DNA from: Candidatus Levyibacteriota bacterium
GTDB taxonomy: Bacteria; Patescibacteriota; Microgenomatia; Levybacterales; UBA12049
Length of the DNA stretch: 64,000 bases
Reading direction: 5' to 3'
Assembly: GCA_963716145.1 (NCBI GenBank)
Contig: OY970292.1
Coordinates: 12,104 to 76,103 of the forward strand
Below are positions 1 to 64,000 of this stretch, one piece after another; positions within the stretch are counted from its first letter, which is position 1, and each line of letters begins with the position of its first letter. The position numbers and the translations under genes were made by a program. The notes beneath the pieces are model-generated. The model was given only the letters and a program-made list of their open reading frames with translations, searched no databases and had not been told where the DNA came from.

Positions 1-389
1 CAACAGGATTAATAGCTGCTGCTCTTTACGCGGTGTCTCCACTTGTTATTATTTATTCGCGTTCTTCCTGGAATCCCAATCCTATGCCCTTTATCACGCT
101 ACTTCTTCTGTACAGTCTCTATCGGGCAGTAAATAATAATTCCTGGAAATATTTTTTGGGAGTTGGGTTTTTATACGGGATTGCATTGCAGTTGCACTAT
201 ATTGAACTTTTTGTCGGGGTAATTATTTTTTGCTTTACTCTATTCGGCTTTTTTTATTTTAAAAGAAAAAATATTTTTATTTTAATAAAACAATATTTAG
301 CGCTGCTTAGCGGATTTATAATCGGGTTTTCTCCATTTTTGATGTTTGAGGGGGCGCCACGGTTTTCCCAATACCAGAACAATTGCTAA
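1..389 (+). CDS. GT-C fold membrane glycosyltransferase (ArnT/PMT-like), 5'-truncated by the window edge. It continues in another frame at 346-1197.
   Basis: The ORF is open from base 3 in frame 3 with no upstream stop. Multiple TM helices are typical of the GT39/GT83 family. Frame 3 ends at 389 just after a GGGGG run (353-357). The downstream frame-1 ORF continues the same membrane-protein hydropathy. Confidence 0.5.
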   Translation, partial: TGLIAAALYAVSPLVIIYSRSSWNPNPMPFITLLLLYSLYRAVNNNSWKYFLGVGFLYGIALQLHYIELFVGVIIFCFTLFGFFYFKRKNIFILIKQYLALLSGFIIGFSPFLMFEGAPRFSQYQNNC

Positions 390-1197
390 CTTTGTTCTAC
401 ACGGTGATCCCGGTGCTACTGACCTGACACATAAGTCTTTTGTTCAGATTATCCAGGATGTGTTTTTCCGCGTTTTTGCCCGGACTATGTGGCGTTTCCC
501 GTCTCCAGACTTAATTCCTTTATGGGATAAAAATATATTATTTGCTTTGCAAATATTGATTATTGTTGTTGCCTTTGTATCTATTTTTTATGTACTAAAA
601 ATAAAGAATAAGTTGATTGTCGCGTTCTTAACAATGTGGCTTGGATTTGGAGTAGTATTATTTGGTTTTTATAAAAAACCGATAAATGATTATAATTTTG
701 AATTTTTATTTCCTCTGCCATTTTTGATAACTGCTTATTTTTTGGACAGTCTTTTTAGACAGAAAAAAATTGGAGTTATGGGAAAAGGGATCGCAGTAGG
801 ACTATTCGTCTTTCTTTTTGGATATAACTTGTATTACTTACCTTTTCGTGATCAGCCCAACAGGCAATTAAATCAAATGAAAACTATTTCTGAATTTGTC
901 CTTTCCAAAACTGATGGCAAGCCATTTAATTTCGCGCTTCTGACCGCAGGTAATTCAGATCATGCATATAGATATTTTTTCAGAGTTAAGCACAGAGACC
1001 CTGTCACTTTGGAAAACATGATAAGCGATCCTAAGAGAAAATCGGTAACCGGCCAGCTGCTTATTGTTTGTGAAGATCTCCATTGCGCTCCTCTGGGCAA
1101 TCCGTTATTTGAAGTTGCCGGGTTTGGCAGAGCCGAAATCGCAGGAGAGTGGAATATATCAGTAGTAAGAGTTTACAAACTAGTCCCCTTTAAGTAG
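346..1197 (+). CDS. C-terminal part of the same ArnT/PMT-like glycosyltransferase. It is frame-shifted relative to 1-389.
   Basis: It has TM-rich N-terminal residues and then a soluble C-terminal domain, as in GT-C enzymes. The apparent TTG start at 346 is probably an artefact of a 1-nt indel in the G-run. Confidence 0.5.
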   Translation: MRGRHGFPNTRTIANFVLHGDPGATDLTHKSFVQIIQDVFFRVFARTMWRFPSPDLIPLWDKNILFALQILIIVVAFVSIFYVLKIKNKLIVAFLTMWLGFGVVLFGFYKKPINDYNFEFLFPLPFLITAYFLDSLFRQKKIGVMGKGIAVGLFVFLFGYNLYYLPFRDQPNRQLNQMKTISEFVLSKTDGKPFNFALLTAGNSDHAYRYFFRVKHRDPVTLENMISDPKRKSVTGQLLIVCEDLHCAPLGNPLFEVAGFGRAEIAGEWNISVVRVYKLVPFK

Positions 1198-1215
1198 GAT
1201 TCCCGTAGCTAAAAC

Positions 1216-1243
1216 AAAACCCCCACATAAAGCGGGGGTTTTG
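1216..1243. terminator. Putative bidirectional intrinsic terminator between convergent genes
   Basis: aaaaCCCCCacataaagcGGGGGtttt is a 5-bp GC stem flanked by A-run and T-run on both sides. It sits between the + gene end at 1197 and the - gene end at 1291. Confidence 0.35.
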
Positions 1244-1290
1244 AAAATTTGTTCCTTGAAGATTTTTGAGATTCTTCAAGGAGATTCCAG

Positions 1291-1434
1291 TTATTTTGAA
1301 CCGATTTTGTACATTCCTGTACCACAATCTGGACATTTGGATTTCAAAGCTGGTTTACCATTTTTCATGGTTACCTTTTCAGGATTATCAACTTCCTTTT
1401 TTGCTCTACATTTAACACAATACATGCTTGCCAT
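1291..1434 (-). CDS. Small Cys4 zinc-ribbon protein (DUF5679-like), 47 aa
   Basis: It is not in the ORF track because it is under 60 aa. The minus-strand ORF reads MASMYCVKCRAKKEVDNPEKVTMKNGKPALKSKCPDCGTGMYKIGSK with CxxC...CxxC motifs. A strong GGAGGTGA SD lies 7 nt upstream. Confidence 0.5.
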   Translation of the reverse strand: MASMYCVKCRAKKEVDNPEKVTMKNGKPALKSKCPDCGTGMYKIGSK

Positions 1435-1485
1435 ATATAATCACCTCCTTTCAAAATAAAATAAACAATGGACAGTTAGGTTTTA

Positions 1486-1773
1486 TTAAATGCCTTTGAC
1501 CGTGAATCTAATAACAATTTCTGCAATTATAATCGCGCTGGTAAGCAGTATTGTTCGCCTGAGATCACTTGAGAGATAACTGTAAGAATTAGTTGTAATT
1601 GTTGCTTGGTTGTTGGATTTTGACTTAGCCGCAACTGGATGGGAGATAGAAGAACTTTTCTGACTGGGAAGAGAATAGGTTGCGCTATCAACCTTCTTTA
1701 CTTCTACTGGAGCGACTTTACGCCTTAAATCTGCGAGTATTTTCTGTTTTCGTGTTTTTACCTTCTTAGGCAT
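1486..1773 (-). CDS. Hypothetical protein with a basic N-terminus and a C-terminal TM
   Basis: Six-frame ORF only. No recognisable domain. Confidence 0.3.
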   Translation of the reverse strand: MPKKVKTRKQKILADLRRKVAPVEVKKVDSATYSLPSQKSSSISHPVAAKSKSNNQATITTNSYSYLSSDLRRTILLTSAIIIAEIVIRFTVKGI

Positions 1774-1827
1774 GAGTGAGCCTAGATTACACTATTGACT
1801 TGAGGTATGTCAAGAGGCTAATATTAA

Positions 1828-2295
1828 TTGATGCAATCTCTCCCTGTTATCTTAGCACTCCTAGTTATTATCGTGTGGATGGGGATTCTTACTTTTTATC
1901 TACGGAGAATGGTCCGGAATTATAGCGTATTTACAGAAGGTGTACATAAAAAAACACTTGAGGATGTATTGACTAACATGGTCAAGGAACAGAAAATCAC
2001 AAAAAAGGATATTGCCTTTTTGTCCACACGTTGTGATAATATAGAAAAGGACGGATTATTGCATATCCAAAAAATAGGCCTACTCCGTTTTAATCCATTC
2101 AAAGATACAGGAGGGGATCAGAGTTTCATTCTGTCTTTGATCAATGCTGAAGACACGGGCGTTGTAATTACAGCATTGTACTCAAGATCAGGAACGCGCT
2201 GGTATGCAAAGAGAGTGAATCATGGAAAAGGAGTCGAGCATGAACTGTCTGAGGATGAAAAAAAATCCCTAAAGATGGCAAAGAGCAGTAATTAG
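1828..2295 (+). CDS. DUF4446 family protein
   Basis: N-terminal TM. The conserved LLRFNPFKDTGGDQSF...ALYSRSGTRWYAKRV block is typical of DUF4446. Confidence 0.6.
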   Translation: MMQSLPVILALLVIIVWMGILTFYLRRMVRNYSVFTEGVHKKTLEDVLTNMVKEQKITKKDIAFLSTRCDNIEKDGLLHIQKIGLLRFNPFKDTGGDQSFILSLINAEDTGVVITALYSRSGTRWYAKRVNHGKGVEHELSEDEKKSLKMAKSSN

Positions 2296-2301
2296 CAATC
2301 T

Positions 2302-3465
2302 ATGAATAATAAAATCAAAATTATCGGAGTCTTAGTTTATCTTATCTCAACAGGTATAGGCTATTTTGTTTTTTCAGGTTCTTCAATCGCTCAGAATTCA
2401 TCAGCCCCGGTCCCATCAACAGCAAAGGTAGACAATGATTACGAAGCCTTGACTTTTGATCCCAATGCTTCAAAGACGGAAGAATGCCCAGTTAACGGTG
2501 CGATGTATTCAAAAGATCAAAAAAACTGGTGGGAGAAGCATAGGCCTCTTGGGATTATGATTGAGAATCATTCTGATTCCAGGCCACAATCCGGTATCAA
2601 TGCTGCCGATGTCACCTACGAGGCGGTTGCTGAAGGGGGAATTACTAGGACTTTAAATATTTATTATTGCCAGGACGCTGGAATTGTAGGCCCGGTGCGC
2701 TCTGCAAGAACTTATTTTCTTGATTTTGTTTCAGAGTATGGCGACAATCCACTTTATGCGCACGTTGGAGGCGCGAACACTCCCGGACCTGCTGACGCAT
2801 TGGGACAGATCAATGATTATGGGTGGGGTGGTTATAATGATTTGAATCAGTTCTCAATAGGTTTTCCAACTTACCGACGTGATGAGAGTAGGCTTGGTCG
2901 GAGTGTCGCGACGGAGCATACAATGTACTCTGTTACAACTAAATTGTGGGAAATTGGGGCGAAAAGAAAGCTGACCAATGTTAATGAAGATGGGGAATCG
3001 TGGGACGAGAATTTTGTTAAATATACATTTAAAGATGATGAATCTGAGCCCAAAAGAGGAAATACAAAGTCTATAAATATCGAATTTTGGAATGATCCCA
3101 GTTACTACGTAGATTGGATGTACGATAAAAAGAGCAATACTTACCTTAGAAAAAATGGAGGTACGGAGCACATTGATCGTAATACCAAAAAGCAGCTTTC
3201 GGCTAAAAATCTCGTAATTTTGTATATGGCTGAGAGGCACGCGAATGACGGCTACGAAGGAAACGCGCATCTACTCTACGGCACAAAAGGTTCCGGCAAG
3301 GCCTCAGTATTTATAGATGGAAAGGAAATAAAAGGAAAGTGGAGCAAGAAAGATAGAGAGAGCAGAACAATTTTGACCGATAATAACGGGGATGAGATAG
3401 AATTCAACAGAGGCAAAATTTGGTTTGAGGTCCAAGCCACAGATGGAACAGTTACAGTCAAATAA
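2302..3465 (+). CDS. DUF3048 (YerB-like) domain lipoprotein/secreted protein
   Basis: N-terminal signal/TM. The motifs RPQSGINAADVTYEAVAEGGITRTL and VGPVRSARTYF are characteristic of DUF3048 N/C domains. Confidence 0.65.
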   Translation: MNNKIKIIGVLVYLISTGIGYFVFSGSSIAQNSSAPVPSTAKVDNDYEALTFDPNASKTEECPVNGAMYSKDQKNWWEKHRPLGIMIENHSDSRPQSGINAADVTYEAVAEGGITRTLNIYYCQDAGIVGPVRSARTYFLDFVSEYGDNPLYAHVGGANTPGPADALGQINDYGWGGYNDLNQFSIGFPTYRRDESRLGRSVATEHTMYSVTTKLWEIGAKRKLTNVNEDGESWDENFVKYTFKDDESEPKRGNTKSINIEFWNDPSYYVDWMYDKKSNTYLRKNGGTEHIDRNTKKQLSAKNLVILYMAERHANDGYEGNAHLLYGTKGSGKASVFIDGKEIKGKWSKKDRESRTILTDNNGDEIEFNRGKIWFEVQATDGTVTVK

Positions 3466-3517
3466 ATTCATTGACAAATCCCCATGCTTGCATTATTGTT
3501 ATAGTAGCTAACAATAT

Positions 3518-3763
3518 ATGGACAGAACAAATAAAACCTTTCGTATTAAAAGGAAGCATATAAATCTTTTTTATCTCTTCGCTTTCGCGGTGATGCTTCT
3601 TGTTACTCCCCTGATCATAGTTCAAAACCAACAGCAAACTCAAACTAAATCAAAGGCAGCACCTCCGGAGTGTCCTTATGCGGATGCTCTCCTTTCAGTG
3701 GTTTCGCTGGCCCAGCTGTATCTGATCTTCAGACACGTCTTGAGGCTAAGGGGTACAGCGTAG
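3518..3763 (+). CDS. N-terminal signal-anchor segment (frame 2) of a secreted PG-binding protein. It is frame-shifted into 3670-4350.
   Basis: MDRTNKTFRIKRKHINLFYLFAFAVMLLVTPLIIV is a classic type-II signal anchor. The downstream frame-1 ORF (GTG at 3670) lacks any signal peptide but encodes a secreted-type domain. Confidence 0.35.
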   Translation: MDRTNKTFRIKRKHINLFYLFAFAVMLLVTPLIIVQNQQQTQTKSKAAPPECPYADALLSVVSLAQLYLIFRHVLRLRGTA

Positions 3764-4350
3764 GTGCTCCTGGAGTAGACGGGCAATTCGGCCCGTTAAC
3801 TGAAGGAGCTGTAAGGAATTTCCAGACAGATCAGAATAAAAACGATCCAGCCTTTTTGATAGATGGTATTGTAGGTCCTCAGACTTGGGAAGCTCTTTGT
3901 GGTGTTAATCTTCCAGGTGGTGGAGGTGGAGGGACTGCACCCGGTCCTGGTGGAGGAGTGGACCCTGTAGGAAATGATAGTGCGTGCGTGAGTCCAAATA
4001 AAGGGGGATGGTGCGAAGACACCGGTGGAAAAGGACCGGGTGAGTCCTGCTCTGTCGGTGGTCAACCAGGTACTTATGAGTCAGGATTATGCAACAGTAA
4101 TCCGTCTTCCACATATCTTTGCTGTGCGCCCAATGGATCGGCTGGGGGTGGAGGAGGACAACCACCTCCTCAGCAGGCGCAAGCATGTAAAGATCTAAGC
4201 TTTGATGCTTGTGAAAGCTCCGGGCTAACCTGTCATACGGAATCCGATAATATGGGTGGATATTGCGTAGACGGTGCACCTTATGTTGCACCACCACCTA
4301 GCGACTTGGATGTAAAAGATTGTGCAGCAAGGGCTTCCAGAGTATTGTGA
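3670..4350 (+). CDS. Peptidoglycan-binding (PG_binding_1) domain protein with a Gly/Pro- and Cys-rich region
   Basis: LQTRLEAKGYSVGAPGVDGQFGPLTEGAVRNFQ...DGIVGPQTWEAL is a PG_binding_1 motif. It is followed by GGGGG/PGPGG low-complexity sequence and many Cys. The region is GC-richer than its surroundings. Confidence 0.55.
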   Translation: MSLCGCSPFSGFAGPAVSDLQTRLEAKGYSVGAPGVDGQFGPLTEGAVRNFQTDQNKNDPAFLIDGIVGPQTWEALCGVNLPGGGGGGTAPGPGGGVDPVGNDSACVSPNKGGWCEDTGGKGPGESCSVGGQPGTYESGLCNSNPSSTYLCCAPNGSAGGGGGQPPPQQAQACKDLSFDACESSGLTCHTESDNMGGYCVDGAPYVAPPPSDLDVKDCAARASRVL

Positions 4351-5059
4351 ATCACTAAATCCTGGTAAATGTAAGCTTTCAAATAATGCGTGTAGCATAG
4401 CAAGTGTTGGTCAGAGTGTGGGTATATCTGTTTCGCTTCAGGGTATTGGATTAGGTGCTGGAGAAAATCAAAGTCCGCAGGAACAAATAGTATCTGCGAT
4501 TGTAAAAATTCAGACTAATACAAATGGAGCCATCAAGACTGTTGCTTCGGCAACTGATACTTTAACCTATGATCGTACTACAGGTAAATATGCTAACCCA
4601 AAATTCAACCTCGGTAAAGTTGCCTCCGGCAATTACCAAATGGTTATGCAAGTCGAAACATATATGGATAAGCAGTTATCCACAAAAAATGGAACGAATA
4701 CCTTTGTACTTGGATCGGTAGCTAAAGTTGATGCTGCTCCTGTGCAAATGAGCGCCGGTGATGTGGCCCCATCTCCGCATGGAGACAACTTTGTAAATAT
4801 TATTGACTACAACGCTGTAATCGGTTGTATGCCCGGTTCGCCAGCTGGCGCATGTCTTAATAAGAAATTTGCTGATCTAAATGATGATGGGGCAGTTGAT
4901 CAGAAAGATCTTGACCTACTTCAGTCCAATTTTGGACAATCAGGATTTTCTTTCCAGACGTCTGAGTTTAGTTGTGAACCTGACCCGACCTGTAATGACG
5001 GTAAAGGGGCTCTTCAACTCTGCTCCCTCCTATGCTCCAAAAAAACGCAAAGAAGTTAG
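4322..5059 (+). CDS. Secreted Cys-rich protein with a C-terminal type-I dockerin-like repeat pair. It may be the C-terminal continuation of 3518-4350 after a second frameshift.
   Basis: Ca-binding dockerin loops are DNFVNIIDYNAV and DLNDDGAVDQKD. GTG start at 4322 overlaps the previous ORF end (4350) in another frame. No independent signal peptide. Confidence 0.5.
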   Translation: MQQGLPEYCESLNPGKCKLSNNACSIASVGQSVGISVSLQGIGLGAGENQSPQEQIVSAIVKIQTNTNGAIKTVASATDTLTYDRTTGKYANPKFNLGKVASGNYQMVMQVETYMDKQLSTKNGTNTFVLGSVAKVDAAPVQMSAGDVAPSPHGDNFVNIIDYNAVIGCMPGSPAGACLNKKFADLNDDGAVDQKDLDLLQSNFGQSGFSFQTSEFSCEPDPTCNDGKGALQLCSLLCSKKTQRS

Positions 5060-5062
5060 GAC

Positions 5063-5100
5063 AATTTGAAATTTTCAATTTAAAATTTGAAATGAAATAT
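5063..5100. repeat. Heptamer-periodic AT-rich palindromic repeat (TTTGAAA/TTTTCAA family)
   Basis: The sequence is aatttgaaattttcaatttaaaatttgaaatgaaatat, with 7-nt periodicity. TTTCAAATTTGAAA-type palindromes recur at 5491-5527, 13966-14001, 16418-16464, 16548-16570, 36865-36889 and 59976-60003. Confidence 0.5.
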
Positions 5101-5102
5101 AA

Positions 5103-5465
5103 ATGATTAAAACTTCAAACAAGAAGTATGACTTGGAAGAACGCACTGCTATATTTTCTGAAAAGATAATTGATTTATGCAAAAATGCTCCTAAAACTGT
5201 TATAACAACTCCTATTATTGGTCAGCTAATACGCTCAGGAACAAGTATTGGAGCTAACTACTGCGAAGCAAATGGAGCAAGTAGTAAAAAAGACTTTAAA
5301 AATAAGATATTTATCTGCAAAAAAGAATCAAAAGAAACAAAATACTGGTTAAGGCTACTCGCAAAAGCAGCAGAAGAGTTAAAAGAAGAATGTAGAGAGC
5401 TATGGCAGGAAGCTCAAGAATTTACTTTGATATTTTCTAAAATAGCTACGAATACAGTTACTTAA
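5103..5465 (+). CDS. Four-helix-bundle protein (23S rRNA intervening-sequence protein / Avd family, TIGR02436-like)
   Basis: ERT..FS..II.L......I.TTPIIGQLIRSGTSIGANYCEANGASSKKDF.NKI.IC.KE.KET.YWL.LL matches the family signature. It is 120 aa. Confidence 0.75.
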   Translation: MIKTSNKKYDLEERTAIFSEKIIDLCKNAPKTVITTPIIGQLIRSGTSIGANYCEANGASSKKDFKNKIFICKKESKETKYWLRLLAKAAEELKEECRELWQEAQEFTLIFSKIATNTVT

Positions 5466-5490
5466 TTGAAAATTAAAGCATTTAGTATTC

Positions 5491-5527
5491 ATTGAAAACT
5501 GAAAATTTCAAATTGAAAATTTTATTT
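5491..5527. repeat. Heptamer-periodic palindromic repeat copy
   Basis: The sequence is attgaaaactgaaaatttcaaattgaaaattttattt. With 5063-5100 it flanks the four-helix-bundle gene on both sides. Confidence 0.45.
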
Positions 5528-5543
5528 ACGTCTTTTTGATGGC

Positions 5544-5572
5544 TTGACTGCTAGACCAATTCGGGCTAAAAT
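5544..5572 (+). promoter_or_regulatory. Sigma70-like promoter for the HTH-secDF operon
   Basis: TTGACT-17-TAAAAT lies 17 nt upstream of the ATG at 5590. Confidence 0.35.
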
Positions 5573-5589
5573 GTATAAAAAATTGCTAT

Positions 5590-6165
5590 ATGTTTGAAGA
5601 TCTAATTACATCCAAGTCCCGAGTCAAGCTGTTAGAGCTTTTTCTAGCCTCGCCAGGCGACATGTATCATGTCCGTGAATGCGTAAGAAGAGTTAAAGAA
5701 GAGATTAATGCAGTCCGGCGAGAGCTAATACTTCTTGAAAAAAAAGGAGTTCTCAAAAAAGAACCCCGCGCCAACCGTGTTTATTATTCTCTTTCCAAGG
5801 ATTATCCATTTTATTTTGATCTTTTAAGAATTGGGGCAAAAACCATGGGCTTGGGGCAGGCGATCTTGGCAAACCGCGCAAAATTGGGGAAAATAAAATT
5901 TGCTATGTTGTCTGGTAAATTTGTAAGGCGTATAAAAGAGTCTCCCGAGGATGTTGATTTGTTGGTAGTTGGGACTATTGTGCTTCCTGAGCTGGCGATT
6001 TTGGTCCGCAGCGAAGAAGCTCGGCTTGGCGTTGAAATTAATTACACTGTTATGACTGAGGAGGAATTAAAATTCCGCAAAACACGAAACGATCCGTTTC
6101 TGGGTGCTATTTTATCAGGGTCAAGGATAATGCTTATGGGAGATGAGGAAGGAATGCTGACATGA
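5590..6165 (+). CDS. Winged-helix (ArsR/PadR-like) transcriptional regulator with an uncharacterised C-terminal domain
   Basis: The N-terminal wHTH is SRVKLLELFLASPGDMYHVRECVRRV...LILLEKKGVLKK. It overlaps the secD start and is likely co-transcribed. Confidence 0.45.
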   Translation: MFEDLITSKSRVKLLELFLASPGDMYHVRECVRRVKEEINAVRRELILLEKKGVLKKEPRANRVYYSLSKDYPFYFDLLRIGAKTMGLGQAILANRAKLGKIKFAMLSGKFVRRIKESPEDVDLLVVGTIVLPELAILVRSEEARLGVEINYTVMTEEELKFRKTRNDPFLGAILSGSRIMLMGDEEGMLT

Positions 6166-7523
6166 AGCATCCCCGGCTGCTCATTGTTATTGTATTTTTA
6201 GTTACCGCAATATCAATATTTCTTAATTTGACCCAAAGCTACTCGATAAATATTGGCCCCTACCACACTAAATTTCCAGGCATTAGTCCAAATTTTATTC
6301 CCGGTGTTAAGATTAACCGCAATTTTGATTTTCGAAAAGGACTGGATCTTGAAGGAGGGACAAGTATCACTCTTAAGGCAGACATGAAAGGGGTTCCTGA
6401 GGCACAGCAGAAGAATGCGCTGGATAGTGCAAAATCCGTAATTGAAAAAAGAATTAATCCATCAGGAGTTTCAGAGGCATTGGTGCAGACAGTAAAAGTA
6501 AATAAGGATTATCGGATAATTGTTGAAATCCCGGGTGTTACCGACGTCAAACAGGCCTTGGAGCTGGTTGGAAAAACAGCCAAACTATCTTTTTGGGAAG
6601 AGGATTCTTTAAATAAGAATTCGATAGCAACGGATTCGGCAAAACTGGCGTCAGAATCAGCTGTACCTTTTGGTATAATTCGGGGACTTGGCCCTTCCGC
6701 GAAGAAAACTGACCTTACGGGTGCGGATTTAAAACATGCAAGTGTTTCATTTAATCAAAATAGCGGAAAGCCACAAATAGATCTTGAATTTGATTCAAAA
6801 GGAGCTAAGAAATTTGCCGATATTACCAAGCGAAATGTAGGAAAAAGTGTAGCTATCGCGCTTGATGATCAGGTGATTACTGCTCCCAGTGTTAATGAGC
6901 CTATTTTTGGTGGGAGAGCTCAGATTAGTGGTAATTTTACAACTGCTGAAGCAAATACTCTGCAAAGTCAACTAAATGCGGGAGCGCTTCCCATATCCCT
7001 ATCGGTTTTAGAACAAAAAGCAACCGGCGCTACTCTGGGAGAGGCATCTTTGCAAAAAAGTTTACTCGCCGGAGCTATAGGATTTTTAGTAATTGTTATA
7101 TTTATGATAGTTCTCTACGGCAGGTTAGGGCTTATCGCCAGTCTTGCGTTGGTTGTTTATATGCTGCTTGTTTTATCATTATTCCGTCTTATTCCGGTTA
7201 CTTTGACGCTTGCCGGTATTGCCGGGTTTATACTGTCGATTGGGGTGGCAGTTGATGCTAACATTCTTATATTTGAGCGGATGAAAGAGGAGATGAGGCG
7301 GGGAATATCACATGAAACCGCGATTGATCTTGGTTTTTCAAGAGCATGGCCGTCTATCCGCGATTCAAATGTCTCAAGTCTTATTACCAGCTCAATACTT
7401 TATTATTTCGGAACGACAATTGTCAGGGGATTTGCTTTCACGCTCGCACTTGGTGTTATTGTTTCGATGTTCTCGGCAATTGTTGTGACAAGAACATTTT
7501 TGAGATTACTTTATAAAAATTAA
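6162..7523 (+). CDS. secD: Protein translocase subunit SecD
   Basis: N-terminal TM, a large periplasmic domain (LDLEGGTSITLKAD) and a C-terminal 6-TM bundle. Immediately followed by secF. Confidence 0.85.
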   Translation: MKHPRLLIVIVFLVTAISIFLNLTQSYSINIGPYHTKFPGISPNFIPGVKINRNFDFRKGLDLEGGTSITLKADMKGVPEAQQKNALDSAKSVIEKRINPSGVSEALVQTVKVNKDYRIIVEIPGVTDVKQALELVGKTAKLSFWEEDSLNKNSIATDSAKLASESAVPFGIIRGLGPSAKKTDLTGADLKHASVSFNQNSGKPQIDLEFDSKGAKKFADITKRNVGKSVAIALDDQVITAPSVNEPIFGGRAQISGNFTTAEANTLQSQLNAGALPISLSVLEQKATGATLGEASLQKSLLAGAIGFLVIVIFMIVLYGRLGLIASLALVVYMLLVLSLFRLIPVTLTLAGIAGFILSIGVAVDANILIFERMKEEMRRGISHETAIDLGFSRAWPSIRDSNVSSLITSSILYYFGTTIVRGFAFTLALGVIVSMFSAIVVTRTFLRLLYKN

Positions 7524-7526
7524 ATT

Positions 7527-8435
7527 ATGTTAAATATAATCGGACGGAAAAATATTTACTTTTTAATATCGATTCTGGTAATCATACCCGGAATAATATC
7601 CCTATTTTTATGGGGACTTAGGCTTTCAATTGACTTTACAGGCGGATCACGCACAACTTTTCTTTTTCCCAAAACTGTAAATCAAAAAACAGTTGAAAAA
7701 GTAGAGACTGTTTTTAAACAAGAGAAAACAGAAATTGTATCAGTTAGGCAATCGGATAAAAGATTAATTGTCCAAACAAAGCCATTAGATGAAAAGCAGA
7801 ATAGTACAATTCTAAAAGGTATTAAAAAAAGCGTAGGAACAGTTAAGCAGGAAGAATTTGAAACCATAGGGGCCACAATTGGAGCGGAGACGACACTGAA
7901 CGCCTTTAAAACAATTCTATTCGCGTCTATTTTGATTGTTATCTATATTGCCTATTCTTTCAGGAAAGTACCAAAGCCTGCCAGTAGTTGGAGATTTGGA
8001 GTTTGCGCGATAATCGCCTTGATTCACGATGTACTGGTGGTTGTTGGAATTTTTTCTCTGCTCGGTCACTTTTTGCATGTTGAGGTAGATAGTCTTTTTA
8101 TAACGGCAATTCTTACGGTAATCGGGTTTTCAGTACATGATACTATCGTAGTTTTTGATAGAATACGTGAAAATTTGCGCAAATCTATTGGGGTTTCCTT
8201 TCCTCAGGTTGTGAATGATTCTGTTTTACAGACTTTGGTCCGCTCCTTAAACACGTCTTTAACTGCAATTCTTATGCTTTTGACTCTACTTCTTTTTGGA
8301 GGAGAAAGCGTAAGGTGGTTTGTAGCAGCACTATTAATTGGGATAGTTAGCGGAACATATTCTTCAATCTTTAACGCTGCTCCGTTTTTAGTTGTGTGGC
8401 AGGAATGGGACGAAAAAAGAAGAATTAAGAAGTAA
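7527..8435 (+). CDS. secF: Protein translocase subunit SecF
   Basis: DFTGGSRTTF motif and a C-terminal TM bundle. Adjacent to secD. Confidence 0.85.
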   Translation: MLNIIGRKNIYFLISILVIIPGIISLFLWGLRLSIDFTGGSRTTFLFPKTVNQKTVEKVETVFKQEKTEIVSVRQSDKRLIVQTKPLDEKQNSTILKGIKKSVGTVKQEEFETIGATIGAETTLNAFKTILFASILIVIYIAYSFRKVPKPASSWRFGVCAIIALIHDVLVVVGIFSLLGHFLHVEVDSLFITAILTVIGFSVHDTIVVFDRIRENLRKSIGVSFPQVVNDSVLQTLVRSLNTSLTAILMLLTLLLFGGESVRWFVAALLIGIVSGTYSSIFNAAPFLVVWQEWDEKRRIKK

Positions 8436-8454
8436 GAATCAAGAATTAGGGAAG
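8420..8454. repeat. (AAGAATY)5 heptanucleotide tandem repeat spanning the secF stop codon
   Basis: aagaatt aagaagt aagaatc aagaatt agggaag. Similar arrays occur at 15434-15468 (spanning the aspS stop) and 14005-14029. Confidence 0.45.
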
Positions 8455-8455
8455 A

Positions 8456-8908
8456 TTATTTTACTAGCTCCTCATTAACAATCCTACTGACCGTTCCTCC
8501 GTCTGCTTTGCCTTTTGTCGCCGGCATAAGAGTGCCCATCACTTTTCCCATGTCAGCCGGAGATGAAGCTCCTGTTTGAGATATCGCATCTATAACAAGT
8601 TTCCTTATTTCATCTTCTCCCATTTGCGCCGGTAAATACGCTTCGAGGATTTGAAGTTCTTTTTTCTCTTTATCTACCAATTCTGTGCGTCCCGCTGATT
8701 GAAATTGCTCGACTGAGTCTCTGTGTTGTTTGGCCTCTTTTTGGATTACTGACAAGACATCTTCCTCATTTGCATTGTAGCCAGCGCCGCCTTTTTGTAT
8801 CTCATAGTATCCGATTGCGGAAATCACCATACGCAGAACCGACGTCTTAGCTGAGTCTTTCGCAAGCATCGCTTGTTTTAGTTCATCCTGCAGTTGCTGT
8901 TTGGTCAT
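8456..8908 (-). CDS. GatB/YqeY domain protein
   Basis: MTKQQLQDELKQAMLAKDSAKTSVLRMV...ILEAYLP is the typical YqeY signature. The start was moved to the internal Met at 8908 (150 aa) rather than the ORF-track 8989. Confidence 0.7.
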   Translation of the reverse strand: MTKQQLQDELKQAMLAKDSAKTSVLRMVISAIGYYEIQKGGAGYNANEEDVLSVIQKEAKQHRDSVEQFQSAGRTELVDKEKKELQILEAYLPAQMGEDEIRKLVIDAISQTGASSPADMGKVMGTLMPATKGKADGGTVSRIVNEELVK

Positions 8909-8995
8909 ATGTGTAATTATATCACAACCAAATTCTGCTTTGCAGAACTTGACAGGAAAAATTTCAATAGCTATCATTATTTGAAGCACAATATA

Positions 8996-9397
8996 ATGAA
9001 AAAAATCCTTATTGTAGAAGATGATTTTTTTATAAGAGATGTTTATAGTCGTATTTTTTCAATATCAGGATTTGACGTACAAGTGGCGATTGATGGATTG
9101 GATGGATTAGAAAAGATAAAGGGCTCTCAGGTCTATGACATAATACTTCTTGATGCTATGATGCCCAAGATGTCCGGCATAGAGGTGCTGGGTGCATTAC
9201 GCTCACTGAATACTTCTGTGAAAGATACTCCGGTTTTTATAATTACCAATTTGGGACAACAACAGCTTATTGATGATGCATTTAAATTGGGTATGGACGG
9301 GTATATTATTAAATCCCAAGTAACTCCTCAACAATTGGTAGATGAGATAAATACCTTTCTGAAAGGCAAAGAAACAGAAAAAGCTAACGCACTATAA
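8996..9397 (+). CDS. Stand-alone response-regulator receiver (CheY-like) domain protein
   Basis: MKKILIVEDDFFIRDVY...ILLDAMMPKMSGIEVL...DGYIIK shows the Asp pocket and phospho-acceptor D. The start was set to the ATG at 8996 rather than the TTG at 8894. Confidence 0.75.
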   Translation: MKKILIVEDDFFIRDVYSRIFSISGFDVQVAIDGLDGLEKIKGSQVYDIILLDAMMPKMSGIEVLGALRSLNTSVKDTPVFIITNLGQQQLIDDAFKLGMDGYIIKSQVTPQQLVDEINTFLKGKETEKANAL

Positions 9398-10655
9398 TTG
9401 CTTCCCGCTCAGGTCCTGTTGAAATGTATTTAATACGGACTCCAATTTGCTTTTCTATTTCGGTAACATAATTCTTGGCGTTTTTTGGGAGCTCACTGTA
9501 TTCCTTAAGACCTCTTATCGGACTAAGCCACCCCGGAAGAGTCTTGTAGACTGGTTTTATTTTTCCTAAAAATGCACTATCACCATCATAGTAGTGTACT
9601 TTTTTGCCATTTAATTCATAGCCTGTGCATATTTTAATTTCAGAAAATTTATCCAAAACATCAAGTTTAGTGAACGCGATTTCTGTAAATCCATTTATTT
9701 CTGAAGCAAATCGTAACAGTTCCGCGTCAAACCAGCCGCAGCGCCTGGGGCGCCCCGTTGTAGCACCAAATTCAGCTCCTTCGATCTGTAGTTTTTTACC
9801 GGTTTCATCGAGTAATTCCGTGGGAAAAGGCCCTGCCCCAACGCGTGTAGTGTACGCCTTGGCAATCCCAATTGACTGCTTTATTTTTTGCGCTGAGACA
9901 CCAGCTCCGGCATTTATTCCGCCAGGAAGGACAGTAGACGCGGTTACAAATGGATATGTACCCCAATCATTATCCAGAAAAGTACCCTGGACTCCGACAA
10001 ATAATACTTTTTTATCTTGATTTACTGCATTCTGCAGAATAGGATACAGTTCTTTTATGAAAGGTGCGATTTTTTCGCGCATCGCAAAAAAATCTTTTTC
10101 AATGTCTTTTTGCGAGAGAGCTTTCCCGCCAAAAGACTCAATAATTTTATTTTTGAGAGTAAGCTGAATAGCAAGTTTTTCTGAAAACTGGTTTTTTTCC
10201 AGAAGATCAAAAATCCTGATTCCTTGGTAGCTTACCTTGTCAGCATAAACAGGACCAATTCCCCGTCCGGTTGTGCCTGTTTTTGCTTTGCCTTTTGCGT
10301 CTTCATATAACTTTTCAAGAATTTTATGATAGGGAAGAATCAGATGGCATCTGGGGGAGACGTACAAACGATTTTCCAATGTTAATCCTGCTTTTGACAA
10401 ATCATCAATTTCTTTAAGAAGTACTTCTAAATCAATAACTACCCCGTTTGCGATACAAGCCTTTGAATTTTCTGCAAAAACACCAGAGGGGATTAGGTGA
10501 AGTGGAAATTTTCCGTATTTATTTATGACTGTATTTCCCGCGTTATTTCCTCCATTATAGCGTATGACAAAATCTGAGGATTCGGAAAGAGCATCAATAA
10601 TCTTTCCTTTTCCTTCATCTCCCCATTGCGCGCCATTGACAATAGATATGGGCAT
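9384..10655 (-). CDS. purA: Adenylosuccinate synthetase
   Basis: QWGDEGKGKIID P-loop, GIGPVYADK and TTGRPRRCGWFD motifs. 423 aa. Confidence 0.9.
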   Translation of the reverse strand: MPISIVNGAQWGDEGKGKIIDALSESSDFVIRYNGGNNAGNTVINKYGKFPLHLIPSGVFAENSKACIANGVVIDLEVLLKEIDDLSKAGLTLENRLYVSPRCHLILPYHKILEKLYEDAKGKAKTGTTGRGIGPVYADKVSYQGIRIFDLLEKNQFSEKLAIQLTLKNKIIESFGGKALSQKDIEKDFFAMREKIAPFIKELYPILQNAVNQDKKVLFVGVQGTFLDNDWGTYPFVTASTVLPGGINAGAGVSAQKIKQSIGIAKAYTTRVGAGPFPTELLDETGKKLQIEGAEFGATTGRPRRCGWFDAELLRFASEINGFTEIAFTKLDVLDKFSEIKICTGYELNGKKVHYYDGDSAFLGKIKPVYKTLPGWLSPIRGLKEYSELPKNAKNYVTEIEKQIGVRIKYISTGPEREAIIVR

Positions 10656-10758
10656 TTACAAAGAAAGTTTAACTCAGTTGAGCTTTATTTGCAAGAAGAA
10701 AGTTAAGTGATTATCCTTATTTTCAGGTTTATTATCAATCTGATATACTTAGTTTCAA

Positions 10759-11943
10759 ATGAAAACAAAACTTAAAGAACTAATGTTTTTGCATTTTCTA
10801 AACGATGGGCTTCGTACTACTGTTATTGTTTTGTTGCCTTTTATAGCCAGAGATTTATCATTGTCTCTTGGTCAAGTTGGCTTTCTTGGATCTTCTCAAC
10901 CGTTATTGGCGGCTCTGTTTGCTTTGCCTTCAGGATATATAACGGGAAAGTTTGGCGGATTTAAGATTATCTTTACACTTCTTTTTGTTTACTCGTTGGG
11001 TATTTTGGGCGCAGCTTTTTCCACAAATGAAATTATGCTTTTTGGAATGTATCTTTTTACCGCAATTGGATTCAGTATGTTCCATCCCGTCGGTTTTACC
11101 TTGACAGCAAAAGCATCGGAACAGGATAAGGTGGGACGCAATATGGGAGACTTTACGGCAATAGGAGAAATTGGGCGGGTGGCTCTTCCTCCAATGGCAC
11201 TATTTATTGCAGCTGCTGCGGGATGGAGAATTACTCTCATAATAGCAGCTGTTATAGGTTTTTCAGTTTTTTTTGTTTTTCTCATCAACCTGCTTAAAAA
11301 AAAGGTTAATGACTCGCAAGATCTCACAAGTAAATTACCGACTCGCAGGCAATTTATAAAAGACATTTATTATCTTTTCAAAAATAAAAAAGCATTCTGC
11401 ATTACACTATCTGCTATATTTGATACTGCTGCCAGTAGTCCCCAACAAGTTTTTTTACCCTTCTTGCTTTTAGCCAAAGGTATCAGTCCGGCAAATCTTG
11501 CTATAGCAATGGGATGTTTTTTTGTTGGCAGTTTGCTAGGTAAATCTATTTTAGGACGCGGAGCGGATAGATTTGGAAATATTAAAATTTTCATTTTTTC
11601 AGAGTTTTGCATGGCCGCTACTCTCGTTATGCTGACACAAAGTTTCCCATTCATTTTATTGCTGCTTCTTTGTGGATTCTTAGGCGGATTTACCAAGGGA
11701 ACATCACCCGTTGTCCAGACGATGTTTACGGAGCTATCAGATAAAATCCATTACCACAAAGTGTTTGCTTTTAGTGAATTGGTAATCGCAATCTCAGCGG
11801 TTTTTTCCGTAAATCTTCTTGGTTATTATGCTGACCACACAGGAATTTCGACAGTGTTTTTTGCCGGAGCAGTCCTCGCGATTTGCGCTAGTTTGCCAAT
11901 ATTTATTTTTTCAAAAATAAAAACGGCTCAACACGTTTACTAG
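10759..11943 (+). CDS. MFS transporter
   Basis: About 12 TM helices in a 6+6 arrangement with a central loop, typical of MFS. Confidence 0.65.
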   Translation: MKTKLKELMFLHFLNDGLRTTVIVLLPFIARDLSLSLGQVGFLGSSQPLLAALFALPSGYITGKFGGFKIIFTLLFVYSLGILGAAFSTNEIMLFGMYLFTAIGFSMFHPVGFTLTAKASEQDKVGRNMGDFTAIGEIGRVALPPMALFIAAAAGWRITLIIAAVIGFSVFFVFLINLLKKKVNDSQDLTSKLPTRRQFIKDIYYLFKNKKAFCITLSAIFDTAASSPQQVFLPFLLLAKGISPANLAIAMGCFFVGSLLGKSILGRGADRFGNIKIFIFSEFCMAATLVMLTQSFPFILLLLLCGFLGGFTKGTSPVVQTMFTELSDKIHYHKVFAFSELVIAISAVFSVNLLGYYADHTGISTVFFAGAVLAICASLPIFIFSKIKTAQHVY

Positions 11944-12095
11944 CTATGAGAAAATGGATCCCCCTTGGGGATTGCGTAGAAATAATGGTTAGAACCCCAA
12001 AACTTTTTCTTTTGCTTCTTCTTCATTTTCAACAACCAACGCATTAATGTTGTTGGCTTTAAGTGCCGCGATTGTCGAGTAAGAAGCGCGTAAGG

Positions 12096-13460
12096 TTATA
12101 TAAAAAATGAAATAATAGTCGCGATACCGGTAAAGATCATCACTCCGGTAATAAACCATCCAAGAGTCGCGGTAAGAGGAGAATTAACTCTGTCTTTTAC
12201 CACCTTTTTATTACTGGTCATATGTACTATCAAAAACAATATAACCGGCGCGACCAAACCATTGGCGATAGCAGAATAGATAAGGAGTTTAATAGGGTTG
12301 ATACCAAGAAAATTAATATCCATCGCGATGATCATTGAGAAAATCATTACCCCATAAAATGGCCGGGCCTGATGGAGTTTTCTATATAAACCTGATTTCC
12401 ATTTAAAACTTTCTGCCATTGTATAGGCAGCAGAAGCAGCAAGTACTGGAACAGCCAAAAGCCCCATGCCGATAATTCCGGCTGCAAATAATAGAAATGC
12501 ATATTTTCCGGCAAGCGGTTTTAGTGCCGCCGCCGCATCAGCCGCTGATTCTATGTTGTGCACGCCATTTGAAAAAAGCACCGCGGCGCAAGTCGCAATT
12601 ATAGAATACATTACGAGATTTGACACAAACATTCCTGTCCAAACATCAACTCTCATTTTTTTCACCTCTTTATCAGTGGTTCCTTGTCTCAACCTTATCG
12701 AAGTTTTGCCATGAAGTACTTCTTCCTCAACCTCGTGAGAAGTTTGCCAGAAGAAAAGGTAAGGTGAAATAGTGGTACCCAAAATAGCAGTTATTAGGAA
12801 GAGTTGATCTTTTGAAAATGTGATTGAAGGAACAAAAGTGTGAAAAATCAACTGACCAGCGTTTAATTTTACGATGAAAGCGGTTACTACATAAGAAGCA
12901 AGTACCAACACGAGGTATTTTAAGTATTTTACATATCTTTCATAGGGGGTGAAGATCTGTAAGAATAAGCAAAAGAATGTAAATCCGGCAACAAGGACGG
13001 CAAAATTTAGATCAGGGGACAAAAGTTGAGCAGCTTTACTCATAGCTCCTATATCGGCTGCTATGTTAAGTGTATTGGCTGTGAAAAGCAGAATCGCGCA
13101 GGAGTAGAGAACCCATCTCGGATAATTGATACGTATATTTCCTGCTAGGCCCCGACCTGTTGTCAGTCCAATTCTTGCACACATTTCCTGAACTACTGCC
13201 ATAAGAGGTAGTGTAAAAATAGATAGCCATAGAAGCTGATAGCCGTATTTCGCGCCGACTTGTGAGTATGTGGCAATTCCGGAAGGGTCATCATCAGCGG
13301 CTCCTGTTATGAGTCCCGGGCCCAGATTGGCCCAGAAACCTCGTGCTTTTTTCATACGGGTGATAGAAACGGTTTCTTTCCCGAACTTTCTTGTAGCTTC
13401 TATACCTTTTTCCAGTGCAATTGATGGGGCAGCAGCGAGTTCTTCAAATTTCTTGTCCAT
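12096..13460 (-). CDS. mntH: NRAMP-family divalent metal (Mn2+/Fe2+) transporter
   Basis: GPGLITGAADDDPSGIATYSQ is the Nramp signature. 11-12 TM helices. Confidence 0.8.
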   Translation of the reverse strand: MDKKFEELAAAPSIALEKGIEATRKFGKETVSITRMKKARGFWANLGPGLITGAADDDPSGIATYSQVGAKYGYQLLWLSIFTLPLMAVVQEMCARIGLTTGRGLAGNIRINYPRWVLYSCAILLFTANTLNIAADIGAMSKAAQLLSPDLNFAVLVAGFTFFCLFLQIFTPYERYVKYLKYLVLVLASYVVTAFIVKLNAGQLIFHTFVPSITFSKDQLFLITAILGTTISPYLFFWQTSHEVEEEVLHGKTSIRLRQGTTDKEVKKMRVDVWTGMFVSNLVMYSIIATCAAVLFSNGVHNIESAADAAAALKPLAGKYAFLLFAAGIIGMGLLAVPVLAASAAYTMAESFKWKSGLYRKLHQARPFYGVMIFSMIIAMDINFLGINPIKLLIYSAIANGLVAPVILFLIVHMTSNKKVVKDRVNSPLTATLGWFITGVMIFTGIATIISFFI

Positions 13461-13617
13461 ATAATAATTAAGACGAATTTTGAAGAATTTAGCAAGAGTT
13501 TTGTTGTTTTAATTTTGAGGCGGAAGCAGTAAAAATAATGTTGATAAACTGGACGGATCAGATCACGATGGACAAGTCTGCGAAACATTGCCGTGAGTTT
13601 TAAATATGGGCGAAAAA

Positions 13618-13866
13618 TTAGGCTTTTCTAATAAGGGCCTCGTCTTGTCTGTTTTGAGCAGCCCGAATTATTCCCCTAGCCTGCCCTGGTGTTTTGATAG
13701 TTTCAATCAACCTCTCTGCATGGGCTGCTGCTTCCTCGGGAGAAGTGCCAGATGAAACATTGTCGCTGGCTATTGATCGTACCGCATTAACCACTCTGGG
13801 ATGAGTTCTAAGCCAAGTGGGGTTTACACGAACACGTATTGATTCGAATTCAGCTCTTTCTACCAT
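13618..13866 (-). CDS. Hypothetical GC-rich small protein
   Basis: ORF only. Its composition differs from the neighbours. It lies upstream of mntH on the same strand. Confidence 0.25.
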   Translation of the reverse strand: MVERAEFESIRVRVNPTWLRTHPRVVNAVRSIASDNVSSGTSPEEAAAHAERLIETIKTPGQARGIIRAAQNRQDEALIRKA

Positions 13867-13965
13867 AAATATAAATAAACTTCCGAAAATAAGAAGTCTT
13901 ATAGTACTTTACCATAATTTAATCTTCTTGTCAAGTTATGTGGGTAAATGGTATGATACAGACGT

Positions 13966-14001
13966 AATTTTCAATTTGAAATTTGAAATTTTCAATGAAT
14001 C
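13966..14001. repeat. Heptamer-periodic palindromic repeat in the aspS 5' leader
   Basis: The sequence is aattttcaatttgaaatttgaaattttcaatgaatc. It is preceded by TTGTCA-N18-TATGAT promoter-like boxes at about 13928-13957. Confidence 0.45.
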
Positions 14002-14029
14002 TTAAAGTTAAATCAAGAATTAAAATATT

Positions 14030-15448
14030 ATGAAAGATAAGAAAAGAACTCTAGCAAAAGATACCCCAAAAGAAGTCGGTAAAGAAATTAAGATTCAGGG
14101 TTTTGTTCAGGCACGCCGTGACCACGGAAAACTAATCTTCATAGATCTTCGGGACTGTTCCGGTTTGGTTCAAGTTGTGTTTAATCCCCGGGTTTCTGAA
14201 AAAGCACATAAAGCGGCAAGTACCCTCAGTACTGAGTCGGCAGTTTCAATTACAGGTTTGGTCAAGCCCCGCCCTGAAAAATTGATTAATCCCAAGCTGG
14301 CAAGCGGAACTGTCGAGATAGAAGCAACAGATGTTGAGATTTTGGCAATAGCTGATACTCTACCATTTGATATGGGGACAGATGTACTGAATCTGGAACT
14401 CCCGACTCTTTTGGATCATAGATCTTTGACGCTGAGACACGAAAGCGTCCAAAAAATATTTATAGTGCAAGCAGCATTGATTGAAGAATTCCGAAAAGCC
14501 GCTCAGGAGTTGGAGTGCATTGAGGTAGTTGTTCCTACAATCGCGGCTGGAGCGACTGAAGGCGGATCTGAAGTTTTCAAGATTGACTATTTTGATCATA
14601 AAGCATTTCTTACTCAAAGTCCTCAACTCTATAAGCAAATTATGGTAAGTGTTTTTGAGCGTGTTTTTGTAATTACCAAAGCTTATAGAGCCGAGCCTTC
14701 AGTTACCACCCGCCACTTGACCGAAGCAACGCAAATGGATGTTGAAATGGCTTTTATAGAGAGTTTTGATGAACTGCTTGACGCATTGGAGTTTGTAGGA
14801 ACCGCAATGATCAAAAACGTTGCCGGAAAATATGAAAGTATTTTGAAGGATTTTAAAATTGATCAACCATTAGTTCCAACTAAAGTACCGCGCCTCACAC
14901 TTAAAGAAGCGCAAAAAATAATAACAGACCGGACGGGGCGTGATCTTTCAAAAGAGCTTGATCTAAATCCTGAAGATGAACGGGAGATATGTGCTTGGGC
15001 CATAGAAAAACATCAGTCTGATTTTGTCACAATCACTCATTTTCCGACAAAAAAGCGTGCTTTTTACAGCATGCCGGATCCCAAAAATCCCGAATACAGT
15101 CTGACTTATGATTTATTGTTTAGGGGGCTTGAGATGATGAGTGGGGCTCAGCGCATTAACGACTATGAACAACTGATAAAAGCAATGAAAGCAAAAGACG
15201 TAGATCCTGCGAATTTTGGGATGTACATGCAGGCATTTAAATACGGTATGCCTCCTGAAGGAGGGTTTTCATTTGGGCTGGAAAGACTTACAATGAAATT
15301 ACTGGGCTTGGAAAACGTACGGGAAGCATCACTTTTTCCAAGAGATATGGAGCGCATTGATGAAAGATTCTCAAAATCAACAGAAAAAGACCCTTCGATT
15401 GGCTCAGGGCAAGAGAAGGTTCTTCAAAAGGGCAAGAATAAAGAATAA
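14030..15448 (+). CDS. aspS: Aspartate--tRNA ligase, archaeal/eukaryal type (class IIb)
   Basis: N-terminal OB fold (IKIQGFVQARRDHGKLIFIDLRD). Motif 2 is AYRAEPSVTTRHLTEATQMDVEMAF. Motif 3 is GGFSFGLERL. 472 aa with a short Lys-rich C-terminal tail. Confidence 0.75.
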   Translation: MKDKKRTLAKDTPKEVGKEIKIQGFVQARRDHGKLIFIDLRDCSGLVQVVFNPRVSEKAHKAASTLSTESAVSITGLVKPRPEKLINPKLASGTVEIEATDVEILAIADTLPFDMGTDVLNLELPTLLDHRSLTLRHESVQKIFIVQAALIEEFRKAAQELECIEVVVPTIAAGATEGGSEVFKIDYFDHKAFLTQSPQLYKQIMVSVFERVFVITKAYRAEPSVTTRHLTEATQMDVEMAFIESFDELLDALEFVGTAMIKNVAGKYESILKDFKIDQPLVPTKVPRLTLKEAQKIITDRTGRDLSKELDLNPEDEREICAWAIEKHQSDFVTITHFPTKKRAFYSMPDPKNPEYSLTYDLLFRGLEMMSGAQRINDYEQLIKAMKAKDVDPANFGMYMQAFKYGMPPEGGFSFGLERLTMKLLGLENVREASLFPRDMERIDERFSKSTEKDPSIGSGQEKVLQKGKNKE

Positions 15449-16430
15449 AGAATTAAGAATTAAGGAGAAAAAAACCTTACCTCTTAATTCTAACGTCTTG
15501 CTTCTAAGAAAACACGAATCAAATTTAATATTTATCCTTATTCCTCTAATTCTGCTGATTATACTTTATGCAGTATATTTATTTAATTCGAGTGTTTCCC
15601 TGAGTATTCAAAAAAACAAACTTATTGCATCAACTGATACGGCTTTTACGCCTTATCCTATTGTCCTGAATTCATATCAACCGATTTTGTCTTCAAAAGC
15701 TGCAATTGTAACCGACGCTGACTCCCAGACAATTCTTTTTTCCAAGAATCCTGCTTTGCGGTTTTCAATGGCATCAACCGCCAAGATCATGACCGCATTA
15801 ACGGCACTTGATTATTATCAACCTGATTCGATTATTACTATAAAATCAGGTTTTGTGGAGGGATCAGGTCTCAATTTGCAAGTCGGGGATAGATTTTATT
15901 TTCCGGATCTTCTTTACGCCATGCTTCTTCCCTCAGCCAATGATGCAGCAGCAGCAATTGCGGACAATTATCCGGGAGGGAAAGAAGAATTTGTCGCAAA
16001 AATGAATGAAAAGGCGCAAGTCTTACATCTTACAGATACGCATTTCTCAGATCCTGTGGGAATTGATGACGATGGAAACTACTCAACAGTTGTTGATTTG
16101 GCGAGACTTTCGTCCTCCGCAATGAAAAATAAGATATTCGCACAGATTGTCGCGACCAAGCAAAAAACTATAAATAATGTTGACAGCGCTCATCCTTATA
16201 TTCTTTTTAATCTTAATAAGCTTTTGGGTATTCAGGGAGTAAATGGTATAAAAACAGGAACTACAGAAGGCGCCGGAGAGGTTCTTGTCACCTCAGCAAT
16301 TGTGAATAATCATACTTTTATAATTGTGGTGATGAATAGTCAGGATAGGTTTGGAGATACTAGTCTGCTTCTTGATTTCATTGCTAACAATATAGAGTTT
16401 GTTAATCCCCCATCGCTTGAAAATTTTTAA
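15357..16430 (+). CDS. dacA: D-alanyl-D-alanine carboxypeptidase (S11, PBP5-like serine hydrolase). The true start is probably downstream of 15357.
   Basis: SxxK (ASTAK), SxN (PSANDAA) and KTG (IKTGTT) motifs. N-terminal TM anchor. The ORF-track start overlaps aspS by 92 nt, so the start is uncertain. Confidence 0.65.
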   Translation: MMKDSQNQQKKTLRLAQGKRRFFKRARIKNKELRIKEKKTLPLNSNVLLLRKHESNLIFILIPLILLIILYAVYLFNSSVSLSIQKNKLIASTDTAFTPYPIVLNSYQPILSSKAAIVTDADSQTILFSKNPALRFSMASTAKIMTALTALDYYQPDSIITIKSGFVEGSGLNLQVGDRFYFPDLLYAMLLPSANDAAAAIADNYPGGKEEFVAKMNEKAQVLHLTDTHFSDPVGIDDDGNYSTVVDLARLSSSAMKNKIFAQIVATKQKTINNVDSAHPYILFNLNKLLGIQGVNGIKTGTTEGAGEVLVTSAIVNNHTFIIVVMNSQDRFGDTSLLLDFIANNIEFVNPPSLENF

Positions 16431-16464
16431 TTTTCAGTTCTCAATTTTCATTGAATTTTCAATG
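16418..16464. repeat. Heptamer-periodic AT-rich repeat array at a convergent gene junction
   Basis: The sequence is gaaaatttttaattttcagttctcaattttcattgaattttcaatg. It overlaps the dacA stop. Confidence 0.4.
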
Positions 16465-16510
16465 ACTAAATGTTTAAAAATTAAAACATTGTGATTTGAT
16501 TGAAAATTGT

Positions 16511-16547
16511 CCATTCGACAAGCTCAGGATCCTGAGTGTATCGAAGG
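16511..16547. repeat. Nested-hairpin repeat element (TTCGA-CTCAG-loop-CTGAG-TCGAA family), intergenic copy
   Basis: In ccaTTCGAcaagCTCAGgatcCTGAGtgtaTCGAAgg the inner and outer stems are perfect inverted repeats. It is homologous to the purU and DUF1801 leader elements. Its first 19 nt recur at 61185-61203. Confidence 0.5.
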
Positions 16548-16569
16548 AAAAATTTCAAATTGAAAATTA

Positions 16570-17697
16570 CTATCTTTTTATTGCGGATACATAAGCTATG
16601 AAGTTATTTTGTCCCTCGAAAACAATAATTGGCATGAGGTAATCTTGGTTTTCGCCCCCTAAATAATAAGCAAGATATACATTGTTGATAAGTATTTCCT
16701 TATCAGTCCCGACATAGGATGGAATATAAGCGTCCCCATTTTTTAATTCATCAAACGCAGCTTGCACTGTTTTTATCGGATAAGTTCCGGGAGAATCAGT
16801 TGAAATGTATCTGTGCACAAAGCTTGAAGCATCGACTTCAGCGTTATTTTGACCGGAAGCAATCCAAAAACTCATACTTGAGTAGGGCGGATGAGGATAA
16901 AGAACCGGAAGTTTCAACTTTACCTTGGCAGCTCCCTTTTTGCCGGTATCCAGATTATATTCAAGATCTTTTTGGTATAAATCAACTCTTATTACTTTAG
17001 CTGAGGAAAGACTTGTTGTCGGAATCAACGTGCCACTCCTAATAGCAAATAATTGCGGGTATGTATTGTAAGTGATATCTTTTGATGGGTTTTGGGTTTT
17101 GGTCAGATCAATATCAGTGGGAAGTAGTTCTATTGAAGATAGGAAATCTTGAACGGTTTGTATAGCATTATTTTCATCAGATAAATTTTCAGCACCCAAC
17201 ACGGTAAGAGATGACAAGTAGCTAGAGGATATTATGAAATCGAATGTAACGATATCAAATTGCAGCTTGCGGTTAATTCCGATTGGTTCATTCCATTCAT
17301 ATTTCCCGTTTCCAAGTGAAATTTCCGGAACTACTTTTCCCTGTTGATCGGCAAATCTTAGAGTTTCAGCTTTGGCCTTGGCTTTGTCAAGATTAAGAAG
17401 GTTAGGTGAATCCTTCACAAGAGGATAGATATTTAAACGGTCGGGAAATTGAGGAAGAGTACCCGAGATAGTATTGATGCTATAAGTAAAATTGTCGTTA
17501 ATTTCGCTTTGGGGAAACTGTAAAGAAGACAGTACGCCATATTTTTGATTTGGCGGAGTTATTTTAGGGGGCGCCACTATATTTTTAAACATAACGCTAA
17601 TTCGGAAAATCAGCACCACTACTATAATTAGCCCGATTCCAATACCGGCTCCAATGCCTAGTTTTTTAATCATCTCGGTTGCTTTATGTAAGGACAT
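16570..17697 (-). CDS. Hypothetical membrane-anchored (N-terminal TM) extracytoplasmic protein
   Basis: ORF with N-terminal GIGAGIGIGLIIVVVLIF TM. No recognised domain. Confidence 0.4.
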   Translation of the reverse strand: MSLHKATEMIKKLGIGAGIGIGLIIVVVLIFRISVMFKNIVAPPKITPPNQKYGVLSSLQFPQSEINDNFTYSINTISGTLPQFPDRLNIYPLVKDSPNLLNLDKAKAKAETLRFADQQGKVVPEISLGNGKYEWNEPIGINRKLQFDIVTFDFIISSSYLSSLTVLGAENLSDENNAIQTVQDFLSSIELLPTDIDLTKTQNPSKDITYNTYPQLFAIRSGTLIPTTSLSSAKVIRVDLYQKDLEYNLDTGKKGAAKVKLKLPVLYPHPPYSSMSFWIASGQNNAEVDASSFVHRYISTDSPGTYPIKTVQAAFDELKNGDAYIPSYVGTDKEILINNVYLAYYLGGENQDYLMPIIVFEGQNNFIAYVSAIKR

Positions 17698-17735
17698 ATA
17701 TTGAGTATAGGTAAATTATCAAGTACAATCAAGAC

Positions 17736-19127
17736 ATGGTCAGAACACGTATCCCCCCAAGCCCTACCGGAGAAGATATTCACATAGGAAATTTATACAC
17801 GGCTCTGATGAATTATTCATTCGCCAAAAAAAATGAGGGAAAATTCATAATTCGGATTGAAGACACCGATAGAGAGCGTTTCATTGAAGGATCAGAAGAA
17901 AAAATTCTTGCTTCTTTAAAATCATACGGCTTGCAGTATGATGAAGGACCAGACAATGGCGGTCCTTACGAGCCTTACAGGCAGTCAGAACGTCTTCCGA
18001 TTTATAAAAAGTATGCTGATGAATTGATAGAAAAAAAAGTTGCATATTATTGTTTTTGTTCAAAAGAGCGTTTGGAAGAGCTCCGTAATTCTCAGTTGAA
18101 AGATGGTAAAAAGACCAGGTATGATAAATTCTGTTTACAAAACGTTAAAGACGGGCCTGAAAGGGTAAAAAAAGGAGAAGCGCATGTTGTACGCTTAAAC
18201 GTTTTGCCAAATAAAAAGATCTGGTTTGAAGACCTCATCCGGGGGCAGATCACAATTGATTCTTCAGAGATTGATGACCAGGTTCTTTTAAAATCGGATG
18301 GGTATCCGACATATCATTTGGCGGTTGTTGTTGATGATCATCTGATGGAAATAACCCATGTTATCCGCGCCGAAGAATGGATTTCCTCAACCCCAAAGCA
18401 CGTTTTACTTTATGAGTCTTTTGGTTGGGAGCAGCCAATTTTTGCCCATATGCCGATTCTTAGAAATCCGGATAAGTCCAAACTTTCAAAACGTAAGAAT
18501 CCGGTTTGGGCATCTTGGTACCTGAAAGAAGGAATTCTTCCTGAAGCAATGCTTAATTACCTTGCGCTTCTTGGCTGGAGCCATCCTGAGGAGAAGGAAA
18601 TTTTCCCCCTTTCTGAATTTATAGATTTATTTAAGCTGGAAGACGTAAAACCGGTTGGGCCGATTTTTGATTTTGTAAAATTAAAATGGATGAATCAGCA
18701 GTATGTCCTCAAGATGACAGATGCTGAGCTTAAAGATAAAATTAAAGAATTTTCTTCAAAAGCCAAGAGCTTAGAACCTGAAGTATTGGACGCTCTGATT
18801 CCTCTTATTAAGTCCCGCATGGAAACACTGGCGGACTTTGAGAAATTGACCGGAGTTTTTTTTGATGAAATAAAGGAAATAAGTTTTGATCAAAAAGAAA
18901 AACAGATTGCAGTAAGCTTGAGTGATGAGTTGTCAAAAATTAAAGACTGGAAACATGATGATATTTTTAATACTATTAAAGAGACGATGGTTACCAATAA
19001 ATTAAGAATGCCCGTATTTTATAGATTATTTATAGGAGAGGAGCGGGGATTGCCGCTCCCGGAAACACTTGAGATCCTGGGTCAGGAAAAATCGGTTGAA
19101 AGACTTAAGGAGGTAGCAGCTAAATGA
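17736..19127 (+). CDS. gltX: Glutamate--tRNA ligase
   Basis: PSPTGEDIHIGN (HIGH) and KLSKR (KMSKS) class I motifs. 463 aa. Confidence 0.85.
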   Translation: MVRTRIPPSPTGEDIHIGNLYTALMNYSFAKKNEGKFIIRIEDTDRERFIEGSEEKILASLKSYGLQYDEGPDNGGPYEPYRQSERLPIYKKYADELIEKKVAYYCFCSKERLEELRNSQLKDGKKTRYDKFCLQNVKDGPERVKKGEAHVVRLNVLPNKKIWFEDLIRGQITIDSSEIDDQVLLKSDGYPTYHLAVVVDDHLMEITHVIRAEEWISSTPKHVLLYESFGWEQPIFAHMPILRNPDKSKLSKRKNPVWASWYLKEGILPEAMLNYLALLGWSHPEEKEIFPLSEFIDLFKLEDVKPVGPIFDFVKLKWMNQQYVLKMTDAELKDKIKEFSSKAKSLEPEVLDALIPLIKSRMETLADFEKLTGVFFDEIKEISFDQKEKQIAVSLSDELSKIKDWKHDDIFNTIKETMVTNKLRMPVFYRLFIGEERGLPLPETLEILGQEKSVERLKEVAAK

Positions 19128-19714
19128 ACTTTTCATTGGCTCGATTTGTTTCCTTTATTTTTAATCCTCTATTAATCTTGACCGTCTTACCGTACTTTCT
19201 TGTCTACAAATCAACAAATAATGTCAACTCCGCTCTACTTTGGACTGTTTATACTGCTGTTTTTCTATTCGCAATTGCAGTATTTATATTTGTAGGAGTA
19301 CGGCGTAAAATATTTACCGACTGGGATGTTTCAGTTCGTAAGCAGCGCCCGGTTCTTTTTTCCTTTTTTCTTATTTTGGGAGTTATTTATTTGTTGGGGC
19401 TGTTCTTATTTCAGGCTCCGCGCATCCTATTTATAGTAACTACGAGTTTGCTGGTTGGAGTTTTGGTAGTGAGTGCTATAAATATTAAGATTAAGGCAAG
19501 TCTTCATGTAGCAACGGTGGCGGCACTTATTTTAGGCATTGTTCTGGGTTTGGGCGGATATTATATATTTTTACTTCTTGTTGTGCCTCTTGTCGGCTGG
19601 TCCAGAGTAAAGCTGAAGAGACATTCTGTCTCAGAAACTGTAGTTGGCGGAGTTGTCGGTAGTCTGTTATTATTGGGAATATACGCCTTTTTTGAAGTGT
19701 TTTTACAGAAATAG
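19124..19714 (+). CDS. PAP2-family lipid phosphatase (PgpB-like)
   Basis: Polytopic protein. KQRP, SLH and SRVKLKRHSVSE match the KxxxxxxRP / SGH / SRxxxxxHxxxD/E PAP2 motifs. It overlaps the gltX stop. Confidence 0.55.
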   Translation: MNFSLARFVSFIFNPLLILTVLPYFLVYKSTNNVNSALLWTVYTAVFLFAIAVFIFVGVRRKIFTDWDVSVRKQRPVLFSFFLILGVIYLLGLFLFQAPRILFIVTTSLLVGVLVVSAINIKIKASLHVATVAALILGIVLGLGGYYIFLLLVVPLVGWSRVKLKRHSVSETVVGGVVGSLLLLGIYAFFEVFLQK

Positions 19715-19717
19715 ATT

Positions 19718-20086
19718 ATGGATTTTAAGAAATTTAAAAAATCTTTCGGCTTCGCCTTATCAGGTATAGATTATGCTCTTAACAGCGATCAGAATCTGGT
19801 TGTGCATTTTATTGTCTCGTTTCTGGTGATAATAGCTAGTATTATTTTGAAAATAACCACATTTGAAATGGCAATTCTGGGTCTTACAATCCTTATTGTT
19901 ATTACAACTGAAATGCTGAATACTTCAATTGAGAAAGTAACTGATTTGGTCACCAAAGAACATAGAATGGATGCAAAAATCGCAAAAGATGTAGCATCGG
20001 GAATGGTTTTGATAACAGCTATGGGTTCAATAATAATCGGTATACTTATTTTTCTCCCCCACATCCTCCATTTATTTCGCATATAA
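19718..20086 (+). CDS. dgkA: Diacylglycerol/undecaprenol kinase (DgkA family)
   Basis: 122 aa, 3 TM. The EMLNTSIEKVTDLV and AKDVASGMVLI motifs are typical of prokaryotic DAGK. Confidence 0.7.
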   Translation: MDFKKFKKSFGFALSGIDYALNSDQNLVVHFIVSFLVIIASIILKITTFEMAILGLTILIVITTEMLNTSIEKVTDLVTKEHRMDAKIAKDVASGMVLITAMGSIIIGILIFLPHILHLFRI

Positions 20087-20130
20087 ATAGCTTTTTGGGT
20101 TGGAGTTTAGTAAAATGAAGCTTGTTTAAA

Positions 20131-20201
20131 TAATATTACCGAGTCGCCCGCCTCGACTCGCAGTCGCTTGTCGACGCGAGGCGGGTCTAATGGTAGGACA
20201 A
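20131..20201 (+). repeat. Duplicated 5' half of tRNA-Gln (pseudo-tRNA fragment with 6 nt of 5' flank). It is interrupted in the D-arm by a 39-nt perfect palindrome.
   Basis: taatatTACCGAGTCG[cccgcctcgactcgcagtcgcttgtcgacgcgaggcggg]TCTAATGGTAGGACAA matches positions -6..27 of the intact tRNA-Gln at 20453, except for the inserted hairpin (CCCGCCTCG...CGAGGCGGG). Confidence 0.5.
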
Positions 20202-20203
20202 AA

Positions 20204-20449
20204 ATGAAATATACAGTCTATGTTCTTTCTAGCTTAAGCACCCCTAAAAGTTATGTTGGATATACTGATAATCTAGATCGAAGACTTGGGGAACACAATT
20301 CGGGGAAAAACAATTATACACAAAAATATAAGCCTTGGAAGGTTGTGCATACAGAATCATTTAAGTCTATGGAGGAAGCAGTAGGAAGAGAAAAATATCT
20401 TAAATCAGCAAGTGGAAGAAAGTTAGTGCTAAAAAAATTATTTACTTAA
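20204..20449 (+). CDS. GIY-YIG nuclease-domain protein (small free-standing, about 81 aa)
   Basis: MKYTVYVLSS...KSYVGYTDNLDRRLGEHNSG...W contains the GIY..YIG..R..EH core. The start was set to the Met at 20204, since the ORF-track start at 20168 lies inside the pseudo-tRNA. The ORF ends 3 nt before tRNA-Gln. Confidence 0.7.
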   Translation: MKYTVYVLSSLSTPKSYVGYTDNLDRRLGEHNSGKNNYTQKYKPWKVVHTESFKSMEEAVGREKYLKSASGRKLVLKKLFT

Positions 20450-20452
20450 TAT

Positions 20453-20526
20453 TACCGAGTCGTCTAATGGTAGGACAACAGATTCTGGATCTGTTTATTG
20501 GGGTTCGAGTCCCTGCTCGGTAGCCA
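20453..20526 (+). tRNA. tRNA-Gln (anticodon CTG), with encoded CCA
   Basis: Manual fold. Acceptor TACCGAG/CTCGGTA. D-stem GTCT/GGAC. Anticodon stem ACAGA/TCTGT with loop TTCTGGA. T-arm TGGGG-TTCGAGT-CCCTG. Discriminator G, then CCA. Confidence 0.8.
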
Positions 20527-20574
20527 TACCTTTGAGTGCCACTGACCGAGGTCTCTATTTATCTTGGTAAAGAT

Positions 20575-21192
20575 ATGAAAAATCCAACAAGTACAATTAA
20601 CCACGTTGATAGAAACACGCCTCCTGGACAACATGTCATAAAAATCGCCAAACCTGGATACGATGTCACAGATCTTAATAAAGAACGAGCAGTTAATTAC
20701 TCAAAGAAAAAAATATTACCCCATTTATTATCTGCTCTTGCCTTGCCTTATCTTATAGGGGCAAGACGTCAAGTAATCAGGTATCTAGAGGTAGCTTCAA
20801 CACTTGAGAATAATTCTATTGTGGGAACCCAGGGGTGCATACACGAAGTGTCAACTCTTTTTGAAGATCTCAATACAGTAGGTAAATATATGAAAAAATG
20901 TGGAAAAGAAAATGAATTACATAAATTGTGGCTTGATGTCCGTAATCACATAAGACACGACATCAGAGAAGAACTGGACAATGAAAGTCGTGAAGAAAAA
21001 ATTTCGAGAGCAAAGAATCTCAAACTGCATCCTAAACTTCAAATGAGTATGGGTTTTACAGTTGATCATATAACAGTCGGGGGTACAAATATAGAAATTA
21101 AACAAATTACTAATTATCTAAATTGGGCAGATGATATTATAACTTCTATTTTAGAAGAGGCCAAGAAAAAAGGATTCTATAAAAGTAATTAA
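20575..21192 (+). CDS. Hypothetical protein immediately downstream of tRNA-Gln
   Basis: ORF. The start was set to the ATG at 20575. No recognisable domain. Its tRNA-adjacent position suggests island cargo. Confidence 0.35.
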   Translation: MKNPTSTINHVDRNTPPGQHVIKIAKPGYDVTDLNKERAVNYSKKKILPHLLSALALPYLIGARRQVIRYLEVASTLENNSIVGTQGCIHEVSTLFEDLNTVGKYMKKCGKENELHKLWLDVRNHIRHDIREELDNESREEKISRAKNLKLHPKLQMSMGFTVDHITVGGTNIEIKQITNYLNWADDIITSILEEAKKKGFYKSN

Positions 21193-21361
21193 TATGTAAA
21201 ATCATCTCATCATTTGATACACTCCTTTTAATTATCACGCTAGCCTCAAATGCTAGCACCGCTATAATGATAAAATGGTTATTGACCGATATGCTTAGCC
21301 ATGTGGTTCGTAAACCCACCGTGATCCTATATTGATCTATAAAGTCTGATATACTGCTTTT

Positions 21362-21622
21362 GTGAAACGCTTTTGGTTTAAAAGAAAAATTTATGGTTGG
21401 GGATGGTATCCTGCGACATGGCCGGGGTGGTTAATAACCTTTGGATATCTAGCAATAGTATTTTTGTTTTCCGCGACAGTTGATGAAAGTTCACCGCCCC
21501 AAGAGATAGCGTTTACATTTTATATTCCAGTGTTTTTATTAACAGTAGCATTTATCCGAATTGCCTATAATACCGGTGAGACACCAAAATGGCAGTGGGG
21601 CAAAAAGAATAGCAAGTCCTGA
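21362..21622 (+). CDS. Small Trp-rich membrane protein
   Basis: 86 aa with two predicted TM helices. It lies upstream of the amidase. Confidence 0.3.
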   Translation: MKRFWFKRKIYGWGWYPATWPGWLITFGYLAIVFLFSATVDESSPPQEIAFTFYIPVFLLTVAFIRIAYNTGETPKWQWGKKNSKS

Positions 21623-21676
21623 ATTTGTCACCGTTGTTGCTTAATCAGCACAGTCCTGTTAGACTGGTTTTATACT

Positions 21677-23212
21677 TTGGAAAATTTAATTGTTAGGGGT
21701 CAAGAGAATATTCGTCACAAAAGAAGATCCGCAGATATAACTAGACAGCTGTTTTTGATAATAGCTGCAGCCAGCATAGCGCTATTTAGTCCTCTATCAG
21801 CAATTGCCGCTACACCAACATCAACTATACCCGTTCAATACCGCAGTAGCGGTAAAACCGCACCCGATGGCAACTTGCCTGTGAGTTCCTCATTTGCGGC
21901 TAAGAGCGCATCGCCAAGCCCTGCGATTCAAGCAAATTTTCCAACTCCTCCGCCTAATCAGCAACCTGAATGCCCAGCGGTTCTTATGACTAAGTGTCAC
22001 TTCGTGCCCGCTGCATACATTCAAAATGATCCGAATAACAAGGTTGATTATGGTAATTACGATTTTGCCAACCGGCCCAACGGCGGTCTTGTTTCACAGC
22101 CTGGGAAGAAGCTGGAGATCACCAGTGTTGTAATACATGATACGGAAGGACCACTTGAGAGCGCGATCGCGACATTTAAAGATCCCACCTCATATGTCAG
22201 CGCGCACTACATTATTGATAAAGACGGTCAAATTTATCAGATGGTGCGGACCAAAGACGTAGCTTGGCATGCAGGTAATTGGTACACCAATATTCACTCA
22301 ATTGGTATTGAGCACGTTGGTCACGCAGTGAATGGACGAGTTGAATACACACCCGCCATGTATGCCTCAAGCGCTTTGCTTACCAAATATCTGGCACAGC
22401 GCTACAATTTCCCAATGGACCATGCGCACATTCTCGGCCATGACAATGTACAAGGTCCCACCCAGGCTTTTGTTGCTGGCATGCACTATGATCCGGGTCC
22501 ATTCTGGAATTGGCAGATGGAATTCTCTATTATGGGTGTTCCGCTTCCGACAATTGATCTAACCAGCCCATTGGTTACCATAACTAAGCCTTTTACCATG
22601 GATAATAATTCACCGGTCCAGGATTGCTCAAGCGGCACATGTGTGGCTTTGCCCAATCAGCCCACTAATTTTGTTTACTTACGTACTTCACCCAGCAGCA
22701 CAGCGCCGCTTTTATCGGACGCGGCAATTCATCCTGATGGTAGTCCTGGTACTACGCGCATTGAAGACTGGTCGGCAACGGCTGTCTATGGTCAGCAATT
22801 TGCAGTTGCTAAAAAGCAGGGGGATTGGACTGCAATTTGGTTTGGCGGAAAAATGGGTTGGTTTCAAAACCAAGGCCAAGTCCGCAACGCTCTTCCAAGC
22901 CGTGGTCAGTATGTAACGCCAAAATTAGGAGTAAGCAGTATTCCGGTATATGGCCGTGCTTATCCTGAGAGCAGTGCATATAATGGTACTCAGGTGCCTG
23001 TTCAGTCGGTAGTTCCGCTTGACTATACTATTCCGGCAGGCCAGCGCTACAGTACCAGTGGGCCCGTGAGTGCTGATTATTACTATGCTTGGGCTATTGA
23101 CGCAAGCCTGCCTGATGATCATACTGTGGTTGTAGGCAATAAAGTTTACTTGCAGATCCAGTACAATCACCGCATCGCCTACGTCGACCGCGACGACATA
23201 ATTCTGAAATAG
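21677..23212 (+). CDS. N-acetylmuramoyl-L-alanine amidase (Amidase_2/PGRP domain) with a signal peptide and a large C-terminal domain
   Basis: Amidase_2 core: VVIHDTEGPLESAI...SAHYIIDKDGQIYQMV...AWHAGNWYTNIHSIGIEHVGH...ILGHDNV...HYDPGPFWNW. Confidence 0.75.
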   Translation: MENLIVRGQENIRHKRRSADITRQLFLIIAAASIALFSPLSAIAATPTSTIPVQYRSSGKTAPDGNLPVSSSFAAKSASPSPAIQANFPTPPPNQQPECPAVLMTKCHFVPAAYIQNDPNNKVDYGNYDFANRPNGGLVSQPGKKLEITSVVIHDTEGPLESAIATFKDPTSYVSAHYIIDKDGQIYQMVRTKDVAWHAGNWYTNIHSIGIEHVGHAVNGRVEYTPAMYASSALLTKYLAQRYNFPMDHAHILGHDNVQGPTQAFVAGMHYDPGPFWNWQMEFSIMGVPLPTIDLTSPLVTITKPFTMDNNSPVQDCSSGTCVALPNQPTNFVYLRTSPSSTAPLLSDAAIHPDGSPGTTRIEDWSATAVYGQQFAVAKKQGDWTAIWFGGKMGWFQNQGQVRNALPSRGQYVTPKLGVSSIPVYGRAYPESSAYNGTQVPVQSVVPLDYTIPAGQRYSTSGPVSADYYYAWAIDASLPDDHTVVVGNKVYLQIQYNHRIAYVDRDDIILK

Positions 23213-23220
23213 TTTATTTT

Positions 23221-23808
23221 ATGAAAAAAGTTTTAATTATAGTTGCTTTTCTAGTTTTGTTGTCTGTGATAGCTTATTTAGTCTTGAGTAAAAAATCTCA
23301 ACCAGTTGCAACCCAACCCGCTGCGCAAAATGCCCTCCAGCCAACAGCTACAAATCAGCCGGCAGTTGTCACAGAGAGTCCTTCAGTAGCAGGGCCTGCT
23401 GAATTTAACATACCACAGTTTGGTGTGAAAATTGTCTTACCGGATAATATAAAAGACTTGAAGTATTCCTCATCAAATAGTGGAAATCCTACGGTTAGCT
23501 TCTCTACAGTTTCGCTTGAAGCAGCTGGAAATAAATTTAATACCGGTGCTTACAAGCCAACCGACTGCAATGCTGGAAAAGCTCCTCTTGGATTTCTAAT
23601 CCAGTTTAATCCAGGTGACCAGGCTCCTATGAATCCTCCAGGGACAACAATTGAACAGGTATCGATCGCCAAGAAAGTAGGGAACCATTATTACATTTAT
23701 CAACCCCCCCAAGCTCCTTGCTCTAGCAATTCTGAGGTTGAAAGCCTTCACGCAAGCCAAAAAACTTCTTTACAACAAGCAATAAACTCCAGCCTGGCAG
23801 TTAATTAA
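23221..23808 (+). CDS. Secreted/anchored hypothetical protein
   Basis: N-terminal TM/signal. Gln/Pro-rich linker. No known domain. Confidence 0.35.
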   Translation: MKKVLIIVAFLVLLSVIAYLVLSKKSQPVATQPAAQNALQPTATNQPAVVTESPSVAGPAEFNIPQFGVKIVLPDNIKDLKYSSSNSGNPTVSFSTVSLEAAGNKFNTGAYKPTDCNAGKAPLGFLIQFNPGDQAPMNPPGTTIEQVSIAKKVGNHYYIYQPPQAPCSSNSEVESLHASQKTSLQQAINSSLAVN

Positions 23809-24114
23809 TTTATCCAACTTCTCCTTGAACTCAAGCCCAGCTTCTGCTACATTAGGCTTAATTGTTTTTTGCTCAAATGAATCCCCTTGAAGAATTAATA
23901 ATTGAGATGATGCCCTTTCCTAGGGAATTAAAAGAATTTTGTAAGACCCATCCAAGTTTCGGTAAGGCCTTAAAAATTATTTATCACGATAGGTTTATAG
24001 CGCTTCAAGCAGTAGGAACTTCTGGCTTCCCCTAACTATCCAGATGATGAGGTAATTGGATTTTATGTTTATGACTATGGAACGAAAAATCCTCAATTCA
24101 AACAAGATTTTATA

Positions 24115-24417
24115 GTGAATAAAGGAGGGAAAAAGAAGGAGTTTGTCCTATATACGGGTTTTAGCGATGTAATTGACAATAAATTAGTAAAACACGTAAA
24201 CGAGTTTCTATCAACTTATGGAAAGGGAGGATACTATAAAAATGCACACCGGCCAAAATTTGAAGAATTCACCGATGAGCTCAAGGAAAGAGCTCTTAAA
24301 GCAATTGATTTAGGAAACAAGCGCAAAAAGTACGGATATACGCAACCAACAATGGAACATATTAAGGAAATTGGGGATAAGGTACAGATGTTACGCAATA
24401 AAGGTGAGTTAGATTAG
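24115..24417 (+). CDS. Hypothetical protein (start uncertain)
   Basis: The ORF frame is open back to 24016 without an ATG. GTG at 24115. An upstream 53-aa ORF (23877-24038) lies in another frame, so there may be another frameshift. Confidence 0.25.
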   Translation: MNKGGKKKEFVLYTGFSDVIDNKLVKHVNEFLSTYGKGGYYKNAHRPKFEEFTDELKERALKAIDLGNKRKKYGYTQPTMEHIKEIGDKVQMLRNKGELD

Positions 24418-24475
24418 CGGCAATTTATTCCCATAAGGAAAGTTGTTATCCAGCAGTAATTTCTTTAGAAGATCT

Positions 24476-24943
24476 TCATATTGTTAAATTGTGGCCGTGG
24501 CGTTTGAGCCAGAGCCGATATTCACGATACAGCGGGTGCATTTTTCTGACATTTTCCCAAAAAGCTCTTGAGTGATTCAGCTCTGTCAGGTGCGCCAGTT
24601 CATGAGCTACGACATAGTCAATTACAGGGAGAGGCGCCATGATGAGTTTCCAGTTAAAATTAAGATTTTTCTGACTGCTGCATGAGCCCCAGCGGGTAGT
24701 TGCCGCGACATTTCCCACACTTATAGAATTGAAATGCAACCCTGCGCGCCTCGAATAATGATAAACTTGCTCAGTAATTATTTTGCGCGCCTGCTCTCGA
24801 TACCAGCTCAATAAATAAGTCTCTGCATTTTTTGAGTTTGATATTCCCAGATATATTTTGTCTTCTACCTCAACAATGTTTTTCTGCCCAGAGCGTTCAG
24901 CAAGCTCATATTCTTTTCCCAAATATAAATATGCTTTCTTCAT
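24476..24943 (-). CDS. YgjP-like metal-dependent hydrolase (DUF45 / M48-family HExxH)
   Basis: VAHELAHLTELNHSRAFW is the DUF45 zinc-binding motif. It overlaps truB by 4 nt, suggesting an operon. Confidence 0.6.
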   Translation of the reverse strand: MKKAYLYLGKEYELAERSGQKNIVEVEDKIYLGISNSKNAETYLLSWYREQARKIITEQVYHYSRRAGLHFNSISVGNVAATTRWGSCSSQKNLNFNWKLIMAPLPVIDYVVAHELAHLTELNHSRAFWENVRKMHPLYREYRLWLKRHGHNLTI

Positions 24944-25710
24944 AATCGAATAGAATCTTGCAAAACATATTCGCCAACTTTTGTTCTGAGAATTGAAAGT
25001 GCAATTGCACCGGTGCTGACAAGTTCTCCCAATTCATTTGCTAGACTTCTGACATAGCTTCCTCTCGAGCAATTTATTTTAAATTTCGCGACAGTGAATT
25101 GTTGATTATGGTTTAATTCAAAAAAGTTGTGCCATTTTTTTAGTATTTCTTTTTGGCGGAAATCGCCATCAACGCTATTAATATTTTCTATAATTCTTTT
25201 TCTGATTTTATCTGCAGGAATTTGGTTTAAAATAAGCAATTCAAAATCGTGAATCTCAATTTCCCGCTCCGGGATTTTTATTTCCGATAATTTATTTTCC
25301 CGCGCCCATTGAAAAAGTGGCTTTCCTTTAACTTCCTTTGATGAATATGGGGGATAAGCTTGTTTTTGTTTACCAATTTTAGAATTAATAAATTTTTTTA
25401 TTTTTTCATCAAGATCAACAGGTATGGGTTTAGTAACTTTATTCTGTAAATATCCCAGTGCGTCATAGGTGTCAGTCGCGCAGCCAAACAAGACTTCAAA
25501 CTCATACTCTTTATCCAAATTTAAATATTTATCTCTGTTTTTTGTTTCCTCCCCAATCATAAGAACCATAACACCATGAGCCAGCGGATCAAGCCTGCCC
25601 GCGAATCCGATTTTTATATCCTTATACTCTTCATGTTCTTTTCTAAGTTTGGTTATTAACTGTAAGGGAGTTAAGCCAATTGGTTTATAAATATTTAGTA
25701 GTTTATTCAT
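24940..25710 (-). CDS. truB: tRNA pseudouridine(55) synthase
   Basis: GFAGRLDPLAHGVMVLMIGE contains the catalytic Asp motif. C-terminal PUA-like region. Confidence 0.8.
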   Translation of the reverse strand: MNKLLNIYKPIGLTPLQLITKLRKEHEEYKDIKIGFAGRLDPLAHGVMVLMIGEETKNRDKYLNLDKEYEFEVLFGCATDTYDALGYLQNKVTKPIPVDLDEKIKKFINSKIGKQKQAYPPYSSKEVKGKPLFQWARENKLSEIKIPEREIEIHDFELLILNQIPADKIRKRIIENINSVDGDFRQKEILKKWHNFFELNHNQQFTVAKFKINCSRGSYVRSLANELGELVSTGAIALSILRTKVGEYVLQDSIRL

Positions 25711-25746
25711 GTGTCTATTTTAGCATCAAGTGGTATAATTATTCTT

Positions 25747-26307
25747 ATGAAGATTGTTAAAAAGTTGATGCTTTTTGCTCTGGCATTTACATTTTACTTC
25801 ACAATTACCTCGTCTGTATTTGCGCATGGAGGAGTTGAAGAAAGTGATGGTCCGGTAACTGTCTACATATCGCAAGAGCCTATCTCCCCATTGGTTGGTG
25901 AAAAAGTAAAACTTCACTTTACTCTGAAAGATAAATCTATTGAGATTGAGAACGGAGACTTAAGTATGCAAAATTTGAAAAATATACCCGTAACTATTTC
26001 CGTAATCGATACATATTTTGGGGATGAGTCAAAAGATAAGGTAATCCTAAAAAAGGAATTGAAAACTGATGAAAACGGAGGATTTTCTTTTGAATATACT
26101 TTTGATAGAGAAAACTACTTTGATATTGATTTGGATTTTGTTGACTCAAGTGGAAAAAATAGGGAAGTCGGGCTTCTTATCCAGCCAAGAAAAGCAAAAA
26201 ACCAAAGTAATTTTTCTAAAGATTCGGCGGTTAAATTTTTTCTTTTGGGAGTCGGGACTTGCGCCTTAGTATTTATTGGTCTGAAGAAATCTAAAAACTC
26301 TAAATAG
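25747..26307 (+). CDS. Secreted hypothetical protein with an N-terminal signal and a C-terminal TM anchor
   Basis: MKIVKKLMLFALAFTFYFTITSSVFAHG signal peptide. C-terminal FFLLGVGTCALVFIGLKK anchor. The start was chosen at 25747 to leave a divergent promoter region. Confidence 0.4.
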   Translation: MKIVKKLMLFALAFTFYFTITSSVFAHGGVEESDGPVTVYISQEPISPLVGEKVKLHFTLKDKSIEIENGDLSMQNLKNIPVTISVIDTYFGDESKDKVILKKELKTDENGGFSFEYTFDRENYFDIDLDFVDSSGKNREVGLLIQPRKAKNQSNFSKDSAVKFFLLGVGTCALVFIGLKKSKNSK

Positions 26308-26318
26308 AAAAGAAGCAG

Positions 26319-26648
26319 CTATTTGGATTCTCCTTTATACTTTTTCTCAATTCCTGCTTTTTTATTATTAATTTCGGGATGTTTTTTGATAAGCTCATCC
26401 ATTTTTTCCTGAAGAGCTTTCATTTCTGCTTTTTGTGTAACCTCAATTATGAAAACCAGAATTAGAGTAACAAGAATTTCAAATGTATGAAGGCATTTAT
26501 ACCAGATATCATTGTAATGCATGGGAATTCCGATCAAAAACCATATAGCAATAATCGCAATTGTAATTATTATGGCCCAGGGATTACTTATAGCGTTATA
26601 AATCTTATTAGCCCATTTTAAGACATACATATTATTACCCTTTTTCAT
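26319..26648 (-). CDS. Small membrane protein, low-affinity iron permease-like (Fet4/PF04120-like)
   Basis: 2 TM followed by a charged coiled tail. FIIEVTQKAEMKALQEKMDELIKK resembles the family's LIQNSQNRD...KLDELI block. Weak assignment. Confidence 0.3.
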   Translation of the reverse strand: MKKGNNMYVLKWANKIYNAISNPWAIIITIAIIAIWFLIGIPMHYNDIWYKCLHTFEILVTLILVFIIEVTQKAEMKALQEKMDELIKKHPEINNKKAGIEKKYKGESK

Positions 26649-26721
26649 ATTATGGCTACATTATAACTTTTTTAACTGCAAATTTCTAATGCAAATTAAG
26701 TATTCATAATATGCCTTAATT

Positions 26722-26730
26722 TGGTATAAT
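26722..26730 (+). promoter_or_regulatory. Extended -10 box (TGgTATAAT) for purU
   Basis: It lies about 80 nt upstream of the purU ATG and precedes the structured leader. Confidence 0.3.
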
Positions 26731-26740
26731 AGCCACATGA

Positions 26741-26811
26741 TTCTTCGGCTCTGCTCAGGCCATCGGCTCTAGGGCTCAGGCTCGAAGAGATCATATTGAG
26801 TTTATCGAAAT
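26741..26811 (+). promoter_or_regulatory. Structured 5' leader / nested-hairpin repeat element upstream of purU
   Basis: The sequence is ttcttCGGCTCTgCTCAGGCcatCGGCTCTagGGCTCAGGCtcgaagagatcatatTGAGTTTATCGAAatATG. It has an internal direct repeat CGGCTCT..GCTCAGGC x2. Its 3' part, cata(c/t)TGAGTTTATCGAA(g/a)tATGaa, is shared with the leader at 45240-45281. Confidence 0.4.
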
Positions 26812-27663
26812 ATGAAAAATACAGCGACTCTTCTTATCAGTTGCCCTGATGCTAAAGGGATTGTGGCAAATGTCGCGAACTTTTTGTATGAACACAACGC
26901 GAATATTCTCCATGCTGATGAACATCAGGATAATGAAAAAAAGTTGTTTTTTCTTCGTACCGAGTGGGACCTGACAGATTTTTCAATAAGCAGAAAAGAT
27001 TTTGAAAAATTATTTGGTCCGGTTGCAAAGAAATTTAAAATGGAATGGAAAGTAAAATACTCAGCTGATAAATTAAATACAGCGATATTTCTTTCAAAGG
27101 AGGATCATTGTCTTGCGGATTTATTATACAGATATAAAAATAATGAAATTCAAAGCGACATTAAATTGATTGTAAGTAATTATCCAAACGCCAAAGAAAT
27201 TTCAAAGTTTTATAATATCCCATTTTACGAAATCTCAAGTACGAAAAATAAAGTAGATGATGAGCAAAAAATACTTTCGCTCCTCAGTAAAAATAATATC
27301 GAATTGGTAATACTAGCAAGATACATGAAAATTCTTTCCTCTGAATTTATTCAGGAATTTGGAAATCCGATTATAAATATCCATCACTCTTTCTTGCCCT
27401 CATTTGTCGGCACCAAGCCTTATCATCAAGCATATGACAGGGGAGTCAAGATTATCGGCGCCACTGCTCACTACGTTACGGCAGAGCTGGACCAAGGTCC
27501 GATAATTGACCAGGATATTCTGCGTATTTCTCACAGGGACAGTATTGATGATTTGGTGCAAAAAGGAAAAGATATTGAAAAGATTGTTCTCTGCCGAGCA
27601 GTTAAATCACACACCGAAAATCGTATATTAACTTACGCAAATAAAACGGTTGTGTTTGATTGA
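26812..27663 (+). CDS. purU: Formyltetrahydrofolate deformylase
   Basis: N-terminal ACT domain, then a formyl-transferase core: IINIHHSFLPSFVGTKPYHQAYDRGVKIIGATAHYVT. Confidence 0.85.
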   Translation: MKNTATLLISCPDAKGIVANVANFLYEHNANILHADEHQDNEKKLFFLRTEWDLTDFSISRKDFEKLFGPVAKKFKMEWKVKYSADKLNTAIFLSKEDHCLADLLYRYKNNEIQSDIKLIVSNYPNAKEISKFYNIPFYEISSTKNKVDDEQKILSLLSKNNIELVILARYMKILSSEFIQEFGNPIINIHHSFLPSFVGTKPYHQAYDRGVKIIGATAHYVTAELDQGPIIDQDILRISHRDSIDDLVQKGKDIEKIVLCRAVKSHTENRILTYANKTVVFD

Positions 27664-27675
27664 TGCTTCACATTT

Positions 27676-28728
27676 ATGGAAATTTGGACCACTTTTACAC
27701 CTAGAAAAGTTTCATGGGAACTCACTTATGTTAAGACAAACGGAGAGAGTTCGAGCAGTAATTGGCAGGAAAATATCGGTTTGATAGATAATTCGCTTGA
27801 AAAATTAAAAGATTCAGGGATTGTTGGAATCAGACTTGTAATCTTTCCCTCAGAAATAACAAATGATGGTGAGTTATTTGATTGGAAACTTATTGAAAAT
27901 ATGCTGGATCTTTGCAGTAAGCATAAACTCAGGGTTGATTTATGTATCGGTCCTTTCCAGTACCCACATTATCCCGGAATTTATTTACCTTCGGAATTGT
28001 TAAAAATATTTTCGCCACGAGGTAAGCATATTGATAGTGATTTCGTATTTAAAGAATTCGGCACAAGATTTTTAAAAGCGCAAATACGGAAATTTGGAAA
28101 TGATAAAAGAATACATGGGTTTCATTTTGCCAACGAATGGCCTGATGAGCAGAATATTGAAGGTAAAAGAGGTTTGAGAATTGGAGTTTCCGAAAAATTT
28201 ATGCAAGACTCTGCACGTTTGTTAAAATCTCTGACAAAAAAACCGATACTGCTCAATACCAATATTGATGCACTCGACCACAGAAGAGTTATAAAAGTTT
28301 TCGGGGAAATATTGGAAATTTTAGCAAAACAGGTGAAATTGGGATTTGATATTTACCCTTCACAAAGCAAGTGGAAGAAAGTACCGTTACAAAAATTACG
28401 GAACAAAGTTTATGGTTATTCTAAATCTTTCAAATCCATGCAGAATAAATTCCCGGAATCTGAAATGTATTTTGCAGAAGTTGAAGCCCAACCATGGGGC
28501 GGTGGTCAATCCTGGTATCAGTTGATTAACGAAGAAACTAATCCAAAAGAAAAAATTCTGACTTATACCAAAAGCTCACTTAACGAAACATGGAGTAAAT
28601 ATATTGCAGGGACAAATTGCCAGGCATTAAGTCTTTGGGGGTCTGATTTCTGGCTATCTGCTGACATGATGGGAATTAAATGGCCTCTTGAGCAGGTCAG
28701 TTGCCTTCTGGATTCTTTACCGGACTGA
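27676..28728 (+). CDS. Putative TIM-barrel glycoside hydrolase (GH5/clan GH-A-like)
   Basis: FANEWP is an NEP-like acid/base motif. A later FAEVEAQPWG is the nucleophile region. No signal peptide. Confidence 0.35.
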   Translation: MEIWTTFTPRKVSWELTYVKTNGESSSSNWQENIGLIDNSLEKLKDSGIVGIRLVIFPSEITNDGELFDWKLIENMLDLCSKHKLRVDLCIGPFQYPHYPGIYLPSELLKIFSPRGKHIDSDFVFKEFGTRFLKAQIRKFGNDKRIHGFHFANEWPDEQNIEGKRGLRIGVSEKFMQDSARLLKSLTKKPILLNTNIDALDHRRVIKVFGEILEILAKQVKLGFDIYPSQSKWKKVPLQKLRNKVYGYSKSFKSMQNKFPESEMYFAEVEAQPWGGGQSWYQLINEETNPKEKILTYTKSSLNETWSKYIAGTNCQALSLWGSDFWLSADMMGIKWPLEQVSCLLDSLPD

Positions 28729-30363
28729 ATTTTGAGAATACCATTCGTTTTCTTTCAAGCTAATTGATTCTAGAATGGGTTTCATTTTCGCAAATATAGG
28801 ATGGTTTTGTTGAATAAGTAGATAAGCATTATGCTCGCTGAGATTATATGCTTGCCATGTTTGTTGTGACTTATGATATCTGTCATCAGTAGGTCGTAGA
28901 TTTGTGGCCAGAGCAAGATATTTGTTTTTATCGTTACCATATTTTCTCTCAATCCAGTATATTTTGTCGTTGAGCGCAAATAGGGCATACTTCAAATAAC
29001 TTGTTTTTCGGAAATCTTCCTCAGTCGGATTGGTTTTTTGGGACAGGTCTTTCCATGAATCTTCTGCTTTCTTTATAAACGGTATCCATGCAGGCGCAGC
29101 CTCAGGAGACAATCTCATTATATAGCCGTAATCAATCTCCTTATTTATAGTTGGTGGATAGCTGGCCGCAATATATGCGTCAATATGAAAGATATTGGTT
29201 GATAAAAACGCTACGATGGTAATCGTCAGCATTGCCCTGAAAAAATTATTTGTTTTCACCTTTTTAATTATTGATACAAAAAGAATAACCAAAACAAACG
29301 CCAACCAAAGCAGGAATATAATCCCAAAAATTCTGGATCTTGTTAATCCGTGGGCATCCGCATAAAGATACAAACGTTTACCAGCCGATAAAAGAAGCAG
29401 TTCTGTTTCAAAAGTTAAGGCAATCATGCCCCACTTTAAATACTGTTTATATTTTGTCCCCATCCCGTGAAAAAAGCGGAGAATATATGCCAGAATAATC
29501 CCCACGAATGAGGCGGCAAAGAGTAATTGAAAAAATCCTTGCCTCACGTATTCCGAATAAGTTTTTATATTTATTCCCAGTTGGTGTAATTCAGTCTCAG
29601 GAACTTGCAGAAAGAGAAAACGTGCCTGAATGAATAGAAAGACAGCAAATAAAACAGCGCTACTCAATGTAACAATAAGCGATTCAACGACCAGTGTGCG
29701 TTCAGAAATAGACGAGGGTGGCTTATCATCTTTTTCTCTATCCCTAACTATAGTATTTCCCCAAATAAGACAAACAACAAAAATTACTGTTGACACAAAA
29801 ACCTGATCACTAATCGAGAAGGATACTTTATTAAAAATGCTGCGGAAAATGGGATCAGCCCCCGAAAGCAGCAGAAACAAAATTGCAACAATAGGAAGGG
29901 AAATTAGTATACCTCTTAAAATAGCATTGTAAGTTACAGAATGATCACTCTTGCTTTGCTTTTGTTTGTAAATTGTGAAAAAATTTCCAATACTATTAAG
30001 GCTTTCGCCTAATGCTGCGAATGGTATAAAAATAAAAGAAAAAGCAGATGATGAAAATTCTTTCTCTCTCTTATACAAATATCCTGCTGCAATTGATAAG
30101 AAAATTGCCAATAGTAAATCAAAAAATTGGACAACTCCGTTTGTTCTCCAGCCGACACATGAGGCAAAAATTACGCTTAAGGTAGAGAGTAGAATAGCAA
30201 AATAAAGGTTCTTGGTTTTGGTATTTCTTACGGTAAAAAGATATAAATGGAAAATAAGAAAAAGAAGGCCAATGCTTATGCCGATAACTGTCGGGAAAAA
30301 TAGCAGATTGTAGATTCCTACGAAAATAAGAGAACCTAAAAGAGTTTTCTTCATGACTGGCAT
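28717..30363 (-). CDS. Large polytopic membrane protein with a C-terminal soluble domain (putative GT-C-like / DUF)
   Basis: More than 12 TM helices. No clear motif. Confidence 0.35.
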   Translation of the reverse strand: MPVMKKTLLGSLIFVGIYNLLFFPTVIGISIGLLFLIFHLYLFTVRNTKTKNLYFAILLSTLSVIFASCVGWRTNGVVQFFDLLLAIFLSIAAGYLYKREKEFSSSAFSFIFIPFAALGESLNSIGNFFTIYKQKQSKSDHSVTYNAILRGILISLPIVAILFLLLSGADPIFRSIFNKVSFSISDQVFVSTVIFVVCLIWGNTIVRDREKDDKPPSSISERTLVVESLIVTLSSAVLFAVFLFIQARFLFLQVPETELHQLGINIKTYSEYVRQGFFQLLFAASFVGIILAYILRFFHGMGTKYKQYLKWGMIALTFETELLLLSAGKRLYLYADAHGLTRSRIFGIIFLLWLAFVLVILFVSIIKKVKTNNFFRAMLTITIVAFLSTNIFHIDAYIAASYPPTINKEIDYGYIMRLSPEAAPAWIPFIKKAEDSWKDLSQKTNPTEEDFRKTSYLKYALFALNDKIYWIERKYGNDKNKYLALATNLRPTDDRYHKSQQTWQAYNLSEHNAYLLIQQNHPIFAKMKPILESISLKENEWYSQNSVR

Positions 30364-30402
30364 TAGAAACTATAACACATTAAGAATTTTCAATCAAACA
30401 TT

Positions 30403-31383
30403 CTATTTCGTAAAATAATCGTAAACTGATTTTGAGATAACTGCAATTTTTTCATTTGTTTCAGCAGGGCGGGAAGTATCGGTTAAGATAACAATTACGT
30501 AATCCCCTTTGGGGGTATAGATAATGCCGACATCATGAGAGAGCCTACCTAGCTCACCGGTTTTATGGGAAATTACAGCATTTATGGGTAAGTATTTAGG
30601 AATTTTACCGTTAAGTTTTTGGTTTTTAAGCAAAGTCAGCATGTCCTGAGTTAATGACTTGTCTGCAAATTCTCCAAGGTACAATTTTTCCAAAAATAAA
30701 GTTAAATCATGGGCACTGCTTGCCGGAGTTTCTCCTTTGGTGCCAACGCGGGATTCTGTTAGTCCGCTTTGTGATAAGAATAGAGCAACTTGAGACAATC
30801 TTATTTTTTCAGCAAGAAGAAGTGCTGAATAGTTATCGGAAATTGTTATCATACGAGTTAAAGCGCTTTGTACAGGAAGTGTAATATTGCCTTCGGTTAA
30901 CTCAGCTGATTCACTGGAGATTCCAAATTTATCATTTAGCACTTCAATTTTTTGACTTAGAATATCCCCTTTATTCAAATCTCCGGCCTGAATTTTTTGA
31001 AAAGCTGTTACCATCACAAAGAGTTTATAAAGACTCGCAGTGTCAAAAATCTTATGCTCATTAAAATAATAACGCTCTTTTGTTTTCAAGTTTTTTATCG
31101 ATACTGCGTAATCTCCCTGAGTATTTGTCAGTTCTTTTTGGACTATACGCTCAAGATTTTCGCTGTTTTTATCAGGATTGAAAAGCGCTGTTCCTGTATC
31201 AATAATCTCTTTTGCGATCGGGCTAATAACCTCGACTACTTCTTTTTTATCCACAAAAAATGTTTTTGCAATTATAAATAGAAACAAGGAGAGCAACAAT
31301 AAAAAAAACAAAACAGGCCAAAGCTCTCTTTTTTTAGGAGTATTGTATTCCTGAAATTTGGAGTAGTCGGTTAATCCTGCCAT
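30403..31383 (-). CDS. Class A beta-lactamase-related serine hydrolase (membrane-anchored)
   Basis: SxxK (ASLYK), SDN (ISDNYS) and KTG (HKTGELG) motifs. N-terminal TM. Confidence 0.6.
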   Translation of the reverse strand: MAGLTDYSKFQEYNTPKKRELWPVLFFLLLLSLFLFIIAKTFFVDKKEVVEVISPIAKEIIDTGTALFNPDKNSENLERIVQKELTNTQGDYAVSIKNLKTKERYYFNEHKIFDTASLYKLFVMVTAFQKIQAGDLNKGDILSQKIEVLNDKFGISSESAELTEGNITLPVQSALTRMITISDNYSALLLAEKIRLSQVALFLSQSGLTESRVGTKGETPASSAHDLTLFLEKLYLGEFADKSLTQDMLTLLKNQKLNGKIPKYLPINAVISHKTGELGRLSHDVGIIYTPKGDYVIVILTDTSRPAETNEKIAVISKSVYDYFTK

Positions 31384-31389
31384 CAGATA

Positions 31390-32436
<1,047 letters not shown>

Positions 32437-32441
32437 AATTC

Positions 32442-33578
32442 TTATTTTAATTTAGCAGGATTAATTCTAATTATTTTATCATCTCCATTTTGAGGAGAGC
32501 CCCGCCCATCCTTGTTGCTGGTAGTGACGTAAAGCATTCCATCAGGTCCAGAGATTACTTCGCGGATTCTTCCAAATTCGTTTGAAAAATGCTCTTTAAA
32601 ATTAGTAACATTGTTGTTTTCAATTATAGCTTCATACAAAGTTTGGCCCTTAAGTCCGGCAAATAATAGTGAATTACCAACAAGAGCTGCTCCGGCCGGA
32701 GCCCAGGTAGTTGCCGGGCCGGAATTTATTTTTGGGGTTTCCATCCCAGCTTTTTTTTCACCGCCTTGAATAGTTGGCCAGCCATAATTTTTACCTTTTT
32801 CAATAAGGTTTATTTCATCCAGTCCGGTTGGAGCAGATCGCCCATGCTCTGTTGACCACAAGTTGCCGTTATTATCCCAGGCAATTCCTTGGGGATTGCG
32901 GTGACCATATGAATAAGTTAAGTTATTAAACGGATTATCGGCAACTGTTTTCCCTTCATCCGTGACTCTCAATATTTTACCCGCTAGGGAATTTCGGTCC
33001 TGAGCTCGGGACGGTTCTTGTGCGTCTCCTGTTGTAATGTATAGATTTCTATCCGGACCAAATTTAATCCGCCCGCCATTATGATTTGAAGCCCCGGGAA
33101 TCTTATCGACCATGATTTGTTCATCAATTAATGATTTATTAGAGTAAGTCATTCGCACAACCCGGTTAAGCGTATTGTCATTGTTACTGCTGTATGTATA
33201 GTAAAGATAAACATAGTTGTTAGATGAAAAGTCAGGATGAAGAGTAATTCCCAACAGTCCTCCTTCACCTATTTCTGTGACGTTTTCAATATTTGTGAGC
33301 TCTGTTATATTGCCATTCGCTCCTACTAGTTTCACGCTGCCCTGCCGTTCGGTAACAAGCATACTTTTGTCAGGCAGAAATGCGATCGCCCAAGGGGTAT
33401 CAAGATTTTCTGCAACGATAGAGACTTCCGGAATATCTGTTTGATTTTGTTGGGTACTGATATCACCTGCCAACGGTGTAGAAACGCGGGTTTTATTTTG
33501 AGTTTTCGTTTGGTTATTTCCAAAAATGAATATACCGGAAAGCAAAAGGATGATAAAAATTAATATTATCTTTTTCAT
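32442..33578 (-). CDS. PQQ-dependent soluble sugar (glucose/sorbosone) dehydrogenase beta-propeller, secreted
   Basis: LDTPWAIAFLPD, GGLLGITLHPDF and HNGGRIKFGPD blocks of the GSDH family (PF07995). Signal peptide present. Confidence 0.7.
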   Translation of the reverse strand: MKKIILIFIILLLSGIFIFGNNQTKTQNKTRVSTPLAGDISTQQNQTDIPEVSIVAENLDTPWAIAFLPDKSMLVTERQGSVKLVGANGNITELTNIENVTEIGEGGLLGITLHPDFSSNNYVYLYYTYSSNNDNTLNRVVRMTYSNKSLIDEQIMVDKIPGASNHNGGRIKFGPDRNLYITTGDAQEPSRAQDRNSLAGKILRVTDEGKTVADNPFNNLTYSYGHRNPQGIAWDNNGNLWSTEHGRSAPTGLDEINLIEKGKNYGWPTIQGGEKKAGMETPKINSGPATTWAPAGAALVGNSLLFAGLKGQTLYEAIIENNNVTNFKEHFSNEFGRIREVISGPDGMLYVTTSNKDGRGSPQNGDDKIIRINPAKLK

Positions 33579-33621
33579 GCGTTTTGTCCTATTCTATCAC
33601 ATTAAAGCAATCTATTTGAGG

Positions 33622-34107
33622 CTAGGAGATTTTGGTGATTGTGTATTTAAATTCTCCTGTGGGAGTTGAGATCGCCACCTCTGAGTTTAAGGATTTTCCC
33701 ATTATTGCTTTTCCAACAGGCGAGAGTAAGGATAATTTTCCTTCAGAAGGTTGAGCCTCTAAGTCTCCGACTATCTGATAAGTTTTTTCTTTTTTCCCAT
33801 CAGATAAGGTTACTTTACTTCCTATATAAACAGTATCAATTGGTAATTTCGTTCCGTCCGCGTCAATAATATCCGCTCTTTTTAAGTAATCTGAAAACCT
33901 CCTAAGTCTCCCGTCAATAAAATTCAGTTTAAATTTGGATTCTTTATAATACCCATTCTCTGAAAGATCTCCCATCTCACGAGCTTTTTTCAGATCCGCA
34001 ACCGCAAGCGGACGCTGTCTAAGAAGATCTTTATATTCTTCTTTCAACTTTTCATAACCTTCTTTGGTAAAACGGATTTTATTAATAGTTATATTTCTGC
34101 TTTGCAT
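33622..34107 (-). CDS. greA: Transcription elongation factor GreA
   Basis: N-terminal coiled-coil (FTKEGYEKLKEEYKDL...DLSENGYY) and C-terminal FKBP-like domain. 161 aa. Confidence 0.85.
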   Translation of the reverse strand: MQSRNITINKIRFTKEGYEKLKEEYKDLLRQRPLAVADLKKAREMGDLSENGYYKESKFKLNFIDGRLRRFSDYLKRADIIDADGTKLPIDTVYIGSKVTLSDGKKEKTYQIVGDLEAQPSEGKLSLLSPVGKAIMGKSLNSEVAISTPTGEFKYTITKIS

Positions 34108-34146
34108 CTGATTATTGGTTGATTATAGCATGGTATAATTATATTT

Positions 34147-34752
34147 ATGATTAAAGCTGGTATTTTTGATGTAGGAGGGGTTTTGCTAACAAATGAAACT
34201 GCATTTATTTATGAGGATATTATTAAAACTCTAGCCATCACTCCTCAATTGCTAAAGAATGGCTTAAATCAGGTACTCGGATCATTTATGAAGGGTGAAG
34301 TGACGGAGGAGGAGTTCTGGAGAAATTTTATTGATTACACTAAGGCGTCAGGAAAAATTCCCGTAAAATCACTCTATGGAAGAGAATACGAAAGAAGATT
34401 CAAAAAGAATGAAAATGTTCTTTCGTTAATCAATAAAATAAAAACAGCCGGATACAAACTCGCTGTACTCTCAGATACAATAACACCGCACGTTGAATTT
34501 AATAGGAAAAATGTAATTTATGATAATTTTGATGTTGAAGTTCTTTCAAACAAAGTGGGAATGATAAAACCAGATCCGAAAATTTTTATTTACACACTGG
34601 AAAAATTAAAAGTAGAACCTGGAGAAGCTTTTTTTGTCGATGACGTGGAAATAAATGTGAATGCAGCAAATTCTCTGGGAATTCATGGGATTAAATATGG
34701 GAATTATGATAAATTGGAGAAAGATTTAAATAATCTGAGAATTAAATTTTAA
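34147..34752 (+). CDS. HAD-superfamily hydrolase (subfamily IA)
   Basis: Motif I FDVGGVL, motif II SDT and a C-terminal FVDD motif IV. Confidence 0.7.
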   Translation: MIKAGIFDVGGVLLTNETAFIYEDIIKTLAITPQLLKNGLNQVLGSFMKGEVTEEEFWRNFIDYTKASGKIPVKSLYGREYERRFKKNENVLSLINKIKTAGYKLAVLSDTITPHVEFNRKNVIYDNFDVEVLSNKVGMIKPDPKIFIYTLEKLKVEPGEAFFVDDVEINVNAANSLGIHGIKYGNYDKLEKDLNNLRIKF

Positions 34753-36436
34753 TATCCTTTATCTTCAGCTGCAGTTTGGTGTTGCCGTTCCAGGTGTTGT
34801 TATCAATAGTATAAGCAATAGATATTTTATCACCCGTTTTAAGTTTGATAGCATGTTCTGAAAGTCCAAAACCGATAGCGTCAATTGTTTGGGAATCTGA
34901 TTGTTCGAGCACAAGTTTTAAATGACTTTTATCTTTTCCAAGAAGTTTGAAATCCTTAACTTCAACATCGTGACTTACAAATGTGGGCTCGGGATTTCCC
35001 ATGCCAAAAGGCGACAGCGCTTGTAGGTCATTATACAATTCTGGATTGATTGTAGAAATAGGCAGCTCGCAATCTACTTTCAATTTCCTTTCCAACATTT
35101 CAGTTGTCAAAAGCTGCGCAGCTGAATCTTCAAGTAATTTTTGAAGTTTGGCAAGATTTTCTGTGGCGACACTAAAGCCTGCTGCCATAGGATGACCGCC
35201 AACGTTTATAAATTCACTAGTATGAAGCCTTAGAAATTCGATTAGATTAAATCCACTTACTGATCTTGCTGATGCTTTACTCATTCCCCCCCCAATTGAA
35301 ATAACAATTGCCGGTTTATAATACTCTTCAACCAGTTTTCCGGCAACAAGGCCTATCACTCCCTGCTGATAGGATTCGTGAGCAACAAACAACAAACTTT
35401 GAACTTTGAACTTCGCGTCCTGAGCTTGCCGAATGGATGAACTTTGAACTGTTTGGATTGCGTGTTCGGTTGCTTCACGCAAAACCAACTGCCGTTCTTT
35501 ATTGATCAATTCCAGTTTTTCAGCTAAGGCTTTTGCTCTTTTCGGATCTGTTGTACACAAAAGTCTGAGGCTATCCATTCCGGATTCTATCCTGCCTGCT
35601 GCGTTTAGGCGCGGGGCAATAATATATCCAACCTCATAGGGCGTAAATTCTTCTTTTTCCAATCCTGCTTGTTTGAATAATTCCTGAAGTCCAAGCCTTT
35701 TTGTTTTGCAAATTTTTGACAGTCCGTGTTTGACAATAGTTCTGTTGGCATTCGTTAGCGGTACCATATCGGCGATTGTACCCAGAGCTGCCAGCTCCAG
35801 ATGACTATCGTCATCAACTTTGAACTTTGAACTTTGAACTTTGAACTCCTTCGCAAGAAGATAGGCAACCCCTGCCCCGCAGAGTTTGGTTGTGTGAACT
35901 ATAGCGTGAGCCTTGGGTAAAGTATCTGAGGGGACATGGTGGTCTGTGATGATCACATCAATCCCCTGCGCGTTTGCAAAGTCTATTGCTTCATTCGCGA
36001 CGATTCCATTATCATCAGTAATTATTAGCTTTGTATTTGGAATTTGTAATTGGATATTTGAAATTCCTTTCACAGAAAGGCCGTAGCCTTCTTCAATTCT
36101 ATGGGGAATATGAGGAAGTATTTTTGCACCTAGCGTATGGAGTGTCTCCCAAATAATTGCTGCTCCAGTTATTCCATCTACATCATAATCACCAAAAACC
36201 ACTATTTGCTCCTGGTTTTTGATTGCTTTCTGAATTCTTTTGACTGCTTTTGCAAGCTGTTTTTTGTCAATCCCGACACTTTCAACAGTTACAGTATCAA
36301 GCTTGGGATTAAGAAAACTTTCCTTCTCTTTTTTGTTTTTAATTCCGCGGTTATCAAGAAGTAAATCAATAAGCTGTTCGTTTTTGATTTTTGATTTTTG
36401 ATTTTTGATTTTATTTACGATATTCCATGTTTTCAT
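34742..36436 (-). CDS. recJ: Single-stranded-DNA-specific exonuclease RecJ
   Basis: DHH (FGDYDVDGITG ... ITDHH) and DHHA1 motifs. 564 aa. It contains in-frame heptamer tandem repeats; see findings. Confidence 0.85.
   Translation of the reverse strand: MKTWNIVNKIKNQKSKIKNEQLIDLLLDNRGIKNKKEKESFLNPKLDTVTVESVGIDKKQLAKAVKRIQKAIKNQEQIVVFGDYDVDGITGAAIIWETLHTLGAKILPHIPHRIEEGYGLSVKGISNIQLQIPNTKLIITDDNGIVANEAIDFANAQGIDVIITDHHVPSDTLPKAHAIVHTTKLCGAGVAYLLAKEFKVQSSKFKVDDDSHLELAALGTIADMVPLTNANRTIVKHGLSKICKTKRLGLQELFKQAGLEKEEFTPYEVGYIIAPRLNAAGRIESGMDSLRLLCTTDPKRAKALAEKLELINKERQLVLREATEHAIQTVQSSSIRQAQDAKFKVQSLLFVAHESYQQGVIGLVAGKLVEEYYKPAIVISIGGGMSKASARSVSGFNLIEFLRLHTSEFINVGGHPMAAGFSVATENLAKLQKLLEDSAAQLLTTEMLERKLKVDCELPISTINPELYNDLQALSPFGMGNPEPTFVSHDVEVKDFKLLGKDKSHLKLVLEQSDSQTIDAIGFGLSEHAIKLKTGDKISIAYTIDNNTWNGNTKLQLKIKDIKI
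35816..35849. repeat. (TGAACTT)4 heptanucleotide tandem repeat inside recJ
   Basis: aactt tgaactt x4 encodes EFKVQSSKFKV on the minus strand. A related (ACTTTGA)2.5 with (AACAAAC)2 lies at 35383-35413. (TTTTTGA)4 lies at 36381-36412 in the recJ N-terminus. Confidence 0.6.
36381..36412. repeat. (TTTTTGA)4 heptanucleotide tandem repeat at recJ codons 9-18
   Basis: tttttga x4 tttta encodes KIKNQKSKIKN on the minus strand. The repeat is 28 nt long, not a multiple of 3. Confidence 0.6.
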
Positions 36437-36482
36437 ATTTTGTTGCTATACTATAGCAGACCCGCCAAAGGCGAGGCAAGGA

Positions 36483-37856
36483 ATGATTGATAAAATACCA
36501 CCTCACATTCTGGAGATTGTTAAAAAGTTTGAAAAAGCCGAATTTGAAATTTATCTAGTCGGTGGATCAGTGCGGGATTTACTTAGTAAGCGGGTTGTCA
36601 CTGATTGGGATTTGACTACCAATGCACAGCCTTCGGAAATGCTCAAGCTTTTTCCTGATTCTGTTTATGAAAATACCTTTGGAACTGTTGGGATTAAAGT
36701 TGAAGAGCTTGCGGAAACGGAACACAAAGGAATAGTTGAGGTAACAACATATAGAACAGAGAAAGGTTACTCAGACCGCAGGCATCCGGAAAAAGTAGAA
36801 TGGGGAAAAACAGTTGAAGAGGATCTTGGAAGACGCGATTTTACGGTGAATGCAATGGCATTGAAAATTTCAAATTTCAAATTTCAAATTTCAAATGACT
36901 TGATAGATCCCTTTGATGGGCAGACTGATTTGAAGAATAAAATCATACGGGCTGTGGGGGATCCGGCTAAGAGGTTTAAGGAAGATGCTCTCCGGCTTAT
37001 GCGGGCGATCCGGTTTGCTTCGCAGCTTGGTTTTTCGATTGAAGAAAATACGTTAAAAGAAATTGCAGCTGATGCGTCTCTGCTTTCGGAAATTGCCAAA
37101 GAGCGTGTGCGGGATGAGCTGCTAAAAATTCTCGCAAGCGATTTTCCATATGAGGGAATAATACTTTTGAAGAACACAGGTTTGATGCAGCAAATTATTC
37201 CTGAACTAATTGAAGGAATTGGGATTTCGCAGTCCCGTCCGGGCAGGCATCATACAGAGGATGTATTTACTCACAATGTTTTGTCGCTCAAATTCACTCC
37301 GTCTACTGACCCGATTGTGCGCTTCGCGACTCTGATTCACGATATTGGTAAGCCGCGCGTTGAAAGTACGGACGATGCTGATTTGGTGATATTTCACAAT
37401 CATGAAATTGCTGGAGCCAGGATTGCCCGGGATTTGGCAGACCGTTTGCGCTTTTCAAAAAAAGAGCAGGAAAAGATAGTAAAACTCGTCAGATGGCACA
37501 TGTTCACAGTGGACGAACGCATTACTGATAGCGCGGTCAGGCGGTTTATCCGGAGAGTTGGCGTTGAGAATGTCAAAGACATGATGGATTTGAGAGTTGG
37601 TGATCGGCTTGGCGGTGGAACTCAGACTGCTGAGTCATGGAGGTTAAAACTTTTTAAAAATAGGCTTGAAGAGCAGCTCGCCCCGGCCCTTTTCTCGATA
37701 AATGATCTGGCAATTGATGGGAATGATATTATGAAAGAGCTGAAAATGAAGCCCGGCCCGGAGATTGGGAAGATTTTGCAAAAGTTGTTTGAAGAAGTGG
37801 ATGAGGATTTGGAGAAGAATAATAGGGAGTATTTGTTGAAGAGAATTAAGTCTTGA
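36483..37856 (+). CDS. cca: CCA-adding tRNA nucleotidyltransferase (PolyA_pol head + HD domain)
   Basis: YLVGGSVRDLL...DWDL nucleotidyltransferase motif. A C-terminal HD domain (HD..K..H..E). Start at the ATG at 36483. Confidence 0.8.
   Translation: MIDKIPPHILEIVKKFEKAEFEIYLVGGSVRDLLSKRVVTDWDLTTNAQPSEMLKLFPDSVYENTFGTVGIKVEELAETEHKGIVEVTTYRTEKGYSDRRHPEKVEWGKTVEEDLGRRDFTVNAMALKISNFKFQISNDLIDPFDGQTDLKNKIIRAVGDPAKRFKEDALRLMRAIRFASQLGFSIEENTLKEIAADASLLSEIAKERVRDELLKILASDFPYEGIILLKNTGLMQQIIPELIEGIGISQSRPGRHHTEDVFTHNVLSLKFTPSTDPIVRFATLIHDIGKPRVESTDDADLVIFHNHEIAGARIARDLADRLRFSKKEQEKIVKLVRWHMFTVDERITDSAVRRFIRRVGVENVKDMMDLRVGDRLGGGTQTAESWRLKLFKNRLEEQLAPALFSINDLAIDGNDIMKELKMKPGPEIGKILQKLFEEVDEDLEKNNREYLLKRIKS
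36865..36889. repeat. (AAATTTC)3 heptanucleotide tandem repeat inside cca
   Basis: aaatttc x3 aaatg encodes KISNFKFQISN. It has the same core as the intergenic palindromic repeats and the 60006 gene start. Confidence 0.6.
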
Positions 37857-37869
37857 GGAGCATTGCGGT

Positions 37870-38397
37870 TTATTCTTTATGGCCGGGATTACGACCAGCT
37901 GCGGCAAGGGGATGTTTATCTACGATTTTCCCCGCCTTAGTATCTACATGTTTTAATCTAGCTGCCGCTATGTGTTCACCAAAAAGTGCTGCGCCTTTGA
38001 CCAGGTGTGTTTTAACTCCTCTATACAAAGGTTTGGCTGCGACCGAAGTCGCCAGCGTTGCTGCTTCAGCATAAGCAACACTGCGATTACCATTAGACCA
38101 TTCAGTAGCTGCTTTTTCTACAGCCCAATATCCTGATCTACCGGTTGCGACTACACCTGTTGCAAGCGCAGCTGATTTGATTGCATATATTATGTTCATG
38201 TCTTTTAGCGTTTTTGTTGAGTGAGTTCTTACTCTCTTAGCTCTTCTGAGGGCCTTACTAGCTTTTCTCTCATGGTTCAGAGGTGGAGTAACAGTCATAC
38301 TGACTCCATCGTCAGTTGGCGCAATATCTACGCTCGGCCACCTTGCTTTTATTCTATTTCCTACCTGAGTTCCCAGTGTTTCACGATCTCCACTCAT
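37870..38397 (-). CDS. Hypothetical Ala-rich protein in a GC-rich (about 50%) patch; a possible foreign remnant
   Basis: Longest ORF in a compositionally deviant 550-bp segment. No domain recognised. The coding strand is uncertain. Confidence 0.2.
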   Translation of the reverse strand: MSGDRETLGTQVGNRIKARWPSVDIAPTDDGVSMTVTPPLNHERKASKALRRAKRVRTHSTKTLKDMNIIYAIKSAALATGVVATGRSGYWAVEKAATEWSNGNRSVAYAEAATLATSVAAKPLYRGVKTHLVKGAALFGEHIAAARLKHVDTKAGKIVDKHPLAAAGRNPGHKE

Positions 38398-38521
38398 ATC
38401 TGGATATTACTATATCTGGATATATAAATCAAGAGGGGTTGGGCATGAGCGGGGTTTGGTAAATAATAGTGGACTTGCTTGATGCTATCAAAAAATGAAA
38501 TAATAAAGCTAACTGAAAATT

Positions 38522-40819
38522 ATGCGGATGTCTAAGCCCAAATTACTTTTCTTAGGACTTGTTGGTATAGTTTCTTTGATTTTAATCTGGCTGTACATAA
38601 ATAATTATCTCTACAAAACAAAAGCAGCCAATGTTCCTACAAATAACTCAGCCAATAGACAGATTTGGTGGATTGCTGCTTCGCGCTCAGCCAGTGAGCT
38701 GACTTGTGCAACCATGACAGATGCCGAACTGGATAAGTTCAAAAGCTGGGGGATTGGAGGCTTTGTTTGTCAAAACGCTTACCTCGGTCGCGGTATGGGC
38801 GGCGGTGAGTGGACAGGGCAGGCGAACGCTGATGCTTTAAATAATCCGACCAACTCCAATTATTCCCGTTACGATGTACAGCGTAAATTGCGCGATTCCA
38901 ATATCGTGGCCCGTGCCCATGCCCGGGGCATGAAAATGTATCTAGGGTTTTGGGCAGCCAACTATTACAATGGCAAGACATTTTACAGGGAATGGTTTGA
39001 TGATAATGGTTGGAATGGTGTGGTTATTCCCAATATCCGTGATATTTCCGGTGCCGCTAAATTAATGAGTTTTGACGGCTTAAATATTGACCAGGAAAAT
39101 TACGGTAACCCGAGCGGCACTCCAAGCTGGACCCATCCAGGTACAAGCCCAGGCGGTACAACTGATGCTCAGGTACGAGCTAAGGTTAAGCAGCGTGGAC
39201 AGGAAGTGATGAAAGCTATGCTTCAGAGCTATACCGGCGAGTCGCTGGAGGTGATGTTTTATTACAACTTATTTCCAGGTGGGTGGGAAGCTTTGGTGCA
39301 GTGCGAAGTTAATGGATACTGCGGATTGGATGATAGCTTGGGAGCCTACTTTATCGATTTTTGGGATGGTATGAGTAGTGTAAATGGGTATAAGGCTCTT
39401 AGGTTTCAGGATGCTATTTTTTACAAAGGAACACAGCGTAGCGCAAGTTTGGATACTGCGCTTCAATATAATGCCAACAAAATTTACGCTTATATCTCCC
39501 GCCGTTTTAGTAATTGGGATTATGCAGCGAGCCGTTTCGCCGTTTCGCCTTTCATCTGGATTGATGATGATTGTGCACTCGAGGGTGGATTTGCTGCTAA
39601 CCGTTCTACGGGAGTTGTGGCTGAGCAATTAGTAACTTATCGAAAGTGGGGGGTGGATGGTCAGTTCTCTAATTTTGTCTACAGTGGCAATCTGAAAACT
39701 AAAAATTACGCTGATTACTATTCAGCAGATTGTCCTCCCAAGGTGCCTGGATACGATTCCCAGCGGCCATACAATTATTTGCCTGCTATCAAAAATACTG
39801 CAGTATCGGGGGTTGTTGATTCAGAATTCCCCACACTTAATCTAACTGCTCCAACAACAGGTTCAACTTTCTCAACACCAGGCGGCACTGTTAATATTTC
39901 GGGAAATGCTCATGATAATCTTGCAATCCGATTTGTGAAGTGGAAAAATGACCGTGGTGGAGAAGGGACCGCGCAAATGAGGTGGAAGGTTTTGTCAGGT
40001 GACTATCATACTAGTTACAATTGGCAGATGGACTGGGTAGCAAGCAATGTTTCTCTTCAACAAGGAACAAACGTAATAACGATTACAACAGAGGATATCA
40101 AAGGCTTAGTAACAGCAAAAACATTGATAGTAACAGCAGGAAGCTCTAGTCCTATTACATCAACTCCAGCTCCTCATATCCCAACTCCTACTCAAATCAG
40201 GACGACCATAACTCCCACTCTAGCCCCAACACAAACACCAACAAGAGCTCCTACTAATTCTCCTACAATTCCTCCGGCCAACACAGCATTATCCTTAAAC
40301 CTTTTCCTGCATGGAATAGGCAGAGGTGGGGATAGTGCCAATTTCGGAAGTGTTGGGAATGTTAATCCATTGAGAATGCAGCGAACTGTACAGGTCGAAA
40401 TATTTAACAGTCAAAATCAGCTGAGTCTATCCAAAATAGGACAAGTCAACTTTGATACCGCCTCAGGTTCTTTTAAAGGAACAGTTGATTTGGGCACAAC
40501 TCTTTCAACAGGAGTTTACACTGTAAAGGTAAAATCAGATCAGTTCCTGAAAGTGCTTATTCCGGGAATACAGACCATTACTCGTGGGCAAACAAATCAA
40601 TTACCTCAAGTCACATTGATAGCAGGAGATATTAATGGAGATAATAAGACAGATATCCTTGATTACAGCATATTGATGGGTTGTTACTCAGATATTCTTC
40701 CAGCCGCGTCTTGCACTCAGCTAAATAAATCCCTTGCGGATTTGACAGATGATGGGAATGTAAATCAGTTTGACTATAATCTCTTCCTGAGAGAGTTGAT
40801 CAATAGAGGGGGAGAATAG
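38522..40819 (+). CDS. Large secreted/cell-surface protein with a Thr/Pro-rich linker and a C-terminal type-I dockerin-like domain
   Basis: N-terminal TM/signal. A TPAPHIPTPTQIRTTITPTLAPTQTPTRAPT linker. Dockerin Ca-loops DINGDNKTDILD and DLTDDGNVNQFD lie in the last 60 residues. Confidence 0.5.
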   Translation: MRMSKPKLLFLGLVGIVSLILIWLYINNYLYKTKAANVPTNNSANRQIWWIAASRSASELTCATMTDAELDKFKSWGIGGFVCQNAYLGRGMGGGEWTGQANADALNNPTNSNYSRYDVQRKLRDSNIVARAHARGMKMYLGFWAANYYNGKTFYREWFDDNGWNGVVIPNIRDISGAAKLMSFDGLNIDQENYGNPSGTPSWTHPGTSPGGTTDAQVRAKVKQRGQEVMKAMLQSYTGESLEVMFYYNLFPGGWEALVQCEVNGYCGLDDSLGAYFIDFWDGMSSVNGYKALRFQDAIFYKGTQRSASLDTALQYNANKIYAYISRRFSNWDYAASRFAVSPFIWIDDDCALEGGFAANRSTGVVAEQLVTYRKWGVDGQFSNFVYSGNLKTKNYADYYSADCPPKVPGYDSQRPYNYLPAIKNTAVSGVVDSEFPTLNLTAPTTGSTFSTPGGTVNISGNAHDNLAIRFVKWKNDRGGEGTAQMRWKVLSGDYHTSYNWQMDWVASNVSLQQGTNVITITTEDIKGLVTAKTLIVTAGSSSPITSTPAPHIPTPTQIRTTITPTLAPTQTPTRAPTNSPTIPPANTALSLNLFLHGIGRGGDSANFGSVGNVNPLRMQRTVQVEIFNSQNQLSLSKIGQVNFDTASGSFKGTVDLGTTLSTGVYTVKVKSDQFLKVLIPGIQTITRGQTNQLPQVTLIAGDINGDNKTDILDYSILMGCYSDILPAASCTQLNKSLADLTDDGNVNQFDYNLFLRELINRGGE

Positions 40820-40913
40820 TAATGATGGTAGATAATATTGGGTTTCGGACAAATCAGGACGTGGGTTGACAGATTGCATGGAGAAGTGGTTTAATGAAGG
40901 AGAATTTTAGATA

Positions 40914-40947
40914 TTGACAATTAGCAGATAGTGTGATAGATTGCTAA
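40914..40947 (+). promoter_or_regulatory. Putative promoter (TTGACA-17-TAGATT) overlapping a CIRCE-like inverted repeat upstream of lon
   Basis: TTAGCAGAT-N9-GATTGCTAA has a 9-N9-9 architecture with perfect TTAGCA/TGCTAA outer arms. Compare the HrcA operator TTAGCACTC-N9-GAGTGCTAA. Confidence 0.35.
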
Positions 40948-40985
40948 TAGTTCGATAAACTCACTACAAGTTTACACAAAATAAT

Positions 40986-41738
40986 ATGGAAAAAATAGTT
41001 CCCATAATACCAATCAGAGACGGCATAATATTCCCCAGTACAGATTCAGTCCTTACATTTGGGCGTCCCAAGAGTTTGGCAGCGCTGGAATCCGCCTTTC
41101 AAAAAGAAAGAATAGTCTGCTTTGTGCTCCAAAAAAATGCAAGATTAAATGATCCAACTCCAGAGGATCTGCATACAGTGGGCACACTTTCCCGGATTGA
41201 GAGAATGATAAAGACAGATGGAGAAATTAACGCTCAGGTCAAAGGATTGGCGCGGGTTGAGATACTTTCCTATGAAAGACATGATTCATATTTCATGGCC
41301 AAGGTGCGTGAGATTCCGGAAATTTTTGAAGAAACAGAAGAAATAAAAGCACTTTGTAACCACTTAACCAATGAATTCAGAAAAGCTATGAATTTCGGCA
41401 AATCGGCTGACTTTTTGCTTTTTATGAATATCATGTCTGAGAATACTCCTTCAGAGTTGGCGGATCTTGTGGCTTCGGCACTTACCATTAAACCTCAGGA
41501 GAAGCAGGAGCTGCTTGAGATAATCGACGTCAAGATAAGGCTTGTGAAAATTACCGAGCTTCTTGCAAAAGAAATTAAAATTTTGGAACTGGAACGCAGA
41601 ATAGCCTCAAAAACTCAGGAAAGATTCGAAAAAGGCGCGCGAGAGGCAATGCTTCGGGAAAGACTCAGAACAATTGAAGAAGAACTTGGCGAAAAAGAAG
41701 AAAATTCAGAAACCCGAACAGCTTTTGAACAAAATTAA
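40986..41738 (+). CDS. lon: Lon protease, N-terminal LON substrate-binding domain (frame-shifted from the rest)
   Basis: [17 protein letters not shown]... N-domain. The ORF ends at ...EELGEKEE in an A-rich tract. The true protein continues in frame 1. Confidence 0.8.
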
Positions 41739-43356
41739 AGAAGCCAAAATGCCTGAGGATGTTGAGGAAAAAGCAAAGAAAGAGCTTGGAAAGCTTCAGA
41801 ACATGAATCAGTTCAATCCTGAAGCCGGCTATATCCGCAACTATCTGGATTTGATGGTTGCTCTTCCTTGGAATGTTGAGAGCAACGATGTTGCCAATAT
41901 TAAATCCGCTGAAAAAATTCTTGATGAAGATCATTATGGATTGCAAAAAGCCAAAGAAAGAATTGTTGAGTATCTGGCAGTGCACAAATTGTCAGGGAAA
42001 ATGAAAGGGCCTATTCTTTGTTTTGCAGGCCCTCCCGGAGTTGGTAAGACTTCAATCGGGAAATCAATTGCCCATGCGCTTGGACGTAAATTTGTCCGTG
42101 TTTCATTGGGAGGAATTAGAGATGAGGCAGAAATCAGAGGGCACAGAAGAACTTATGTCGGAGCATTGCCCGGAAGAATTCTGCAAGGAATAAAGGATGC
42201 AGGAACCAAAAATCCAGTATTCATGCTGGATGAGATTGATAAAGTCGGATCGGATTTCAGAGGCGACCCATCCTCAGCACTTCTGGAAGCACTTGATCCC
42301 GAACAAAACGGTCAATTCTCCGATCATTATCTTGAGGTACCCTTTGATCTTTCAAATGTGATGTTTATCACAACTGCAAATGTATTGGACACAATTCCAC
42401 CGGCCCTCAGGGACCGCTTGGAGATTATAAATTTTGCAGGATACACTCATGATGAGAAATTCAAGATAGCTCATGATTTTCTTCTCAAAAAACAGCTTGA
42501 AAATCACGGATTGAGTGCTGGTAAAGTTGAAATTACGGATGACGCTCTTAAATTTATAATTCACCATTATACCCGTGAAGCAGGGGTAAGAAATCTGGAG
42601 CGGACAATTGCGACAGTTTACCGAAAAGTTGCCAAAAAGGTCGCGGAAGGCGAAAAAGCAAAGATTACCGTAAAGTCGACCGATATTCAAAAATATCTTG
42701 GCCCGATTAAATTTACGAGCACGATGATTGAGAAGAAAGACGAAGTCGGTATGTCAACAGGTCTTGCCTGGACTGAGGCAGGAGGGGACATTTTGTTCAT
42801 TGAAGTAGCTTTAATGCCTGGAAAAGGAGTCTTGACTCTGACCGGACAGCTGGGAGATGTGATGAAAGAATCCGCTCAAGCAGCACTTTCATATATCCGC
42901 TCAAAGGCACATCTTATGGGCATTTCCGATAAAACTTTTCAAAAAACAGATATTCACGTTCATGTTCCTGAGGGTGCTGTTCCCAAAGACGGACCATCAG
43001 CAGGAGCTGCCATAACTACGGCAATTGTCTCAGCGCTTACCAAAACTCCTGTTCACCGCAAGGTCGGGATGACGGGGGAAGTTACACTTAGAGGCCGTGT
43101 TTTGGAAATTGGCGGTTTGAAGGAAAAAGTAATTGCAGCTCACCGTGCAGGACTTAAAACAATAATTGTTCCAAAGGAAAATAAGAAAGACCTTGAAGAT
43201 GTGCCAAAAGAGGTATTAAATGATTTGAGCTTTAAATTTGTTACAAATATTGATGAAGTGCTTGAAATTGCTCTTACCAAACCTTTGCCCAAACCAAGAT
43301 CCGCGGATGGAGCTATTTCCGAGCAGCCGGTTCTTCACGCACCAATGGCCTCATAA
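41674..43356 (+). CDS. lon: Lon protease, AAA+ ATPase and S16 protease domains (continuation of 40986)
   Basis: Walker [10 protein letters not shown]. Catalytic [14 protein letters not shown]...(K). The Met at 41674 is not a real start. The junction [19 protein letters not shown] matches the Lon linker. Confidence 0.85.
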
Positions 43357-43394
43357 ATCTTTTAATTTTCAATGCTATATTGTGGTAAAATAAT

Positions 43395-43667
43395 TTGATG
43401 ATGAAGGCGTTTATTTTTGATGTTGACGGTGTTCTGATTGATACAGAGCAAATGTGGGATGAGATAAAAGAAGAAATGTACACAAAGCTTTTCGGGAAAG
43501 AGATTTACCTCAAATTGGGACCAACCATCGGTTTGAGCATAGACATTATAGCTGAAAAAGCGGTTCAACTCGGAAGCACTACGACAAAAGAAGAATTGCA
43601 AACTGGTGATGATGTATACGCCCAGAATTTGGAAGAAGTCGCAAAGATTGTAATGGAAAGAGCATGA
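43395..43667 (+). CDS. HAD-like hydrolase N-terminal fragment (90 aa; truncated)
   Basis: Motif I FIFDVDGVLIDTE. The protein is far shorter than a HAD fold, so it is probably a gene remnant. Confidence 0.35.
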   Translation: MMMKAFIFDVDGVLIDTEQMWDEIKEEMYTKLFGKEIYLKLGPTIGLSIDIIAEKAVQLGSTTTKEELQTGDDVYAQNLEEVAKIVMERA

Positions 43668-44674
43668 AAAAATTACTTTTTATACCTTTATTATTTTTAC
43701 TTCTCTCGGTTGCATTTATTTTTCATAAGACTGCAAATAAAAAGAGCTTGGTAATACCAGTTCCAGTTGAAAAAAACCAGAGTACTTCAAGGACAGTTGA
43801 GAAACCAATAACTCTGATCTCAACAGGAGATATTGGGCTGGTACGGGATATAAATTATCGTATTCAGCAAAAACGAGACGTAAATTATCCGTTCCTCAAA
43901 ATTGTAGACTATTTGAAAAATGCTGATCTGACAGTAACAAATCTGGAAGGACCGCTTATTAAGGATTGCCCCATTATAATAACCGGCTTTAAGTTTTGCG
44001 GAGACGATGCAAACGCAAAAGGTTTAACGTATGCAGGAATTGACGCGGCCAATCTTGCCAATAACCACACAACCAATTACGGACTGGAAGGTCTTGCGGA
44101 AACAGTAAGTATTCTGGAGGCAGAGGGAATCAAGCCTTATGGAATAAAGGATCAGTTGCAATATATAGATGTTAAAGGCAAAAGAATTGCTTTAGCTGGA
44201 TTTGTAGAACTGGAGAATAATTGGGAGGGATTAAATAACGCGACACCGGAGAATATTTCAAAAATAGTCTCCCTAGCCGCTAAAAATTCAGATATAGTTA
44301 TCGCGTCTTTTCATTGGGGCGTTGAATATACCCATGCTCCAACTGAGAACCAAATTTCACTCGCTCATAAAGCTATTGATAGCGGAGCCGATATTGTTCT
44401 CGGTAATCATCCTCATTGGATCCAGAGCAGCGAAAACTACAAAGGTAAATTCATTACTTACGCTCAGGGAAATACGATTTTTGATCAGGATTGGTCACAG
44501 GAAACAAAAGATGGAGTAATCTATAAATTTGTATATAAAAATGGAAGTTTTGAAAAGATTGAGGAAAAGTACACGATTATAGAAGATAATTCCCAACCAA
44601 GATTTGCAACCCCTGGAGAAGAAACTAAAATTAAAGCTTGTTTGAGTAAGGACTGCGAATTGAAAAGTTTATGA
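43664..44674 (+). CDS. CapA/PGA_cap family metallophosphatase-like protein (membrane-anchored)
   Basis: LISTGDIGL, DLTVTNLEGPL, ANNHTTNYG and ASFHWGVEY...LGNHPHWIQ blocks of PF09587. Confidence 0.7.
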   Translation: MKKLLFIPLLFLLLSVAFIFHKTANKKSLVIPVPVEKNQSTSRTVEKPITLISTGDIGLVRDINYRIQQKRDVNYPFLKIVDYLKNADLTVTNLEGPLIKDCPIIITGFKFCGDDANAKGLTYAGIDAANLANNHTTNYGLEGLAETVSILEAEGIKPYGIKDQLQYIDVKGKRIALAGFVELENNWEGLNNATPENISKIVSLAAKNSDIVIASFHWGVEYTHAPTENQISLAHKAIDSGADIVLGNHPHWIQSSENYKGKFITYAQGNTIFDQDWSQETKDGVIYKFVYKNGSFEKIEEKYTIIEDNSQPRFATPGEETKIKACLSKDCELKSL

Positions 44675-45060
44675 GATGGACATTGGGAGAAATACGAAAA
44701 GCCTTGGGTGATAAATTAATTGGAAAAGTTTTTATGCGGGAGCAGGTGTGTAAAGCCATATCGTATTTGCCTGATGATTTAATTGAAAAAATCTGTGCGT
44801 CTGTTTGGTTTATATCTTCCCCTGATGACGCTTGGGCGTTTACTTTTAAGGGTGCCGATATCAAAAATAGGCATTTGATTTTTCTCTCGGAGGATCTTTT
44901 TACAGAGGAGGAAAGTCAGATAATCTATACAATTCTTCATGAAATAGGACACGCCGCCTTGGATCACAGTAATTCAGTAGGATTTGTGCAGACGGAGTCA
45001 GAAATTAAGCAGCAAGAAGCAGAAGCGGACAGGTTTGCGCACAAATATTTGGATGGTTAA
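44671..45060 (+). CDS. ImmA/IrrE-like (DUF955) zinc-metallopeptidase domain protein
   Basis: HEIGHAALDH followed by EAEADRFA, the HExxH...E.EAN.FA pattern. Confidence 0.4.
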   Translation: MRWTLGEIRKALGDKLIGKVFMREQVCKAISYLPDDLIEKICASVWFISSPDDAWAFTFKGADIKNRHLIFLSEDLFTEEESQIIYTILHEIGHAALDHSNSVGFVQTESEIKQQEAEADRFAHKYLDG

Positions 45061-45113
45061 TAAGGCTATCCAGCCTCAATTTAATACTCTTGACCGGAGG
45101 ACTAAAAAGTGAT

Positions 45114-45212
45114 ATGTTTAGATTTATAATGAGTTTAAAGAAAATCTTTAAGTCATTTTTGGTTCTTCTACTACTCTTCTTTATATTCCCTACGCCAGCT
45201 CATGCTCATTGA
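45114..45212 (+). CDS. Signal-peptide-only mini-ORF (32 aa); a possible remnant
   Basis: MFRFIMSLKKIFKSFLVLLLLFFIFPTPAHAH* is a complete Sec signal peptide with an AHA cleavage site and nothing after it. Confidence 0.15.
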   Translation: MFRFIMSLKKIFKSFLVLLLLFFIFPTPAHAH

Positions 45213-45239
45213 AACATCTGATATAATTTGGCTATGACC

Positions 45240-45277
45240 CTTCGATTGCACTCAGGGTCATACTGAGTTTATCGAAG
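45240..45277 (+). promoter_or_regulatory. Nested-hairpin leader element immediately upstream of the DUF1801 gene
   Basis: CTTCGATtgcaCTCAGggtcataCTGAGtttATCGAAGtATG has a 7-bp outer stem and a 5-bp inner stem. It is preceded by the extended -10 TGaTATAAT at 45219-45227. Confidence 0.45.
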
Positions 45278-45278
45278 T

Positions 45279-45635
45279 ATGAAGAAAGCAAAAGACGTTG
45301 ATGAGTATATTTTAAGTGCACCTAAAGAAATGCGGGCAAAGCTTAATGAATTGCGCGCTGCTATAAAGTCTGCTGCTCCAAAGGCTGAGGAAAAACTTAG
45401 CTATGGTATGCCATACTACAGTTATAAAGGGCGATTGGTTTATTTCGGATTCGCAAAAAAACATATCGGTCTTTATCCGATGCCTCCGATAACTCAAGAG
45501 TATGCAAAAGAACTTAAGAAGTACCAAACAGGCAAGGCGACAATCCGCTTGCCAATGGACGAAAAACTGCCACTAGGTCTTATAAAAAAAATGGTTAAAG
45601 CTAGGGTTAGATATAATGAAGAGGCGAAGAAATGA
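45279..45635 (+). CDS. DUF1801 (YdhG-like) domain protein
   Basis: 118 aa. The MPYYSYKGRLVYFGFAKKHIGLYP block is typical of DUF1801. Confidence 0.6.
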   Translation: MKKAKDVDEYILSAPKEMRAKLNELRAAIKSAAPKAEEKLSYGMPYYSYKGRLVYFGFAKKHIGLYPMPPITQEYAKELKKYQTGKATIRLPMDEKLPLGLIKKMVKARVRYNEEAKK

Positions 45636-45841
45636 ATAATCAACACATTTTATATCATAAAGATGGCAGTATTTGGGCCAAGGGTGCCATGATTGATGGA
45701 AAATGTGATGGTTATTGGGAGTGGTTCAGAAAAGACGGCAGCAAAATGCGCTCAGGTTATTTTAAAATGGGTAAACAAATTGGTGAGTGGATAACATATG
45801 ATAAAAAAGGTAAAGTTTATAAAAAGACTCAAATGAAATAA
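45632..45841 (+). CDS. MORN-variant repeat protein (YwqK-like)
   Basis: DGSIWAKGAMIDGKCDGYWEWFRKDGSKMRSGYFKMGKQIGEWITYDKKGK shows repeated G.W..Y..G MORN-like units. Confidence 0.5.
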   Translation: MNNQHILYHKDGSIWAKGAMIDGKCDGYWEWFRKDGSKMRSGYFKMGKQIGEWITYDKKGKVYKKTQMK

Positions 45842-45971
45842 ATTGAGGTTTGGAAATTTGATAAGTCGGAGGAGGAATTAAAACAACAATAGTTACTGAT
45901 CCATTCAGTAATCTCCTCGGCATCATCCACGAACCCCACAAAAAGCACAAAAGCTCCCAAGTAGCTAATAA

Positions 45972-45996
45972 TATTGTGATATAGACAGCATTTGCT
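45972..45996 (+). promoter_or_regulatory. Sigma70 promoter (TTGTGA-16-TGcTATAAT) driving a leaderless metF-like transcript
   Basis: The -10 ends 11 nt before the ATG at 46008. Confidence 0.4.
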
Positions 45997-46007
45997 ATAA
46001 TCCGCTA

Positions 46008-46832
46008 ATGGTAGAAAGATTGAGAACTAGGCGGACAGAGGGCGATCGCGGAGAGAGCCCGTTGCCCAGTATTGAGATAGCCCCTTATGGAATCATCGGC
46101 GAAGATGTTATAAAAATGTTCGGAGAAAAAAGACCAAAAGTAAACGTTATGTCTCATCACTCTTTAGGAATGGGTCCGACCATAGAGCTTTCACAAAAGC
46201 TGGTTGATAATGGATTTACCGTAGTTCCGCATTTGGCAGCTCGGCATATAAAAGATCAAGAGCAACTCGAAAGGATTGCTGGACAATTAGAAGCGGCTGG
46301 TATTGATGAAATATTTATTGTAAAAGGAGAGGGTGCATCACAAGGAGATTATAGTACCGCAATAAAATTAATGCAGGGTCTGGCCAAAACGCACTTCAGG
46401 CCTAAGGTTATAGGAATTGCAGGTTATCCGGAAAAAGTCGGGGAAATAGAAAGGGAACAATTATTAAGATCTATTAAGGAAAGAAAGGTTTTAGCAGAAG
46501 ACATGGGAGCAGGACTCACGATTGCTACGCAAATGTGCTTTTATGCCGATAAGATTCTGCGATATGCAGAACTTCTAAGAGAGAATGAGATTGATGTTCC
46601 CGTAACTGTTGGCTTGGCAGTTCATGGGAGTAGAAGAAAACTCCACGGAATGGTGGAAGGATTTGGGGTTGGGGATTCTAGGGCTGTTCTTTTGTCGGAA
46701 GGCCCAGACAGTCCGTATTCACCCCGCCCACTAATGGATGAAATTTTGGCGGTAGATGAGCATGGGCGTATTTCAGGATTTCATATTTATACATTTAACC
46801 AACTCGATAGATTACAAGATCTTTTATCCTAA
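46008..46832 (+). CDS. metF: Methylenetetrahydrofolate reductase-like protein
   Basis: TIM-barrel pattern. PHLAARH resembles the HLTC region, and a C-terminal GFHIYTFN resembles the MTHFR GFHFYTLN motif. The region is GC-richer than the genome background. Confidence 0.5.
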   Translation: MVERLRTRRTEGDRGESPLPSIEIAPYGIIGEDVIKMFGEKRPKVNVMSHHSLGMGPTIELSQKLVDNGFTVVPHLAARHIKDQEQLERIAGQLEAAGIDEIFIVKGEGASQGDYSTAIKLMQGLAKTHFRPKVIGIAGYPEKVGEIEREQLLRSIKERKVLAEDMGAGLTIATQMCFYADKILRYAELLRENEIDVPVTVGLAVHGSRRKLHGMVEGFGVGDSRAVLLSEGPDSPYSPRPLMDEILAVDEHGRISGFHIYTFNQLDRLQDLLS

Positions 46833-46911
46833 GAATCCACTGATTTAAATGTCTCAGGAATGGAAGAATTAATTCAGTCCCGGAAGTTGGCCGAGTGGTA
46901 CAATAAGAAAA

Positions 46912-47172
46912 ATGCAAAGACTTGAGGAACGCGGTCCAAACAGAATAGAGAGGCTTAATGCTGGCATTCGCGGAGCAAGAAGCCTAGCTCATGATGTTAG
47001 GATAAATCGTCGACTAAACCGAGATCCAAAGTATCATTTGGGCAATAAGCGGACAGAGACAGCTATGAATAGACATGCTGAGGAGTGGCACCCTCTGAAA
47101 TTTTCTGAGGATCTATATCATTCATTTCAAGACAGGCCCTTGACCCGGACGCGCTTAAGGCTTTTATTGTAA
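46912..47172 (+). CDS. Possible frame-shifted N-terminal part of the ferritin-like gene (frame 1)
   Basis: It contains an ExxH candidate (AEEWH). The downstream ferritin-like ORF is open in frame 3 back to 47109 with no ATG. Confidence 0.2.
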   Translation: MQRLEERGPNRIERLNAGIRGARSLAHDVRINRRLNRDPKYHLGNKRTETAMNRHAEEWHPLKFSEDLYHSFQDRPLTRTRLRLLL

Positions 47173-47246
47173 TCGGAATTGTCGAAGCAAATAGCCGTAT
47201 TCAGGGAGGAAATGCAATTGCGGGTGGGATAGATACTCATCCTTAT

Positions 47247-47885
47247 TTGCGTTATTTCTTAGCGACATGGAAAGGAGAGGAAGCAGAACATGGCTATATA
47301 TTTAAGCGTATAGCCGCAGAATCAATGGGCCACACTACAAAAGCAAATGAGTTAATTGATCCGTCATTCTTTAGCCAATATCAACCAGAACCAACATTTG
47401 CTCAACGCAATAGCCAGGAGCTTGTCGCCCTGAGTTCGGAAGTTACAAATTCTTTCCCGGCAATATATGCAACATTTGGCGCTGTTCAGGAACAAAGCGT
47501 AATCAGGGCTTATGAATTACTTAAAAGAAGGATTAATGATGAGCGCGTAGATCTTGTATTGGATGAAATTATTTCACAAGAAAAGAGACACTTCCGTACT
47601 TATTTTGAGTGGGCGAAATATTATCTTAAAACTGATCCTCTTGCTCAACGAGTAGTGCGAAAAGGGCTTGAAAAAATATGGAAACCGGTTGGGTTTGATG
47701 CAATGGGCGGAGAAAATTGGGAAGAATTGTATGATTATCTATGTCCTACGCAAGAGGATCGAGATTATTTTACGGATGTAGATAGGGTTGTCCAGTTATT
47801 GCCCGGAATGGAAGGACTAACAATCATGGGCGATGCAGTTGCAAAAATAGATGAACGTAAAAAGAAACAATTGGTCGCCGCCTGA
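47247..47885 (+). CDS. Ferritin-like di-iron carboxylate protein. The 5' end is uncertain or frame-shifted.
   Basis: EEAEHG and QEKRHF ExxH motifs in a helical protein. The TTG at 47247 is the only start candidate. The reading frame continues 46 codons upstream. Confidence 0.45.
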   Translation: MRYFLATWKGEEAEHGYIFKRIAAESMGHTTKANELIDPSFFSQYQPEPTFAQRNSQELVALSSEVTNSFPAIYATFGAVQEQSVIRAYELLKRRINDERVDLVLDEIISQEKRHFRTYFEWAKYYLKTDPLAQRVVRKGLEKIWKPVGFDAMGGENWEELYDYLCPTQEDRDYFTDVDRVVQLLPGMEGLTIMGDAVAKIDERKKKQLVAA

Positions 47886-48022
47886 AGATGAAACAGCTTT
47901 GGTGACCCATACGGGTCTGGAACCGTTTAGACCTTATAACTCACGAACTTAGTCATTATAACTTCTGATGGAAAGAACTGCTTCTTCAAGATAGGTTTTC
48001 TTAAACCACAGCTACCCCTGCT

Positions 48023-49036
48023 TTATTTTGAATGCTTTGCCAGATGCGCTAAGTGTCTCTGCTTTTCCTCTTCGAATTTACTGAAATCGGTTTCATGTTT
48101 CTTAATCAACGTCGCAGCATACTCCGCACCTAGGTAATGGGGCATTACAACATATGAAGCCCCTGCATCATACAACTGCTTGGTCTCTTTTACAAAATGC
48201 GAAAGCACAATTACGACTGCTTTTTTATTAACCTGCCTAATTGTATTTACCAAAATCATACTGGTTTTAAATCCTTGAATTGTAGAAACACATATCTCGA
48301 TTTGGGAAAGATTGATATCCTGAAGGAACTCTATGTCCTGCGCATCACCATATTTATATGGAATCTCCAGTTTTTTCAGTCTTTGTATAGAATCAGGGTT
48401 AAAATCAACAACTAAAAAACTTTTTTCCAATTTTTGGAAAGCTTTAAGAAAATTCTCACCGACTCTACCATAACCAAATAATATAGCATTGTATTTATCC
48501 TCTTTTCCCAAAAGTTGTCTGGGATTATCGAGTTCCAGTAATTTCAATAATTTCTCAACCCTTTTATAAATATTATCCGCGTAATTTAAAAAGTATGTTG
48601 AACCAGCAATAGTAATTAAGCCAACTATGGTAATTATCGATAAAACTTCTTTAGAAATATGTCCAACACTATATCCAAGAGATGCGAGAATAAGTGAAAA
48701 TTCGCTAATCTGAGCAATCGCAAGTCCGGTCATAAATCCCGTTCTTCGTCTGTGTCCGAGAATACTCATAAGGATAATTACAATTACCGGATTACCGATC
48801 AATACAAAGACTGATAGGATTAACGATGGAATAATAATCCGTGAAATATTATCCATAGCCACTTGCGATCCCAAAAGAATGAAAAACAAAACTATGAAAA
48901 AGTCCCGTAGAGGCTTTAAGCGGGAGCCAATTTCGTAAGAAAATGGAGTGAGCGAAAGAGTAACTCCTGCAACTAGCGCACCTATTTCCATAGAGAGACC
49001 AAGTGAATAAAATATAGATGCTAGTCCGAGGCCCAA
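48023..49036 (-). CDS. kefB: Kef-type K+/H+ antiporter, C-terminal membrane segments plus the RCK/TrkA-N domain (frame-shifted from the N-terminal part)
   Basis: ILFGYGRVGENFLKAF...VVDFNP is the Rossmann GxGxxG of TrkA-N. It continues the TM topology of 49021-49716. Confidence 0.7.
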   Translation of the reverse strand: MGLGLASIFYSLGLSMEIGALVAGVTLSLTPFSYEIGSRLKPLRDFFIVLFFILLGSQVAMDNISRIIIPSLILSVFVLIGNPVIVIILMSILGHRRRTGFMTGLAIAQISEFSLILASLGYSVGHISKEVLSIITIVGLITIAGSTYFLNYADNIYKRVEKLLKLLELDNPRQLLGKEDKYNAILFGYGRVGENFLKAFQKLEKSFLVVDFNPDSIQRLKKLEIPYKYGDAQDIEFLQDINLSQIEICVSTIQGFKTSMILVNTIRQVNKKAVVIVLSHFVKETKQLYDAGASYVVMPHYLGAEYAATLIKKHETDFSKFEEEKQRHLAHLAKHSK

Positions 49037-49716
49037 GTGAGCGAGAAGAGCATAAGTACTTCCTGAGATGAGGCTATAAATCGGGTCGCACGAGGGATGA
49101 TATAAATTCCAACAATAAATAGAATAAGGAGGATCACAACTGCCTTTATAAGAAGTAGTCCAATTACCGTTAGCATATCAGCTGAAGGTGACTTTGAAAA
49201 AGACGAAACCAAGAGCAGAATGATGGTTGCGACCACATCTTGTACGATCAAGAACCCTATTGCTATTTTCCCATATAGCTTATTTAGATCTCCCCTGTCT
49301 GAGAGCAACTTCAAGACAATTATGGTGCTACTAAAAGTGAGAGCAATCGCGACATACATCGCGGCAATCCGGTCTATGCCTAAAAATATCGCGATTGAAA
49401 AACCAATAATAGTCGTGAAGATAATCTGACCCAGCCCGCCGAAAAGCGAAACCTTGCCGACTTCCTTAACAACTCTTGGACTGAGATTCAAACCTACTAT
49501 AAATAGTAGGATTGTAATTCCAATTTTTGAAAAGAGCTCAATCTGCTCGCTCGAGTGAAGAATATTAAAAAAGCCAGGGCCTGCTACAATTCCAGCTAAA
49601 ATATAACCGACAACTAGTGGTTGTTTCAACGTACGCATTACAACCGCTGAAGCTGTTGCGATAAATAGCAAGAAGGATATCTCTAAAAATATTTCCATAT
49701 ATTTAGTGTACAACAC
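49021..49716 (-). CDS. kefB: Kef-type monovalent cation:proton antiporter (CPA2), N-terminal membrane domain
   Basis: Na_H_Exchanger family TM pattern (GYILAGIVAGP). It overlaps the next ORF by 16 nt in another frame. Confidence 0.7.
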   Translation of the reverse strand: MLYTKYMEIFLEISFLLFIATASAVVMRTLKQPLVVGYILAGIVAGPGFFNILHSSEQIELFSKIGITILLFIVGLNLSPRVVKEVGKVSLFGGLGQIIFTTIIGFSIAIFLGIDRIAAMYVAIALTFSSTIIVLKLLSDRGDLNKLYGKIAIGFLIVQDVVATIILLLVSSFSKSPSADMLTVIGLLLIKAVVILLILFIVGIYIIPRATRFIASSQEVLMLFSLTWASD

Positions 49717-49749
49717 TTCTGAATTATTTATAAAGACCTCTACTAGAAT

Positions 49750-50214
49750 TTATTCAGTTGGAGAAATATTTTCTTCTGGAGTAGGCTCTGGAGTGGAAGT
49801 AGGCTTCAGTGATGGAGTAGGTGTAGGGGTGGGATCAGGATTATTGGTTGATGTATCGGGTTGCGGAGTTGGCGTAGGAGTCGGAGTCGGTTCAGTAGTA
49901 GGTGTGGCAGTAACAGGAGTCGGGCTAGGACGCCCAGGTGGCCCATAAGTCGCTTCCCCAGCAACTTGTTTTTGTTCGGATGGTGTAGAAGAACTGGAGT
50001 TTTTTGAAAAGTCAAAATCTTTAAGATATGATGTTTTCGCTGATGAGCTTAATGAAAAAAGCGCAATGATAAATACTCCCACTACAATACCGACAATTGC
50101 GAATGCTTTTTTAGAGGATAAAAATTGATCGGCAAAGATAATCTCCTCAACATCCAGAACAGGCAAATCATTGGGCATACCAGTATTTTCTCTATTTTCA
50201 TCCTGCATTTCCAT
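49750..50214 (-). CDS. Membrane-anchored protein with a Pro/Thr-rich extracytoplasmic tail
   Basis: Single TM (AFAIVGIVVGVFIIALFSL) followed by a (TP)n-rich low-complexity tail. The start was set at an internal Met (50214), leaving an intergenic gap. Confidence 0.4.
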   Translation of the reverse strand: MEMQDENRENTGMPNDLPVLDVEEIIFADQFLSSKKAFAIVGIVVGVFIIALFSLSSSAKTSYLKDFDFSKNSSSSTPSEQKQVAGEATYGPPGRPSPTPVTATPTTEPTPTPTPTPQPDTSTNNPDPTPTPTPSLKPTSTPEPTPEENISPTE

Positions 50215-50274
50215 AACTTCATTATATACAAGAATTGCGCATGCAGACAATTGTATTCATAGTATAATAAGCTT

Positions 50275-51216
50275 ATGCTTGCATTCTTCCTCTTTATTAT
50301 TGGCTTAACTTTGTTGCTTCTTGGAAGTACAGGGGTTGTTAAAAACGCTCTTATTATTGCGCGCCTTGCAAAAATTTCACCCCTAGTAGTTGGCGTTACT
50401 CTGGTTGCTATCGGCACGTCGCTTCCTGAGATTACAGTTTCCTTTTTTGGAGGACTTGAAAAAACACACGGACTGGCTTTGGGAAACATAATCGGCTCAA
50501 ATATCGCCAACGTAGGCCTCATCATGGGTGTTTCGCTCTTGATAAAAAGAATCTATATCGGTACCAAAAAAACGCAAAAAAATATGCATTTTACACTTCT
50601 TATTAGTCTCATATTTTTTATTACTTTAATGGTTGGCGGGCTAACAATAATTCATGGGATATTATTTGTGATTTTGGGATTTGCCTTCATAGGATGGCTT
50701 ATCAGGCAAGGACGCAAAGATGAATTGCCTGAAGAATTATTAATTAAGCATCGTAAGGTTAATCCATTGGTTGTGATTATGGTTTTTACTTTATCAATTG
50801 CTGCGATGGTTTTAGGAGGAAAACTGCTTGTAGATGCAGGAATTGCTATCGCAAATATGTTTAAGGTGCCGGAGGCAATTATTGGAATAACAGCATTAGC
50901 TATCGGAACTTCACTTCCAGAACTTGCGATTTCGGTCATTGGCTTAACTAGAGCTTCTAGTCAGCATGAAGATAAATTGATCATCGGAAACATATTGGGC
51001 AGTAATATTTTTAACATTCTTTTCGGAGCAGGAACTTTGGGTCTGTTCGGAACTAAACATTTTAATAGTCAAGCGTCTCTTTTCGCTTTTCTTTTTTTTA
51101 CTCTGATTCTCTGCTTCTTTATTTATCAATTTAGGGGCAAAACAATTCCAAGATATTATGGTGGCTTACTAATTCTTTTTTACGTGATCTATCTCATCAT
51201 TATTTTAAAAATTTAA
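50275..51216 (+). CDS. Ca2+/Na+ (or Ca2+/H+) antiporter, CaCA family (YrbG-like)
   Basis: Two alpha-repeats, each with GTSLPE(I/L). Confidence 0.75.
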   Translation: MLAFFLFIIGLTLLLLGSTGVVKNALIIARLAKISPLVVGVTLVAIGTSLPEITVSFFGGLEKTHGLALGNIIGSNIANVGLIMGVSLLIKRIYIGTKKTQKNMHFTLLISLIFFITLMVGGLTIIHGILFVILGFAFIGWLIRQGRKDELPEELLIKHRKVNPLVVIMVFTLSIAAMVLGGKLLVDAGIAIANMFKVPEAIIGITALAIGTSLPELAISVIGLTRASSQHEDKLIIGNILGSNIFNILFGAGTLGLFGTKHFNSQASLFAFLFFTLILCFFIYQFRGKTIPRYYGGLLILFYVIYLIIILKI

Positions 51217-51247
51217 TGTCCGGAGTGTTATAATCACATAAGTATTT

Positions 51248-52294
51248 ATGTATATTTTAAGGTTCTGGGAAAATTTTAAAAAGTTTGCTGTCCGGATTAC
51301 TAAACCGGATCAGAGGGGAAAACTTGAGCGGTATGCTTTTCCTTTGCTGCTCATTGCCACAGCATTTTTTATAAAAACCGTGCTCCGCTCTTACCTTAAC
51401 TTGGGCACACCATATCTCATGTCAACTTTTATTGTGGTTTTAAGCTCCTGGTATGGAGGACTAGGTGCGGGAATTTCCGCGACAATCCTTGCAGGATTTT
51501 TAAATAACTATCTCTTTTTGGAGCCGCAATTCTCATTTATAGGAACGGGTAATGCAATAGCAACTGTTATTTTTCTCATACAGGGATTTATCATAAGCAT
51601 GATTAGTGAGGCAAAACGATCATCTGATAAGAAAAAAGACGAGTTTATCGCCTTTGCAAGCCATGAACTGAAAAACCCCTTAACAGTTATGAAGATGTCA
51701 AACACTCTTCTTCAAAAAATGGCAAAAGACATAAAAAACAAAAAATTTACTGAATATCTTGTAAAAACCGATAGTTACATTGATAAAACAACAAGCCTCA
51801 TAAACGAGCTTCTGGATTTAACCAAAATAGAGTCCGGCAAATTGAGTCTTCATAAAACAACAGTGGACATAGATAGCCTTGTCAGGGAAATTGTCAAAGA
51901 TCAGCAACTTATTACAAGCACTCATAAAATAACTGTAAAAGGAAAAACCAACAAAGTTATTTTCGCGGATAAAATAAGAATTGAACAAGTTTTGTCCAAT
52001 ATGATAACAAATGCCATAAAGTATTCACCGGGCGAGAAAAAAGTAATTGTGACGATTGAAAATAAAAAAACTTCAGTAACTATTTCTGTACAGGATTTTG
52101 GGATAGGTTTGACCGAGGAAGAACAGAAAAAAGTTTTTGAAAGGTTTTATAGAGCAACAGATACGGGAGCGCAGGGGCTTGGATTGGGTATGTACATCTC
52201 TCAACAGGTTGCGAGTTTGCACGGTGGGAAAATATGGGTCAAAAGCTTATCGGGCAAAGGATCCACTTTTTATTTACAAATGAAAACTGGATAA
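51248..52294 (+). CDS. Sensor histidine kinase (DUF4118 membrane domain + HisKA + HATPase_c)
   Basis: H-box FASHELKNPLT. N-box NAIKYS. G-boxes DFGIGL and GLGLGM. Confidence 0.75.
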   Translation: MYILRFWENFKKFAVRITKPDQRGKLERYAFPLLLIATAFFIKTVLRSYLNLGTPYLMSTFIVVLSSWYGGLGAGISATILAGFLNNYLFLEPQFSFIGTGNAIATVIFLIQGFIISMISEAKRSSDKKKDEFIAFASHELKNPLTVMKMSNTLLQKMAKDIKNKKFTEYLVKTDSYIDKTTSLINELLDLTKIESGKLSLHKTTVDIDSLVREIVKDQQLITSTHKITVKGKTNKVIFADKIRIEQVLSNMITNAIKYSPGEKKVIVTIENKKTSVTISVQDFGIGLTEEEQKKVFERFYRATDTGAQGLGLGMYISQQVASLHGGKIWVKSLSGKGSTFYLQMKTG

Positions 52295-52332
52295 ATTAGA
52301 CTTGATGAAAATTTGTGATAGAATGATAATTC

Positions 52333-54570
52333 ATGAAACAGATCTTGGCGGGAATTTTCGCGATAGCCATAATAGTAAGCCTCATAGCAATCTCCTTTAC
52401 GTTTAATCAGGTAAGCAATGAGCAGGAAAGGCTTGAGAATGATATTCAATACCGCTCATATTTACTTACAAATGGTCTGAAAGAGTCGGTTGAGCCGAAT
52501 TTTATTAATAAGTCAAACTCTTATTTGCAAGATATTGTAAATAGATTTGCAGACAACAAAAGAATTGCAGGTCTTGCTGTAGTTGATAATAATGGATCAA
52601 TTGTGGCTGTTTCATCTAATTTACCAAAACAAATTCCTCAAGTAAAAAAATTGGCAACCGAAGCTCTGGATTCGGATAAGGATAGTAGTGATTTCGCTAG
52701 CTTTGGAAACAACAAAGTATACATATACGTATCCCCTTTGCATGATAAAAAAAGTGTAGTTGGGGCTCTTGCAATTGTACAAAGCGCCGATTACTTAGAC
52801 GCAAGGTTGCTGGAAATCTGGAAAAATAATTTACTCAGACTTTTCATTCAGATATTTCTTATCTCGGTCTCTGTTATTCTAATAATTAGATGGATTATAT
52901 TAGCTCCTATCCGAAATCTAGTTGAGTCCTTAAAGCTTAGCAGAAAAGGAATAGGAGATTATAGTAATAATAAAATACTCAATAATCCTATTTTCAAGCC
53001 ACTCATGCAGGAAGTCGGCAGCATACAAAACAGCCTAATTGAGGCAAGAATAGCAGCGAGTGAGGAAGCAAGGATTCAGCTTGAAAAGCTAGATTCTCCA
53101 TGGACTGCTGAAAGACTAAAGGTTTTTGTTAAAGATATTTTAGGAGATAAAAAAATCTTTGTTGTCTCCAACCGTGAACCTTATATTCATACAAAAAATG
53201 GTAATAAAATAGAGCATCATTTTCCGGCAAGCGGAATGGTCACAGCGCTTGAACCGATAATGCAGGCAACCGGCGGGATGTGGATTGCTCATGGAAGCGG
53301 AAGCGCTGACAAACTGGTTGTTGATAAAAATGACAAGCTCCGTGTTCCGCCAGATGAACCAAAATACACCCTGAAAAGGGTCTGGCTTACAGCTGATGAA
53401 GAAAAGGGATATTATGAGGGATTTTCCAATGAGGGAATTTGGCCGCTTTGCCATATGACCCACACCCGGCCAATATTCAGAAAAGAAAATTGGGATGAGT
53501 ATGTAAAAGTGAATGAGAAATTTGCAGAGAGCTTGCTTAAAGAAATTAAAAATGAGAAAGATCCAATTATATTTATTCAGGATTTTCATTTCATGCTTTT
53601 GCCGCGTTTGATCAAGGACAAAAGACCTGACGCTACAATCGGGATGTTCTGGCATATTCCCTGGCCAAATGCTGAAAATTTCAGTATTTGCCCATGGAGG
53701 AAGGAAATGCTTGATGGGATGATGGGCGCTGATATATTGGGATTTCACACGCAGCTTCACTGCAATAATTTTATTACAACAGTCAGCCGCGAACTTGAAG
53801 CACTGGTTGATATGGAGCAATTTACGGTTACCAAGAATAATCACGCGACTTATGTCAAGCCATTTCCTATCAGTATTGCATTTACAAAAAGCTCTGTTTC
53901 GAAAGGACGGGTAGAGGAAGAAGCGGAAAAAAGTAAAAAAATATTAAAGAATCTGGGAATAAAAACAAAATACTTGGGAGTCGGAGTTGACAGGCTTGAT
54001 TACACAAAAGGAATACTTGAGAGGCTTAAAGCGGTCGAGTTATTTTTGATAAAATACCCGTCTTTCATTGGAGAATTTACATTTCTACAGATCTCTGCCC
54101 CCAGTAGAACAACAGTCAAGGAATATCAGGATTTTTATATAAAGGTGCAGGCTGAAACTGAAAGGATAAACAATCTTTATAAGAAAAATGGTTGGAAACC
54201 AATCATATTTCTTAACCAATATCATGCTCATAACTATATTTATTCTATTTACCGCGCCTCTGATTTCTGTCTGGTTACATCACTTCATGACGGGATGAAT
54301 CTGGTTGCAAAAGAATTTGTGGCCTCAAGAGATGATGAAAAAGGAGTTCTTATCCTTAGTCAATTCGCCGGAGCGTCACGCGAGTTGCATGATGCTTTGA
54401 TAATTAATCCTTATAATGGTGAACAAACAGCGGATGCAATCTATACTGCCCTGACTATGAAGCCAACCGAGCAAAAAAGGCGTATGCAGAGAATGCGGGA
54501 CATTGTAAAAAGCCACAATGTCTACCGCTGGTCCGCAGAATTTATAAAAACAATGGTTGATTTGGGATAA
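52333..54570 (+). CDS. otsA: Alpha,alpha-trehalose-phosphate synthase (GT20, OtsA-like) fused to an N-terminal 2-TM sensor/HAMP-like module
   Basis: GT20 blocks FVVSNREPY, GGMW, FIQDFHFMLLP and MFWHIPWP. Residues 1-250 carry TM1, a periplasmic domain of about 140 aa, TM2 and a linker. Confidence 0.75.
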   Translation: MKQILAGIFAIAIIVSLIAISFTFNQVSNEQERLENDIQYRSYLLTNGLKESVEPNFINKSNSYLQDIVNRFADNKRIAGLAVVDNNGSIVAVSSNLPKQIPQVKKLATEALDSDKDSSDFASFGNNKVYIYVSPLHDKKSVVGALAIVQSADYLDARLLEIWKNNLLRLFIQIFLISVSVILIIRWIILAPIRNLVESLKLSRKGIGDYSNNKILNNPIFKPLMQEVGSIQNSLIEARIAASEEARIQLEKLDSPWTAERLKVFVKDILGDKKIFVVSNREPYIHTKNGNKIEHHFPASGMVTALEPIMQATGGMWIAHGSGSADKLVVDKNDKLRVPPDEPKYTLKRVWLTADEEKGYYEGFSNEGIWPLCHMTHTRPIFRKENWDEYVKVNEKFAESLLKEIKNEKDPIIFIQDFHFMLLPRLIKDKRPDATIGMFWHIPWPNAENFSICPWRKEMLDGMMGADILGFHTQLHCNNFITTVSRELEALVDMEQFTVTKNNHATYVKPFPISIAFTKSSVSKGRVEEEAEKSKKILKNLGIKTKYLGVGVDRLDYTKGILERLKAVELFLIKYPSFIGEFTFLQISAPSRTTVKEYQDFYIKVQAETERINNLYKKNGWKPIIFLNQYHAHNYIYSIYRASDFCLVTSLHDGMNLVAKEFVASRDDEKGVLILSQFAGASRELHDALIINPYNGEQTADAIYTALTMKPTEQKRRMQRMRDIVKSHNVYRWSAEFIKTMVDLG

Positions 54571-55726
54571 TATATTTATGAAAATTGCAATAATCACATC
54601 AAACACTCAAAGTATAACGCCTTCTGCCAAAAAGGGGACTGAGATTTTTTCTAATATCCTGATCAATGAACTGTCAAAAAATGCTGTGAGGCATAATTTG
54701 GATATTACTGCTTTCGCGTCCGGTGACTCAAAGCTTCCTGTTAAAATTGAAAGTATTACCCAAAAATCCACATCTCAAAACACGGATATTCCGGATGAGA
54801 AAAAGATTATTTTTGAATTGGCGCTTTTGTCGGAGGCTTTTTCCAGACAAAATGAGTTTGATCTGTACCATGTCAATATCGGCGATGGTGATATAGCTTT
54901 GCCTTTTGCAAAATTTGTCAAAAAACCTATTATTATTACGATTCACAATACAAAAACTGAAAATTACGTCAAAAAATATTTTTCACATTTCAGCAATCTT
55001 CCAAATGTTTTTTTCGTCTCAATCAGCGATGCCCAGAGAAAGTATTTCCCAAAGTTGAATTATCTTGACACAATTTATCATGGTGTGGATATAAATAATA
55101 ACTTTAAGTTTAGTTCTATAGGAGGAAATGCGATCATGTGGGCAGGACGCGCGATTCCCCAAAAGGGAATGGATGCGGCAATTGATATCGCGAGCAGCTG
55201 CAAAAAACAATTGAAAATGTTTGGGATATCAAATGATGAATATAATAAATGGCTTTCAGAGTTTGTTATTGAGAAAATAAAACTTCTAGATGGTATCACT
55301 ATCACTTTTAATAAAGACAGACTTGAGTTGGCAAAAGAATACGGTACGAGTAAGCTATTTCTTTTTCCACTTCAATGGGAGGAGCCGTTTGGACTTACAG
55401 TGATTGAATCAATGGCCTGCGGAACGCCTGTAATTGCATATGGCAGAGGTTCAATGCCTGAGATTATAGAAGACGGTAAGACTGGTTTTATCGTTAATCC
55501 TTCAGCAGATGATATCCGCGGAAATTGGGTAGTTAAAAAAACAGGAATTGAAGGAATGATTGAAGCAGTTGAGAAATTATATGCAATGTCTGAAAGTGAA
55601 TATATGCAAATGCGAAGAAATTGTAGACAGCTGGTAGAGAAAAAATTTGCAGTACGTCTTATGTCTGAAAACTATGTAAAAATATATAATAAAACTATTA
55701 ATGCAATGAACAGTGTTCTTAAATAA
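54557..55726 (+). CDS. Glycosyltransferase family 4 (GT-B, Glycos_transf_1)
   Basis: The EEPFGLTVIESMACGTPVIA...GKTGF motif (E-x7-E) is typical of GT4. Confidence 0.7.
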   Translation: MIWDNIFMKIAIITSNTQSITPSAKKGTEIFSNILINELSKNAVRHNLDITAFASGDSKLPVKIESITQKSTSQNTDIPDEKKIIFELALLSEAFSRQNEFDLYHVNIGDGDIALPFAKFVKKPIIITIHNTKTENYVKKYFSHFSNLPNVFFVSISDAQRKYFPKLNYLDTIYHGVDINNNFKFSSIGGNAIMWAGRAIPQKGMDAAIDIASSCKKQLKMFGISNDEYNKWLSEFVIEKIKLLDGITITFNKDRLELAKEYGTSKLFLFPLQWEEPFGLTVIESMACGTPVIAYGRGSMPEIIEDGKTGFIVNPSADDIRGNWVVKKTGIEGMIEAVEKLYAMSESEYMQMRRNCRQLVEKKFAVRLMSENYVKIYNKTINAMNSVLK

Positions 55727-55729
55727 GCT

Positions 55730-56338
55730 ATGGCAAAAGATCATTTCAAAACCCATTTTCATCTTCCTGGTGAAGTTGACTGGAATTTCAATATTCTTTT
55801 TGATGACCAGCCGCAAGTTGGGGAAATGGTCCGCAAGTATGATGAATTAATAAGTCACAAAGGTCTTTATCCCCCGATTCCTTCAAAATGGCTGCATATC
55901 ACGTTATTACGTGTTGGATTGACTACGCAGTATTCAGAAAAAGAAATGCTTGATGTTGTTGAAAAACTTGTTCCTATTCTTGCAAATTTTGAAATGCCTG
56001 ATTTGATTCTCGGACCATGGTGGGTGTGGAGAGGAAATCCGGTACTTCACGTAACGCCTGATGATCAGCTCGAAGAGCTATATGACATTATTACCGCGAC
56101 TATTAAATCCATTGTTGGTGATAGGATTGCCCCGCTTCCAAGACTCATTCCGCATCTAACTCTTGCCTATAACCGTGACTACAACCAAGAAAAAGAGGTC
56201 CATCAACAATTATCCAAAAAATGGATTGCTCCTGTTTTATTTAGAGCTAACAATTTATCTCTAGTCAGACAAGAGCAAAAAGCTCCCTTTTATAGCTGGG
56301 AGCTAGTTAAAAGTATTGGAATAGGGAAAAACTCATAA
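55730..56338 (+). CDS. 2H phosphoesterase superfamily protein (LigT-like)
   Basis: Two H-x-T-x motifs (HITL and HLTL) at the expected spacing. Confidence 0.5.
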   Translation: MAKDHFKTHFHLPGEVDWNFNILFDDQPQVGEMVRKYDELISHKGLYPPIPSKWLHITLLRVGLTTQYSEKEMLDVVEKLVPILANFEMPDLILGPWWVWRGNPVLHVTPDDQLEELYDIITATIKSIVGDRIAPLPRLIPHLTLAYNRDYNQEKEVHQQLSKKWIAPVLFRANNLSLVRQEQKAPFYSWELVKSIGIGKNS

Positions 56339-56359
56339 CATTTGTGGTAGAACATTATT

Positions 56360-57826
56360 ATGCTGTATGTAAAGACGTTATTTAAAAACAACGGCATATT
56401 GTCTTTATTATTAGTATTTTTTATTTGCCTGTGTTTTTTTACAGCTTATTCACTTCTCTCAATCGTTCGTCATGATAATTACCAATCATATGGATATGAC
56501 CTGGGTATAAATGACCAAACTGTGTGGAGATACTCTCATTTTCAGGCACCGGTTACAACAATTGATCCTTTTCCTGACAAAACAAAATTAGTAGAACATG
56601 TAGAAGTGATATACGCCCTAATCTCACCGTTCTATTGGATTTGGGAAAGCCGTAAGATGCTCCTTGTTCTGGAGCCTGCTTTTTTCTGTACATCCGGAAT
56701 TTTTGTTTATTTACTTGCCCGAAAAAAGAAGCTGTCATTTATAATTGGCATAGCTTTACTTATTGGCTATCTGGGATTTTACGGAGCGCAAAATGCTATC
56801 TGGACAGATGTGCATAGTGCCAGTTTTGCAGCAGCCTTTCTGATGGGATTTATTTACTTTCTTGAAACCAAAAAGAAAGTACCCTCCGTTATATTTTTCC
56901 TCTTGGCAATAACCGCAAAAGAAAATATCGGGCTTCTGGCATTTCTTATCGCTTTTCTTTTTTTCCTGAGGGAGCGCACAAAATTTCTTGCATATTTAAT
57001 GGGAATATCCATCGCTTACGTCTGCTTTATTTTCTTTATTTATTTTCCGCATATTATTCACTTTAAATATCTCTACCAAAATAGTGGTGGCTTGTTCTCC
57101 AACCTCAATCCATTGAGCTTTGCTGATACGGCTGAGAAAAGACAGGTAATCTGGTATTCATTATTATCGTATGGCTTCCTGCCATTATTTTCACCGCTAT
57201 ACCTTATCCCCTCAATCGGAGATCTGGCAACATATAATGTATTAGCCAATCAACTCCCCGGAGCGCAGGGACTTTTTGGACAATACAGAATTACTCTAAC
57301 ACCACTTCTTACCTGGGCGACAATGACCACTCTGGTGCGTTATAAATGGCTTAATAAGTGGCAGATTGGAGCCTATCTTATACTTTGTACGCTTCTTGTT
57401 CAGTATCTTTTGCACCTGCCTCTCAGCTATTTGACAAAGCTTTCATTTTGGCAGGAGCCCTCAGGCGTAAAAAATATTACAAAAGTAATCAGAAATTATC
57501 TACCGAGAAATGCATCAGTTGTCGCGCAAAATAATATAGTTCCGCACATTAGCCATAGGGATAAAATTTACTCTCTTTATCCTGAAATGAAGCATTTTAC
57601 AATTAATTCTCCCTGTGGAAAGGCTGATTGCGACTGGTTCCGCTGGTATGGTAACCCTGAATATCTCTTTGTTGATACTTCAGCTGAGTGGGATGCGAGG
57701 CACTTGCTGATAGACCGGGATAAATTTATAAAGGGGATTGAGAATATAGAAAAAGCAGGAGTTGTTAAAAAGTACAAGCAGGAGGGTAGTGCGGTTCTAT
57801 ATAAAGTTCTGAACAAAACGTTGTAA
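56360..57826 (+). CDS. DUF2079-family polytopic membrane protein (putative GT-C-like glycosyltransferase)
   Basis: RHDNYQSYGYDLGINDQTVW is the N-terminal signature of DUF2079. About 12 TM plus a C-terminal soluble domain. Confidence 0.55.
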   Translation: MLYVKTLFKNNGILSLLLVFFICLCFFTAYSLLSIVRHDNYQSYGYDLGINDQTVWRYSHFQAPVTTIDPFPDKTKLVEHVEVIYALISPFYWIWESRKMLLVLEPAFFCTSGIFVYLLARKKKLSFIIGIALLIGYLGFYGAQNAIWTDVHSASFAAAFLMGFIYFLETKKKVPSVIFFLLAITAKENIGLLAFLIAFLFFLRERTKFLAYLMGISIAYVCFIFFIYFPHIIHFKYLYQNSGGLFSNLNPLSFADTAEKRQVIWYSLLSYGFLPLFSPLYLIPSIGDLATYNVLANQLPGAQGLFGQYRITLTPLLTWATMTTLVRYKWLNKWQIGAYLILCTLLVQYLLHLPLSYLTKLSFWQEPSGVKNITKVIRNYLPRNASVVAQNNIVPHISHRDKIYSLYPEMKHFTINSPCGKADCDWFRWYGNPEYLFVDTSAEWDARHLLIDRDKFIKGIENIEKAGVVKKYKQEGSAVLYKVLNKTL

Positions 57827-57881
57827 TCTATATCAGCAAAATTAACTGAACCAATGGTCAATTTAAATACCATGAGAATTG

Positions 57882-57953
57882 TGACCCATGAGAGAATCGA
57901 ACTCTCCTTAGCAGAATGAGAATCTGCTGTCCTAGCCGATAGACGAATGGGCC
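57882..57953 (-). tRNA. tRNA-Glu (anticodon CTC). CCA is not encoded.
   Basis: Manual fold on the minus strand: GGCCCAT-TC-GTCT-ATCGGCTA-GGAC-A-GCAGA-TTCTCAT-TCTGC-TAAG-GAGAG-TTCGATT-CTCTC-ATGGGTC-A. Confidence 0.75.
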
Positions 57954-58007
57954 GTTAAGAGTTTTATTTTACCTCATTATATCCTCCAAGGCAATCGAAA
58001 TTCGTGC

Positions 58008-58036
58008 TTGAATGACTATGAGATATTGCTTATAAT
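58008..58036 (+). promoter_or_regulatory. Consensus sigma70 promoter (TTGAAT-17-TATAAT) with a leaderless start
   Basis: The -10 ends 6 nt before the ATG at 58043. Confidence 0.4.
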
Positions 58037-58042
58037 CATTTT

Positions 58043-59173
58043 ATGTCAATAGAACAAGGTTCACCCACAAGCGTAGACATCCCTAGAGCTCCGGAGAGGC
58101 CTGATGGCGGAATATTTGGCAATCTTTTTGTAACCGATCATCCGGATAATCCGGCCGAAAGCAAGGATAAATTGGTAGAGCTGTATAGCGGTCTTAGGGA
58201 TACGCGGATCAAATCTGTCCGTTATGATTGGCGCTGGAATAAGATTCAGCCGGGAAATGTGAGATGGAATGAGCCCCAGCTGAAGCATTATCAAACAGCA
58301 AGAGAAGCAATGAATGAGGCAGGACTGGATGCTCCCACAATTATTCTTTCAAGTCCGCCGGAATGGGCAGTTGAGATGTATAAAAGGGGAGATAAGGAAG
58401 GATTCAATGCTGCATATAGAGCTTATGTTACAGCAGTTAAGGACACCCTTGATAAAGGAGGTGGAAAGCCTATTGAGAGAGTGCAGGTATTAAACGAATT
58501 AAATAACAAAGTCTATAATCCTATCGCTACGGAAGACATTCCTGAGTTATGCGATATAACACGGGATGTCTTCGGAGCTGACGTAAAGCTGGTCGCGACA
58601 GTGCTCGCGACAAACCTGCATGACAATAAGGCGGGAAGACAAATTGGCCAGCCAATCGGAGATTACCTGGATCAGCATGGAGAAGTGCTCAGGAATAATT
58701 TTGATGTAATTGGGGTTGACTACTATCCTGCTACATGGCATCTGCCCATCGGAGAGGCAGTAAAAGAAACATGGACCAGAAGAAGAGAGCAAATGCCGGA
58801 AACAAATAAATTCTTTCGTTCAATGGCGGGTAATATGACTTTACTAAGAAGTGTATATGACAAAATTTCAGAATGGGGGGTTGATTACGAACTTGGAGAA
58901 GTGGGCCGTCCGTCCAAGGCAATTTTGGGTGGGGAAAAATATCAAGCACTGTTTTTTGAGGCGTTTTTTGATGGATATGAGGAAATGCATGCGGATATGG
59001 AAAGGAACGGGAAGAAGCTTCCCTCGGGAGTTGATCTATATATGCTCAGGGATGAGCCGGCCCGTACTGCTTTGAGGCATGTTCCGGGCTTGAGGGAGCA
59101 AAAATGGGGACTATTTACCAGTGCGGGAGAGCCAAAAGATTCTGTGGCTTTATTTCAAAGAGATAGTCAATAA
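58043..59173 (+). CDS. Putative clan GH-A (GH5-like) glycoside hydrolase, cytoplasmic, GC-richer than its surroundings
   Basis: QVLNELN (NEx acid/base) and DYELGEVG (nucleophile Glu) in a TIM-barrel-like pattern. No signal peptide. Confidence 0.35.
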   Translation: MSIEQGSPTSVDIPRAPERPDGGIFGNLFVTDHPDNPAESKDKLVELYSGLRDTRIKSVRYDWRWNKIQPGNVRWNEPQLKHYQTAREAMNEAGLDAPTIILSSPPEWAVEMYKRGDKEGFNAAYRAYVTAVKDTLDKGGGKPIERVQVLNELNNKVYNPIATEDIPELCDITRDVFGADVKLVATVLATNLHDNKAGRQIGQPIGDYLDQHGEVLRNNFDVIGVDYYPATWHLPIGEAVKETWTRRREQMPETNKFFRSMAGNMTLLRSVYDKISEWGVDYELGEVGRPSKAILGGEKYQALFFEAFFDGYEEMHADMERNGKKLPSGVDLYMLRDEPARTALRHVPGLREQKWGLFTSAGEPKDSVALFQRDSQ

Positions 59174-59217
59174 TCCTACTGTTTGTCCGGCATTTTGTTA
59201 TCTAGTATAATAATCAT

Positions 59218-59976
59218 GTGAGCAATGTTTTTCTCTCCGTTGTTATCCCTTGCTTTGACGAAATGGCAAATCTGCAAAAGGGTGTTCTGGATCACGTCTC
59301 GCGTTTTTTGGATGAAAAAGATTTTTCCTACGAAGTAATCATAGTTGATGACGGATCGACTGACGGAAGCATGGAATTTATCGAAAAGTATATAAAAAGA
59401 AACGTCAAAATTTCTCTTACCAAAAATCCCCATTATGGAAAAGCCGGAGCCGTAACAACCGGTATGCTTGAATCTCATGGACGCTACCGCCTTTTTACCG
59501 ACATGGATCAGGCGACCCCGATTGAGGAGCTAGATAAATTACTACCATTTCTTCAAACTGGAGAATATGATATCGCAATCGGTTCCAGAAAAGACAAAAG
59601 AAAAGGTGCGCCCGCAATCAGGTTATTTGTCTCAAGAAGCGCAATAGTTCTACGAAAGTACGCGATCGGTATTAAGGAAATCTCAGATACTCAGTGCGGC
59701 TTCAAACTTTTTACAAATGAAGCAGCAGACACACTTTTTACTAAATACAAAAAGTTTAATAATAATTTTACTGAAATAACCGGTGCAGCAGTGACATTCG
59801 GTTCTGATATAGAAATATTGTATATGGCGCAAAAAATGGGCTATAAGATAAAAGAAGTTCCGGTTAACTGGCTTTTTGTTGAGTCGCGAAGAGTGAGCCC
59901 GATTAAAGATTCGATACAAGGCGTAATAGATCTGGTCAAAATTAAAAAGAACGCAATGGCGGGAAAGTACGATTAA
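59218..59976 (+). CDS. GT2 polyprenyl-phosphate glycosyltransferase (Dpm1/ArnC/GtrB-like)
   Basis: VVIPCFDE...IIVDDGSTDGS...DMD...GSR are the GT2 DXD and catalytic motifs. 252 aa with no TM, typical of soluble CPR Dpm1-like enzymes. Confidence 0.75.
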   Translation: MSNVFLSVVIPCFDEMANLQKGVLDHVSRFLDEKDFSYEVIIVDDGSTDGSMEFIEKYIKRNVKISLTKNPHYGKAGAVTTGMLESHGRYRLFTDMDQATPIEELDKLLPFLQTGEYDIAIGSRKDKRKGAPAIRLFVSRSAIVLRKYAIGIKEISDTQCGFKLFTNEAADTLFTKYKKFNNNFTEITGAAVTFGSDIEILYMAQKMGYKIKEVPVNWLFVESRRVSPIKDSIQGVIDLVKIKKNAMAGKYD

Positions 59977-60003
59977 AATTTCAAATATCCAATATCAAAT
60001 TTC
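59976..60003. repeat. Heptamer-periodic repeat (AAATTTC/AAATATC) immediately 5' of and overlapping the 60006 start codon
   Basis: aaatttc aaatatc caatatc aaatttc aaATGac. The cca internal repeat ends in the identical tttcaaatgac. Confidence 0.45.
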
Positions 60004-60005
60004 AA

Positions 60006-61220
60006 ATGACAAAAAGTTTTAAATTGAACATTTCAATAGGGATATATTTTGTTGTTATTTTTTTCCTATTTCTATATTCTTTTACGCAAATAGATTTAAG
60101 TCTTACATTTTCAAGGATCACGGTTTTGCGAAATCTAGTAACCTCTTTTCAGCAAATAGGTTACTTCAATCGTCCGCTTTCAATGTATATTTACATAGGT
60201 CTTCTTATTTTGCTATATGGTTTTTATTTTTATTTCCTCAAACTATCGCTTGAGAAAAAGATTAGCAAAAAAACTGTTTGGAAAATATTGATAGCTTCTT
60301 CTGCGATTTTGGTCTTTTCCTATAATGCTTTTTCTTACGATTTATTCAATTATATTTTTGACGCCAAGATATTTACTCACTATCATTTAAATCCTTATGT
60401 TCATAAAGCGCTGGATTTTCCCGGAGATCCAATGCTTTCTTTTATGCGCTGGACTCATAGAGTCTATCCTTATGGTCCTATTTGGCTTCTTCTGACAGTC
60501 CCATTATCTTTTATTGGTTTTAATTTTTTTCTTCCCACCTTTTTTATGTTTAAAATTTTGATGGCAGCCAGTTTTCTTGGAAGCTTGTGTTTTATCGGGA
60601 AAATTCTGCAAAAAACAACGCCCAATAAAGAAATTTTTGGTTTAGTCTTTTTCGGATTAAATCCATTGGTAATTATCGAATCTTTGGTCAGCGGGCATCT
60701 GGATATCGTGATGGTTTTCTTTGCCCTCTGGGCAACTCATAAATTAGTAGAAAAAAAATACGCGTTACCATTTTTGTTATTAGCTCTTTCAACTGGGATT
60801 AAGTTCGGGACAATTTTTCTGCTTCCTATTTTCATCTATATTTTATTTTTGCAAAAGAAGAAAAAATCAGTTGATTGGGATTTGATTTTCAAGACTTGCA
60901 CCATAGCAATGGTTATTACTGTTTTTCTATCATCAACTTACAGCGGTAATTTTCAACCTTGGTATCTTGTTTTACCTTTAGCTTTTGCAGTGTTTATATC
61001 CAGACGATATTACATTTTCATTCCTTGCATTATTATTTCATTTTTTGCTTTGCTCATGTATCTACCTTTCTTATATCTCGGAAATTGGGATAAGCCTGTG
61101 CCGCAGATTCTGTGGAATTTACAGATTAGTTCAATGATATTATCATTTATTGCAGTTTTGGTTTATTATTTAAACCTAAGCCATCCATTCGACAAGCTCA
61201 GGACGCGAAAGCACAAATAA
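60006..61220 (+). CDS. Polytopic membrane protein, putative GT-C glycosyltransferase (DUF2029/GT87-like)
   Basis: About 11 TM. Its 3' end (codons for HPFDKLRTRKHK) is formed by a copy of the 16511 repeat element. Confidence 0.4.
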   Translation: MTKSFKLNISIGIYFVVIFFLFLYSFTQIDLSLTFSRITVLRNLVTSFQQIGYFNRPLSMYIYIGLLILLYGFYFYFLKLSLEKKISKKTVWKILIASSAILVFSYNAFSYDLFNYIFDAKIFTHYHLNPYVHKALDFPGDPMLSFMRWTHRVYPYGPIWLLLTVPLSFIGFNFFLPTFFMFKILMAASFLGSLCFIGKILQKTTPNKEIFGLVFFGLNPLVIIESLVSGHLDIVMVFFALWATHKLVEKKYALPFLLLALSTGIKFGTIFLLPIFIYILFLQKKKKSVDWDLIFKTCTIAMVITVFLSSTYSGNFQPWYLVLPLAFAVFISRRYYIFIPCIIISFFALLMYLPFLYLGNWDKPVPQILWNLQISSMILSFIAVLVYYLNLSHPFDKLRTRKHK

Positions 61221-61250
61221 AACGCATATATTATTGTATAATACAGCTGC

Positions 61251-61631
61251 ATGAATTTTATTAAAAAGTATTCATTTTTCATTTTCTTGATTGGAATTAT
61301 TGTACTCTACCTTTTCACGCGTCTTTCTAGTATTTTGTCTCTTCCGATCTTTACAGATGAAGCTATCTATGTCCGCTGGTCGCAAATAGCAAGCAATGAT
61401 GCTAACTGGCGCTTTATCTCACTAACTGATGGCAAGCAGCCTATGTTTGTCTGGATTGCGATGATACTTCTAAAATTTATTAAAGAGCCTCTGCTTGCGG
61501 GAAGACTGGTATCAGTTGGAGCAGGATTTGCATCATTAGTTGGCATATTTTTTCTGACGAGTGAGATCTTTAACCCTTCGGCCCACTCAGGGCAAGAAAG
61601 CTCGGTATTCTGGCGAGTTCGCTCTACGTAA
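61251..61631 (+). CDS. ArnT/PMT-like (GT39/GT83) glycosyltransferase, N-terminal part (frame-shifted)
   Basis: IFTDEAIYVRW...DGKQPMFVW is the canonical GT-C N-terminal DE motif region. The frame breaks at a CCC run near 61571. Confidence 0.6.
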   Translation: MNFIKKYSFFIFLIGIIVLYLFTRLSSILSLPIFTDEAIYVRWSQIASNDANWRFISLTDGKQPMFVWIAMILLKFIKEPLLAGRLVSVGAGFASLVGIFFLTSEIFNPSAHSGQESSVFWRVRST

Positions 61632-61687
61632 TTTTTCCTTTCGCGCTGGTTTATGACAGGCTCGCGTTATATGATTCACTTGTTGCG

Positions 61688-62782
61688 ATGTTTATGATAT
61701 GGGCATTGTACTTTGAAATCCGTTTGGCCAGAAAACCACACCTGGATCTTGCCATGATTCTTGGGATGATCATGGGCGCCGGGATGTTAACAAAGACCAG
61801 TAACAATTTTGCGTTCATACTGCTGCCTTTCTCGTTACTATTATTTAATTTCAAAGATAAGAAATGGAAGCATAACCTAAAGAGTTGGATAATTTTCGCA
61901 GCAGTGTCCATAATTATTTCCCAAGTGATGTATGCAATACTGAGACTCTCGCCGTTTTTTCATATAATTGGTGAAAAAAATCTGACTTTTATATATTCAT
62001 TCAAGGAAATATTACAAGACCCCTTTAGTCATCTGCTGGGAAACTTAAAAGGTCTATTGACCTGGCTCGTTGAGTATGTAACAGCGCCATTTATTATTCT
62101 GGTTATTTCTTCATTTTTGATTGGTAAAAAATATTTCAATGAAAAACTTCTGCTTCTGATCTGGTTTCTGGCTCCATTTACGGCTCTTGCGCTTTTTGGG
62201 AAAGTAATCTATCCGCGATTTATTTTTTTTATGACAATGCCTCTTCTCGTAATGGGATCATACGCGCTCTACAACATGTATAATCTATCAAAAAAAACTT
62301 ATCTAAAAGCATTGGTTATTTTAGTTTTTCTTGGGACATTCATATTGAATGATTTTTTAATACTTACCAATTTTGCAAAAGCTCCGATTCCTCAATCTGA
62401 CAAAAGTCAGTTGTTAGAAAGTTGGCCTTCCGGGGTTGGCGTAAAAGAAACGGTTAATTTTTTGCAGCAAAAGTCGAAAGAAGGGAAAATTTATGTAGGG
62501 ACTGAGGGAACCTTTGGGCTGATGCCTTATTCCCTGGAGATTTATTTAAAAGATAATAAAAATATCACCACAAAAGGTTTTTGGCCGATTAACGATACTC
62601 CACCAAAAGAAGCTGTGGAATCAGCGAAGGAAATACCAACATATTTTGTATTTTATCAACCATGTCCATCTTGCCCTACAACAGGTATTGCACCAAAACC
62701 ATGGCCGGTAAAGCAAATTTTTCAGATCCCAAAACCTGAAAAAGACAGTTATTACACACTGTATCAACTAAATCCACAATGA
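61688..62782 (+). CDS. ArnT/PMT-like glycosyltransferase, continuation of 61251 in frame 2
   Basis: Frame 2 is open from 61574 (PFGPLRARKLGILASSLYVIF...) and continues the TM topology. The C-terminal soluble domain follows. Confidence 0.6.
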   Translation: MFMIWALYFEIRLARKPHLDLAMILGMIMGAGMLTKTSNNFAFILLPFSLLLFNFKDKKWKHNLKSWIIFAAVSIIISQVMYAILRLSPFFHIIGEKNLTFIYSFKEILQDPFSHLLGNLKGLLTWLVEYVTAPFIILVISSFLIGKKYFNEKLLLLIWFLAPFTALALFGKVIYPRFIFFMTMPLLVMGSYALYNMYNLSKKTYLKALVILVFLGTFILNDFLILTNFAKAPIPQSDKSQLLESWPSGVGVKETVNFLQQKSKEGKIYVGTEGTFGLMPYSLEIYLKDNKNITTKGFWPINDTPPKEAVESAKEIPTYFVFYQPCPSCPTTGIAPKPWPVKQIFQIPKPEKDSYYTLYQLNPQ

Positions 62783-64000
62783 TTAAAAAATTATTTGTAA
62801 CCCAAAAAATTTATATATTACTTTTAGTATTAATTTTTTTCCTGGCACTTTTTTTAAGATTTTATAAACTGTCGGAATTTCCAGTTGGTTTTCATATCGA
62901 CGAGGCAAGTCTTGGATATAACGCCTATTCCTTGCTATTGACTGGTAAAGACGATAATGGACAGACGCTGCCTTTGTATATTGATATGTTCGGCGATTAT
63001 CGTCCATCCGGGTATCATTTCCTTACTATACTTCCGGTCGCATTTTTTGGCCTTACTGTATTTGCAACAAGATTTACGGGTGCGCTTTTTGGAGCTCTTA
63101 CTATCTTCCCGATTTATTTTTTTGCTTACTTAATATTTAAAGATAAGAGGGTTGCGGTGTTGACAGCTTTTATACTGAGCATTGCTCCGTGGCATGTCGG
63201 GCTCTCAAGGGCCAGCGATGAGGCGATTGTGGCTTTATTCCTTATCCTTTCCGGCTTTCCATTGATAGTAAAAGGGATTATGGAGAAGAAAATAAAACAT
63301 GTTATCATTGGATCGGTAATTTCAGTTGTTAGTTTCTTTTTTTACCATACACCGCGTGTGTTTGTGCCACTGCTATTTTTATCATTCATTTTAGCACTAT
63401 GGAATTTTTGGTTTAAAAAGACAGCTTATAAATTTAAAACCGCGGTAATGCTCTGTTTTGTACTCGTCTCAATAATTGCGTTATCACTTGTTTATGTAAT
63501 TAAAGGAGGTACCGGCAGATTCAATCAAGTAAACATATTTTCGCATCCGGAAACTAAATTAGTAATGGAAGAGCAAATCAGGGAAGATGGATCAAGCGGA
63601 AATCGTCCTCTAATTACTCGTTTTTTTCATAACAAGCCTGTTAATTTTGGATTGACGTTCATAAGTAACTACGCAACTTACTTTGACGGTAGCTTTCTTT
63701 TTATAAAAGGAGGTTTACCAATTTGGTATAAGGTCCCCGGTATTGGACTTATTTATTTGGTGGAACTGCCTTTTATCTTGGTTGGATTATTTTATATATT
63801 AAAAGAAAAGAACCAAATTTATAAATTGCCGGTGGTTTGGCTTTTTGTGGCACCAATAGTTGCATCTTTAACAGTTGATGATGTTCCAAATGTAAATCGG
63901 GCAATTGTAATGTTTCCAATGCTTGATTTGATCGCGGCTTTTGGATTTATCTGTTTTTTAAATCATATTAGCAAAAAATATAAATATATAGCAGTTACGA
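62779..64000 (+). CDS. ArnT/PMT-like (GT39/GT83) glycosyltransferase, 3'-truncated by the window edge
   Basis: The ATG at 62779 overlaps the previous stop (ATGA). FHIDEASLGYNAYS...GYHFLT...APWHVGLSRASDEA is the family N-terminus. No stop before the window end. Confidence 0.6.
   Translation, partial: MIKKLFVTQKIYILLLVLIFFLALFLRFYKLSEFPVGFHIDEASLGYNAYSLLLTGKDDNGQTLPLYIDMFGDYRPSGYHFLTILPVAFFGLTVFATRFTGALFGALTIFPIYFFAYLIFKDKRVAVLTAFILSIAPWHVGLSRASDEAIVALFLILSGFPLIVKGIMEKKIKHVIIGSVISVVSFFFYHTPRVFVPLLFLSFILALWNFWFKKTAYKFKTAVMLCFVLVSIIALSLVYVIKGGTGRFNQVNIFSHPETKLVMEEQIREDGSSGNRPLITRFFHNKPVNFGLTFISNYATYFDGSFLFIKGGLPIWYKVPGIGLIYLVELPFILVGLFYILKEKNQIYKLPVVWLFVAPIVASLTVDDVPNVNRAIVMFPMLDLIAAFGFICFLNHISKKYKYIAVT

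Follow-up and report, generated by a model that had tools for sequence, protein, structure and literature searches.

Heptanucleotide arrays in recJ and cca of a Levyibacteriota bacterium: probable old microsatellites under concerted evolution

The genes recJ and cca of a Levyibacteriota bacterium harbor heptanucleotide arrays that are probably old microsatellites under concerted evolution, retained at in-frame lengths only and inherited vertically. They were analyzed in a stretch of genomic DNA of 64,000 nt (the window) and were compared with orthologous sequences of other Microgenomates. An earlier note, which was made from the sequence alone, had described heptamer repeats in both genes and had proposed that they are potential phase-variable slippage tracts. 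The repeats are real, and nothing was found in the orthologue and strain sequences that were compared to mark the recJ and cca arrays as on/off switches.

Perfect Heptamer Arrays in the Window

Repeat tracts were detected with Tandem Repeats Finder (TRF) and with an exact scan for period 7. Both revealed three perfect period-7 tracts of 32 nt each (35816-35847, 36381-36412, and 36865-36896), and thereby verified the tandem repeats in recJ and cca. The features of the two genes are the following:

34742..36436, minus strand: recJ, host gene, 564 aa; Pfam DHH, DHHA1, RecJ_OB
36381..36412, minus strand: recJ N-site array, (AAAATCA)4.57 on the coding strand, codons 9-19; perfect period-7, 32 nt
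36030..36065, minus strand: recJ site S1b, decayed 5-unit array, GISNIQLQIPNT; TRF period 7, 3.3 copies, 81%
35816..35847, minus strand: recJ S2 array, (AGTTCAA)4.57, codons 197-207; perfect, 32 nt
35438..35450, minus strand: recJ S3 array, 5′ part, AGTTCAAAGTTCA; together with 35395-35413 a perfect 32-nt array minus the insert
35414..35437, minus strand: GC-rich mini-insertion in S3, TCCATTCGGCAAGCTCAGGACGCG, in frame, encoding SIRQAQDA; 24 nt, an exact 8-codon insertion versus orthologues
35395..35413, minus strand: recJ S3 array, 3′ part, AAGTTCAAAGTTCAAAGTT; perfect 19-nt tract
36483..37856, plus strand: cca, host gene, divergent from recJ, 457 aa; Pfam PolyA_pol, PolyA_pol_RNAbd, HD, tRNA_NucTran2_2
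36865..36896, plus strand: cca array, (AAATTTC)4.57, codons 128-138, in the loop NAMAL/IDPF; perfect, 32 nt

The gene identities given in the earlier note agreed with the domains that were found (DHH, DHHA1, and RecJ_OB in RecJ, PolyA_pol and HD in CCA), and RecJ matched the structure PDB 8y30 with E=5e-83. The encoded peptides had also been read correctly, namely KIKNQKSKIKN (aa 9-19) and EFKVQSSKFKV (aa 197-207) in RecJ and KISNFKFQISN (aa 128-138) in CCA if the ATG at 36483 is taken as the start. Several tracts had to be redrawn. The cca tract, which had been listed as (AAATTTC)3 at 36865-36889, has the proposed start, but it comprises 4.6 copies and ends at 36896, and the mid-gene tract of recJ, listed as 35816-35849, likewise has the correct start, but ends at 35847. 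The tract that had been described as (ACTTTGA)2.5 exists at 35395-35413, yet it is only half of a 32-nt array, which continues at 35438-35450 and is cut by the 24-nt insert at 35414-35437. In silico removal of the insert yielded AGTTCAAAGTTCAAAGTTCAAAGTTCAAAGTT, the same sequence as that of the array at 35816-35847. In contrast, the proposed repeat (AACAAAC)2 was not upheld. It corresponds to (CAACAAA)2.1 at 35383-35397, which encodes the conserved motif LLFVAHE, and the relative L081 has no repeat at this position, and thus we take it to be a chance occurrence. The units of the decayed S1b array are ATTTCAA, ATATCCA, ATTACAA, ATTCCAA, and ATACAAA on the coding strand. The array unit families in the window are AAAATCA, AGTTCAA, AAATTTC, and AAGAATA, and the palindromic intergenic arrays that had been mentioned are present at least at 16442-16560.

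The window contains six period-7 tracts of at least 18 nt and three of at least 29 nt, compared with means of 0.037 and 0, respectively, in 300 dinucleotide shuffles of the window, in which the longest tract had 19 nt. A chance origin of the period-7 tracts in the window is therefore excluded. Long tracts with periods of 5, 6, or 8-11 were absent from the same window. Per 100 kb, the window had 9.4 period-7 tracts and non-CPR recJ loci had 0.36, and taken over the window and the CPR loci the tracts were 8-26 times denser than in 1.1 Mb of non-CPR recJ loci. Perfect tracts had a bimodal length distribution, with classes of 18-22 nt and 29-36 nt, and none of about 63 tracts exceeded 36 nt; many of the perfect tracts of 18-22 nt are pieces of broken arrays. 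At the protein level, 7-aa periodic peptides showed no overall excess in the window proteome (12 runs versus 3-10 for other lags from 4 to 11), and the 7-aa periodicity is limited to few genes. A replication origin or another local cause for four arrays within 1.5 kb was considered and was rejected, as the GC skew is monotonic over the window.

The Arrays Encode Putative Flexible Loops

The arrays of recJ coincide with the coil segments that have the lowest pLDDT in the AF2 model of RecJ, with pLDDT values of 58 for the N site, 59 for S2, and 60 and 65 for the two blocks of S3, and they fall into alignment gaps versus solved RecJ structures, S2 among them. The array loop of CCA has 14 aa in the window, whereas the shortest orthologues have 3-5 aa there, and in other lineages other heptamer units or GC-rich inserts occupy the same position. 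The recJ and cca arrays are thus predicted to encode flexible surface loops. The peptides, which are rich in Lys, Asn, Gln, and Ser, are presumably tolerated, near-neutral filler and do not seem to act as functional modules. This is consistent with an alternative that the earlier note had offered, tolerated low-complexity loops, and the segments are indeed lineage-specific. A beta-hairpin (hKh-turn-hKh from 32 nt), which would have explained the set length, was dropped because the AF2 model has low-confidence coil at all three sites.

The gene order cca|recJ|greA is kept at the orthologous loci. Similar heptamer arrays were also found in the genes for LeuRS, ArgRS, GluRS, an S1 protein, and RNase HII. 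The tRNA-Glu gene does not encode the CCA end, and therefore the CCA enzyme is needed in this organism.

Orthologous Arrays Share Sites and Register but Differ in Their Units

About 120 RecJ orthologues from Microgenomates were compared, and the loci of the closest relatives were found via exact-protein look-ups. In almost all orthologues the five RecJ sites exhibited perfect or decayed 7-aa periodicity. Peptide runs with a lag of 7 numbered 133 (about 50 of these fall into two conserved helices and were discounted), versus 3-32 for lags 3-11. The lag-7 runs at RecJ positions of about 62 and 147 (KAIKRIKKAI and ANEAVxFANE) are conserved helices and not DNA repeats, and were excluded. At S1b, orthologues have perfect 7-aa periodic peptides, e.g., ISNVKLQISNVKL. 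Perfect arrays with differing units, i.e., GGCAAAT, AAAAATC, AGTTCAA, TCAGGAG, AATTCAG, and AAGAACC, occur in orthologues at the same sites. Peptides shared among orthologues, but lacking nucleotide repeats, which the earlier note had named as evidence against its reading, were looked for and were not found, because the orthologues do have nucleotide repeats.

The N site of four relatives contains (GGCAAAT)5 (L081, L082, L241, and L244), while that of a fifth, L242, contains (AAACCCA)3.4, and the right boundary is the same. The (GGCAAAT)5 array is identical at 35/35 positions in L081, L082, and L241 and at 34/35 in L244. In contrast, the third positions of codons for identical amino acids had an identity of just 0.45-0.51 among the genomes with (GGCAAAT)5, and synonymous sites are near saturation among L081, L082, and L241. 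The DNA of the array is thus conserved beyond the synonymous expectation. A homogenizing heptamer has no silent position, because each position of the unit is read as codon positions 1, 2, and 3.

The other sites yielded the same picture of common position and register. In gene coordinates, the S2 array of the window and the (AAATCAA) array of L244 both span 590-621, and the former equals the S2 array of L081 apart from a 24-nt insert in L081. At S3, orthologous arrays with the units AATCAAA, AATTCAG, and AGTCAGG are in register, and aligned in this register the units of different genomes are 1-4 nt apart. The S3 array of L242 is partly homogenized, and its adjacent units are most alike (ACTCAGA AGTCAGC AGCCAGC AGCCAGC). 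The arrays are in frame everywhere; they are perfect within genomes and differ between genomes. The N site is exactly 7 aa shorter in the orthologues P0015 and P0029, and length differences of 3 aa also occur among orthologues. Taken together, the recJ and cca arrays are neither recent nor private to this genome.

Concerted Evolution as the Probable Explanation

Arrays of about five units (29-36 nt), at five loop sites in RecJ and one in CCA, would have been inherited vertically across the Microgenomates clade. Their boundaries and their register would stay put, while the units would be homogenized again and again, and therefore the repeat would stay perfect even as lineages drift apart in the sequence of the unit. 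The likely homogenizer would be replication slippage or unequal exchange inside the array, and slippage may well be the mechanism. Because the unit has 7 nt, the only length steps that would survive in recJ and cca are those of 21 nt (three units, 7 aa), and orthologues that are exactly 7 aa shorter may represent the contracted state. Selection would set the orientation, as NCAAANN on the coding strand is free of stop codons in three frames, while the complement has TGA. Variants of ±21 nt or ±7 nt were absent among near-identical strains, and the homogenizing events are events that we infer.

Some observations fit concerted evolution less well. Growth in frame from about two to about five units would need a three-unit step or frameshifted intermediates, which is difficult to reconcile with an essential gene like cca. 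The unit GGCAAAT is static in four lineages versus a complete change of the unit in the window and in L242, and therefore the rate of homogenization or drift would be uneven. The units AGTTCAA, AAAATCA, and AAATTTC recur across sites and genes and the arrays of the window all have 32 nt, which could mean the copying of cassettes. Concerted evolution also does not account for the presence of five sites in recJ.

Alternative Explanations

If recJ, and perhaps cca, were contingency loci, as the earlier note had proposed, slippage by one unit would flip the gene off and on at high frequency, and in the case of recJ it would modulate recombination and repair, with a possible feedback on repeat stability. 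The premise is correct, because these are true DNA-level heptamers read in three frames, and a change by one unit would shift the frame. The arrays are perfect with a unit that is not a multiple of three, one of them lies 8 codons into recJ, the five sites make recJ unusually array-rich, and concerted evolution itself implies that slippage continues over evolutionary time. RecJ and other single-strand DNA exonucleases reportedly limit the instability of tandem repeats in E. coli (Lovett laboratory), and short repeats in mutL are reversible mutator switches. However, no tract of recJ, cca, or the aaRS genes was in an OFF state (92 tracts were examined, 65 of them within long open frames), and the approximately 120 RecJ orthologues are all full length and in frame at each site. 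Length and tract sequence were also constant in ten clusters with at least 90% identity (27 sequences), although the power of this comparison is low because most cluster members are only 1-4 residues apart. The arrays have just about 4.6 units, while classical contingency tracts are longer. Like arrays reside in the essential genes for LeuRS, ArgRS, GluRS, an S1 protein, and in cca, and none of the hosts RecJ, CCA, LeuRS, ArgRS, GluRS, S1 protein, and RNase HII belongs to the dispensable, surface, host-interaction, or restriction-modification genes that are typical of contingency loci. Phase variation is thus regarded as quite improbable, and what stands of the slippage proposal is turnover on evolutionary time scales, which is indicated by the perfect, concerted arrays, and not switching. 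The split Lon gene of L081 was inspected as a possible heptamer frameshift, and this was rejected, as about 10 indels of 1-2 nt are scattered over non-repeat positions; an assembly error or a pseudogene is indicated.

It is unlikely, but less so than switching, that a dedicated mechanism copies or inserts heptamer cassettes of about 32-35 nt as blocks into permissive sites. In that case, many lineages would use the same loops because insertion took place repeatedly and selection favored tolerant positions. The four arrays of the window all have exactly 32 nt, S2 and S3 have the same sequence and phase, and array length tops out at 36 nt. Units are shared across sites and genes, e.g., ISNFKFQISN is found in CCA of the window and in RecJ S2 of the orthologue P0102, 35 viral contigs (GC 0.20-0.63) contain AGTTCAA arrays, and a family of four-heptamer elements in Geobacter has 49 members, some of them inside genes (PMC2700814). 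Against cassettes, orthologous arrays have common boundaries and a common register with units a few substitutions apart, and the decayed 7-aa periodicity at equal total length across the clade indicates old arrays and not repeated insertion. A flanking signature or a carrier element of the arrays themselves was not found. The least probable explanation, which is hardly to be expected, is that the arrays act in DNA or mRNA, as binding sites or as structural signals, and are conserved for this reason. Examples would be sites for proteins of the cold-shock type, each of which would bind one heptamer, or unstructured A-rich leaders that aid translation. Such a function would account for the conservation of (GGCAAAT)5 beyond the synonymous expectation, a size of 4-5 units is also typical of arrays in unrelated bacteria, the N-site array directly follows the start codon, and binding to heptamer repeats has been reported for CspB. 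Yet three-frame reading and homogenization account for the conservation as well, units at the same site differ freely between lineages, and many lineages have retained the gene while the array has decayed. The arrays of recJ and cca lie on opposite DNA strands and track the coding strand only, and a search of the window against Rfam yielded two tRNAs only, so that the arrays match no RNA family.

A GC-Rich 24-nt Insertion Within the Arrays

The insert in S3 belongs to a family of GC-rich elements of 22-24 nt, TCCATTCGRCAAGCTCAGGAC(A/AAG/GCG). The same 24-mer is present at S2 of L081 and is missing from S2 of the window, and its excision yields identical 32-nt arrays for S3 of the window and S2 of L081. 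The insertion is clean, has no target duplication, and follows TCA in A-rich arrays. The 24-mer is thus polymorphic (present or absent) between orthologous sites. A 17-mer motif occurs in three copies in the window versus 0.06 expected, and the 20-mer core was found at at least 120 metagenome loci on contigs with a GC content of 0.30-0.70. Metagenome copies inside heptamer arrays numbered 6-7 of 121, versus 0 for control periods. One intergenic copy forms an imperfect palindrome with 31-nt arms, and a strong stem is lacking in the in-gene 24-mer. The core had chance-level matches only (E about 0.5) in annotated plasmids and phages.

A 22-24-nt element that inserts in heptamer arrays is new here. 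The earlier note had considered insertions of a short mobile repeat, and a short repeat does seem to be involved, but it is the GC-rich insert within the arrays and not the heptamer unit. The 24-mer may be mobile, and the arrays would be preferred landing sites of the 22-24-nt element, which would be gained and lost between orthologous sites. It is a tentative and rather doubtful idea that the TCCATTCGRCAAGCTCAGGAC element is an active, ultra-small mobile element that homes without target duplication to heptamer arrays and hairpin apexes across many phyla, with the CPR arrays as maintained landing pads. It would remodel essential proteins in frame in two layers and would be a non-cyanobacterial counterpart of STRR/SDR, possibly with RNA- or ssDNA-based mobilization. 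If this were true, the TCCATTCGRCAAGCTCAGGAC element would be among the smallest mobile elements known. The idea that the arrays are piled-up 7-bp target-site duplications of the core was rejected, because it leaves the in-register divergence of units and the units without TCA unexplained.

Discussion

Heptamers are the commonest class of long SSRs in bacteria according to Mrazek et al. (2007), as summarized in PMC4692102 and PMC4679880. Their origin and upkeep are poorly understood. Arrays of 4-5 units occur in Xanthomonas (GGGAATC), Beggiatoa (TAACTGA), and Geobacter metallireducens (PMC4692102, PMC4679880, PMC2700814). Stop codons determine the direction in which TAACTGA lies with respect to genes (PMC4679880), and the Geobacter elements also lie within genes, at times several per gene (PMC2700814). 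The recJ and cca arrays resemble these SSRs in the 7-nt unit, the 4-5 units per array, the many variants per genome, and the orientation set by stop codons. However, the heptamers published so far are for the most part located between genes, rich in G, or candidates for regulation, and CPR bacteria are not among their hosts. The arrays described here are A-rich, in frame, and mostly inside conserved housekeeping genes; they are orthologous clade-wide, carry a nested mini-insertion, and probably evolve in concert. The recJ and cca arrays may serve as a natural experiment on the upkeep of heptamers. They are locked in conserved genes, and therefore orthologous positions can be traced across the clade, so that the comparison separates fast homogenization from slow unit drift and illustrates how the conservation of an array can exceed that of synonymous sites.

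The short, GC-rich, and dispersed core, which is often at or in hairpins and inserts without target-site duplication beside a short motif, is reminiscent of REP/REPIN and IS200/IS605-derived elements (PMC3116915, PMC3733652). Unlike REPINs, it is much shorter, has no clear palindrome itself, and lies in frame inside genes. The closest parallel to the nested 22-24-nt element, by analogy, would be the STRR/SDR system, as in both cases several heptamer families exist in one genome and a short element is nested precisely in the arrays. Elhai et al. reportedly described in 2008 cyanobacterial STRR heptamer arrays of several unit families with nested small dispersed repeats (SDR), which are said to be 21-27 nt long, to lie in heptamer arrays and hairpins, to have no obvious coding capacity, and to have been inferred to be mobile. 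The differences are the host, i.e., CPR Microgenomates, the presumably unrelated core sequence, and the location of arrays and insert in frame in essential genes; the STRR units (CCCCAGT and others) would also be unrelated to the units described here. If the 24-mer is truly mobile, the "smallest mobile element" phenomenon would reach beyond cyanobacteria.

Well-known contingency loci are the tetranucleotide tracts of H. influenzae and the CTCTT coding repeats of Neisseria opa. The recJ arrays share with them a unit that is not a multiple of three, the location in an ORF, and one tract near the 5′ end, and they differ in having about 4.6 units, in housekeeping or essential hosts, and in that OFF alleles or copy-number variation between strains were not detected. 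Caution is thus advisable, as an out-of-frame repeat unit need not mean a phase-variation switch. For the annotation of CPR genomes, segments such as FKVQSSKFKV, SIRQAQD, and HSTSSGQA in aaRS, RecJ, and CCA should be read as repeat-derived inserts and not as sequencing errors. Next to recJ with its five sites, the ArgRS gene of the relative L145 has about four arrays.

Perfect Heptamer Arrays in recJ and cca

In the window (GC content 0.39) the genes cca and recJ are divergently transcribed with a spacer of 46 nt between them, and both carry heptamer arrays:

34742-36436, minus strand, recJ, 564 aa, Pfam domains DHH, DHHA1 and RecJ_OB
36381-36412, coding strand minus, recJ N-site array, unit AAAATCA, 32 nt, KIKNQKSKIKN (aa 9-19)
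36030-36065, minus strand, decayed five-unit recJ array near residue 125 (site S1b)
35816-35847, coding strand minus, recJ S2 array, unit AGTTCAA, 32 nt, EFKVQSSKFKV (aa 197-207)
35395-35413, minus strand, 19-nt period-7 tract in recJ
36483 (ATG) to 37856, plus strand, cca, domains PolyA_pol and HD
36865-36896, coding strand plus, cca array, unit AAATTTC, 32 nt, KISNFKFQISN (aa 128-138)

Tandem Repeats Finder and an exact scan revealed that the N, S2 and cca tracts have a perfect period of seven and a length of 32 nt each (4.57 copies). The coordinates in an earlier note were essentially right, but its cca tract has 4.6 copies instead of 3. The 19-nt tract, found with the same tools, is half of a fourth, interrupted 32-nt array (S3), which reads AGTTCAAAGTTCA-TCCATTCGGCAAGCTCAGGACGCG-AAGTTCAAAGTTCAAAGTT on the coding strand. 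In-silico removal of the 24-nt middle (35414-35437) generated a perfect 32-nt array with the same sequence as 35816-35847. The window contains six period-7 tracts of at least 18 nt and three of at least 29 nt, while 300 dinucleotide shuffles yielded on average 0.037 and 0, respectively, the longest having 19 nt; long tracts of other periods from 5 to 11 were not found in the window. A chance origin is excluded. The stop-free strand is always the coding one (the complement includes TGA), and therefore the arrays occupy opposite DNA strands in recJ and cca, which points to selection on reading frames and not to a replication-strand effect.

A further heptamer tract, (AAGAATA)2.9/(AAGAATT)2.4 at 15432-15470, covers the stop codon of ORF 14030-15448 as well as the Shine-Dalgarno and start region of a downstream peptidase-S11-like gene. 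One unit less would join the two into 799 codons; they are probably two separate genes. Directly 3′ of cca, the composition of 37870-38430 looks unlike its surroundings, with an Ala/Gly/Arg-rich minus-strand ORF of 175 aa and overlapping ORFs on the other strand.

The Arrays Encode Variable Loops

The AlphaFold2 model of the window RecJ had a mean pLDDT of 85.9 and a pTM of 0.83. The four 10-residue blocks with the lowest pLDDT, 11-20 (58), 201-210 (59), 331-340 (60) and 341-350 (65), represent the N, S2 and S3 tracts, all predicted as coil, and alignment gaps versus the solved RecJ structures 8y30 and 5f54 fall exactly at S2 and S3. The cca tract forms the loop between NAMAL and IDPF of CCA, which has 14 residues in the window versus 3-5 in the shortest orthologues; other lineages have heptamer units (AAAAATC, CTTCAAG, AAAACTC) or GC-rich inserts in this loop. 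Thus, the alternative that the proteins tolerate the tracts as low-complexity loops turned out to be largely right.

Further families of small elements, GC-rich or palindromic, are also present in frame in the RecJ loops S1b, S2 and S3 (P0010, P0062, P0111, P0113, P0118, P0033, P0073, P0017 and P0043; peptides VIPAKAGIH..SGMT, SFRAKRSE..DPSxSLGMT, VIARSE..RFARDD and LPAGRQGQ). Judged from these sequences, the three loops appear to be general hotspots of miniature insertion.

Orthologous Arrays Across the Clade

The orthologue set comprised the best 120 of thousands of RecJ homologues returned, with 56-76% identity to the window protein (its own 100% entry aside); named entries were mostly Levybacteria, Roizmanbacteria or Patescibacteria. 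In this set 133 period-7 peptide runs were found, versus 3-32 for any other period. About 50 of the 133 represent two conserved helices, i.e., protein-level motifs, and the remaining ones fall into five variable sites, located around residues 9, 125, 198, 329 and 512. When the sites were tabulated along a neighbour-joining tree built with all five masked, nearly every one of these best 120 orthologues exhibited perfect or degenerate 7-aa periodicity there. In the DNA of eight close orthologous recJ loci the synteny cca-recJ-greA is kept, and perfect heptamer arrays underlie the periodic peptides:

N site: (GGCAAAT)5 in loci L081, L082 and L241, with one substitution in L244
S2 site: (ATCAAAA)4.1 and (AAATCAA)4.6
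S3 site: (AAAAATC)4.9 and (TCAGGAG)5.1
S4 site: (AAGAACC) surrounding a core

The recJ arrays are thus old and orthologous.

The length census included the window, 20 CPR recJ loci and 120 unrelated loci. The approximately 63 perfect period-7 tracts formed two classes of 18-22 nt and 29-36 nt, none exceeding 36 nt, and many of the shorter class are pieces of arrays split by a substitution or by the 24-nt insert. In orthologues P0015 and P0029 the N site is shorter by exactly 7 aa (21 nt, three units), which fits a viability rule that in-gene lengths differ by 21 nt only. Relatives' versions of the window arrays have 32-35 nt, varying with chance continuation of the period into the flanks; the exact 32 nt of all four window arrays is therefore partly a boundary effect, and a mild oddity remains.

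Concerted Evolution or Phase Variation

Array boundaries and register at a given recJ site are common to different genomes. S2 corresponds to gene nt 590-621 in the window (AGTTCAA) and equally in L244 (AAATCAA), the N-site arrays share an end at gene nt 56, and S3 units in register differ at 1-4 of 7 positions between genomes. Third positions of identical-amino-acid codons are only 45-51% identical between the compared genomes (exception: L241/L242, 68%), and therefore neutral sites are near saturation. Nevertheless, (GGCAAAT)5 is conserved at 35/35 positions in three N-site arrays and at 34/35 in the fourth, so that single-unit changes must be short-lived and homogenisation outpaces mutation. 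Because a unit change that sweeps through the array falls on first, second and third codon positions alike, no unit position is silent, and array stasis is explained without a DNA-level function. In partly homogenised arrays, such as S3 of L242, adjacent units are the most similar, which would fit local duplication and deletion. As an order-of-magnitude estimate, the perfect state would need fixed homogenising events exceeding the per-array mutation rate many-fold; such a rate fits ordinary microsatellite slippage and is well below that of classical contingency tracts.

The earlier note had proposed contingency loci, in which slippage by one unit switches recJ or cca on and off. This was not supported. 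The best 120 RecJ orthologues are in frame at every site, and among 92 tracts of at least 17 nt in the whole CPR-type DNA set, for which ±1 or ±2 units were tested for ORF fusion, no recJ, cca or aaRS tract was OFF; 65 of the 92 sit in open frames of at least 150 codons as assembled. Ten clusters of at least 90% identity (27 sequences), a test of low power, showed neither length differences nor tract-site substitutions. Similar arrays, often with the same insert, occur on other contigs in LeuRS, ArgRS (about four sites), GluRS, an S1-domain protein and RNase HII. In addition, cca should be indispensable: of the two tRNA genes in the window, tRNA-Gln(CTG) (20453-20526) encodes the 3′ CCA and tRNA-Glu(CTC) (57881-57953, ..GGGTCA-CAA) does not, so that the CCA-adding enzyme should be depended upon. 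The best explanation, which is favoured with moderate confidence, would be that the arrays are old in-frame microsatellites under concerted evolution, which are homogenised by slippage-type turnover and are also used by a tiny insert as landing sites.

The Lon protease gene beside recJ in L081 (3875-6253) is split into four ORFs. A unit change was rejected as the cause, which is about ten scattered 1-2-nt indels. An aminotransferase gene is likewise split, which looks like error-prone assembly or pseudogenes; recJ and its arrays are intact despite these breaks.

Cyanobacterial STRR heptamer repeats with nested small dispersed repeats of 21-27 nt, reportedly described by Elhai in 2008, are the nearest analogue overall of the CPR arrays and their insert. 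A literature search found no description of such arrays in CPR bacteria. The setting of orthologous, in-frame arrays within essential genes of a CPR clade is a new aspect, the clear evidence for their concerted evolution is a further one, and the nested mini-element is also new. Two papers (PMC4692102, PMC4679880) report that no other class of long SSR is as abundant as heptamers in bacteria, and propose polymerase slippage as their cause. Four- or five-unit arrays occur in several bacterial groups, and the Xanthomonas GGGAATC repeats mostly have four units; Beggiatoa TAACTGA sets have 2-6 copies, with an orientation restricted by stop codons (PMC4679880). Perfect (AGTTCAA)n arrays of 25-100 nt, the sole unit scanned, were present in 35 IMG/VR viral contigs (L086-L120) with GC contents of 0.20-0.63, mostly outside long ORFs, and therefore this unit is widespread well beyond CPR bacteria.

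A Putatively Mobile 24-nt Insert

Aligned with the RecJ orthologues, the S3 24-mer stands out as an insertion of exactly eight codons (SIRQAQDA). In the closest orthologue (P0002, locus L081) the identical 24-mer occupies S2, within the same 32-nt array, while the window S2 is devoid of it; orthologous sites are thus polymorphic for the insert. The 17-mer TTCGGCAAGCTCAGGAC has three copies with at most 3 mismatches in the window, versus 0.06 expected:

Copy 1: in recJ, site S3
Copy 2: 61183-61206, TCCATTCGACAAGCTCAGGACGCG, in frame at the C-terminus of ORF 60006-61220 (..PFDKLRTRKHK*), one mismatch to the recJ copy, clear heptamer array flank absent
Copy 3: TCCATTCGACAAGCTCAGGA|TCCTGAGTGTATCGAAGG, in the middle of an imperfect palindrome between genes (16499-16560, arms of 31 nt)

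The 20-mer CCATTCGRCAAGCTCAGGAC was found at no fewer than 120 metagenome loci, on contigs with GC contents of 0.30-0.70. Among the matches listed, many copies form the apex of inverted repeats, heptamer flanks were recognized by eye for about 15, and 6-7 of 121 lie within A-rich heptamer arrays by strict criteria. In the latter the core directly follows TCA, and once 22 or 24 nt are deleted, the array is perfect again; periods 5, 6, 8 and 9, tested likewise, yielded zero cases among the 121 copies listed. RecJ orthologues use all three frames of the core (SIRQAQD, HSASSGRE/HSTSSGQA and PFGKLRTG). The clean insertion devoid of duplication, the presence/absence polymorphism and the identity against a saturated background argue for a putative mobility of the 24-mer.

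The 5′ edge of ORF 60006-61220 has an imperfect (AAATATC)4.6 tract (59976-60007). Between convergent ORFs at 16442-16560, two imperfect palindromes with 34-nt and 31-nt arms, composed of AATTTTCAAT/ATTGAAAATT motifs, adjoin; they are probably the intergenic palindromic arrays mentioned in the earlier note. The core also forms head-to-tail tandem arrays of itself in L141 (8400-8500, period 24, CCATTCGACAAGCTCAGGACGGGC repeated) and L201 (period about 29). A Levybacteria recJ (P0095) has, within its N-site AGTTCAA array, a GC-rich composite insert of 150 nt (L085, 10040-10190), which adds 50 aa; this insert appears to combine several modules resembling the core (CCCTTCGGCTCCGCTCAGGTC, TTCGACTCCGAGGCC and others), which may be nested insertions.

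Follow-up and report, generated by a model that had tools for sequence, protein, structure and literature searches.

The locus analyzed here raises two questions, namely whether a trehalose-6-phosphate synthase can be built as a membrane receptor, and whether the genes lying next to it share its function. In the window (i.e., the whole 64-kb stretch of DNA under analysis), a first-pass annotation had described five consecutive genes on the plus strand, whose open reading frames all have the coordinates it gave, and had interpreted them as one signal-gated module for the synthesis of trehalose or a glycolipid. The second gene encodes a protein in which a first transmembrane (TM) segment, a Cache domain, a second TM segment, a HAMP domain, and a linker precede a GT20 glycosyltransferase domain (Table 1), an architecture that was encountered in more than 100 independent loci. 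The topology is thus that of a receptor, as had been proposed, and unlike that of a cytoplasmic OtsA, with two TM segments flanking a Cache fold and the HAMP and GT20 domains following. We regard this fusion as a receptor-type trehalose-6-phosphate synthase gated through its Cache and HAMP domains, a reading to which we assign a probability of about 0.62 and in which the gating is the part that we infer.

Table 1. Features of the synthase locus in window coordinates; residue numbers refer to the encoded proteins.
Feature	Coordinates	Strand	Description and evidence
Orphan histidine kinase gene	51248..52294	+	DUF4118 + HisKA + HATPase_c (Pfam); H-box SHEL at residue 138
Extended -10 box TGaTAGAAT	52316..52324	+	Ends 8 nt before the GT20 ATG
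Receptor-type trehalose-6-phosphate synthase gene	52333..54570	+	745 aa; TM1, sCache, TM2, HAMP, linker, GT20; ORF list, homologues, AlphaFold model
TM1, residues 4-22	52342..52398	+	Kyte-Doolittle 19-residue window 2.85; within long N-terminal helix H2-59 (model)
Single-Cache (PDC) sensor, WalK-like, extracytoplasmic, residues 23-166	52399..52830	+	AlphaFold and Foldseek
TM2, residues 167-185	52831..52887	+	Kyte-Doolittle 2.65; continuous helix H153-204 (model)
HAMP, residues 186-237 (AS1 from P192, connector G206, AS2 with E227)	52888..53043	+	hhalign profile-profile
Conserved output linker, residues 238-273 (AS2 helical extension, then 'LDSPWTAERL' helix into GT20 strand beta-1)	53044..53151	+	
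GT20 (OtsA-type) domain, residues 274-741	53152..54555	+	Pfam PF00982 Glyco_transf_20, E 1.2e-123
GT4 extended -10 box TGgGATAAT	54563-54571	+	Ends 6 nt before the ATG
GT4 glycosyltransferase gene	54578..55726	+	382 aa from ATG 54578; Pfam Glycos_transf_1; TeGSS-related
2H phosphoesterase gene	55730..56338	+	2_5_RNA_ligase2 / LigT, Pfam E 2e-11
DUF2079 polytopic membrane protein gene	56360..57826	+	Pfam E 2e-33

The catalytic half of the protein bears out its original assignment to the trehalose-6-phosphate synthases, as the domain is complete and the key OtsA residues are conserved. It matched the Glyco_transf_20 profile with 413.7 bits (cut-off 32.5) over positions 2–471 of 473, and the solved structures of soluble OtsA and Tps1 (E. 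coli 1gz5/1uqt, Mycolicibacterium 5jij, fungal Tps1 5hut) aligned end to end with its GT-B domain (E ~1e-80). All 11 residues checked in E. coli OtsA (R9, G22, Y76, W85, D130, H154, R262, K267, R300, D361, and E369) are kept in the fusion (in the same order R281, G301, Y361, W370, D417, H441, R554, K559, R592, D653, and E661) and also in eight of its relatives, and they cover the UDP-glucose donor site together with the glucose-6-phosphate acceptor site, which supports the prediction of a catalytically intact domain. The OtsA models scored far above the glucosylglycerol-phosphate synthase model (283.4 bits) on the fusion, and the NCBIfam OtsA equivalog cut-offs were missed (TIGR02400 trehalose_OtsA: 438.8 bits vs. 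564.85; PRK14501: 499.2 vs. 634). Since the OtsA residues are kept and a sugar-phosphate phosphatase gene usually follows, an arrangement comparable to otsBA, the product is expected to be trehalose-6-phosphate within the OtsA/OtsB route. In contrast to the known enzymes, which are cytoplasmic, begin at the first beta-strand and lack any membrane or sensor part, the fusion carries 273 extra residues ahead of GT20 and remains below the equivalog cut-offs.

Approximately 144 of these residues lie between the two TM segments; a K/R-rich stretch follows TM2, and W163 and Q173 around it are invariant across phyla. In the AlphaFold model (mean pLDDT 81.9 for the full-length protein and 80 for the N-terminal half), the region is composed of a long helix and an alpha/beta core with five strands. 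This agrees with the PDC layout, which comprises an extended helix at the N-terminus, an antiparallel sheet of five strands with helices on its flanks, and a last helix that continues into TM2. The question of a Cache- or CHASE-like fold, left by the first-pass annotation, was answered in favor of Cache by Foldseek, which aligned the sensor with the extracellular domains of WalK (5is1, 4ywz, and 7dud; E ~4e-8, TM 0.66–0.73), gave a probability of 1.00 against the Cache domains of WalK, KinD, and chemoreceptors, and aligned the N-terminus with the full-length WalK model 9a5d (E 2e-11 over 262 columns). The Pfam Cache models stayed below their thresholds (Cache_WalK, 25.1 bits vs. 27; dCache_1, 26.1 vs. 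45; sCache_3_2, 17.7 vs. 28.4), and Cache_WalK was matched at E ≤ 0.05 by 14 of the 34 family members. The TM positions and the presumably cytoplasmic substrates of GT20 indicate that the sensor faces outward. The domain of about 140 residues that had been called periplasmic does lie between the TM segments, and is better termed extracytoplasmic because the organisms are Patescibacteria. Within the Patescibacteria clade, D113, Y130, P135, H137, G144, Q150, and Y154 are invariant, of which D113, Y130, H137, Q150, and Y154 are clade-specific polar or aromatic residues, and D113, Y130, and H137 are candidates for a putative membrane-distal ligand pocket. As D113, Y130, and H137 are not conserved across phyla, a ligand shared by all fusion sensors seems unlikely.

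The segment behind TM2, first described as a HAMP-like linker, proved to be a genuine HAMP. When the family segment was compared by hhalign with seven E. coli HAMPs and Af1503, a probability of 90.7% was obtained (P 1.3e-6, 51 columns), and the score of 34.2 clearly exceeded those of column shuffles (n = 100; 9.5 ± 2.2, maximum 16.9; z ~11), the reversed profile (8.1), and other segments (≤ 12.2). Pfam HAMP (PF00672) gave no match in the window fusion and one match among the 34 family members (E 0.044), and separately matched P0170 (E 0.0011). The peptide quoted in the first-pass annotation (APIRNLVESLKLSRKG, residues 191–206) is the AS1 helix. P192 and E227 do not vary between phyla, while in a 21-sequence cross-phylum alignment R204 is nearly invariant and G206 is the majority residue, the latter being invariant in the Patescibacteria clade. 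The connector and AS2 were weakly modelled in the monomer (pLDDT < 50 at 206–232 and 242–253). The output linker is the best conserved part of the N-terminal half, with A238, A242, E245, A246, W257, T258, R261, L262, and L270 invariant between Patescibacteria and Acidobacteriota, and its helix 259–270 was modelled confidently (block pLDDT 87–88). It is absent from soluble OtsA, whose alignments begin at fusion residue 271–275, and from the sensor-GCS2 relative P0196. A diverged TM-Cache-TM-HAMP copy (27% identity) is fused to GCS2, with the similarity stopping exactly after AS2, and such recombination at the HAMP end is the behavior of a portable signaling input.

More than 120 full-length homologues were recovered with 61–77% identity and 100% coverage. 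The sensor profile matched 1,167 representative clusters (564 of them at E ≤ 1e-10), and in 80 metagenome loci the sensor ORFs of sufficient length ran on into GT20 without exception. The taxa involved are at least Patescibacteria (Microgenomates) and Acidobacteriota, the latter with more than 120 clusters of equal length and layout to the window fusion, and the sensors of the two phyla are only ~31–34% identical. The architecture, for which a survey of CPR genomes had been suggested earlier, is not CPR-specific, being also abundant in Acidobacteriota. Public annotations of its members always read just "trehalose-6-phosphate synthase" and no paper on a Cache-HAMP-GT20 receptor-type synthase was found in the literature; the design is widespread and apparently undescribed. 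It is hardly conceivable that the gene is an artefact, be it a chimeric assembly or a signal peptide and disordered linker placed on an ordinary OtsA, two explanations already considered in the first-pass annotation. Two independently assembled contigs, one from NCBI (1.14 Mb) and one from Logan, contain the identical gene, and its composition shows no break. A chimera is also contradicted by the full-length homologues, which recur in more than 100 independent assemblies that derive from many samples and belong to two phyla. Likewise, a disordered linker does not fit an N-terminal half that folds confidently as a sensor (mean pLDDT 80), contains another TM segment after the first, and shows conserved motifs.

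Among known systems, WalK (YycG) and related Cache-HAMP histidine kinases share the order and fold of the input (TM1, single Cache, TM2, HAMP), WalK being the best structural match by Foldseek for the whole 272-residue N-terminus at a sequence identity of only 13–18%. They differ in their output, which in the fusion is a metabolic glycosyltransferase instead of DHp/CA, without phosphotransfer or a response regulator. Control of a fused catalytic domain by a TM sensor and HAMP is found in Cache/HAMP diguanylate cyclases and PP2C phosphatases, and HAMP-linked class III adenylate cyclases (e.g., mycobacterial Rv3645 and Rv1319c) possess a conserved cyclase transducer element. The fusion would follow the same receptor-enzyme logic via a short conserved helical transducer, the 'EEAR...LDSPWTAERL' linker seemingly taking the place of the cyclase element. 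The output domains of these systems produce second messengers or act on signaling proteins, whereas that of the fusion delivers a bulk metabolite, an osmolyte precursor; likewise, the cyclase active site is located at the dimer interface and that of the fusion within one subunit. Plant class I TPS1 carries an autoinhibitory N-terminal extension, from which it follows that GT20 catalysis can be controlled from the N-terminus, although this soluble extension has no sequence relationship to the one analyzed here and is not a membrane sensor.

Given a Cache domain, a HAMP domain, and an intact GT20 domain, the link between envelope signals and sugar synthesis within one protein, as suggested initially, remains the most reasonable reading. 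The fusion would act as a dimer whose HAMP packing would be altered by a stimulus acting on the Cache domain or within the membrane, candidates being osmotic or envelope cues and small molecules, perhaps from a host. This change could be relayed through the helical extension of AS2 and the 'LDSPWTAERL' helix to GT20 strand beta-1, which ends at R281, the equivalent of the phosphate-binding R9 of OtsA, so that catalysis might be switched on or off post-translationally, without a kinase, a regulator, or a transcription step. Gating of this kind, if true, could let an external signal switch the production of sugar with no involvement of gene regulation. Two lines of evidence favor signaling over anchoring, i.e., the invariance of P192, E227, W257, T258, R261, and L262 across phyla despite the low identity of the sensors, and the fusion of the same input module to GCS2 with its boundary exactly after AS2.

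The main competitor of receptor-type gating, which we consider rather unlikely, is a membrane tether, whereby the N-terminal module has lost its signaling role and now serves purely as a membrane anchor for OtsA. Such anchoring might, for example, pass trehalose or its phosphate on to an exporter or to a process in the envelope, or bring OtsA together with other proteins. The Cache domain of WalK docks YycH/YycI, which provides an analogy, and membrane transporters recur near the fusion (a Na/Ca exchanger in the window and L002, SemiSWEET in L002 and L022, and a P-type ATPase in five loci). Anchoring would also be compatible with the sub-threshold Pfam HAMP and Cache models, the putative pocket residues that vary across phyla, and an active site contained in one subunit, for which a gating route is not obvious; unlike for HAMP-controlled cyclases and kinases, we know of no precedent for gating such a site by dimer rearrangement. 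A mere tether, however, needs neither a folded Cache and a HAMP with invariant P192 and E227 nor an invariant output linker, and it explains neither the strength of the HAMP profile-profile match nor the fusion of the input module to another enzyme with a junction exactly at the end of HAMP.

A further interpretation, that the five genes constitute a co-regulated module whose signal-controlled product is a glycolipid or glycan built on trehalose, is very improbable and was already largely refuted by a census of 100 loci holding the fusion. The genes do share one strand with gaps of 3–38 nt and no predicted terminator between them, the GT4 gene is a genuine recurrent neighbor, and one further locus (L032) also has DUF2079 next to the fusion. 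Against this, DUF2079 was near the fusion in only 2/100 loci, the histidine kinase family in 3/100 with differing architectures and orientations, and the 2H phosphoesterase had a homologue in none of the other loci. The kinase is therefore adjacent to the fusion, not a conserved partner, and a two-component system formed by both was rejected, as no response regulator was found in the 64-kb window (tblastn with KdpE, best E 0.98) and no receiver domain in the fusion (Pfam). The kinase (hexamer end at 51234), GT20, and GT4 genes are each preceded by an extended -10 box at leaderless spacing, a genome-wide pattern (boxes 4–16 nt upstream of the start codons in 19/55 genes vs. 2.4 ± 1.5 at random positions), so that GT20 would have a transcription start apart from that of the kinase gene and a single operon is not demonstrable. 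Moreover, DUF2079 fits more plausibly into the envelope-glycosylation cluster downstream of it (GT2, GT87/MptA_B-like, and other polytopic membrane proteins), and the usual context elsewhere is a different one. OtsB was present in 32 loci (as the next gene downstream, in the same orientation, in 30), HAD/S6PP phosphatases in seven, and IMPase in five, and a phosphatase adjoined the fusion in 42 of the 70 loci with enough downstream sequence; trehalase-like GH occurred in six loci, TreT in four, and glucokinase and SemiSWEET were also found nearby. This dominant context is that of soluble trehalose metabolism, and nothing points to the glycolipid product once envisaged. The kinase, 2H, and DUF2079 genes lie beside the fusion by coincidence rather than in a dedicated module, and of the proposed co-occurrence only the link to GT4 survives. 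The lack of an adjacent OtsB, correctly recorded in the first-pass annotation, extends to the whole 64-kb window, in which no OtsB, HAD, or IMPase-type phosphatase was detectable by tblastn, but is untypical for the family.

The GT4 gene is the sole gene of the block that is recurrently linked to the fusion, being located immediately downstream in six loci of divergent lineages (the window, L024, L026, L027, L038, and L056). Its reported overlap with the fusion (54557/54570) is explained by a GT4 start assigned to the first TTG; ortholog alignments and the public 382-aa gene call place the start at the ATG, leaving a 7-nt gap. The best PDB match was TeGSS, a glucosylsucrose synthase (7fg9/8x3q; E 4e-44, residues 1–311), and the donor/UDP-binding residues R179, K184, and E-x7-E are kept. 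The name glucosylsucrose synthase was rejected for this protein, since Trp10 and Tyr18, which contact sucrose and are catalytic in TeGSS, are replaced by Thr10 and Lys18 at positions that vary among the GT4 orthologues. TeGSS elongates sucrose, a non-reducing disaccharide, and its gene (tll1591) adjoins the sucrose-phosphate synthase gene tll1590 in Thermosynechococcus (PMC9909042). The window pair resembles it in that a disaccharide-phosphate synthase gene adjoins a TeGSS-family GT4 with conserved UDP-binding residues, and differs in that the synthase is a GT20 (trehalose-6-phosphate) enzyme and W10 and Y18 are replaced.

A TeGSS-like GT4 is thus a recurrent alternative partner where the phosphatase is not adjacent, and by analogy it may, speculatively, glucosylate trehalose or its phosphate. 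In these six loci, the end product could then be a glucosylated trehalose oligosaccharide or phosphate in place of free trehalose, with the receptor gating the first committed step, a tentative proposal that we hold to be possible but doubtful. It would agree with the sucrose-extending activity and gene neighborhood of TeGSS, with the conserved donor residues combined with changes at positions 10 and 18, as expected for another acceptor, with the linkage being retained among sensors 41–64% identical to that of the window and contigs of 36–52% GC, and with the GT4 gene occupying the exact position of OtsB, the GT4 and a phosphatase never co-occurring in the available flanks, several of which are short, so that a phosphatase may sit further off. 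On the other hand, it draws on analogy alone, the acceptor specificity of a GT4 being unreadable from sequence, the variation of positions 10 and 18 among the orthologues weakens it, and the GT4 gene has its own promoter-like box. The 2H gene behind it, for which PDB contained no relative by sequence, matched PF13563 with 44.5 bits (cut-off 27) and has the motifs HIT56 and HLT142; the 3-nt gap between both genes (55726/55730) is real, and they are probably co-transcribed.

The membrane-linked trehalose-6-phosphate synthase of the window is a protein of 745 aa in which a transmembrane segment (TM1), a Cache domain, a second transmembrane segment (TM2), a HAMP domain and a linker precede a GT20 catalytic domain. 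The first-pass annotation had read this fusion as a receptor joined to OtsA, a reading that is supported and that can be extended to a large family over several phyla. It had also placed the fusion in a five-gene signal-gated module with a histidine kinase (HK), a GT4 glycosyltransferase, a 2H phosphoesterase and a DUF2079 protein. The positions of these five ORFs, all on the forward strand, are exactly as it gave them, with the exception of the reported overlap at 54557/54570, which arose from taking the first TTG as the start of the GT4 gene; orthologue alignments and the public gene call place this start 7 nt past the GT20 stop codon.

Coordinates of the features discussed (positions of the whole stretch unless another locus is named)
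Feature	Position	Strand	Description
Kef-type cation/proton antiporter	48023-49716	-	Na_H_Exchanger + TrkA_N; ORFs 49716-49021 and 49036-48023, 16-nt overlap
Gly/Val-rich ORF	49706-49948	+	artefactual
Small membrane-anchored protein	49750-50250	-	long Pro/Thr-rich low-complexity tail (PTPTPTP...)
Na/Ca exchanger	50275-51216
HK	51248-52294	+	Pfam DUF4118 + HisKA + HATPase_c
-10 box of the GT20 gene	52316-52324		TGaTAGAAT
Fusion	52333-54570	+	Pfam Glyco_transf_20, residues 274-741, E 1.2e-123
-10 box of GT4	54563-54571		TGgGATAAT
GT4	54578 (ATG start)	+	Pfam Glycos_transf_1; 382 aa in the public gene call
2H phosphoesterase	55730-56338	+	PF13563; motifs HIT56 and HLT142
DUF2079 protein	56360-57826	+	Pfam DUF2079
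Envelope-glycosylation run	58043-64000	+	weak GH53-like, GT2 (DPM1-like), GT87/MptA_B-family polytopic, more polytopic membrane proteins, PTPS_related
Na/Ca exchanger of locus L002	L002:13348-14295
Split fusion copy	L019:9911-11904		two ORFs
P0196, GCS2 fusion	L106:3373-5445		690 aa, 6.9-kb contig

The first 273 residues constitute a true transmembrane sensor-transducer. Residues 4-22 and 167-185 are strongly hydrophobic and enclose about 144 residues, and a K/R-rich stretch follows the second of these segments. An AlphaFold model of residues 1-272, built from 24 family sequences (mean pLDDT 80), consists of a long N-terminal helix, an alpha-beta core with a helix and five strands, and a long helix running through TM2. 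When this model was compared with the PDB using Foldseek, the top match was 9a5d, a model of full-length WalK (E 2e-11 over 262 aligned columns). Next came the crystallised extracellular Cache domain of Staphylococcus aureus WalK (5is1, 4ywz, 7dud; E ~4e-8, TM 0.66-0.73) and then KinD and chemoreceptor Cache domains. The Pfam Cache models remain slightly below threshold in the fusion (Cache_WalK 25.1 bits vs. 27), so that the Cache assignment rests on fold and topology. Candidate pocket residues are conserved within clades only.

The HAMP-like linker of the first-pass annotation was borne out by a profile-profile comparison, which was run because standard sequence tests were weak: the Pfam HAMP model matches just one of 34 family members, the family profile (residues 186-274) reaches the Af1503 HAMP among PDB sequences at E 0.93, too weak on its own, and the probabilities given by hhalign against single HAMP sequences (33% and 15%) are likewise too weak alone. 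Against an alignment of the HAMP domains of Escherichia coli K-12 Tap, Tar, Tsr, EnvZ, CpxA, PhoQ and NarX together with Af1503, hhalign placed residues 186-237 in the correct register across 51 columns, with a probability of 90.7%, a P of 1.3e-6 and a score of 34.2; by comparison, the reversed alignment scored 8.1, 100 column shuffles 9.5 ± 2.2 (max 16.9) and five other protein segments at most 12.2. P192, at the start of the first HAMP helix (AS1), and E227, in the second (AS2), are invariant between phyla. Past the HAMP domain the AS2 helix runs on and is interrupted at "LDSP", before a short, confidently modelled helix (259-270) connects to GT20 strand beta-1; between residues 206 and 253 the model is of low confidence. 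The linker residues A238, A242, E245, A246, W257, T258, R261, L262 and L270 form the best-conserved part of the N-terminal half, whereas soluble OtsA proteins are without this linker and their alignments to the fusion start at residue 271-275.

Judged by its residues, the catalytic domain appears to be a complete OtsA: solved OtsA/Tps1 structures match it along the entire length (E ~1e-80), and it keeps E. coli OtsA R9, G22, Y76, W85, D130, H154, R262, K267, R300, D361 and E369, among them all three that bind the glucose-6-phosphate phosphate group. OtsA models give it much higher scores than glucosylglycerol-phosphate synthase does, although the NCBIfam equivalog cut-offs are not reached.

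The fusion is a large family, neither an artefact nor specific to CPR. More than 120 cluster representatives match the window protein over its full length (61-77% identity, 100% coverage), the named ones being Levy-, Davies- and Gottesmanbacteria, Microgenomates and Patescibacteria. For a distant member of high GC, more than 120 relatives 750-770 aa long are on record under the names Bryobacteraceae, Acidobacteriia or Acidobacteriota. The sensor profile, used in an exhaustive HMM search, matched 1,167 representative clusters, of which 564 reach E ≤ 1e-10 and 131 reach E ≤ 1e-30; among the top 150 matches, 48 extend beyond the sensor and 34 of these run on into GT20, while most of the other 14 are cut off at a contig end and have short tails. 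With the N-terminal 272 residues as query, a word-indexed search gave just fragments of this family at contig ends and no further architecture. Scanning metagenomes with sensor-specific patterns based on nine complete sequences yielded 80 loci (sensor identity 31-64%, GC 33-62%), and GT20 follows the sensor in every ORF of sufficient length. The source annotation of the homologues is "trehalose-6-phosphate synthase" and nothing more, and no account of a Cache-, HAMP- or membrane-linked OtsA was found in the open-access literature, where absence is not proof. Some members deviate in form or label. One sensor-profile match (P0170, 913 aa) has ~170 additional residues ahead of the sensor, and the copy in L019, a locus labelled Saccharibacteria, matches from residue 140 only and is probably degraded. 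Five low-GC contigs (L009, L010, L012, L015, L017) whose fusions share 62-67% identity with the window protein bear titles such as 'uncultured Gammaproteobacteria', 'Candidatus Sulfotelmatobacter' and 'Saccharimonadales'; these titles probably stem from errors in the binning or naming of Microgenomates-like genomes.

The same input module also occurs with another enzyme. In P0196, a single cluster, a TM-Cache-TM-HAMP module with 27% identity to that of the fusion is joined to a GCS2 carboxylate-amine ligase domain (glutamate-cysteine ligase family 2, PF04107, E 2.7e-9). Likeness to the OtsA family ends exactly past HAMP AS2 and the OtsA-specific linker is missing; signalling input modules typically recombine at the HAMP boundary. 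The two modules are too diverged for P0196 to be a recent chimera, and by its predicted domains P0196 would be a second 'receptor metabolic enzyme'.

In order to define the genomic context of the fusion, every ORF within 3.5 kb of it at 100 loci was clustered without prior assumptions and the cluster representatives were annotated. This context is trehalose metabolism rather than a five-gene module. An OtsB-type Trehalose_PPase occurs at 32 of the 100 loci (in 30 as the next gene downstream, on the same strand), a HAD S6PP/Hydrolase_3 phosphatase at seven, an IMPase-family phosphatase at five (immediately downstream in four), an MGH1/trehalase-like hydrolase at six, TreT at four and a GT4 resembling the glucosylsucrose synthase TeGSS at seven (immediately downstream in six, the window among them); glucokinase and SemiSWEET were found in individual loci. 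Where at least 800 nt of downstream sequence were available, 42 of 70 loci have a phosphatase near the fusion. The slot after the fusion (loci L015-L105) displays non-orthologous displacement among the OtsB, HAD S6PP/Hydrolase_3 and IMPase types; the IMPase-family protein would be an unusual candidate trehalose-6-phosphate phosphatase. The proposed module did not recur: the HK family was present at three loci, with differing architectures and orientations, DUF2079 at two (the window and L032) and the 2H phosphoesterase nowhere outside the window. HK signalling to the fusion was dropped, there being no receiver domain, no response regulator in the window and no conserved adjacency. The 2H phosphoesterase was rejected as an OtsB substitute because it accompanies the fusion at no other locus and because the substrates of 2H enzymes are cyclic phosphodiesters. 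Downstream of DUF2079 come a GH-like gene, a GT2, a GT87/MptA_B-like gene and other polytopic membrane proteins, and DUF2079 probably belongs with this envelope-glycosylation cluster, a better fit than the block around the fusion.

Within the block, GT4 is the sole real partner of the fusion. Its orthologues (E 1e-120 to 1e-135) directly follow the fusion in L024, L026, L027 and L056, a truncated copy lies at the end of L038, and another orthologue is found ~3 kb from the fusion in L070; the sensors of the GT4-bearing loci are 39-64% identical to that of the window and their contig GC is 36-53%. The three phosphatase types, TreT and trehalase are absent from these loci and from the whole 64-kb window, and the sets of GT4 and phosphatase loci do not overlap. 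The nearest solved relative is TeGSS (7fg9/8x3q, E 4e-44), which adds alpha-1,2-glucose to sucrose and whose gene adjoins that of a sucrose-phosphate synthase (PMC9909042). GT4 keeps the UDP-binding residues R179, K184 and E-x7-E, whereas the TeGSS sucrose contacts W10 and Y18 are not conserved and both positions vary among orthologues, so that glucosyl-trehalose as the product is an attractive analogy and no more. Lys18 was discarded as a phosphate binder for trehalose-6-phosphate, as this position varies among orthologues.

The mechanism that we propose builds on the observed domain order and topology, on the intact HAMP signature positions, the invariant linker and the intact active site of OtsA, and on the genomic association with the trehalose pathway. 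The fusion would dimerise via HAMP, whose state would shift in response to a stimulus acting in the membrane or on the Cache domain; this change may be relayed through the AS2 extension and the "LDSPWTAERL" helix to GT20 strand beta-1, which ends in R281 (equivalent to the glucose-6-phosphate ligand R9 of OtsA), and catalysis could thereby be gated. As the GT20 active site lies within one subunit and not at a dimer interface, how HAMP could gate it is a mechanistic question. The main rival, in which the N-terminal module is a passive membrane tether, seems to us unlikely. The nearest functional analogues of the fusion are HAMP-linked adenylate cyclases with a transducer element, while plant TPS1 is an analogue for N-terminal control of a GT20 enzyme. 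For the joint reading, that Cache-HAMP-OtsA is a true one-protein transmembrane switch, that the GCS2 fusion points to a wider class and that the switch in the window feeds a TeGSS-like GT4, we estimate a probability of roughly 0.4.

If this joint reading is true, an external or envelope cue would allosterically start the synthesis of trehalose-6-phosphate, an osmoprotectant precursor, within seconds and without a kinase, second messenger or transcription step, and the GT4 of the window lineage would make a glucosyl-trehalose solute. Trehalose synthesis by OtsA is usually described as being under the control of transcription (in E. coli, for example, by RpoS and osmotic induction) or of substrate supply, whereas a receptor wired to OtsA would represent a different principle, coupling outside sensing to bulk protective metabolite flux in a single polypeptide. 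Receptor enzymes are already known; new here is a metabolic glycosyltransferase as the output, by which a GT-B glycosyltransferase would join the HAMP outputs. A wider, unrecognised class of 'receptor metabolic enzymes' would then exist in Patescibacteria, Acidobacteriota and other phyla. A sensor domain lies hidden in thousands of database entries named simply "trehalose-6-phosphate synthase". Such a design would suit both tiny genomes with few regulators (Patescibacteria) and soil Acidobacteriota under wetting/drying cycles; cultured Acidobacteriota should allow a direct test of the hypothesis, and the family could provide an easy enzymatic read-out for Cache/HAMP signalling.

The 55 window genes of at least 150 aa were scanned for a strict -10-like hexamer with its end 4-16 nt upstream of the start codon. 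It was present in 19 of them (mode 6 nt), compared with 2.4 ± 1.5 (max 7) at random positions, while an SD-like motif precedes just five of the 55, a marked leaderless-type promoter signature for this genome. Examples are the genes at 50275, 51248, 52333, 54578, 58043, 59218 and 46008. By this leaderless criterion, the Na/Ca exchanger gene, HK, GT20 and GT4 are each predicted to have their own transcript start, with 2H probably co-transcribed with GT4, and the signature may be of use for locating the heads of transcription units in this lineage.

A Na/Ca exchanger lies near the fusion in both the window and L002 (56% identical), and P-type cation ATPases do so in five loci (L035, L041, L059, L062, L070); these ion-transport genes may reflect a loose osmotic/ion-homeostasis neighbourhood, or chance. 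In the L008-L014 clade (fusions 65-68% identical to that of the window), with neither a phosphatase nor GT4 near the fusion, a divergent YgjP-like metallopeptidase gene flanks it in seven loci and an HlyD-like/RND efflux set lies downstream in five. The small Pro/Thr-tailed protein of the window has no Pfam match in the public gene call, and the artefactual ORF lies on the strand opposite to it. The Kef-type antiporter, two genes in the public record as well, could be a frameshift/pseudogene, a real split or a case of recoding.
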